From: Verrucomicrobiota bacterium
GTDB taxonomy: Bacteria > Verrucomicrobiota > Verrucomicrobiia > Opitutales > Coraliomargaritaceae
DNA: 34,292 nt
Assembly: GCA_039815375.1 (NCBI GenBank)
Contig: JBCBZJ010000028.1
Coordinates: 1-34,292 of the forward strand
Reading direction: 5' to 3'
A program made the translations under genes and the position numbers. Shown piece after piece: positions 1 to 34,292 of this stretch. Within the stretch, counting starts at the first letter, position 1, and each line of letters begins with the position of its first letter. Below the pieces are notes generated by a model, which was given only the letters and a program-made list of their open reading frames with translations, did not search any database and was not told where the DNA came from.

Positions 1-126
1 GTTAACTAGACGCTTTCTAAACGGAATCGCCTTCCTCGAAGCCTTATCGTTCTCCCCATAGTTGTTCCGTCTGTCTTTTACGTAAGACAGGGCCTTCTTC
101 TCTTGGGGTGTTTTTTGCTTCTTCAT
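1..126 (-). CDS. Partial basic hypothetical protein (N-terminus only, runs off the window edge)
   Basis: ATG at 126 opens MKKQKTPQEKKALSYVKDRRNNYGENDKASRKAIPFRKRLVN with no stop before position 1. Not in the ORF track; translated by hand. Confidence 0.6.
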   Translation of the reverse strand, partial: MKKQKTPQEKKALSYVKDRRNNYGENDKASRKAIPFRKRLVN

Positions 127-174
127 TTTCTTACCCAACAGTATTATCAGTCACAGTTAGGTTTCATAAGAAAA

Positions 175-212
175 AGCTCAGTCACGACCACTTTAGTGGC
201 GTTGACTGTAGC
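175..212 (-). other. Degenerate attC-like hairpin
   Basis: The minus strand reads GCTACAGTCAACGCCAC-TAAA-GTGGTCGTGACTGAGC, a stem with unpaired bases in the left arm. The flanking R boxes are not canonical. Confidence 0.25.
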
Positions 213-508
213 GTGTGACATACAGAAGGAATCGTTTAGCTAACGCCAGAAATTATAGTGATTTAAACAAAATAATGTCAAGCCCAAAAGGTGAACATGT
301 GTTCACATATAGATCGATAAAATCAATCTCTCACCTCTCAGTACCAATAACTACAAATTCCTTCCCGAAAGGTTTCTTTCGAGAAGCAGTTTGTAAACTT
401 TGCGGCAAAACTTCCTCGATGCAGACTTATCTGGTTGTTTACCTGCGACACCCTTGAATGGAACCAATATGGAATTAACTCTTAGAACATCACTGAGCAT
501 AATTCAGC

Positions 509-1393
509 TCAAGGTTGAGCGTTGCCACCAATTAAGGCATTATCATCAAAAGGACTATTTCCAATTCGAAGCTCGTCAATATAGCCGAAAGAACCGAAGT
601 TTCCGCTACCACCGTTCGCTCTGATATAGTTGTTACCACGCTTATTGTATTCGGCACCATAGGTGCCAACCCCGAAAAGTATATCTTGGACTACGCTACG
701 CGGATCATCATGACGATGACGTTTCTTTAGACTCTTATCACCACCAAAGTAGTAGCGAATACCGAACAGAAGGTGATCATAATCGTTATCGGCAATCATT
801 GCACGCGAGAATAGACTAAGTCCGTTTACTGGCAGTTCATACTCCGCATCAAAACGCGCTGAACTGTTATCAAAACGGTTCTCAATACCGACCGTCAGGC
901 TCAAATCTTCAATTGTATACAATGTGGCGTAAAGTAATCCAAAAACTCCATCCTCCTCTGTTTCAATGAATGGAACATCATCTTCATATTCAATAGCTGC
1001 GTAGCCTACTTTTGCTCCGATCGTCAACCAGTCCTGGTAATACTCACCTTCAATACTGATTTCGTAGGAATCGACTTCATCTCCGAAAACACCGCCAAAA
1101 GCGACCCCTAGCAGACCTTGCTTATAGTCTCTCCAGAAGAAGTGGCCACCTATTCCGGTAAAGTCCACATCTTCAACATCCGCATATAAAGCATCAAACT
1201 GAAATCCTAAAGCGTCTGCGACTGGAAATGATGCCGAGCCTTCGCTGATCCATCCATCGGATGAATTGAGATTGCCGTATGCAGAGTCAATTTTGCCGTT
1301 TATTTCAGAGACAGCTTGATTGGCATCCGCAACAGTGACCAAACTCAGCATCAAAAATGATTTAACTAAAGGGAACAAACTGCGAGATTTCAT
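509..1393 (-). CDS. Secreted or outer-membrane beta-barrel protein
   Basis: 294-aa ORF with an N-terminal signal peptide and alternating aromatic/Gly beta-strands ending in GIRYYFG, followed by a short tail. Confidence 0.75.
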   Translation of the reverse strand: MKSRSLFPLVKSFLMLSLVTVADANQAVSEINGKIDSAYGNLNSSDGWISEGSASFPVADALGFQFDALYADVEDVDFTGIGGHFFWRDYKQGLLGVAFGGVFGDEVDSYEISIEGEYYQDWLTIGAKVGYAAIEYEDDVPFIETEEDGVFGLLYATLYTIEDLSLTVGIENRFDNSSARFDAEYELPVNGLSLFSRAMIADNDYDHLLFGIRYYFGGDKSLKKRHRHDDPRSVVQDILFGVGTYGAEYNKRGNNYIRANGGSGNFGSFGYIDELRIGNSPFDDNALIGGNAQP

Positions 1394-1452
1394 TGATAAG
1401 TATGATTTCAGCTTCGTTTACAAAAACTGTCTTACTGATAGGTGCGAATGTT

Positions 1453-1743
1453 TCATTTCATCCTAGAAAGCTTAATTCTCGCAGAGTCGACAGACATGGT
1501 AAGACACGTGAGAGCGATATATTCCTTTGACGGATTCTTTTGAGTAGACATGTCGCCAGCCAGCCAATCGAACAAATCTTCGTCCGACACATCGTCAATA
1601 CAACTAACGATTTCTTCTAATTCTTCTACACTCGCATTTTCAAGCATTTCTGCTCTCTCGTAGTCGTCTTCAATACCCCACTTCTCAGCTGAACTTAATA
1701 AGTTAGCTAAGGCTTCTGGCACGTTGTTCTTATCAAGTTTCAT
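1453..1743 (-). CDS. Probable immunity protein for the Rhs toxin
   Basis: 96-aa acidic ORF starting 2 nt after the Rhs stop codon, the standard position of an immunity gene. Confidence 0.7.
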   Translation of the reverse strand: MKLDKNNVPEALANLLSSAEKWGIEDDYERAEMLENASVEELEEIVSCIDDVSDEDLFDWLAGDMSTQKNPSKEYIALTCLTMSVDSARIKLSRMK

Positions 1744-1745
1744 AT

Positions 1746-4700
1746 CTATAAACCCTCAATAAAGCTGTTAAACTGGTCGAAATATTGTTGGCGAACCGAG
1801 TTAGGAACTCTGGCCGCCTCAAACTGTTCCTCAGCTAATCTCCAAGCTGTCCCTGGCTGAACCTGCGCCCAATCAATATTTCTTGGGCTTACGTTTTGCC
1901 GCTGTGCTATTTCCTTCCTGAAAGTATTGAACAGTCCTCTCGTTGCGTTATGGTTTGGATCGTTTCTCATCAAGACAGCGGGAGCTTGGCTAGCCCTGTA
2001 ACCTGTATAATTTGCCTCCATCCAGACGCTATTTACCCCGTGATGCGATTGCATGTTAGCAGGTCTTGGACTGGGCATGCTACCATGTTTTCCGACTCTC
2101 CAAAGACTGCTAGAATCACCAAACCTATCCGCAGTTCTAATCACTCCAAAGACACCAAAACCAGCTGCGGCAAACTTAGCACCCGTAGCCGCTTGACCGA
2201 GACCAGGCACCGCCGCAGCGAGATTGATCGAAGCATCTGCATAATTGCCGCGAGCAACTGAAATCCCCGCATTGGCAATATCCGCCACAAACCCTACAAC
2301 TGGAACCATTCCAAGGAAGCTCAAGCCAGTCTGAACTGCGTTGATGACACTCGCATTGCCAAGACCAGTTGGATCAACAAAGCCTAGTGGATTACCGGCG
2401 GCATAGGCATACCAGTTCCAGCCCTGTTGTGCAGGGTCGGTGTTCACAAAACGCCTAATGAGCGGGTTGTAGAAGCGCGCCCGCATGTGAATCAGACCAC
2501 TCTCGTCCGTTTGATTACCAAAGAAGCCTGTAAAGAGGAACGGCGTATCATGCGTGCCTTCGCGATTGATAATGCTGCCGAATGGCGAGTATTCAACGCG
2601 ATCCGTAACCACCTCGCTATCGTCAGTAAGAGCAATTGTGCTTCCGTAGTTATCGTAATGATAATACGTTGCTTCCTCAACGGCATTTACCTCGTAAAGC
2701 AAGCCAGCACCCCAAACATAACGGACGGTCTGCCCGTTATTGGTGCGCTGCAAGACCTTCGTCAGACCAAGGTTGTTTTCGTTGACGTAGCTAATACTGC
2801 CGCCAGCTCCACTTTGTGAGACACGTTCGCCTTCCGGGTCGTACCCATAGGTGATGCCGCCTGCGGCCGTCAGGCGATTGCGGATATCAAAATCATAGGT
2901 GCCAATGCTACCATTGGGTAGCGGCCCGCTAGTCATGTTTCCATCTGGGTCATGGATAACCGATTGACCCTCAAAACTGGAGAGCTGATTGTCGGCATTA
3001 TAGAGCATCGCGTTGACCACGTTTGGCTGCGCTCCCGCGCTTTGCGCCTTGGGCAGTTGATAGACCCATTGCAACTCATCTGAGGCGTAATAGTTATTCT
3101 TATAGAGCGCAATCAATTGCCCGACAGAAGTATATTCTTCAACGATTTCAGGGCGTCCGGCGGCGTCATACTTGATTTTTCGAATCGTCCCGTTGGGCCT
3201 TACGATTCGATCCAGACGACCGTCGTTGTTCCAGTAGTTCGTCGTGATACGAGGGCTGGTCGTCGAGTCCAGCTTATCAATGACTTCCTTTAGGCGACCT
3301 GTTTTCCAATAGGTGTATTCGACATGACCGACACCATTCTCAGCGCCACCGGGATAAATAATTTTAGCAACCTTCCCTGAATCGTAATAGCGGTAGCCGA
3401 TGGTGTTGCCATTAATATCGGTATAGCTCTTAACCCTATTCAGATTATCGTAAGTGCGGTTGATGCCAGCGGCACCTTCATTCAGGGTTTTAAGATTCCC
3501 GTTGTTATCGTAGAGCGTGTAATTAACGACTTCAGTATCAGTTCCGTTTGAATAAGTCGCGCTTTCTAGGCGACCACTTGTCGGATGATAAGCAAACGTC
3601 GCGGTTTCACCCGAAGGTTCGGTTACAGTGTCGATTTCTCCGCGATGGGCGTATGTCGTGACCGTTGCACGATTATTAGACGCATCCAGTGGTGTGATTG
3701 AATGCGTTCTTCGCCCCAATCCGTCATACCTAAATTCGAAAACATTGTCCTTTTTGTTTCGATAGTAGCGTGGCTGCCCTAGGCGGTTAAACTCTGTGGT
3801 CGCGGTAATGCTATCGGCATCTGTGAAAATACTTCGAGGATAGCCTTCTGTAGTGTCTCCATCTGCCAAGAGTGTTTCGCTGTAGGAAAAACCATAGCTT
3901 CGATCCGAAGGTGCCCCCGGCTCAATTCGCGTTAAGGGGCGATTATCACCATCGTATATGAACGAAGAGGTGCGAGTAGCGGGTTTCTGCACCTCATCGA
4001 CTTCACCATCTCCAAAGTAAATGACGTTTGTTTGGCGATCAGCTGCATCGATGATTTCATCCACCCAATCACGCCCATCGTAAACGTAATCAAGCACAAG
4101 GTCATCCGTGGTCGCTGCAGTTTCGTTAACCAGAGATTCAGAATCCAGAAGGTCGGTCGGATTATAGGTATAGCTTTGTTTGACCCGAAGACCGCCATTA
4201 TCCTGTGGAGATTCCACACTCAACAAGCGTCCTTGATTATCGTAAGCACGGTCTTCAGTCGCTTCATCGGAACCGTTCTTATCGGTTACGACCTGTGTAA
4301 CTTGACGACGGTCATTGTATGTAAAATCCGTGCGAATGTCGTTCGGATCTTCAACCCAGTCCAAGTCACCACGAGCTGTGTATTGGAAGTCTGTTCGAAA
4401 ATCACCAGGCGCATCTGTCCAATCTGGTTGCGCGTTGCCATCATAAGCGTTTTCAGTGACAAGACCATCGTCATCGGTGACAGTATGCACCATCCCGGCG
4501 GCAGCTCCTATTTCGTGATAAGCAAAGGTCGTCGTTCCTTCCGGGTCAATCACTTGATACGGGCGATTTTTTCCAGAATTAAATCCTGATGTGAAGTAAA
4601 CGAAGTCCGTAAAATTACCTTCGGGATCAGTGGTATGGTCTAGTCGGTGCGAACTATCATAGACATTGATCGTGCTGCCGCCGCCACGCGGATAATTGAC

Positions 4701-7700
4701 CTGCAAAAGATTGTGATCGCTGTCATACTCAAAAGTAGTGATTTCACCAGAACCGGAAACGCGCTCAACGACCTGATCTTGGCCGTCGTATTGCATGGTC
4801 ATTTTATTGCCTTCCGCATCGATCTTACCAACCGGACGTCCGCGCTCATCATAAAGGTAAGTGGTAATTCCACCTTCGGGGTCTTCTTCAAAATTTTCGA
4901 GACCACTGTAGCGCAGTTTCCATGTCTTGGACGTATCGCCATGCAGGTATTGTTCTTTGACTCGTCCGAGTGTATCCCAAATATTCTGTGCTACGATTTC
5001 TTTATCGTGATTACGTATCCGCACCATCAGGTGCTCAGATGCTTCCGTACCGGAAGGATCTACAGGTGTTGCCCCGTCGGGATCGGTAGACGCTTCATAA
5101 ACGTAGTAGGTGAATTTACCCTCAGGGTCGGTGTAGCGATCCTGATTTCCTTCTGAATCGTAGCGAAATCCAATGCTCCGCCCGGTTGAATCAGTTAGCG
5201 TGGTAATCTGGTTGTTACTGTTGTATCCGAACGTGTAGCGCCGACCATAGGCATCTTCTACATAATCAATCCGATCATCACTGTGGTAAGCAAATGTCAT
5301 TTCCTTGCCATCCACATCGACAATCTTCTGCACTCTTTGTCCGTCGTCTTCGGAGTCCTGGGTATCTTCAAAATGAATTGTATTTCCAAGCCGCTGCTTG
5401 AGTCGATAGTTCCCACTTACCTCAGTTAACTCCATTGTGGAGCCAGCGGGTGGCTCGAATGTCCCATCGGGCTGTCTGACAAACTGGAAGGTGTCCGGCC
5501 CGATGGTGATAGATACCGCAGAGTTCGTCATTAGGTCCGTGAACCAAGTGACAGCAAGATTTGCCACGCCCCATTCCTTTGCGGAAGCCGTAGTACGATA
5601 CAAATCCGAAGCGACCAGAGCACTTGTAAGAAAACCAGCAGCATGTTCGGTTGTTCCTAACCCCAGAACTTCCTCAACTGCGGTGCGATTTGTCACGCGA
5701 ATGTGAAGGGGGTGCGTCCAACCATATCCTATGTTTTGATCGTCTTGAAAGCGGGTGTTACTGGTATAATGTCGAGTGAAGTTTAGTCCGCGAGGTGCAG
5801 CCTCTATGCCAGTTGCCATATCGTCATTCGCGTAGATAAATGCTCCAGTTGCCATGTCGACCGGATCACTGCCATACATACGCGGTAAGGTTGGTAAAGT
5901 CGGCAAAGGCTTGAGTGTCGGCATCGAAGACGAGCCGTATGTGAAAGCTGGATTTGTATAGATGCTGGAATAAATCGACGTTGAGACTACGGTGGCTGGA
6001 TTAACGGCATAACCACCATTCAAATTACCAGAAATAATCATGCCCACGCCCGTGGCTGTTCGAACAATATAGCCGCTGCCTGTCCAATCTCCGACAGAGT
6101 AGTCATCATTGCGTGGCAGAAAGAGACGCGCACCCGAATTATTAATTAGATTACTAAACTCGGTCTCCTTGGCATTGGTGTAGTTGATCTGATTTCTGAC
6201 GGTATTCCAATTGCTACTGTCAGCTAGATAAAGTCGCTCTCCATCAGCATTTGCACCGCGCAGAATATTTGCTGTCGAAACCCCGGAATTTCCCGGCTGC
6301 ATCTGTTCAATAACGCCATGTTCAAATGCACTGGCATACAATGCCGCAAGTTGAACAACATTATCGAAAGAATCATCCAATTGGCCGTCTCTGGGATAGT
6401 GTCCACTTAAACTCAGACTGACATCGACAAAAAAGCCACCTCCTTGGGATTCATCTTCCTGCGACATTCGACCAAAGGCATGGTGAGTCAAAACATCGAC
6501 CTCATCTATGAAACCGAGCATTTCGTAAGCGAGCTGCTTCTGGTATAGCCAGTTCAAGCCCATGATATTTAGCAACTCGCTCCTGACTTCACGCGAGCTA
6601 TCTAAAAGACCACTCTCAAGATAATCATTAAGAACCTCATAGCGTTTCTGTAAGAGACGCCCTGATGGCGAAAAGCCATAGAGAATCGTATGCACGATAC
6701 CATTTCCACGTTTATAGCTTTGATCGTCTATCTGGTTGCCCAAACCGCCTGGGTGCTCAACTGTGATTGTCAAATCAAATTCTGAACCGCTCACAGTCCG
6801 TGTATCAATTGGGGCGTCATCATCGAACCTTAGGTTCGCAGTCATTCCATTCGAACCAGAAAAATCCAGGCTGATTCTTCGCCCCTCAAGATCGGCAGTA
6901 GGAATGGTGCAATCGATAGCTCCACTTTGGAAACGCACTGTTGTTTTGTAATCGTCCAGTGTTGAAGTGATATTCGTCTCATTGAAGCGGTTCGAGTAAT
7001 ATTGCTTCAATGGGTAGGCGTCCGACAAACTGGGAACTTCAACTGGGATAATTCGCCTGCCGCTGACAATCTCAGCGACACTTAAATTCGGATAGTTGGT
7101 GCGCAACTCGTCTACAATATCACCGGATAAGTTTGCAAGGAATGTGCTAACATTGGCCTCGCTCAAGTTTTGAACATAGCCCGTTCCCGTATTACCTCCG
7201 GCTGTGCTTAAAAGCGTGGATCGATTATAACCAACTGCTGTTAAAAGGTCAGCGCGGTTTAATGTTTCATAGTTCTTAAATGAAGGGTCTAACTCATAGG
7301 CTGTTCCGTTGATAGTAACGCGAAGCCAAACTCGATGCCAAACGATTTGCATTGAACTATTCCAACGCGCCCATCCTTCCATAAAACGCGCATTGCTGAG
7401 AAAGGTGAACGTGTAGCGTATCTGTTTGGCTTGAAGCTCGCTCAGATTCGACCAAAATGATGGCCTTGTAGCACCAAATGCTTGCTGGTAAGTTTGCCCT
7501 GGAAATGGGTCTTTATCCAATCCCAGCATGTCATACACATTCACGCCATTATTGCCGACAACTGCAATTCGGTGACGTCCGCGGCGATATTGGATGTCGC
7601 TGCTAGGAACGCCTGCGGCCTCTAACAATGCTGCTAAAAGCAAGCACTGATCCATATCATTACCACTACCTTCGAGCAGTGTCATCACGGCACCCTTACG

Positions 7701-7991
7701 AATACCGTAATAAGTTTCGTGAACGATCGTGTTTCGGACATAATTAAAAACTTTCAAAGGATCGTTATCCAAAGCTTCTGCTAAAGCAGCGATCTCCGCA
7801 TTAGCAGGCTGTGCCTGAGGAGCGGAGAAAGTAGATGCGCTAGTTGTCGTCGCGGCAGCTTCGTCAATTGATGGTAAAGATGTCGTGCTGCTTCCAATTC
7901 GATTTTCCCACAAAGGGTTCGATTGGCCGTATGCACTTAATAAAAGTGCAAAAAATGTAAGGGCAGTAAAAAGGAACTTAAAGGATTTCAT
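1746..7991 (-). CDS. Rhs/YD-repeat polymorphic toxin: signal peptide, transglutaminase-like domain, DUF6531-like domain, YD shell, Rhs core, pre-toxin helices, C-terminal SHH-type (HNH/EndoVII fold) nuclease
   Basis: ATG at 7991 gives the signal MKSFKFLFTALTFFALLLSAYG. Motifs seen: GNDMDQCLLLAALL...HRVW...LDPS; DPVDMATG...GYGW; many YD repeats; core RARFYNP...YAAGNPLGFVDPTGL (DPTGL at 2361-2375); GMVPVVGFVAD; QSHHG...APAVLM...H. Confidence 0.92.
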   Translation of the reverse strand: MKSFKFLFTALTFFALLLSAYGQSNPLWENRIGSSTTSLPSIDEAAATTTSASTFSAPQAQPANAEIAALAEALDNDPLKVFNYVRNTIVHETYYGIRKGAVMTLLEGSGNDMDQCLLLAALLEAAGVPSSDIQYRRGRHRIAVVGNNGVNVYDMLGLDKDPFPGQTYQQAFGATRPSFWSNLSELQAKQIRYTFTFLSNARFMEGWARWNSSMQIVWHRVWLRVTINGTAYELDPSFKNYETLNRADLLTAVGYNRSTLLSTAGGNTGTGYVQNLSEANVSTFLANLSGDIVDELRTNYPNLSVAEIVSGRRIIPVEVPSLSDAYPLKQYYSNRFNETNITSTLDDYKTTVRFQSGAIDCTIPTADLEGRRISLDFSGSNGMTANLRFDDDAPIDTRTVSGSEFDLTITVEHPGGLGNQIDDQSYKRGNGIVHTILYGFSPSGRLLQKRYEVLNDYLESGLLDSSREVRSELLNIMGLNWLYQKQLAYEMLGFIDEVDVLTHHAFGRMSQEDESQGGGFFVDVSLSLSGHYPRDGQLDDSFDNVVQLAALYASAFEHGVIEQMQPGNSGVSTANILRGANADGERLYLADSSNWNTVRNQINYTNAKETEFSNLINNSGARLFLPRNDDYSVGDWTGSGYIVRTATGVGMIISGNLNGGYAVNPATVVSTSIYSSIYTNPAFTYGSSSMPTLKPLPTLPTLPRMYGSDPVDMATGAFIYANDDMATGIEAAPRGLNFTRHYTSNTRFQDDQNIGYGWTHPLHIRVTNRTAVEEVLGLGTTEHAAGFLTSALVASDLYRTTASAKEWGVANLAVTWFTDLMTNSAVSITIGPDTFQFVRQPDGTFEPPAGSTMELTEVSGNYRLKQRLGNTIHFEDTQDSEDDGQRVQKIVDVDGKEMTFAYHSDDRIDYVEDAYGRRYTFGYNSNNQITTLTDSTGRSIGFRYDSEGNQDRYTDPEGKFTYYVYEASTDPDGATPVDPSGTEASEHLMVRIRNHDKEIVAQNIWDTLGRVKEQYLHGDTSKTWKLRYSGLENFEEDPEGGITTYLYDERGRPVGKIDAEGNKMTMQYDGQDQVVERVSGSGEITTFEYDSDHNLLQVNYPRGGGSTINVYDSSHRLDHTTDPEGNFTDFVYFTSGFNSGKNRPYQVIDPEGTTTFAYHEIGAAAGMVHTVTDDDGLVTENAYDGNAQPDWTDAPGDFRTDFQYTARGDLDWVEDPNDIRTDFTYNDRRQVTQVVTDKNGSDEATEDRAYDNQGRLLSVESPQDNGGLRVKQSYTYNPTDLLDSESLVNETAATTDDLVLDYVYDGRDWVDEIIDAADRQTNVIYFGDGEVDEVQKPATRTSSFIYDGDNRPLTRIEPGAPSDRSYGFSYSETLLADGDTTEGYPRSIFTDADSITATTEFNRLGQPRYYRNKKDNVFEFRYDGLGRRTHSITPLDASNNRATVTTYAHRGEIDTVTEPSGETATFAYHPTSGRLESATYSNGTDTEVVNYTLYDNNGNLKTLNEGAAGINRTYDNLNRVKSYTDINGNTIGYRYYDSGKVAKIIYPGGAENGVGHVEYTYWKTGRLKEVIDKLDSTTSPRITTNYWNNDGRLDRIVRPNGTIRKIKYDAAGRPEIVEEYTSVGQLIALYKNNYYASDELQWVYQLPKAQSAGAQPNVVNAMLYNADNQLSSFEGQSVIHDPDGNMTSGPLPNGSIGTYDFDIRNRLTAAGGITYGYDPEGERVSQSGAGGSISYVNENNLGLTKVLQRTNNGQTVRYVWGAGLLYEVNAVEEATYYHYDNYGSTIALTDDSEVVTDRVEYSPFGSIINREGTHDTPFLFTGFFGNQTDESGLIHMRARFYNPLIRRFVNTDPAQQGWNWYAYAAGNPLGFVDPTGLGNASVINAVQTGLSFLGMVPVVGFVADIANAGISVARGNYADASINLAAAVPGLGQAATGAKFAAAGFGVFGVIRTADRFGDSSSLWRVGKHGSMPSPRPANMQSHHGVNSVWMEANYTGYRASQAPAVLMRNDPNHNATRGLFNTFRKEIAQRQNVSPRNIDWAQVQPGTAWRLAEEQFEAARVPNSVRQQYFDQFNSFIEGL

Positions 7992-8015
7992 AGACGTCAA
8001 AGAAATACTGTAATA

Positions 8016-8717
8016 CTACTGTGCTGATTCTAGATTACCTTCTTCGTCAAAAGTGAAGGCCAGGTTGGTTGAGCCAGAGCTTGTGTTTAGGTGCCCAAGC
8101 GAGGTGTAGGTGTATTCAACCAATCCTGTGCTCTCAGCTATGAAGGTGTTTGCCTGATCGACGATTGGGTTTGTTCTCGCCTGCCACTCGAATTTGTCTA
8201 AAATTCCATCATTATCGAAATCACCTTCACCGTTACGGCTCAGATCCTCAAAATAGAAGATTTCCCAATAATCTGGAAGGCCATCCGGCTCGCTATCAAC
8301 AATGGTTTCGGCGACGACTGCATTCATTGAATTATCTAATTCAAGAGCCGTTGCTATACCGTCTCCATCATGGTCGGTTAAGCCAAGCAAACTGAATGAG
8401 TCCGGGTCCCCTAAGAGCTTAAAAAATGCCTTATCGGTCCCTGCAAAAGGCGCGAACTGCACAGCTTCGGCTTGACCTGTTCCGCCAGCACCGGAGACAC
8501 CCTTGACCGCATAGAAATATTGATCCCAAGCTATTGTTAAGTCTGTCGTGCTTTCGATCACGTAATAGACGTTTGGATTTCCCCAAAATTTAAGCTTCAA
8601 GGGCTGAGTTGGGGCCGCGAGATCTTTTTCAATTCGAAAGTTTTCTGGTAATGCCAAAAGCGACACGCTAAATCCTATAGCTGTCAGTCCGATGATTGTA
8701 GAATGTTTCATGATCAA
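8016..8717 (-). CDS. Secreted protein with DxDxDG (TSP3-like) Ca-binding repeats and a terminal YD-like repeat
   Basis: Signal peptide; YYVIESTTDLTIAW...FFKL segment; DHDGDG, DSEPDGLPDYWE and DFDNDGILD repeats; C-terminal YTYTSLGHL...FTFDEEGNL. Confidence 0.75.
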   Translation of the reverse strand: MIMKHSTIIGLTAIGFSVSLLALPENFRIEKDLAAPTQPLKLKFWGNPNVYYVIESTTDLTIAWDQYFYAVKGVSGAGGTGQAEAVQFAPFAGTDKAFFKLLGDPDSFSLLGLTDHDGDGIATALELDNSMNAVVAETIVDSEPDGLPDYWEIFYFEDLSRNGEGDFDNDGILDKFEWQARTNPIVDQANTFIAESTGLVEYTYTSLGHLNTSSGSTNLAFTFDEEGNLESAQ

Positions 8718-8729
8718 ATAGTTTGACGA

Positions 8730-9599
8730 TTACTGAGCAGCTTCGCCACGAAGCGGTGTGTAATTCATGATGACCTGTTTTGGCTTTTCGGGCGGATTTT
8801 CCTTTAAGTCCGCTTCGTGCGCTGCCTGCAAAGCCCTAGAATTGAGGTATTCGATACGAAAGCGCTCTTCTTCCTCTAGGTAGAAGCTGAAAAGAGCATT
8901 CAGCTGGCGGTAGAGCTTCTCAGGAATTTCTGTATCTAAGGGAGCGTCTACGAAATATTCGTAGTAATCAGGTGAAAACGAAACCGGAGGATACTCCCAA
9001 AGGCTTTCGATTTGATGGCCTTGTTCTTGGGCAAATTGTATTCTAGCAGCGTCATCTTCACGGGTGTAACTTGTAACGAAACCAAAGTAATCGTATTGGA
9101 CGCCTTCGTAGGAGAAACTTACGATTGGTTTGAGAAAATTCAGTGAAATATTAGTCCAGACAGTCACTCTCTGTCCTTCGACTGGATCGCGCCAAGTGAT
9201 TTTAGAGTATTCGTCGCCGTAGACACTTGCACCCAACGAAATGCTTTCATGCTGATACTCGGTTGGGAGTTCCACTGGCGCGGCAGTTGCCGTAGCTGCT
9301 GTTGTTTCGTGGCTCGAAGCCGGAGCCTCTGGCCTTAGAGCTAAGGCTACCTTTCTAAAGACGATCTTTTGCGTTCCTTTATTAACGACACGTTCTTCAG
9401 TCGCGCTTTGAGCCAGCGCTTGATCGCGGTAAGCTTTATCTGCTGCTTCCTTCTTGGATCTGCGATCTTTTATGATGGCTTCCGCTTCAATATGCGTCAG
9501 GAGCTTTGGTAGGTTCGGCTCAACTGCTTCTTCTGCGAAGATTAAGTTTACCGTCATACCAAATACGACTACTGGAAGAGAGCTTAGTAATATTCTCAT
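8730..9599 (-). CDS. Secreted hypothetical protein, first gene of the Rhs operon
   Basis: 289-aa ORF with a signal peptide, 12 nt upstream of the next co-oriented gene. Confidence 0.75.
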   Translation of the reverse strand: MRILLSSLPVVVFGMTVNLIFAEEAVEPNLPKLLTHIEAEAIIKDRRSKKEAADKAYRDQALAQSATEERVVNKGTQKIVFRKVALALRPEAPASSHETTAATATAAPVELPTEYQHESISLGASVYGDEYSKITWRDPVEGQRVTVWTNISLNFLKPIVSFSYEGVQYDYFGFVTSYTREDDAARIQFAQEQGHQIESLWEYPPVSFSPDYYEYFVDAPLDTEIPEKLYRQLNALFSFYLEEEERFRIEYLNSRALQAAHEADLKENPPEKPKQVIMNYTPLRGEAAQ

Positions 9600-9760
9600 T
9601 TTTTAAGTTTTGTTAGGAAAAATCAGCCGTCGCCCGAGAGAGAATCAAAGATGAATGAAGGGGGCGAGGAAAAGTTCTGCTCAAAAAGCTACATCAGTAT
9701 TCCTAAATGAGCCGATAAGGACTTCTGCATAACTTTACAAATGAGCACCTTACGATAAAA

Positions 9761-9787
9761 TGAAACAGAATAGGTAATTCTGTTTCA
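9761..9787 (+). repeat. Recombination-site candidate A1
   Basis: TGAAACAGAA-TAGGTAA-TTCTGTTTCA: perfect 10-bp arms around an asymmetric 7-bp core. The final A is the A of the recombinase ATG. Confidence 0.85.
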
Positions 9788-10374
9788 TGGAGGAAAGCGT
9801 GTGGAAGCCACTCAATTTACATGGCCGTAACGGACAGCGAAAATACTTAAACCTAATCGAGAGAGACGCATTCTTGCGGGCCTCGGAAATTCTACCCCAC
9901 AAGAAACGGTTGTTCTGCTACGTGCTCGCCTGCACCGGATGTCGTATCTCCGAAGCTCTCGCGCTGAGCCCGAGCAACCTAGATGTGGCGGAAAGCGTTA
10001 TCATCATTGAATCCCTTAAACAGCGACGCAGAGGGGTTTACCGAGTTGTTCCCGCTCCCAAAGAGCTGATCGATCTACTTCTTGAGATCAGTGATGATCG
10101 CCCCTTCTTCGACTTCTCGAGAACCACAGCATGGAGGTTTGTCAAAAGAGTCATGAAGGAGGCCGGCATTGAAGGTGAATCGAATTCTATGCCAAAGGCT
10201 TTCAGGCATTGTTTCGGCGTTGCACATGCCCAGGCAAAGACTCCTCCGCATCTCATGCAGCGATGGTTTGGTCATGCAAAAATTGAAACGACCAACATTT
10301 ACTTAGATGCCGTCGGAGACGAAGAACGTGCCTTTGCCAGAACGATTTGGCCGTCATTTTCGGACATTGAGTAA
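9787..10374 (+). CDS. Short tyrosine recombinase A (catalytic domain only, FimB/FimE-like size)
   Basis: TGCRISE, SLK, KAFRH, FGH and TTNIY motifs in 195 aa; no N-terminal core-binding or arm-binding domain. Confidence 0.92.
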   Translation: MEESVWKPLNLHGRNGQRKYLNLIERDAFLRASEILPHKKRLFCYVLACTGCRISEALALSPSNLDVAESVIIIESLKQRRRGVYRVVPAPKELIDLLLEISDDRPFFDFSRTTAWRFVKRVMKEAGIEGESNSMPKAFRHCFGVAHAQAKTPPHLMQRWFGHAKIETTNIYLDAVGDEERAFARTIWPSFSDIE

Positions 10375-10395
10375 AAAGATTTTTAGTCAAATTTC

Positions 10396-10422
10396 TGAAA
10401 CAGAATTACCTATTCTGTTTCA
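10396..10422 (-). repeat. Recombination-site candidate A2 (exact inverted copy of A1)
   Basis: TGAAACAGAA-TTACCTA-TTCTGTTTCA is the 27/27 reverse complement of 9761-9787. Confidence 0.85.
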
Positions 10423-10549
10423 CTCTCCATACGAACGTATTTTAACTAATAATTTCAATATCTTGGGGCGATGATTGAGTTCAACCAAGAGCCTATGATC
10501 GAGTTATTAAAACTAAGTTTCGAAACATCTAAACTAGTTTGCAAATACC

Positions 10550-10576
10550 TGTCCGATTTTAGGTAATAACCGGACA
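10550..10576 (+). repeat. Recombination-site candidate B1
   Basis: TGTCCGATTT-TAGGTAA-TAACCGGACA: same core as the A sites, with different imperfect arms. Confidence 0.8.
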
Positions 10577-10621
10577 CTATAAAGATGATTGATACTCAGA
10601 AATGTGCAATCTGAATCGTCC

Positions 10622-11209
10622 TTACCACGCTATTTTGGCCGCTTCGCGAGCCTCTTTTCCTTGGGCATCCAAGTAGATTAAAGTCGTTTCTAGTGAGGCG
10701 TGTCCCATCCAATCCTGTATCAGCCTCGGGTTTGTTTTGTGCTGCGCATGAAATACCCCAAAGGCGTGGCGAAGGCCACGCGGTGTTGCATGAGGACCGT
10801 CAATTCCGGTGATTTCCATTACTCTTTTGACTGCACGATAGCCTGTCTTTTCGGAAAAGCCCCAGATGGATTTTTTGCCGTGCCCACTGTGATGCTTGCT
10901 CAGTAAATTAACAGCCTTCTTCATCCAATTCAGTCGGACAGGGATTTCTCGATATAGGCCGCGCCGTCTTTTCTTGAGGGATTCGATGACCAGAACGCCC
11001 TCTGCTAGGTCAAAGCTTTCCAGTCTGAGGCGATGGGCTTCAGTTGGCCTGCATCCAGTGCAAAAAATTGTGTAGCAGTAGAGCTCCTTAATTGGATCTC
11101 TAAGCCCCGAAATACAGTCGCGGAAACGGGCTCTCTCCTCCGGTGTGAGATATTTTCTGAGCCCGTTTCTGTCGCGTAGTTGAAGTGACTGCAAGTGTGC
11201 CTCCGGCAT
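10622..11209 (-). CDS. Short tyrosine recombinase B (paralog of A)
   Basis: TGCRPTE, SLK, RGLRH, MGH and TTLIY motifs in 195 aa. Shares L.L..RNG.RKYL...ER and ESLK.RRRG.YR with recombinase A. Confidence 0.92.
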   Translation of the reverse strand: MPEAHLQSLQLRDRNGLRKYLTPEERARFRDCISGLRDPIKELYCYTIFCTGCRPTEAHRLRLESFDLAEGVLVIESLKKRRRGLYREIPVRLNWMKKAVNLLSKHHSGHGKKSIWGFSEKTGYRAVKRVMEITGIDGPHATPRGLRHAFGVFHAQHKTNPRLIQDWMGHASLETTLIYLDAQGKEAREAAKIAW

Positions 11210-11235
11210 GTCCGATTATTACCTATACTCGGTCA
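11209..11235 (-). repeat. Recombination-site candidate B2 (inverted relative to B1)
   Basis: The minus strand reads TGACCGAGTA-TAGGTAA-TAATCGGACA, 23/27 identical to B1. The final A is the A of the recombinase B ATG. Confidence 0.8.
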
Positions 11236-11285
11236 AATCACTTAAAACACTACACTGGAGATACTTACAAATCAACTAAAGCAAG

Positions 11286-11915
11286 ATGACTAAAAGATAC
11301 GAAAAAATCGGACAGGCGAATATCTATCGTGAAAAAAAGAAAAACGGCTGCGGTCCAATTATCGGCGTAATCCTACTATTCTTTGTAGCAATGGCACTGC
11401 TCAGTGAATGCTCCGGTGCTGAACTCACAGGCAAACCGCTCGACTTGATTCTCAATGATCCTATCCCGGCCAATGCCAACAAAGGCGTGTCCAATCCATC
11501 GCGATTATCCAAAGTCAGCGGTGAACCGCGCTTGCTGATGTATGAGAAGCGCAGCGGCAATATCTCCCCTTTTCAGTTCGCAGTCGAAACCTCAAAGCAA
11601 GCCGATCGGTTGGTGATATTGGCAGCTAGCACTGAAAAGTATAAAACCCAAGCAGTTGACCATGCTCAAAAGTTAGCGAAATGGCTGGAACTCGAACTAA
11701 ATACTGTTGAGCGTGTTCAAATTATTGTCTATCAAAATGACAAAGGAGTTGGGTATTACTACTATGTTAGTGGATTAACTCATTGGGATAATGAAGGGCC
11801 TGTCTTAGCTATGAAACCAGATCAGGCTACGGCAGAGTTAGAGAAAGTCGTCTGGACTCACAAGGCTAGGCTTGCCTTGATTGAGCGTGGTGAGCACCTA
11901 GACATCCTGAATTAA
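11286..11915 (+). CDS. Membrane-anchored hypothetical protein
   Basis: 209-aa ORF with a basic N-terminus followed by one hydrophobic helix (IIGVILLFFVAMALL). Confidence 0.65.
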   Translation: MTKRYEKIGQANIYREKKKNGCGPIIGVILLFFVAMALLSECSGAELTGKPLDLILNDPIPANANKGVSNPSRLSKVSGEPRLLMYEKRSGNISPFQFAVETSKQADRLVILAASTEKYKTQAVDHAQKLAKWLELELNTVERVQIIVYQNDKGVGYYYYVSGLTHWDNEGPVLAMKPDQATAELEKVVWTHKARLALIERGEHLDILN

Positions 11916-12586
11916 GGAGGGAGCGGCACTGCTCCGAATGTAACTTCTTCGTGGAAGTCAGCTTCGTCTTGTGAATATCTGCCAGAAAGAGCCGTTTCGA
12001 TTATCTGTCTTTCCTCTGGTGTGTTCGCATTTTCGTAATCTTCACGCTGATCTTTCAGCGCTTTGATCGCATCACGTTCCATTTCGATTTCAGTTTTCAA
12101 TTTTTCAGCTTCATCGGTCATATCCAAACCAGTTTGGCGCGAACTGCGGATTTCTTCTTCGAGCAAGATCGTTAATTCTTCTATCCTAATCGTCTTTGGA
12201 TCAACACCGAGTAGATCGGTCAGCCGTTTGCTTTCGTCGGCAGAAATGCCGTCGTGGATATTACTTAGCAGATCTTCCAACTCATGCATCCGGTCAAAAG
12301 CTTCTTGCGCTGCTAGCTCCGCAGTTTGCCTTTCCACTAGTAGTTCATCAATGCGGGCTTGGATTTCCGCAATCATGGCATCCAGCTTGGCCAGATATTC
12401 ATTTACTTCATTCAGCTGGATCAAGAGATCGAAGCCATCCTTTTTCTTGCGGTCGAGGTTATCGGATCGACGCCTATCCAAACCGGACATCCCGGAAAAG
12501 CTCAGTGCTTCTTCATCCAGATTGCCCATCTGAACTGCCTGAACCTGCTCTAAACGCTGTTTTTGACGATCACCTTCTTGTCCCAT
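11912..12586 (-). CDS. Acidic coiled-coil hypothetical protein
   Basis: 224-aa ORF rich in E/L/A heptads; its stop overlaps the stop of the convergent gene. Confidence 0.65.
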   Translation of the reverse strand: MGQEGDRQKQRLEQVQAVQMGNLDEEALSFSGMSGLDRRRSDNLDRKKKDGFDLLIQLNEVNEYLAKLDAMIAEIQARIDELLVERQTAELAAQEAFDRMHELEDLLSNIHDGISADESKRLTDLLGVDPKTIRIEELTILLEEEIRSSRQTGLDMTDEAEKLKTEIEMERDAIKALKDQREDYENANTPEERQIIETALSGRYSQDEADFHEEVTFGAVPLPP

Positions 12587-12881
12587 CCATATATCGTACC
12601 GATAAATAGTTAAGATTTTCTAAAATTGGTCTGGTCGTAGCTCAAAACCAGCATCCATGGCAATGCCTGTGCCCTCTTGCGATCACCTGCCCACAAAAGG
12701 AATCAATTACCTCAAATTGCTACTATGCGTTTAAACATGGGTCTTAAAGCATTCTCCACGAGCACGGCTTAATCTGCACGCTCGTTTGAGCCATCCCGAC
12801 ATACCCACGCATCGCTAATTGTTCAGACAATTAAGAAGCCCTATTCGAATGGCTCACTTCTCAAACAAAGGAGGTCATACC

Positions 12882-13097
12882 ATGACAGAGATAGAGAAAC
12901 TGAGTTACCATGACATTGAAGTCACACCTGCAAATAAGCTGCTGGAACTGCCAGACAAGCGTTTAGAGGCCTTCATTACTGAAGCCGACCGGATTCGCAA
13001 TGACGCCGAAACAACCATGAACTGGCTCAAATCGATCAAAACGATGAAAGCTCAAATTGCACGTGCGGAACAAGTAAAAGTCGGAGGTACTGAATGA
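12882..13097 (+). CDS. Small prophage-type hypothetical protein
   Basis: AAGGAGG RBS before ATG 12882; ATGA overlap with the next gene. Confidence 0.65.
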   Translation: MTEIEKLSYHDIEVTPANKLLELPDKRLEAFITEADRIRNDAETTMNWLKSIKTMKAQIARAEQVKVGGTE

Positions 13098-13306
13098 CTG
13101 ATACTGACAATGTATCCGCGTCTCATTTTTCAGAGATGCAAGGAGATGCTTACAATGACGAAGAAATCAGGGAGCTTCGTCGTAGAGCATGGATTGAGCA
13201 AGGTATCTTCATTGCTTTATGCAAAGATGGCGAATTACTGCCCTACGAACGCAGATCACTGCTACGCATTGGCCATAAACTCTACGGAAAGGCAGGTGCA
13301 GCATGA
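13094..13306 (+). CDS. Small prophage-type hypothetical protein
   Basis: GGAGG RBS, ATGA coupling at both ends, and an LRRRAW..QG...LYG motif recalled from genes preceding DUF6362. Confidence 0.65.
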   Translation: MTDTDNVSASHFSEMQGDAYNDEEIRELRRRAWIEQGIFIALCKDGELLPYERRSLLRIGHKLYGKAGAA

Positions 13307-13704
13307 GCTACATCCACAAGCAGCACTGGAATAAGAAGATCGTCATGGCTTATTTAGAGGATGCGGCTGACATCCATCGTAGACTGCCTCAAGTCAAAGT
13401 CGATGGTTACTACAATTTGTGGCCAGAAACGATGCGCGACGAATGGACGAAGCTCTACGATGCAGTCAACGGAACCAATCAGCTCGGCGCGCCCAATGCG
13501 CGCGAAGTCAGCTATCATGAAAAAATCATGGAATGGCTTCGCTGGGTTCAGCCCGATCAACAGCAACTGGTCTGGATGCGTGCGAACCGCATTCCATGGA
13601 AAATTCTGATTGATCAGTTCGGCGCAAGTAAGGCGACCCTATGGCGAAAAGTGGATAATGGATTAGCGCGCATCGAATCCACGCTAATAGCCAATCAGGA
13701 GTAA
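13303..13704 (+). CDS. DUF6362-like protein with C-terminal HTH (putative phage transcription regulator)
   Basis: W....V...LEDAAD..RRLP.VKV.GY...WPE and WLRW......LVWMRA..IPWK motifs, ending in a helix-turn-helix. Confidence 0.7.
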   Translation: MSYIHKQHWNKKIVMAYLEDAADIHRRLPQVKVDGYYNLWPETMRDEWTKLYDAVNGTNQLGAPNAREVSYHEKIMEWLRWVQPDQQQLVWMRANRIPWKILIDQFGASKATLWRKVDNGLARIESTLIANQE

Positions 13705-13709
13705 ATGAG

Positions 13710-13751
13710 AAGTGTTTCACCTTCATTTAAACCATGAAGGGTGAAACACTT
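13710..13751. repeat. Long inverted repeat between convergent genes (terminator or protein-binding site)
   Basis: AAGTGTTTCACCTTCAT-TTAAACC-ATGAAGGGTGAAACACTT: a 17-bp stem with one bulge. Confidence 0.65.
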
Positions 13752-13776
13752 TTTCCGATTTTAGGGTATATTATTT

Positions 13777-14088
13777 CTAGTCTGGAGAATTTGCGCCTTT
13801 GAGCGAACAATCATTAACCCACCCCTTGGTGTAGGCACTCCCGAAGTCCATTTTCTCCTGATAGGCTGCCGGATCGGTTTCACGAAGATGGAGCAGTTTG
13901 GCAAGCTGCTCAGAGGCATTGATCATCAATGCTTTCATTTCGTCATCAGTAATGCGACTGGCAGAAGGATCATCCAACACCGGATCGTGACGACCGGCAT
14001 GAAGATTCTCTATCGGGCCATTCCTGAAAGCAAGGGCTGTCAAAATGTTCGCTTCATCACGAATGGATAGCTCCGGATCTTCTGTCAT
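13777..14088 (-). CDS. Hypothetical protein
   Basis: Probable start MTEDPEL; conserved-looking segment AFRNGPIENLHAG...SRITDDEMKALMI. Confidence 0.7.
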   Translation of the reverse strand: MTEDPELSIRDEANILTALAFRNGPIENLHAGRHDPVLDDPSASRITDDEMKALMINASEQLAKLLHLRETDPAAYQEKMDFGSAYTKGWVNDCSLKGANSPD

Positions 14089-14182
14089 AGAAATATGGAT
14101 ACAGAAATTGAAGATTAATAGCAATTATCAAAAAAGAGAATTCAACCAAGGGCTCACTACAGATGCCTTTGATTGATGTTTG

Positions 14183-14212
14183 AGCGGCCTGCCTTCGCAG
14201 GTCGCTTTTTTT
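14183..14212 (+). terminator. Terminator-like hairpin upstream of the 14235 gene
   Basis: AGCGGCCTGC-CTTC-GCAGGTCGCT followed by a T run. Confidence 0.55.
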
Positions 14213-14234
14213 AACCCAACGAAAGGAACTCAAC

Positions 14235-14444
14235 ATGAGTGATGAAAACCAAAACAACAAACCAGACCTCTTTGTCTATGTCGTCAGAGAGACAGAGGAG
14301 AAGAACTACTTCACCAAGATTGGGGTAGCTTTTGCTCATTCCACCGGAGGCGGACTGACCATCGATTTATCGGCACATCCGATTGATCGAAAGCTGGTTC
14401 TATTCCCACATAAGGAAGACGACGCTTCCCCAAGTGTAGATTAG
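14235..14444 (+). CDS. Small mobile-element hypothetical protein (beta-rich)
   Basis: AAGGA RBS; YVV.E......FTKIG.AF.H..G.G..I.L...P.....VL pattern recalled from plasmids and ICEs. Confidence 0.7.
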   Translation: MSDENQNNKPDLFVYVVRETEEKNYFTKIGVAFAHSTGGGLTIDLSAHPIDRKLVLFPHKEDDASPSVD

Positions 14445-14508
14445 CTACCAGCCCGTTCCGTCAAAGTTGGCGGAACGGGCGCGTTCAGGCAGTAAAGGAG
14501 AAAACAAA

Positions 14509-14781
14509 TTGATCGGCTACAACATCGACACACTAAACCATGAAGAACTTCGCACGCTTGCTCATGACCTACAGCGCCTATGCGAATACTACGAAACACG
14601 GATGCTGAATAAAGCTGAGGTCGCGGAAAAAGCAGGCATGACAATCTCATGGCTCAATAACAGTATGTGCAATAAGGCTGTAAGGCTACGTCAAGCAGGC
14701 ATCCGCTACGGCACTAGCCCAAACGCTCCTATTCGCTACCCTCTGGCTGAGGTCGTTGCGATTTGTTTGGAGAGAAAATAA
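14509..14781 (+). CDS. Excisionase/AlpA-like HTH protein
   Basis: AAGGAG RBS before TTG 14509; MLNKAEVAEKAGMTISWL...IRYP winged-HTH pattern; adjacent to the att site. Confidence 0.6.
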   Translation: MIGYNIDTLNHEELRTLAHDLQRLCEYYETRMLNKAEVAEKAGMTISWLNNSMCNKAVRLRQAGIRYGTSPNAPIRYPLAEVVAICLERK

Positions 14782-14859
14782 CCTTTAAACAGCGCTATTG
14801 CTCAAACTCAGCAGGCGTGTTAGCCTCTGCTTTGTTTGTTATGCACAAGAAAATGCAAT

Positions 14860-15121
14860 TGAGGGTATTTTTCGAGGTATCAAACAAATGAGACAGATCA
14901 AGGAGCGAGTAAAAACAAGGACTTAGCACTCGATTGTGGTTCCCTTCACCCGCTCCAAGAACCCTTCCATACTCTTCTATAGTTTTCTATTTTTTCGCAG
15001 ATTTCTGCGGGTTTGCGAAACATGTGTCTTCTATGGTCATCTGTGTGCAGCCATTGGCATCTATCTAAAATGAGGGTATTTCTAAGGGTATCAAATTAGC
15101 CAACCGCAGGAGGTACCCTCA
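14860..15121 (+). mobile_element. attP-like site of a P4-family integrative element: tRNA-Gly 3'-end core with arm repeats on both sides
   Basis: Core TTCCCTTCACCCGCTCCA at 14940-14957. Arm repeats TGAGGGTATTTTTCGAGGTATCAAA (14860-14884) and TGAGGGTATTTCTAAGGGTATCAAA (15071-15095) are 21/25 identical, with an inverted copy GTACCCTCA at 15113-15121. No tRNA body lies upstream of the core. Confidence 0.8.
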
Positions 15122-15122
15122 T

Positions 15123-16304
15123 TTGAGATTAACTGACACGAAATGCCGTAGTTTTAAAGCCAAAGACAAACCATACAAAGAAAGCGACGGAGCTGGTCTT
15201 TATCTGCTAATTAAGCCGAACAGTCGAAAATACTGGCGTATGAATTACCGCTACAGCGATAAAGCCAAAACACTGGCAATCGGGGTTTACCCCGACATCA
15301 GCCTTAAGGAAGCCAGAAACAGACGCAACGAAGCTCGGAAGTTACTCGACGAAGGTAAAGACCCAAGCTTCGAAAAACAGCGTGACAAGCTTCGTCAGCA
15401 GATCGCCGTTGATAATCAATTTTTCATCATTGCCGCCGAATGGCTGAGCAAGAAGCAGAAGACGATTTCAAAAATTTATCACGGACAACTGACGACTATC
15501 TTGGAAAAAGACATCAACCCTGTCATTGGGAAGATGCCAATCAATGAGATCACAGCTCCCGAACTACTTCTTGCATTAAGAAAGATCGAAGAGCGGGGCG
15601 CATTTGATACTGTCCGCAAAGCGCGTCAGTGTTGCGGACAAATTTTTCGCTATGCAATCGCGATCGGCAAAGCAGAGCGGGACATAGCACAGGATCTCAA
15701 AGGAGCACTAGAACCTTATGAATCCAAAAATCATGCTTACCTTGAAGAATCGGAGCTACCTGAATTCTTCGAACGATTATCTTGCTTTGACGGCAATCCG
15801 ATAACCATTGCAGCAATTGAACTGCTTATGCTGACATTTGTGAGAACACAGGAAATACGCTTCGCGGTTTGGACGGAATTCGACCTGAAGAAAAAACACT
15901 GGCGCATTCCACCGGAGCGCATGAAAAACAAAAAGCAGCATATTGTGCCGCTTTCTTCGCAAGCGGTTGATGTCCTCAAACGCATCAAAGCACTAACAGG
16001 AGAACGGAAATTCCTCTTCCAGAATTCAAATGTTCCGGTTCAGCCTATCAGTGAAAATACCATGCTCTATGCCATTTATCGCATGGGCTATCATGGCCGT
16101 GCAACCATTCACGGATTTAGATCTACTGCCTCAACGATCCTTCATGAGAATAGGTTCAATAGCGACGTGATTGAACGACAACTTGCCCACGTCGAAAGAA
16201 ACAAGATTAAGGCTGCTTACAATCACGCGCAGCATCTCGAGGAACGCACTGAAATGATGCAGTGGTGGGCTGACCATTTGGATACATTTAGACCTAAGAA
16301 GTAA
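15123..16304 (+). CDS. P4-family tyrosine integrase with arm-binding domain
   Basis: LTD...K.YK.SDG.GLYL arm domain, plus R.QE, HGFR, QLAH, AAYNH and MMQWW motifs. Confidence 0.97.
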   Translation: MRLTDTKCRSFKAKDKPYKESDGAGLYLLIKPNSRKYWRMNYRYSDKAKTLAIGVYPDISLKEARNRRNEARKLLDEGKDPSFEKQRDKLRQQIAVDNQFFIIAAEWLSKKQKTISKIYHGQLTTILEKDINPVIGKMPINEITAPELLLALRKIEERGAFDTVRKARQCCGQIFRYAIAIGKAERDIAQDLKGALEPYESKNHAYLEESELPEFFERLSCFDGNPITIAAIELLMLTFVRTQEIRFAVWTEFDLKKKHWRIPPERMKNKKQHIVPLSSQAVDVLKRIKALTGERKFLFQNSNVPVQPISENTMLYAIYRMGYHGRATIHGFRSTASTILHENRFNSDVIERQLAHVERNKIKAAYNHAQHLEERTEMMQWWADHLDTFRPKK

Positions 16305-16332
16305 CTCCACTACTTGTCCTAACTTTATCATG

Positions 16333-16360
16333 GCCGGATCAAACTTTGATCCGGCTTTTT
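16333..16360 (+). terminator. Intrinsic terminator after the integrase
   Basis: GCCGGATCAAA-C-TTTGATCCGGC-TTTTT. Confidence 0.8.
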
Positions 16361-16392
16361 ATTACACCCGACTGCGTAAGTTTCGCCGGATA

Positions 16393-16438
16393 GCGAGATG
16401 GCCTTTTGTCGAACAAAAACTCGCTTCGCTCATCTCGC
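16393..16438. other. Candidate MOBP oriT
   Basis: Nested inverted repeats GCGAGATG/CATCTCGC and TTTTGT-CGA-ACAAAA immediately upstream of mobC. Confidence 0.5.
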
Positions 16439-16533
16439 AAAGGGAATTGTGCATTCCCGTTTGATCCCAGCATGAACCGCCGAGGCCCGGTTCAATCGGC
16501 CTTACATCGCACCAACAGAAAAGGAACTTTCCA

Positions 16534-16881
16534 ATGTCGCGTCCACGCAAGACGGAGGCAGCTCGTATGTCACGCCGCATTACCTTCCGCGTCACTCAGG
16601 CGGAGTATGACCGCCTGACCATCAAGGCAAAAAGCCTTAGCCTGAGTGCTGCGCAATTTGCCCGCAAACTTGCACTCGATCCGCGCAATAAGATCGTATT
16701 GAACACATACAAGCGTTTCGATCCGGCATACATCGCACAGCTCAAGAGGATCGGCAATAATCTCAATCAGCTCGTCAAAAACGCACATGTCTTCAAGCGA
16801 GTATCACCACGAGTGGATCTTTTGCTGGAAGACATTCGAGCCATCATCTTCATGGCGATTGATGAGGAGTTTGACGATTGA
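16534..16881 (+). CDS. mobC: Relaxosome accessory protein MobC
   Basis: RHH-like ITFRVT..EY and the signature QLKRIGNNLNQL; overlaps the relaxase start. Confidence 0.92.
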   Translation: MSRPRKTEAARMSRRITFRVTQAEYDRLTIKAKSLSLSAAQFARKLALDPRNKIVLNTYKRFDPAYIAQLKRIGNNLNQLVKNAHVFKRVSPRVDLLLEDIRAIIFMAIDEEFDD

Positions 16882-18224
16882 TTCCGCATGAAGCAAAGCG
16901 CGGCACAAGCTTTCTAGGCTGGTTCCTGTATCACTTACATGACAAGCAAGCTTCGACACGAAAACGTGTGGGCTGGACACAAACGCTCAATATGCTGACA
17001 GACAATCCTGCAAAAGCATGGAAAGTGATGGCCTACACTGCAAAGTTAGCAGAGCGACTAAAAGAGGCCTCAGGCGTAGCCAAGACCGGAAGAAAGCTTC
17101 GCCTGCCGGTGTTCTCCTATAGCTTGTCCTGGCACCCAAGCGAACACCCCAGCAAAGAAGATATGCTACGTGCCGTCCATCGCTCGATTAAGGCCATCGG
17201 GATGGAAGACTACGAAGGATTAGTCGTAGCGCACACCGACACCCTTCACTCTCATGTGCATATCGCTCTAAACCGAGTTCATCCAATCACTGGACTTACC
17301 GCAGACAACGGTCAGACCAAACGCAAGCTTTCAGCCTTTGCTCTCAAATGGGAGCAAGACAACGGAATCATCCACTGCCCTCAACGAAAGGAAAACCATG
17401 ATATGCGAAAAGAAGGCAAAACGACCAAATACAATGATCCCATTATTGCTAAAGCATGGGAGCGATCAAACAATGGTCGGGAATTTATCTCTGAGCTGGA
17501 AAGGCATGAATACTATCTGGCGCGTGGACGAAAACGGCTGGTCGTAGTCGATACATACGGGAAAATCCATTCACCCACCCGCCACTTGAATCAAGTGAAC
17601 ATCAAGACTTTTGAGCAGAAGCTCGAAGATTTGGATTTCACGAGACTGCGCGACGCAGAAGACTTATCAAAAGCGATTGTGGAATTCAAGAAGCTGGACT
17701 ACAACAAGCGCCAGAAAGCCTTTGCATCAGACGATGCATCGGAAGAAATAGTGGAGACCAATCAGCAACCGCCTCAGAGTGAATCATCAAGACTAGAACA
17801 AGAACTCGAAACACTTTCGAAAGATGAAACCCATCAAGCATTACGGCTGAAGCAGGCGTTCGAGGCAGTCATTCTCCAGAGGCGCAAGACACTGGAGAAA
17901 GATCGCGGGTTGTCCATATTCCAAACAGAAATCAACAAGCTGAAAACCAAGAATAAACTCTCTGGCTTCTTGCAAAAGGCTTTCGGACTGCATTCTTACC
18001 GACACCTGAAACTTAAATCGCTACGACGCAAATTCAGCACTGCCTGCATCGCTATTGAAAAAGACATCCTGCCTTATCGCTACAAGATGAAGGAGGCACT
18101 TCAGCAAAACAAAGATCTCTACGAATACAGGCGCGCTGAATTACTCGCCAAGTTCAGCAAATGCGCAGCGAGAATCAACTCGGTTGACCCGAATCTAGGC
18201 CACAAATCGCTGAAATTGGAATGA
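16878..18224 (+). CDS. MOBP (VirD2-like) relaxase
   Basis: G.SF....Y, YSLSWHPSE and HUH motif AHTDTLHSHVHIALNRVHP. Confidence 0.92.
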   Translation: MIPHEAKRGTSFLGWFLYHLHDKQASTRKRVGWTQTLNMLTDNPAKAWKVMAYTAKLAERLKEASGVAKTGRKLRLPVFSYSLSWHPSEHPSKEDMLRAVHRSIKAIGMEDYEGLVVAHTDTLHSHVHIALNRVHPITGLTADNGQTKRKLSAFALKWEQDNGIIHCPQRKENHDMRKEGKTTKYNDPIIAKAWERSNNGREFISELERHEYYLARGRKRLVVVDTYGKIHSPTRHLNQVNIKTFEQKLEDLDFTRLRDAEDLSKAIVEFKKLDYNKRQKAFASDDASEEIVETNQQPPQSESSRLEQELETLSKDETHQALRLKQAFEAVILQRRKTLEKDRGLSIFQTEINKLKTKNKLSGFLQKAFGLHSYRHLKLKSLRRKFSTACIAIEKDILPYRYKMKEALQQNKDLYEYRRAELLAKFSKCAARINSVDPNLGHKSLKLE

Positions 18225-18420
18225 CCACCTCCAGAAGAAAAGCTTTGTCTCAGCTTCAGAAGTCTAGATTTGAATAAACAGCAGCGCTAATCTGATGGTG
18301 CATTTTCCTGCATTGAAGAGTACCTGAGCCAGCATAAGACCGTGAAAATGCAAGCACCAGAATAACTGAACAAGCTCTTACGAGGAGAAGCGGGTAAAAA
18401 TAAGCAAACCTTTCGAATCT

Positions 18421-19497
18421 CTATGACCTCATAGCTCGAAAGTGGCACTGAGACTTCTCTTCATCGATTTCTCCATTCTCAGAATCTCGGAAAATTAAAT
18501 CGTCAAACAATAAAAAGAAGTATTCCAAGCCATCCCGCGCATTCTTCTTATTGATGAGCATTTGTTCGCAGAATTTATAAAACGCATTCTGCATATTTCT
18601 GGCATTAACATCACAACCAAAGAAGAGTTCTCGATATGAATAGCCACTAAGCGTTTGATCTTTTACCTCAGCAGGCAGAGTTCGCTCCATGTAATTCAAA
18701 CCCTTGCAAATCGTGTCTATCGAAATACAGAGCGAATCCGACATAAAACTATAGTTATCCGGCAACCTAACTGCATCTAGCGGCTGCTCGTTGCTATGGT
18801 GCTCTGCCAAAAAGACAGCATTTTCCAACTCGTGCGCTATGTGTGCAAAAACACGATTCCAAGTCGTAACGATAGTCTTGAATGCTTTATCACGCGTCTT
18901 AAAGAGGTCATCATATGCCTCATCAACCAAAATATCATCGAGTTTTGGATTCGGAAAAACACTACGATCAATATGTATAAAGTGAATGTAAGATTTATCT
19001 CTTACTTCAGCAAAGCTTTCTTCTGCTTCATTGTCGGCGTGCGATTCAAATTTCCCTAATTTGCCGTAACAAAAGTCGTGGATCCACTTTTTTAAGCGCG
19101 TCTCAGTGTCACTCAACCCATCAGGGCTACCTTCTTCGTCGTTCAGGTAATCAAGAAAATCGACAAGCCGATAATTGTTGATGTAAGCCTCTTGGAATTC
19201 GTCCTATAGCAATCTATCTTCAACAAGAAGAGTGATTAGATGATAACGACCCTTACCATCCATTCTCAGCCTATGCTCTATAGTTGGTCGGCCATCATGC
19301 TTTTTCGACTTACCGTCCCCGCACTCATCACAGGTCAAAATATTCTCAGTTGGGTCAGCCAGAAGCAATGAATCAACAACTGACTGTTTTGGAAAGCTAC
19401 ACTTGGAACGTTCAAAAGCATACCGAGTGTATGAATAAGAAAGAGCGTATTTGAGACTACGGTATGCGTGGATGATTGGTAATTGATAAGGCTTCAC
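18421..19497 (-). pseudogene. Hypothetical gene of about 358 codons interrupted by one in-frame TAG at 19204-19206
   Basis: ORFs 19204..19497 and 18421..19116 share a frame, and the bridge DEFQEAYINNYRLVDFLDYLNDEEGSPDGL is open. Confidence 0.7.
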
Positions 19498-19592
19498 AAC
19501 AAGACAAAATAAAACGGTCGCGTTACAATAATACCGATTTTAGGCAGAGAGAACTAAACTCAATGCACTTTAACGAGAACCACCAGCAGCAA

Positions 19593-19784
19593 TCACTGCC
19601 CCGGCACTGGGCATGTTAGAGCAACTGCACTCTTGGTTTCTTTCAACGCACGCCTCATACTGCGAATGCGTGTCTCCGGCGAGGCCTTCTCACCAGTACA
19701 GCCAATGGAAGCACCCAAGTTCACCAACTTTGTCAGGTTGGCTGTAGTTGCATCTTGTGGCTTCATCTCGTTTTCTTTATTCAT
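19593..19784 (-). CDS. Small hypothetical protein
   Basis: 63-aa ORF co-oriented with its neighbours; no motif recognised. Confidence 0.35.
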   Translation of the reverse strand: MNKENEMKPQDATTANLTKLVNLGASIGCTGEKASPETRIRSMRRALKETKSAVALTCPVPGQ

Positions 19785-20154
19785 ATCGTATGCCCTTGTG
19801 TATCAAAGTTTTGTTGTTTTTAAGCTTAATGCAAGTCAAAGGAGCAGTCAACCAAAGGAGCCCGCACTTTTGACAAAAATTTTGAAATAGCAAATTCGCA
19901 TTTAAATTAGATACAAGCTCAAAATAACGCTCAAATAGCACAGAAAGAATATTTCAAATTCAGTATCTAATTTCGTAATTAAAATACTAATATTCAACAA
20001 CTTAATAAATCCACCCATCCAGAAAAAAACCAATCGTTATTCCATCGCCAACAGCGTATTACCTAGGCCCGCCTACTATCTTTATGCAGGAGACAGCCGA
20101 CCGAGCCCCCTGCAATTTGAGTTGGTCAATCACACCTCACAAAGCACTCGCCTG

Positions 20155-20481
20155 CTAGTCAGTCTCATTAATCGACCATTTGAGCTCAGTAACCCTCACC
20201 TCGCATTTTTCACTATCTGTGCTACACCGAACGCTGCGAACTTCCTGCATTTGAAAATACCCCCATAGCTCATCAAGGTTATGGCCGTAGATATTGACCA
20301 CAAAATCTTCACCAAAATACAGATCAATTTGATGACGATCAGAGCACTGAAAATAATCACCATATGTGAAGCTATGGTAAGGAAAAGCTCGCTGATTTGG
20401 GCCACCATCCGCAGTAAATGTAGGACAACCGGGTGCAAGTTGATAGGCATCGTTGTTTTCCAATTTAGGTTCTTCGGTCAT
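20155..20481 (-). CDS. Hypothetical protein coupled to the MOBF relaxase
   Basis: 108 aa; ATGA overlap with the relaxase stop. Confidence 0.7.
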   Translation of the reverse strand: MTEEPKLENNDAYQLAPGCPTFTADGGPNQRAFPYHSFTYGDYFQCSDRHQIDLYFGEDFVVNIYGHNLDELWGYFQMQEVRSVRCSTDSEKCEVRVTELKWSINETD

Positions 20482-21821
20482 CGTTGTTTTCTTTTGCGTG
20501 CTTGACGGGTTAATTCGCGGACAATGAAGCCAGCAGGATGACCATTCAGGGCATTCAAAATAGCATGACCGCGCTTGATCTTGCGTAGAGCTTCAATGCG
20601 CCTTGTCTGCTCTCTTTTCACACGAGCATGCTGCGATTTACTCTTGATCAGGTTACGCTTTCCTAGAGGTGTTTGCCTGACTGGCTCTGCGACTTGGGGC
20701 TTATTCTTTTTACGAGCATTATCTGTATCCTGAGACATCAAAGAAGCGCCTTGATCTTGAAGCGGCTCTATAGCTGGTGCGTTCATCGCCTGTTGACTCA
20801 AAATCGCGTGCTGCACGGTCTTCTTCAGTCCATGTTGCTGCTCTGGCCGCAGACGTTCTAACTGGCTCGACAGAACTTCTGCTTGCGAGCTGTTCGCCAT
20901 CTTCGACGAACGCCAATCGTTAACGAAGGATTGGACGATCTGGTTCTCAGGCTTCTGGCCGAAGGCCTGCTCATACTCGCCAATGAAACGCTTCGTGGCC
21001 GGCCCTTTGGTTTCCTTAATAAAATACTCTACGCGCCTCTCATCAGGCTTTTGACCGAACATTTCCTGATAGCGATCTATGAAATCAACCTTCTGTTTCG
21101 AGCGCGCTGAAAAAAGCAATTCCATCTCGGCGGTAATCCCGCGCAGACGCGGCACGTCCTGCTTCTGATCAGGATCATATTTCCAGTGCACATCATAGCC
21201 GAGCTTACGGCACTCCTTTGCCATGTCCTGATAGAACGCCCGTCGGATCGACAGTTTGCTTTGCTCCATCATTTCGCGTGGCTGGAGCGCATACCACTGC
21301 TGCGCTTGCTCGCACCACGTATGATTTGAAAACACGCAGTGCGCATGAAGCTGAGGATCAAGCAGGCGACTGGTATCGTGATGATAAACGGCTGCAACGC
21401 CGTTGCTCGTTTGGACTGTATTTTCAGTATTGTGGGATTTGCCCTGACGCTCACGTCTAGACGCATAAGATTCCAGATGCTTGAAGGTGCGATCAACGAC
21501 TTCCTCAAAAGCCTTCACCAGACGCTCATCTCCACCCACCAGTGCCGCAATACTAATGGTCTTTGGACAAGAGATCACAATATCATGAAACATGCCCTCA
21601 GTAGTTCGGAGCCTGAGCTTTTCATCGGTGAGCGGGTGCTTATTTGTGCGCAAAGCTTCAAAAGCCTCGGCAGTCACTGCCTGTCCCTCGATGCCGAGGA
21701 GTTCCGCAGCCTTCCCCCGCCAGTAACCTATCACCGTTTCATTCTCACAGTAATAATCGTTCGCACTGAGGTGCCGCTTCATGTAGCCCTCGCCCCCTTT
21801 GATCTGACTTGCCGTAATCAT
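20478..21821 (-). CDS. MOBF (TrwC-domain) relaxase lacking the helicase domain
   Basis: N-terminal Y...DYY, W.G, D..IS.PK.IS and HDTSRLLDPQLHAH motifs, FS.R; 447 aa with no Walker A. Confidence 0.92.
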   Translation of the reverse strand: MITASQIKGGEGYMKRHLSANDYYCENETVIGYWRGKAAELLGIEGQAVTAEAFEALRTNKHPLTDEKLRLRTTEGMFHDIVISCPKTISIAALVGGDERLVKAFEEVVDRTFKHLESYASRRERQGKSHNTENTVQTSNGVAAVYHHDTSRLLDPQLHAHCVFSNHTWCEQAQQWYALQPREMMEQSKLSIRRAFYQDMAKECRKLGYDVHWKYDPDQKQDVPRLRGITAEMELLFSARSKQKVDFIDRYQEMFGQKPDERRVEYFIKETKGPATKRFIGEYEQAFGQKPENQIVQSFVNDWRSSKMANSSQAEVLSSQLERLRPEQQHGLKKTVQHAILSQQAMNAPAIEPLQDQGASLMSQDTDNARKKNKPQVAEPVRQTPLGKRNLIKSKSQHARVKREQTRRIEALRKIKRGHAILNALNGHPAGFIVRELTRQARKRKQR

Positions 21822-21871
21822 TCATAGGAGGAATGCGCCAGTGCGCGGCAATTTATCCGATTTTTTAAAGC

Positions 21872-22249
21872 TTAACCCAACAGTTTCAGCTTAAAATGCT
21901 TTACGAAATGACGGTAATCGCTGTCTCTGGCGATCAAGGGAATACCGTGGTCGATGCAATAAACAGCGATCATTGTATCAAGCGTCCGTGCCTTATAACT
22001 CTTCTGCAAAAGTTTTAGACGAGCTTTCCCAACACGCTCCCAGAAACCGGCTTCAATGGGCAGCTGGGGCAATTCCAGAATGGCCTGTTTCGCCCCATCG
22101 GTAATACCGCGAGCACTGAACAACTCAGCAATGACGAAAGGTGGGATAATGAGTAATTCATCATCAACCGCCTGAGCAACCAATTCCACATCCTTAGCCT
22201 CATCGCCTTGCAGGAATGCTACGAGGCTACTGGTATCAACTCCAATCAC
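21872..22249 (-). CDS. vapC: PIN-domain toxin VapC
   Basis: GTG start at 22249 overlapping the antitoxin stop; VDTS, E, D..IA and D.DY acidic tetrad. Confidence 0.9.
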   Translation of the reverse strand: MIGVDTSSLVAFLQGDEAKDVELVAQAVDDELLIIPPFVIAELFSARGITDGAKQAILELPQLPIEAGFWERVGKARLKLLQKSYKARTLDTMIAVYCIDHGIPLIARDSDYRHFVKHFKLKLLG

Positions 22250-22470
22250 GATAAATCCCGATCCGCGCGAGAAGCGCTGATATCGATATCCAGTGTTTTG
22301 CAACTGCCTCGCAATTGCCGTATTTTACCGTAAGCACCAGAGGAAGTCAGCTTAGCAAGCCCAGCAGTTACAGTTTTTGTAATACCATCTCCCGTGAATT
22401 CCTGCGCCTCTTCCAACAGGAAGGCGGGCACATGGACTGTAATTTTACGCAAAGTTTCAGTTTCGGCCAT
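22246..22470 (-). CDS. vapB: VapB-type antitoxin (RHH)
   Basis: 74 aa with RKITVHVP..LLEEA; GGAG RBS; coupled to the PIN gene. Confidence 0.85.
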   Translation of the reverse strand: MAETETLRKITVHVPAFLLEEAQEFTGDGITKTVTAGLAKLTSSGAYGKIRQLRGSCKTLDIDISASRADRDLS

Positions 22471-22933
22471 TTTTAGTCTCCCTTCATTTATGGTTTATTA
22501 TGCCATAATTCATGCTGGCATGTCAACTGGCATTACGGTTGAGGAGAAACTACAGGCTCTACTAGAACGGCACGTCTAGAGGTTTGGCTAGCCAGACCCA
22601 ATCTATGGATTTCGGGCTATTCAGATTACGATCCTTAATACAAAAGAAAATGTTGAGTCGCTGGCGCGACGCGTTGCAAGAAACCTGCCCTTTTAGCGTA
22701 TATCAAAACCTGGAATTCATAAATAGTCTTCCGCCGCAAGCAGGTGTAAGGCAGCAAGCTGCCAACACCAACTAGCGGTCTCCCGAGAAGACTATTTACA
22801 AATTCCAGAACTTGATCGATCGCCTGATTGTCCCGCGCGGTAAACCGCACGGGGCTTTTTTTGTGCTTTTTTGCAGGCGCTCGCCGCTGGGCAAGGGTTC
22901 ATGCGAACGGGAAAATTTAAAAAGGAGATACCC

Positions 22934-23065
22934 ATGCACTTCACAACACACTACGGCGCAAACGTCGAACTATGCGAAAGCTCTAGCGATGAATCCTGCT
23001 GGATTCCCATCAATGAACCACGACTAAACATGGACACCCATGCCACCGAAGAAGCCACTGCATAA
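22934..23065 (+). CDS. Small acidic peptide (43 aa)
   Basis: Strong AAAGGAG RBS before ATG 22934; first ORF of the rightward cluster. Confidence 0.45.
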   Translation: MHFTTHYGANVELCESSSDESCWIPINEPRLNMDTHATEEATA

Positions 23066-23097
23066 GATCAATCATTCAAAACAAAGGAGATTTATGA

Positions 23098-23520
23098 ATG
23101 TCACAGACCATCAAAAAAATTACCAAAACAGAATGCCCTACAGGCCTGCGGATGGACTTTCTTCCTAATGCCGTGGGCGGAAACATTGTTCAATGCGTCA
23201 AGTATGAGCATCTGACTTTCGCCTTTATGGACAAAGCTTCACCTGATTACGGCAGCGGCTTCTGGAACTTTTACTCCCTCTCAAATGGCGGCTTTTACAT
23301 GGCTCCAGAAATCGATGGAGACATCAGGATGGAATGGGAAGACAACTACTTTGAAGGCAAGATGAGCGCAGATGCTGCTGGTATCTCAATCAGCCTGTTG
23401 GCTCAGAATTACTTTGCGTGGCACGTCAACCGTGAGCGCTTCGCAGATAAATATCATCAGCTTCTAGATTATGCGGCGCAGCATAAGGAAGCGCCAGCAA
23501 TCTACCGCTTTATTGACTAA
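23098..23520 (+). CDS. ArdB/KlcA-family antirestriction protein
   Basis: Y..GFWNFY.LSNGGFYMAP...NYFEG.MSADAAGI...H.EA..IYR.ID. Confidence 0.92.
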   Translation: MSQTIKKITKTECPTGLRMDFLPNAVGGNIVQCVKYEHLTFAFMDKASPDYGSGFWNFYSLSNGGFYMAPEIDGDIRMEWEDNYFEGKMSADAAGISISLLAQNYFAWHVNRERFADKYHQLLDYAAQHKEAPAIYRFID

Positions 23521-23582
23521 ACGCTACAGGTCAGCCGATAGGCGGCTGACCTGCCCACCCTGAAACGATTTGGAGCTTATGA

Positions 23583-24362
23583 ATGCCCGAAGAAACCTAC
23601 CGAACGATCATCGAACAGATCGCCCGCCGTAAATCATCCTCAGTCACTGTTTTTGCAGATTTCTGCCGAATGGTCGCTTGTGCCCTCGCCATGCAAACCC
23701 GTGAGGAGGAGTATTTTGAAGCGATCAAAGGTTACAGCAAAGACGAACTAGAGCTGCTTTCCAAGGCAATGGGCTTACTTGTGATGGAAACGGAGAAAGC
23801 CCCGTTCACTGACGTTCTCGGCACATATTACACGGAAATCGGCAGTCGATCTAGCCAGAAAGACCGAGGCGAATTTTACACACCGCAACACGTTTCACAA
23901 CTCATGGCCAAGATAACCATTGATGCCAAAGAAATCATAGAACGTGGCATCCCAATAACTTTGAATGAACCTGCTTCCGGGGCAGGTGGTATGATCTTGG
24001 CCATCGCAGAGGAATTTGCGCCGGAGATCGTTGACGGAAAGCCACAAGGAAAAAGCTACGTGGATTTGCTGCGCGTCACGTGTCAGGACATCAATCCGAT
24101 TGCTGTGGATATGTGCTACATCAATACCACACTTTGGGGCATCCCCGCACATATCATTCAAGGCAACGCTCTTTCAAATGAGATTGTTCACAGTTGGAAA
24201 AACATTCATTGGCTTCGCGTCTGCGAAGATGAACGTCAGTCCTTTCTACAAATGATGCGTTTGATTACTAATCCACCAAAGAAACCAAGCGAAGCACCCG
24301 AACCATTCACGGCTCCCATAAAAGGAAATCAGGTTGAATTTGATTTCGACCTCACACCATAG
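23583..24362 (+). CDS. N-6 DNA methyltransferase-like protein (SAM-binding part)
   Basis: GEFYTP..VS.LMA, EPASGAGGMIL, DI and GNAL motifs; no canonical NPPY/F. Confidence 0.8.
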   Translation: MPEETYRTIIEQIARRKSSSVTVFADFCRMVACALAMQTREEEYFEAIKGYSKDELELLSKAMGLLVMETEKAPFTDVLGTYYTEIGSRSSQKDRGEFYTPQHVSQLMAKITIDAKEIIERGIPITLNEPASGAGGMILAIAEEFAPEIVDGKPQGKSYVDLLRVTCQDINPIAVDMCYINTTLWGIPAHIIQGNALSNEIVHSWKNIHWLRVCEDERQSFLQMMRLITNPPKKPSEAPEPFTAPIKGNQVEFDFDLTP

Positions 24363-24372
24363 GCCAAGCGCC

Positions 24373-24422
24373 TGATTTCAACGCAGAGGCCAGTGCTAGA
24401 ACTGGCTTCAACGGTGCAATCA
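24373..24422 (+). repeat. Conserved intergenic hairpin, copy 1
   Basis: TGATTTCAACGCAGAGGCCAGT-GCTAGA-ACTGGCTTCAACGGTGCAATCA. Confidence 0.75.
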
Positions 24423-24449
24423 TGCCCCACTTACTCAAAGGAGAAAAAT

Positions 24450-26348
24450 ATGAGTAATACAGCTAAGGCTCCTAAAACAGAAGCCCGTCCAACACCTATC
24501 ATGGTGCCCTTGAACAAACTCATCGAAGACCCCGACAATGTGCGTCAGACACGATCAAACGATGGCATCGAATCATTGGCTGACAACATACACGCCGAAG
24601 GCCTGTTACAAAATCTTGTCGTGCGTAAAGTAAAGGGCGGTAAATACGCTGTAACGGGCGGTGAGCGAAGACGAACAGCACTTAATGTGCTCGTTAAACG
24701 TAAGCACATGAAAGCAAGCGATCAAATCCCCTGCTTACTCATTACTGAAGCTCACACAAGTGCCAGCTTGTCCGAAAACATTCACCGCATGGCAATGCAC
24801 CCGGCCGATCAGTTTGTCGCATGGGCTAAAATGCAAGATGATGGATTAAGCGTTTCTGAAATCGCCCAACGTCATGGATCAAGCACCCGTGTCGTCGAAC
24901 AACGATTGAAACTTGGACGCTTGTCGCCTGTTCTTTTGGATGCTCTGAAAGCTGATGAAATCAGTGTTGATGTCGCCTGCGCGTTTGCCGCGACCGACGA
25001 ACACAAAAAGCAAGAAGAGGTATATGAAAGCCTCAAAGCCCGTGGCTGGGGCATGAACGCCCACACGGTAAAATCAGCGCTCACTGGTGACGAAGTTCGC
25101 TCAACTCACAAACTGGCGATATTCGTCGGACAAGAAGCCTATGAAAAAGCTGGCGGTGAAATCCGCACTGACCTCTTTGAAGATGATGTCTATTTTCAGG
25201 ACATTGAATTACTCAACCAGCTTGCCAGTGAGAAGCTGGAGGCCGAAGCCAAGCAGTTCAAAGAAAACGGGTGGGCCTGGATCGAAATTGCATTCGACAG
25301 AGACTTTAACGCTGGGAGCAAGATGCGCCTTATACATGCTCATGAAATCGCTTTATCTGAGGCAGACCAACAAGAGAAAGAGAAGCTAGAAAAACGCTAC
25401 GAGGAGATCGAAGAAGCCGCAGAGGATGTAAACGATCAAGCCATCTCTGAATGTGATGAAATCGATCAAAAGCTAGATTTACTTCGGGACAAATCACTAG
25501 CCTACAAGTCAGAGGAAATCGCAATTTCTGGGGGCTTCTTATCTCTTAGCCATGACGGAACACTCGATGTGAGACTCGGATATGTCAGGCGTGAAGATGA
25601 CCCCAAGGTGAGCGCTGAAAAAAGAAAGGCCGCGGAGGAACGCGCCAATATGCCTTCGCAACTCACTAAATCTCTACGGAGCGACCTTTCCGCTTTGCGA
25701 CGCGAGATTATACAAGCCTCATTCTTGAAATCTCCTACCATTGCTAGAGACTTATTGGCTTTCCATACGATCCGTAGCGTTCTTTCCGTCGGCTACCACA
25801 AGACCCCGTTTAATCTCTCAGCCAGAGAAGGTCAGAGTGCGGCCTCTGTCTCAAAAAGTGGAGACATGGGAAAGTTCGTAGGACGCAAGAACACTGAAAA
25901 GCTGATCGCAAAGCTTCACTTGGATTGCTTTGAAATCGTCGATGAAGTCGAAAGCTTTGAAGCCTTTCATGCACTTACAGAAAAAGACAAAATTGCACTA
26001 CAAGCTTATGCAGCTTCACTGATGCTCGAACCTCAGCTCAACGATGATCCGTCCTTAGACCCTACTTTGGAAAAAGCGGCAAAGCTTATGTCGGTCGATG
26101 TATCCAAATACTGGACACCTGACAGTGATTTCTTCACTCGACTGACGAAGAAGCACATAGAGGAAATCGCTAGTAAAGTCATTACAGCTGAATTTGCCCA
26201 GCGTCACGCCGAGTCAAAGAAGAGTGACTTCGCTAAGGCGATGGGCAGCGCATTCAATAGTGGAGGCAAGACGACCCACTTAAATAAAGCAGCTATTGAT
26301 CGCATTGCGAATTGGGTACCGGAGTGCATGGAAGTCGCCAGCGTTTGA
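24450..26348 (+). CDS. Long ParB/RepB/Spo0J-family protein of plasmid and ICE leading regions
   Basis: AAGGAG RBS before ATG 24450; NVR, GLLQNLVV, GGERRR, SLSEN..R..MHPADQ, HTH and Y..AGG.I..DLF motifs. Confidence 0.92.
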   Translation: MSNTAKAPKTEARPTPIMVPLNKLIEDPDNVRQTRSNDGIESLADNIHAEGLLQNLVVRKVKGGKYAVTGGERRRTALNVLVKRKHMKASDQIPCLLITEAHTSASLSENIHRMAMHPADQFVAWAKMQDDGLSVSEIAQRHGSSTRVVEQRLKLGRLSPVLLDALKADEISVDVACAFAATDEHKKQEEVYESLKARGWGMNAHTVKSALTGDEVRSTHKLAIFVGQEAYEKAGGEIRTDLFEDDVYFQDIELLNQLASEKLEAEAKQFKENGWAWIEIAFDRDFNAGSKMRLIHAHEIALSEADQQEKEKLEKRYEEIEEAAEDVNDQAISECDEIDQKLDLLRDKSLAYKSEEIAISGGFLSLSHDGTLDVRLGYVRREDDPKVSAEKRKAAEERANMPSQLTKSLRSDLSALRREIIQASFLKSPTIARDLLAFHTIRSVLSVGYHKTPFNLSAREGQSAASVSKSGDMGKFVGRKNTEKLIAKLHLDCFEIVDEVESFEAFHALTEKDKIALQAYAASLMLEPQLNDDPSLDPTLEKAAKLMSVDVSKYWTPDSDFFTRLTKKHIEEIASKVITAEFAQRHAESKKSDFAKAMGSAFNSGGKTTHLNKAAIDRIANWVPECMEVASV

Positions 26349-26395
26349 TTGTAGCACAGAGGCCAGCCACGCGGCTGGCCTCAATGGTGCAATCA
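26346..26395 (+). repeat. Conserved intergenic hairpin, copy 2
   Basis: TGATTGTAGCACAGAGGCCAGCC-ACGC-GGCTGGCCTCAATGGTGCAATCA; begins with the ParB stop codon. Confidence 0.8.
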
Positions 26396-26536
26396 GGCAT
26401 CGTGAAAGTAAGGAGACAGATTTGAAGTTTATTCAATATCTGCACAGCGAAGTGCGCCTCACAGTGATTGAACTTGCTCTGATTAATACGGTAGCCCATT
26501 TTCTACTGCTCTGTCTTTTCAGGTGCTAGCGGTCAG

Positions 26537-26707
26537 ATCAGTGAAGTCATTGGTTCGGCACTTTCCGAACGCCATGCCAGCAAGAAGAAAGGCGATTTCA
26601 CTGATGCGCTTGGCAACGCCTTCAATGAGGGCGGCAAAACAACGCACCCCGATCAGGATGCACTCCAGCGTGTGGCTGACTGGATACCAGAGTGCATGGA
26701 AGTATGA
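26537..26707 (+). pseudogene. Orphan 3' fragment of a second ParB-like gene
   Basis: ISEVIGSALSERHASKKKGDFTDALGNAFNEGGKTTHPDQDALQRVADWIPECMEV* aligns with the tail of the 24450 ParB. An in-frame stop lies upstream at 26492 and there is no start codon. Confidence 0.85.
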
Positions 26708-26756
26708 TTATAGCACAGAAGCCGGCCCAGTTTGGCTGCCTTCGATGGTGTAATTA
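26705..26756 (+). repeat. Conserved intergenic hairpin, copy 3
   Basis: TGATTATAGCACAGAAGCCGGCC-CAGTTT-GGCTGCCTTCGATGGTGTAATTA. Confidence 0.75.
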
Positions 26757-26784
26757 AGCGCCAATAAACTGAAAGGACGACACA

Positions 26785-27312
26785 ATGGAAATTAATCCAG
26801 ACCTAGTCAACGAGCAAACACAGCTACTTGCTGATCGACTCTCCGAGCATATTGAAGAGAACCCTACATTTTATCGAGAAAACCCCGATCTGGAATCAGA
26901 AATAAATTCCGCTGCTGAGAATATATTCTATCTTGCTTCGACGACATACGCATTATTCGAAGTGCTTTCAGAAGCAAAAGGAATGCTGATTGAGCTGTCT
27001 CCGTCCGATTTGTTGGAAAACCCTGATGTCATCGATTGGCTGGATAAAACAGCTCAAGCTCTCAGTAATATCACAGGTGAATATAAAGGCGTATTCGAAA
27101 TTCACACTCCATTCATATCGGGGGACAGTGAAAATATATGGTCTGAGGATGGAAGGCCTCTGACGTTTCCATCCGAAGAGGCAGCCCAAGCAGCGATTGA
27201 CGAGTACATTCAAGATCGCCGTGAGGCAATGAAGGCAGGCTATCTGGTTCATGAAGTCGAAGACGAAGAACTTCAAATCTACAACAGCTTGCTAGGCACA
27301 TACATCAACTAG
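26785..27312 (+). CDS. Highly acidic hypothetical protein
   Basis: AAGGA RBS; 175 aa, E/D rich. Confidence 0.75.
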   Translation: MEINPDLVNEQTQLLADRLSEHIEENPTFYRENPDLESEINSAAENIFYLASTTYALFEVLSEAKGMLIELSPSDLLENPDVIDWLDKTAQALSNITGEYKGVFEIHTPFISGDSENIWSEDGRPLTFPSEEAAQAAIDEYIQDRREAMKAGYLVHEVEDEELQIYNSLLGTYIN

Positions 27313-27333
27313 ATCAAAAAAGGAGAAAAATAA

Positions 27334-27687
27334 ATGGCACACCCCTATCACCACGCGGAATCGTCCGCGCGTCTTTTTGGCGGCAAACCAGAAGACTATT
27401 TGAAAATTCATAATTGGTTCGATGCGACCAAGGAAAGTTTCTGCGACTTCCGTCATCGGGCATTGCGACACCACGCTGAAGGCATTTTTGAGTGCGAACG
27501 CATTTTCGGCACAACCCTTTCAACAAGTGATGGAAGGATTGTTCCGGTTCGCTTCGTTGGCGAGCAACACGTCATGGAAGACTGTGGACGCATTCCAAGT
27601 GCCGCCGATTGGCTCTCTTGCATTCAGCCAGAACCATGGATGGCACGCTCAACTGAAGTTGGCGCTAAGTCAAGGAGGGCAAAATAA
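27334..27687 (+). CDS. DUF6915-like His-rich protein
   Basis: MAHPYHHA.SS...GG...DY..IH.WFD.TK....DFRHRALRHHAEGIF...VPVR..GEQHV.ED. Confidence 0.8.
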   Translation: MAHPYHHAESSARLFGGKPEDYLKIHNWFDATKESFCDFRHRALRHHAEGIFECERIFGTTLSTSDGRIVPVRFVGEQHVMEDCGRIPSAADWLSCIQPEPWMARSTEVGAKSRRAK

Positions 27688-28145
27688 TGGATCAACAAAT
27701 CGAAAAACGCTCTAATGGTAGAGCCGATCATCATCAGATGGATACGTTACGCCGTTTGCTTCCAATTTTGAGAAAACATGAAATCAACATGATCAATGTC
27801 AGCTTTGATGGCTGCGGCGACAGTGGGTCGATTGATCGGATTTCTTTTGACCCAGCAGAGGCCGATGACATTCAAAACGCTAAGATCAGCTATCTAAAAT
27901 CTCAAAGCCAATTTGAAGATGGGACATGGCTCCATACGACCAGTGAAGTGGAAGGTAGAGTCGAGGAAGCAATCGAAGAACTAACCTATGACTATCTCGA
28001 AGAAACTGGAGTTGACTGGTATAACGATGACGGCGGCTTTGGTGAACTCGTTATTGATGTTCGCAAAGGCATTGTTGAGTATTACGTTAATACTCGCTAC
28101 ACCGTTCACGAAGTTGCGTTCAGCCACGAACTGACCATCGAATAA
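27687..28145 (+). CDS. DUF6878-like protein
   Basis: V.FDG.GDSG.I and W...DGG.G motifs; TAATG coupling to the DUF6915-like gene. Confidence 0.75.
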   Translation: MDQQIEKRSNGRADHHQMDTLRRLLPILRKHEINMINVSFDGCGDSGSIDRISFDPAEADDIQNAKISYLKSQSQFEDGTWLHTTSEVEGRVEEAIEELTYDYLEETGVDWYNDDGGFGELVIDVRKGIVEYYVNTRYTVHEVAFSHELTIE

Positions 28146-28153
28146 TTTTACTC

Positions 28154-28183
28154 AAAGAGCTTCCGGTTTTCCGGAGGCTCTTT
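28154..28183 (+). terminator. Terminator-like hairpin
   Basis: AAAGAGCTTCCGG-TTTT-CCGGAGGCTCTTT just after the 28145 stop. Confidence 0.7.
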
Positions 28184-28207
28184 CTGTTTGAAAGGAAGGT
28201 ATATCCC

Positions 28208-28792
28208 ATGGGAAATAATTGGGGCGATCTACATCGGAGATTATGCAGCCACGGTATTCACGAGCAGTCTGCGCGTCTTCTGCTGAATAAGCATGATCCA
28301 AATTATATTGAGGGTAAGATCGATGTGCTGGAATTTGTGATGGCAGACAGTCCGGGCAGGATATCCAGTACTGGCGGATTTCTATTTAAGAGTATCGAGC
28401 ACGATTACCTGCCACCGGAGAACTACAAATCACCGGAACAGCGCGCAGCCGAGCAATGGCGAAAAGAGGCATTCATTGCCAAACGTAGGAAGGAGCAACA
28501 AATAGAATTAGCCGCAGAAAATGCTCGCTGGCTCAGAAAATCGCAGGAGAAACTGGAACACTCCATCGCCGCTGAACTTGCTTTACAGATGAACGCGAAG
28601 ACCGAGGAACTCTTACATCAGTTTATCAATGATCAGCGTGATCCCCTTCTTCGTACCTGCGATGGATATGATCTGCGTGCATCGACTATTGAAAGTAAAC
28701 CTCGTGATTATGCAGCAGGAACATTCTTCAATCTGCTCAGGGTTCAGTTCTTCAAAGAAATCTGCCCCGAAGCATTCAGCGATCCGGCTTAG
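28208..28792 (+). CDS. Hypothetical protein resembling the C-terminal part of a replication initiator
   Basis: L...GI....A..L and I....GFL.KSIE.DY..P pattern; AAGGAAGG RBS. Confidence 0.55.
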   Translation: MGNNWGDLHRRLCSHGIHEQSARLLLNKHDPNYIEGKIDVLEFVMADSPGRISSTGGFLFKSIEHDYLPPENYKSPEQRAAEQWRKEAFIAKRRKEQQIELAAENARWLRKSQEKLEHSIAAELALQMNAKTEELLHQFINDQRDPLLRTCDGYDLRASTIESKPRDYAAGTFFNLLRVQFFKEICPEAFSDPA

Positions 28793-29044
28793 TGATAGTG
28801 TGTTTGCCAGGGGTGCTGCCCCAAGCGCCGATCAAGTGAAGCTAAAGACATGATCTACGCCAGGAGTGAGCTCGTAGAAAGTAATTTCTGTGGCCTCAAT
28901 GTTTGGGAACCAACCACAACAGGAAAGTCCGTAAAAATGGACGGAGTTATTCAGGAAATCGCAGAAGAATTTAGCAGGTAAAGCTGGACTAATTCCTAAG
29001 CTACAGTCTCCGCGCGGGATTTTCCAGAGATCAGGTCGGAAAAA

Positions 29045-29082
29045 TCCCAAGACACAATACCCCAAGCCCTCACGGGCTTGGG
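29045..29082 (-). other. Candidate MOBF oriT (nic near 29050-29052 on the minus strand)
   Basis: The minus strand reads CCCAAGCCC-GTGA-GGGCTTGGG-GTATTGTGTCT. This matches the layout of the R388 nic region (GNRA-loop hairpin followed by TATTGTCT), recalled from memory. Confidence 0.55.
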
Positions 29083-29105
29083 AAAAAGGAAGCATGCTAT
29101 CGATT

Positions 29106-29165
29106 TGACCTATGCTTGGCCTAATCACGGCCTACCGACGGCCAGAATCTGACCTATGCTTGGCC
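29106..29165 (+). repeat. 16-bp exact direct repeat, two copies
   Basis: TGACCTATGCTTGGCC at 29106-29121 and 29150-29165 (44-bp period). Confidence 0.85.
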
Positions 29166-29211
29166 AGTAAAATACCCGGATATTTTTGTTCACTTCCGCG
29201 CATATAAGAGC

Positions 29212-29523
29212 ATGCGACGATCTTTTGAAGCCCACATCCATCCCAACTGCAGCCAGCTCGAAAAATGGCGTTATGAAATCGCTGAAATGCGTGCCCAAAA
29301 CTGGCCCTATAGAAAAATTTTAGCATGGCTTGCCAGCGAAGAGAGCACTACAGTTGGAAGGGAAACATTGAGGCAGTTCTGTCTCGTTCGGGGTATCACA
29401 AAAGGCAAACCTAAGCAACGGCCTTTGCCAACACCACTTAAACCGAAGAAACACCGGAATCCGAAAAAAACACCCGTGTTTGAGTATACCGACGACGGCC
29501 CAATCGAATTGGAAGACCACTGA
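29212..29523 (+). CDS. Small basic HTH-like protein
   Basis: S.LE..R.EI..MR...WPYR.I..WL......V...TL..F pattern. Confidence 0.65.
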   Translation: MRRSFEAHIHPNCSQLEKWRYEIAEMRAQNWPYRKILAWLASEESTTVGRETLRQFCLVRGITKGKPKQRPLPTPLKPKKHRNPKKTPVFEYTDDGPIELEDH

Positions 29524-29590
29524 TATTTTTCGGATAACCCAAGGCTTAAAGGCGCATTCAGTTATAGGCACATCAAATAACTGAATACCT

Positions 29591-30328
29591 ATGAAATCAT
29601 CAAAACGCATTATCTTCACTCAGGGCGGCAAAGGGGGTGTCGGCAAAACCGATTTAATATTATCCCTCATCCCATGGGTTCGTATTCAAGGATACGAGCC
29701 AGCCTTGCTAGACTTTGATATTGAAAACACCAACAAGTCGGGCCTCCAGAACTTCTATCCTGAGGCCAAGAAATATGATGTTCACAAGGAAGGCGCGTTG
29801 GACAGGTTTCTCGACATCTGCGATCAAAATGACACTTCCATCATTATCGCGGATCTAGGATCGGGCGCAGGAACCGCTGCCTATCAGTGGTTTGAAGACA
29901 TCTATGAAGATGTCGAAGCACTCGGCATTTCATTCACATCAATCGGTGTCACGACAAACGAAGCTGGTGCTATCCAGTCCATCCTCAAATGGGCGCACCA
30001 TTTAAAAGACAAAGTAGATTACCTGATTGTCCTAAATGAACTACGCGAGCCAGGCAGCAAGTTTGAATACTGGTATAAGACACCCGCAGTAAAAGAGTTC
30101 ACTCAAGCATTATCTCCTGAATTGATGGTCATGCGCTCTCGCATTCAGGAGCTTCAGGCGGCCTTGCGCAACCGCACGACAACCTTGCAACAAATCATCG
30201 ATGGTGAAGTGGATCGACCATTTTTCCAAAAGACCCGCAACGTAGTTCGAGCAAGGTCTTATCAACGCGACCTCTTTGAAGGCTTTGATAATGCTGCCTC
30301 AATCCTTCTACCAACAGTTTCCAAATGA
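29591..30328 (+). CDS. ParA/MinD-family P-loop ATPase
   Basis: Deviant Walker A GGKGGVGKT, D.D..N and Walker B IIADLG. Confidence 0.88.
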   Translation: MKSSKRIIFTQGGKGGVGKTDLILSLIPWVRIQGYEPALLDFDIENTNKSGLQNFYPEAKKYDVHKEGALDRFLDICDQNDTSIIIADLGSGAGTAAYQWFEDIYEDVEALGISFTSIGVTTNEAGAIQSILKWAHHLKDKVDYLIVLNELREPGSKFEYWYKTPAVKEFTQALSPELMVMRSRIQELQAALRNRTTTLQQIIDGEVDRPFFQKTRNVVRARSYQRDLFEGFDNAASILLPTVSK

Positions 30329-30774
30329 GTGCGATAAACACTTTGCAACAAGTCGCTGAAATGCTTCCAGACGATTGTCGGGAGCGTTTTTTGCTGATGT
30401 GCACCCGCTTCCAGAATGTTCCTGAGGACGATGAATATCTCATCATTCTGGAAGCCATTGGTCTAATGACCTTACTCTGGAAGGAGGTTCCCCTACAAAT
30501 AGAACAGGTGTTAGAAAAGGCCGCCCCCATTGGCAGCAATCACCAGCATCTCGAGTTATTCATCCAGCAGGCAGTCCAAGCATCCATCCCGAGCTTCGAT
30601 GATCTAAAACGTATGGCTGAGCGCTTTGAAAACTATGAAGCTACGATTAAACGTATCGCACGGGACAAAACAGCTCCCGAGCGACATAGCCCAACTAGTA
30701 GAAACTGGCTGTGGTTTACTGCGGGATTCTGTGCGAATTTTCTGTTTGGATATCTCCTCTACCGATTCCTCTAG
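30325..30774 (+). CDS. Hypothetical protein with a C-terminal membrane anchor
   Basis: ATGA overlap with the ATPase gene; hydrophobic C-terminus. Confidence 0.75.
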   Translation: MSAINTLQQVAEMLPDDCRERFLLMCTRFQNVPEDDEYLIILEAIGLMTLLWKEVPLQIEQVLEKAAPIGSNHQHLELFIQQAVQASIPSFDDLKRMAERFENYEATIKRIARDKTAPERHSPTSRNWLWFTAGFCANFLFGYLLYRFL

Positions 30775-30776
30775 CC

Positions 30777-32231
30777 ATGCCCTTTGCGATCCTCTCCTTA
30801 CTCGTAGGAACTTGTTTGGGGCTGCTCTTACCTGCACCATTTAATCTAGTTGTATTCGTCTTTTCCGCCGCTTGCGGCGGGTATTGTGTTTTGCGCAGCA
30901 AAACACGCCGCGTAATTTTACGCTATGGCCGCCTAACATGGACGAAAGAAGAGCTTGCCCGACACTTCCTGATTTCTGGCGATACCGGCTGCGGCAAAAC
31001 AACCAGTGGCTTTCATTCAATCCTGTTCCAGCTGACACAAAGTCTACCGAGCTGGGGAGGACTTGTTTTAGACGCTAAAGGCAATGAATCTGAATTTATC
31101 CGCGAACTCATGCAGCACGCAGGGCGAGAACAGGATCTCATTGAAATCAAAGTGCGCCCCGAGCTGGAATCAAGCAACTGGACACCTCCCCACAGGTTCA
31201 ACTTGGTCAGTGATCGACGCATCCCATGGATGACTCATGCCAAATTTATCATCGATGTAGCCAGCAGCATGACCAGTGGGAAGCAACATGCCTTTTTTAG
31301 ATCCATCTCACAGATTGCCCTTTGCAATGCCTTTGAACTAATTGATGCGCGTGGTTTGCCAGTTACTCTGGCAAGAGCCTATCAGGTCTTAACCTCAAAG
31401 GACACCACGCTCGCCTACATTCAGCCCTTTACAAAAGCAGATGCGACACCTGAACAAAAGAAGCTCGCTCGCTTCTTTCAGACGAATTTCACAGAAGCGC
31501 TGGCCTACGAGCAAAGGGAAGGCATTGTAGCCACAATTACCACCTATCTAGGCTTTTTCATGCAGCCTGACGTCGTCAACGTATTTTGTAGTGATGAACC
31601 CAATACTTTTTCAATCGATGAAATCAGCCGTGGAACTGTCATCACCCTTAGCATGCCGCAAACTCTGGCAACCGAGCGTCGTTACATCCAAACCTACCTA
31701 AAAATGCTTTTCTACATTCATTCTCTCAGGAGACTGGACAAGCCAAAGGCATCTCGCAAAGAGGAGAATATGCTTCTGCTAGTCGCGGATGAGTTTCAAA
31801 GCCTTGTCACGTCCAGCGATGACGGGATTTCAGACTACAATGTGATTGATAAAGTTCGTGAAGCGAATGCGGCCTTGATTGCAGGGATGCAATCGGAACT
31901 GTCGGCTGATCCGGTAATCAATGCCAATAAACGCAAGGTGCTCTCTTTGAATCTTCGCTCACGGCTCATCTTCAGGGCTGCCGATCTAGAAGGTGCGCAA
32001 GCCAGTGCCGATTTTGTTGGTAAACGAACCATCTGGAAGCGCACGCGATCATCCAAACCATTGGGGTCGGTGACGACATCCAGACGCGAAGAACAAGAAT
32101 ACTATGTTACGCCAGAGAAACTACTTAGACTCGGGAATCATACTGCCGTAATCGTTCACCCTTCAAAGCGCTTTCTAAGAAAAAAGATGAAGCCTTTAGA
32201 TGGCACTGGAAAAGTATACCCGTGGCACTAG
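30777..32231 (+). CDS. Type IV coupling protein (VirD4/TraG/TraD family)
   Basis: ATG at 30777, two N-terminal TM helices, H.LISGDTGCGKT, VLDAKG, LVADEFQ and MQS motifs. Confidence 0.9.
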   Translation: MPFAILSLLVGTCLGLLLPAPFNLVVFVFSAACGGYCVLRSKTRRVILRYGRLTWTKEELARHFLISGDTGCGKTTSGFHSILFQLTQSLPSWGGLVLDAKGNESEFIRELMQHAGREQDLIEIKVRPELESSNWTPPHRFNLVSDRRIPWMTHAKFIIDVASSMTSGKQHAFFRSISQIALCNAFELIDARGLPVTLARAYQVLTSKDTTLAYIQPFTKADATPEQKKLARFFQTNFTEALAYEQREGIVATITTYLGFFMQPDVVNVFCSDEPNTFSIDEISRGTVITLSMPQTLATERRYIQTYLKMLFYIHSLRRLDKPKASRKEENMLLLVADEFQSLVTSSDDGISDYNVIDKVREANAALIAGMQSELSADPVINANKRKVLSLNLRSRLIFRAADLEGAQASADFVGKRTIWKRTRSSKPLGSVTTSRREEQEYYVTPEKLLRLGNHTAVIVHPSKRFLRKKMKPLDGTGKVYPWH

Positions 32232-32238
32232 CTCCCCC

Positions 32239-32494
32239 TTTGAAATTCTGACTTGGTGAAAAACGCCGTGTGTCCCTCTGCTATCAGCAAAAGAACATCC
32301 TCTTCATCGGCTCAACAGAAGCAGGCTGTCAAAGATCTGCCATCATCTACTCGATTACAACATTCTGCGAACGCCACGAAATCGACCTGCTCTCGTATAT
32401 GCGTGATGTCCTGGGGCAAGTGGCAGAACTTGGTAAGAACTGTAGCCAAATCGACCACCTCTTGCCTTCCGATTCGTCACCATCTGCATCCTAA
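32239..32494 (+). pseudogene. IS66-family transposase (TnpC) C-terminal remnant, frameshifted
   Basis: FEI / LVKNAVCPSAISK / KNILFIGSTEAG.QRSAIIYSI...C..HEID...Y.RDVL....I..LLP, spread over shifted frames. Confidence 0.85.
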
Positions 32495-32667
32495 ACATCC
32501 GGACCAATCGTCACCTTTGGCTATTCGCCGTGATGATGACTCTCGGACGTTTATTCTCAATTGGCAATCAGCCAGCAAGTTACTCTTCTACTCAACGAAT
32601 ATACAAGAAGCCGACAGGTTGTTGCCGTGTCAGTGCAGAACTCAAAGATTTACGAAATGACCCGTTT

Positions 32668-32730
32668 GGGCATCGGGCATCGGGCATCGGGCATCGGGCA
32701 TCGGGCATCGGGCATCGGGCATCGGGCATC
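32668..32730 (+). repeat. Perfect 7-bp tandem repeat (GGGCATC)x9
   Basis: Nine exact units counted; ends 6 nt before the stop codon of the 32737 gene. Confidence 0.97.
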
Positions 32731-32736
32731 GTATAA

Positions 32737-34062
32737 TCATACGGACGTCAAAGAATTCGAGTTTTTAACAAAGTTTTTAGCCTTCTCGAACGCGTCCCAC
32801 CAATATGCTTTGAAACTCTTTGAATCGACCTTCCAAAAGCCTCCATCAGGGCAAGATATTGGATCGTAGTTGTATACGAAAAGAACATCGTTGATCTTTG
32901 CAAAAATCGGAAAACCACAGGCGATAAAGGTATACGCCTTGTAGTCAAGCCAATCAAAGGTGACTCTTTGCCCCTCTGGCAAACCTGAAAAGAAATCTCC
33001 AGTTGCCTTCACTTTCAAATCTTCAATACTGGTTTTGTCTTCTGGAGTGCGCTCTTCCGTCAATTCGATATAAACGGTTAGTGAGGTTGCCTTCGCGCCC
33101 ACGCCCGTTCTGTTGTCGATTTCAGAAAACTTAAAAAAAAAGGTTCTTAAAAAGTTCTTAAGGTTAGGGATTTTACCTCCTAAAATCTCTATGTTATCAC
33201 CGACTTCATCGCCCAATTCCTGGAATACAGCACTCGAATCCCACACGTTAGCCCTAACCTTTGCCGATAGACTGCTCGATCCAACGACAAAGTCAAAACA
33301 AGGCACCGGCCCTCCCGTTACCGCAAATTTCGTCTTGGATAAAAAGAATTCCGAACACGCTATCATTTCATCGACCCCGATACCAAAGAGAACCCCTCGC
33401 GCGACTCCCGAATCAAACAAATCTCGATAATTATCCATTCGAAGCATCGATCTTTGGATCGGATTAGAGTCACCTTTATCTAGAATAATCTCAGAGTCCA
33501 TATCGATCATAAGACGTCGACCCTCTTCAATATAAGCAGACCCTGCAAAGGCGATATGCGAGCCATTAAGTGGTTCTCTATAAAAAACCCGACCAAACCG
33601 ATCAAAACTCATTGTTCCATTCAAAATAAGTCTTTCAACCCCATTCTCCCCTCTAGCGAAATGACGCGTGTAAAAGATGGCTTCTTTCGCGCTGTCGTCT
33701 AGGAAGAGCTCATTTTCCATCTCCCCCCATTTCCTCGCTATTTTGGATTCTTCGTGGTGAATATTCCTACGACGATCACGCTCGATTTCGATTAAAGCTT
33801 CCCGCAAGGCTCGGAACGTTCCGCTCCTAAAGTTCTTCTCATGATTTTTCTCCAGGTCATAGTATGTTCGGGCTGAGAAACCTCGCCCCAAGCCGAGCCG
33901 TTGACGATGGCGTTTCGCGATTCCAGCAACCGCCTCTATCGAGAGCCCGACCTCTCTACTCTCACGATACGCCTTTAACATCTTCAAGCGCGTAGACCTT
34001 TTTTCTAGCCCCCCTTTATGCACCAAGGCTTCAAACAATTCACTGCACGTCATTCCATCCAT
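32737..34062 (-). CDS. Hypothetical protein, possible N-terminal HTH regulator
   Basis: 441-aa ORF; GLSIEAVA...FSARTYYDLEK resembles an XRE-type HTH. Confidence 0.7.
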   Translation of the reverse strand: MDGMTCSELFEALVHKGGLEKRSTRLKMLKAYRESREVGLSIEAVAGIAKRHRQRLGLGRGFSARTYYDLEKNHEKNFRSGTFRALREALIEIERDRRRNIHHEESKIARKWGEMENELFLDDSAKEAIFYTRHFARGENGVERLILNGTMSFDRFGRVFYREPLNGSHIAFAGSAYIEEGRRLMIDMDSEIILDKGDSNPIQRSMLRMDNYRDLFDSGVARGVLFGIGVDEMIACSEFFLSKTKFAVTGGPVPCFDFVVGSSSLSAKVRANVWDSSAVFQELGDEVGDNIEILGGKIPNLKNFLRTFFFKFSEIDNRTGVGAKATSLTVYIELTEERTPEDKTSIEDLKVKATGDFFSGLPEGQRVTFDWLDYKAYTFIACGFPIFAKINDVLFVYNYDPISCPDGGFWKVDSKSFKAYWWDAFEKAKNFVKNSNSLTSV

Positions 34063-34232
34063 ATATTTAGGGAATACTTTCTCCCGCCCTAGTCAAAATA
34101 AATATTAAATAAATAAATAAATATAAATGAAAAATTTTGACTTTGCATTTCTTCAAATCACAACTTGACATCAATTTTCCTAATCATATCAATTAGATCG
34201 ACCAGAGGAGCTACCTAACCACAGGAGTCAAA

Positions 34233-34292
34233 ATGCGAAAAATATCAGCCATCCCCTCCAGCCAATTCCAAAGCAAAGCAACTCACTGGAAC
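34233..34292 (+). CDS. Partial CDS start (runs off the window edge)
   Basis: AGGAG RBS, then ATG MRKISAIPSSQFQSKATHWN, after an AT-rich divergent promoter region. Confidence 0.45.
   Translation, partial: MRKISAIPSSQFQSKATHWN

Follow-up and report, generated by a model that had tools for sequence, protein, structure and literature searches.

Two self-enclosed recombinase cassettes in a Verrucomicrobiota genome: probable Hin-like promoter switches of a minimal tyrosine invertase family

Two small recombinase genes, each enclosed by its own pair of inverted lox-like sites, lie tail to tail in the window (the whole stretch of 34,292 nucleotides analysed here), which raises the question of what such cassettes do and whether the two act together. 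The reading we prefer, at a probability of roughly 0.7, is that A and B are two orthogonal, self-carrying, Hin-like promoter switches, run by a new family of minimal tyrosine invertases, assembled OFF/OFF and biased to OFF. The names recA and recB (proteins RecA and RecB) serve here as labels for the recombinases of cassettes A and B, whose parts are as follows.

9761..9787, plus strand: site A1, with arm TGAAACAGAA, core TAGGTAA and a perfect inverted arm; the arm is the family consensus arm
9787..10374, plus strand: recA, a tyrosine recombinase consisting of the catalytic domain only; 195 aa if read from the first ATG
10396..10422, minus strand: site A2, A1 inverted, identical
10423..10549, no strand: spacer of 127 bp, into which both predicted tail promoters would read
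10550..10576, plus strand: site B1, arms of the B type (TGTCCG..), core TAGGTAA
10622..11209, minus strand: recB, likewise a tyrosine recombinase with no domain but the catalytic one; 195 aa if read from the first ATG
11209..11235, minus strand: site B2, inverted partner of B1 (23/27)

The anatomy given in a preliminary description of this DNA stands: each gene lies within its own inverted site pair (A1> recA(+) <A2, spacer, B1> recB(-) <B2), all four sites are built as a 10-bp arm, 7-bp core and 10-bp arm, over all 27 bp A2 repeats A1 exactly in inverted orientation, the 10-bp arms being perfect, B1 and B2 match at 23/27 positions, and A2 and B1 are 127 bp apart. TAGGTAA is the core of all four sites, in the orientations +, -, +, - (A1, A2, B1, B2); both arms of each site are of one type, and the A and B arms have 3-6 of 10 bases in common. 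A chance check over 3,559,545 genome positions returned 1963 sites with arms matching at no fewer than 8/10 bases, and A and B are the only core-matched inverted pairs of at least 23/27 within 5 kb in the 3.56-Mb genome, where no further close copy of recA or recB was found. The A2-B1 spacer was considered as an invertible segment in its own right and is not favoured, since the cores match and the arms differ (13/27). Folds predicted at the junctions are mainly hairpins of the sites themselves.

RecA and RecB are 45% identical and belong to the tyrosine recombinase superfamily by their match to PF00589, conserved residues and fold. As had been proposed from the letters alone, an N-terminal binding domain is absent - both proteins match PF00589 only, above the cut-off - and the R/K/R/H/Y catalytic motifs are intact (R53, K78, R140, H163 and Y172 in A; R54, K79, R147, H170 and Y179 in B), with the His of H-x-x-R replaced by K137 in A and R144 in B. 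The predicted structure of RecA (pLDDT 86.7) matches the catalytic domains of XerA (E 6.6e-9, TM 0.70) and XerH; comparison with PHROGs added the term 'integrase' and nothing else. In both genes the true start is probably 4-5 codons downstream of the first ATG, because a GGAGG lies just within A1 (9789-9793, before GTG 9799) and just within B2 (11204-11200, before TTG 11194), and because the resulting lengths recur, 191 aa from the GTG of recA as in protein P0001 and 190 aa from the TTG of recB as in 4/7 recB relatives. These later starts would place the ribosome-binding sites inside the invertible DNA.

Does any described system have this form? Hin, a serine invertase, acts at hix sites with a Fis enhancer, and an outward promoter on the Salmonella H segment serves the flanking genes. 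The recombinase gene of the Hin system lies within the invertible segment (PMC5903667, in the part available), as those of A and B lie within their inverted sites. Unlike Hin, A and B are enzymes of about 190 aa with palindromic lox-like sites, a locus-specific core of 6-8 bp and hardly anything inside besides the gene, and as tyrosine, not serine, recombinases they stand outside the Hin family. Fim-type invertases are about 200 aa long and depend on IHF/Lrp; against two 'tyrosine-type DNA invertase' models (NF007370 and NF007371, which we take to be the FimB/FimE models) A and B score 30-37 bits with cut-offs of 221-222, so they are not members. According to PMC6083910, FimB, FimE, FimX, IpuA and IpuB are tyrosine invertases, and surface genes come under their control through the turning of a promoter (fimS, hyxS, ipuS), their own genes lying beside the switch, with one ipuS repeat cutting into the 3' end of ipuA and repeats of 7, 9 and 16 bp. 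The contrast already drawn with FimB/FimE is borne out by the same paper: Fim-type genes lie outside the inverted element, whereas those of A and B lie between their own sites. Tyrosine invertase genes do lie within the hsdS epigenetic invertons (PsrA/CreX and others; PMC7672463, in excerpt). What those elements rearrange is the coding segments of hsdS genes within type I R-M loci, whereas the output of A and B would be promoter direction, and no hsdS or type I R-M family was found among 36 window proteins scanned.

Cre/loxP and Xer/dif have arm-core-arm sites in which an asymmetric core sets direction, and the A/B family resembles them in its arm-core-arm sites and catalytic fold. In a synthetic single-invertase memory module (Cre/Flp), reportedly made by Friedland et al. 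in 2009, a recombinase between its own inverted sites is said to flip itself, lose its upstream promoter and re-aim an internal one; unlike that module A and B are natural, and they would not necessarily act one way. Simple YRs have core-binding plus catalytic domains and complex ones add an arm-binding domain (PMC8138268, as far as its available text goes). A and B fit neither class of that scheme, being of 190-195 aa with a catalytic domain only, in a family whose paired sites are never direct. Our search of accessible main texts found no description of the RecA/RecB family, in agreement with the earlier failure to recognise a described system, even if a recombinase gene within its own invertible segment was already known from Hin and the hsdS invertons; supplementary inverton catalogues (e.g. 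of PMC11892184) could list members. No paper on such switches in sphingomonads, other Alphaproteobacteria, Verrucomicrobiota or Acidobacteria came up in that search, and the accessible sections of PMC7096588 and PMC2481393 hold nothing decisive for this family.

RecA relatives form 1319 clusters at E<=1e-20 among 1666 candidates, and 215 loci were gathered for site analysis. The consensus of the site matrix is TGAAACAGAAT-N5-ATTCTGTTTCA; a site scoring at least 13 lies within 250 bp upstream of 118/172 genes, compared with a shuffled maximum of 5.3 for a matrix trained on these same regions, and the B sites score negatively on it. A matched pair accompanies 83/175 genes and is inverted in all 83. 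Two sites 127-213 bp apart upstream of the gene make up the commonest paired layout (55/175; a larger upstream pair occurs in 2/175), self-enclosed genes number 20/175 and self-enclosed genes with cargo 6/175 (one weak), while 62/175 have a single site and 30/175 none - these last two counts being too high, since the scan assumed a 7-bp core and missed cores of 6 and 8 bp. Cores vary across loci (53 cores in 81 loci) and match within a locus: 38/44 distinct core pairs match in inverted orientation and 0 in direct (null mean 0.86, max 5). Compact cassettes have cores of 6, 7 or 8 bp and several arm types. Agreement between arms and protein clades is loose in a quick tree of 98 proteins, where L001 and L222 are the company of A and B (SH-aLRT 91; the branch of B is long and its placement unsure).

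Matches occur in 13/401 genomes of the window's order and in 18/401 for the family of G638, with the compact self-enclosed layout dominant in both; for the order of G639 5/251 genomes match, the only compact pair being the already known L001, and family searches around G262, G144, G172 and G153 gave no new loci. The upstream layout, which works like the Fim switches, has a 100-190-bp segment between gene and divergent cargo (L006, L083, L091, L135, L141, L164-L168 and others); viral contigs carry it too, next to genes for an acyltransferase or a methyltransferase. The inner segments of L135 and L141 run in opposite directions (1/28 matches). Larger self-enclosed cassettes (L042, L061, L067, L116, L240, L371, L376) hold 3-6 kb, including defence-like genes (SIR2-STAND-TPR, DndB with methylase, TPR). 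Cargo across the family is often surface or secreted: PEP-CTERM, EAL plus SCPU, beta-barrel and Rhs. The PEP-CTERM cargo seen in genomes of the window's order would fit Verrucomicrobiota.

Direct signs of switching come from the Sphingobium-type relatives, a subtype that differs from the compact one in having about 100 bp of leader within the segment. Within the genus of G471 (L024, titled Sphingobium) 27/163 genomes match; 36 loci were scanned, and 16 with a cassette and EAL-type cargo were tabulated (of which one comes from a Sphingomonas record and another was assigned through orthology). The recombinase points at the EAL cargo (ON) in 8/16 and away from it (OFF) in 8/16. Fifteen pairwise alignments include 5 ortholog pairs with collinear flanks and a reversed cassette (L320/L121, L320/L325, L324/L329, L285/L308, L323/L148), the rest being same-state, identical or uninformative. 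In L320/L121 the left flank aligns at 86% on the plus strand, the cassette at 91% on the minus strand and the right flank at 87% on the plus strand; in L320/L325 flank (98.8%) and cassette (99.8%) align on opposite strands, and the breakpoints of the reversed cassettes fall at the sites. In genome G492 both junctions of the cassette's 5' end, to the one flank and to the other, are present at two contig ends (L325, L326). Contigs L300 and L303, of 844 bp, run from core to core and hold the cassette alone; both findings would be expected of mixed cultures. Self-inversion is therefore real in Sphingobium-type relatives. Of the 16 loci, 8/8 ON and 0/8 OFF ones have a TTG 8 bp ahead of the site on the cargo side; a -10-like hexamer lies at the core end and the cargo starts about 40 bp further, a placement by which the flip would assemble a promoter. 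Three loci (L286:9693-10262, L317:6987-7547, L318:7426-7995) have a second family recombinase just outside the self-enclosed switch, with own sites undetected there, possibly a FimB/FimE-like helper or a reset enzyme.

What would a flip do in the window? The genes and predicted promoters around A and B are these.

8730..9599, minus strand: o289, first gene of A's divergent cargo operon; no family found
8016..8717, minus strand: o233, second cargo gene of A; weak TSP3-repeat match
1746..8000, minus strand: Rhs protein of 2084 aa, third cargo gene of A; DUF6531 and a C-terminal Tox-SHH nuclease domain
1453-1743, after the Rhs gene: 96-aa ORF, possible immunity gene
11286..11915, plus strand: o209, B's divergent cargo, 209 aa, start 50 bp past B2; no family found
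10367..10394, plus strand: predicted outward tail promoter of A, TTGAGT-16-AAATTT, a weak match at the family's position
10582..10609, minus strand: predicted outward tail promoter of B, TTGCAC-16-CATCTT, its -35 standing where the family most often has it, 33 bp ahead of the site
9734..9761, plus strand: predicted recA promoter outside the cassette, TTTACA-16-TAAAAT, the last base of the -10 being the first of A1
11247..11275, minus strand: possible recB promoter outside the cassette, TTGATT-17-TAGTGT, weak

Thus o289, o233 and Rhs lie left of A and o209 right of B, all pointing away from the cassettes. The flip would owe its function to the promoter-like element that points outward and to the divergent cargo, and this output is what the preliminary description, sound in its anatomy, had missed. 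The promoter calls are consensus matches, and a scan of the window gave 3 where 2.6 were expected. The tail pattern TTG-19..21-NA...Y is present in 27/42 compact-type loci (null mean 2.7, max 8 of 500; close kin included) and at the other three junctions in 6, 5 and 2 of 42; a first compact set had TTG at -36..-30 in 17/36 against a null of 4.0. Both window cassettes carry the pattern, A weakly. In 32/42 loci an ORF pointing outward begins no more than 100 bp from site 1, and cargo often starts 25-55 bp past that site; on the other hand, 21/42 loci also have such an ORF within 100 bp on the right. Outer recombinase promoters, at 6/42 against a null of 4.4, show no family-wide enrichment; in A and five orthologs the last base of a -10 box coming from outside is the first of site 1, and the outer recA promoter stands in the same register in L001, L081, L082, L222 and L224.

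On the preferred reading each small recombinase would invert a 0.65-kb segment holding its own gene, and the flip would aim the predicted 3'-end promoter at the divergent cargo, from A into the o289-o233-Rhs operon and from B into o209. As assembled both cassettes would be OFF, their putative tail promoters facing each other over the spacer. In the compact subtype the ribosome-binding site would be inside the segment and the recA promoter seemingly outside, overlapping the site; because the outer -10 overlaps site 1, self-repression by the enzyme is probable, and inversion would cut recA off from its promoter. The difference between the arms makes A and B probably orthogonal despite their one core. 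For A the effect may be modest: o289 adjoins an A-type cassette also in L001, L081, L082 and L224, and a family site lies upstream of 4/29 matches to o289, window included, but most homologs are cassette-free, and a divergent gene is frequent upstream of them, as is a conserved -35-like element of their own, TCGAC/TTGAC, at 40-65 bp from the start (upstream regions L254-L282), so that cassette A may only boost its cargo. The arrangement of B with o209 recurs in L249, no promoter-like match lies between B2 and o209, and atlas searches with o209 and o289 named no family. Inside the o209 start, 11304-11316 is a 13-bp inverted copy of the left end of B1, which could be a B half-site, an operator or chance.

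The switch appears strongly OFF-biased, with ON cells rare or short-lived. Among the compact relatives compared, no flipped A, B or other cassette was found; a 74-aa cargo is divergent (OFF) in 15/15 loci, and flank matches are left-left in 182 cases, right-right in 25 and mixed in 5. One mixed match, L377/L375, proved on examination to be no flip, and L242, which has DUF6362 on the opposite side from window B, was left uncounted as the genes between differ. L082 ends two bases into its expected second site, which is a hint only. In the parts that four contig sets cover, flipped joints at A or B were absent at 85% or 80% likeness, contigs being prone to drop rare forms. That each recombinase flips its own gene, as first proposed, is supported by the family, with covarying, never direct cores and relatives found both ways round with breakpoints at the sites, whereas A and B have been seen in one orientation only.

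Are the twins coupled? The tail-to-tail pair was found only in the window; two family genes occur in 3 other loci of the 215 (two tandem, one convergent and cut). Nor are A and B an XerC/XerD-like obligate heteromer, since no site combines one arm of each type and A-like and B-like cassettes occur apart from each other elsewhere. One alternative, which would add to the preferred reading rather than replace it (the probabilities of the readings do not sum to one), is that the twin was selected as a coupled latch. In OFF/OFF each tail promoter would make antisense RNA to the other recombinase; after one flip the partner's tail promoter would drive the flipped recombinase and reset its cassette, so that only a double flip would be stable, giving two stable states and not four. 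The geometry of the two tail elements fits, no terminator-like site was found in the 127-bp spacer, the chance of identical cores is about 0.027 family-wide, and A and B fall together in the quick tree, B's long branch notwithstanding. However, the layout is unrepeated: other multi-cassette loci (L222, L367, L370) have two cassettes each, divergent or tandem, 5-12 kb apart and with different cores, a B-like cassette (X4, 90-95%) has other neighbours, and A orthologs lack B. TAGGTAA-like cores also recur nearby (L228, L233, L283, L017), and the common core may reflect common descent. We regard the latch as unlikely and the coupling of A and B as unproven. The same low probability attaches to the wider proposal that a widespread 190-aa invertase family builds natural self-flipping memory modules with swappable cores, two of which cross-wire in the window into a latch, so that both cassettes must flip before the Rhs operon and a second gene are turned on.

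The preliminary description itself favoured a two-bit switch, both cassettes flipping reversibly and independently so that four states coexist. Both pairs are core-matched, the enzymes are intact and the Sphingobium-type relatives flip reversibly; yet compact cassettes are known in one state only, one unbroken contig spans the locus in the state of the window (X1, which may be the window's source), and a piece from another study (X3) bridges A2 in that state too. Together with the separate occurrence of A-like and B-like cassettes and the unrepeated twin, this leaves the four-state switch quite improbable.

Least probable of all is mobility or decay, in which sites exchange cassettes between loci, or the enzymes resolve a mobile element, and local inversion no longer matters: L389:1448 and L390:1071 share cargo and leader (87%) to the site edge and then have unrelated cassettes with different sites, as if exchanged at the site, single-site members exist, a plasmid-borne member (L387:1294-1929) lies beside rep/par genes, o289 homologs have a lone site without a recombinase upstream (L283:7470-7496) or a cassette truncated at its 5' end nearby (L284:3547-3806), and the window is itself a mobile region, but a direct pair was never found in the family, the A sites are perfect at 27/27, the tail promoter pattern is conserved and no hybrid A/B site exists in the window. 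The GC content of the window is 46.7% (genome 50.8%), and 15123-32231 is a composite mobile region with a P4-like integrase, MobC and a MOBP-like relaxase, a MOBF relaxase, and PIN toxin, antirestriction, methylase, ParB, ParA and VirD4-like genes; the window holds no tRNA.

The family, its site code and the self-inversion in relatives matter more than the twin itself. They define a large invertase family across sphingomonads, other Alphaproteobacteria, Verrucomicrobiota and Acidobacteria, for which a target site and three layouts are now described and switching is directly indicated, and they predict that genes for surface structures and competition (EAL plus pilus-like SCPU, PEP-CTERM, Rhs) undergo hidden phase variation. 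Should the enzymes work without help from the host, they would offer Cre-like tools of very small size, whose sites are symmetric and 26-28 bp long, with dozens of natural cores and some arm types that are orthogonal; they would also reveal what lets a recombinase locate its site when it lacks a core-binding domain. Cross-talk between self-inverting modules could readily be tested on the twin. Some members may do otherwise: plasmid-borne ones next to rep/par genes and Acetobacteraceae ones with one site about 0.9 kb upstream (L387:1294-1929; L004, L009, L117) possibly form a resolvase branch. The exact A-site pattern had 0 matches in viral contigs, and a 5606-bp record from another run (X2) matches window positions 9761-9797, an A-like site in an unrelated context.
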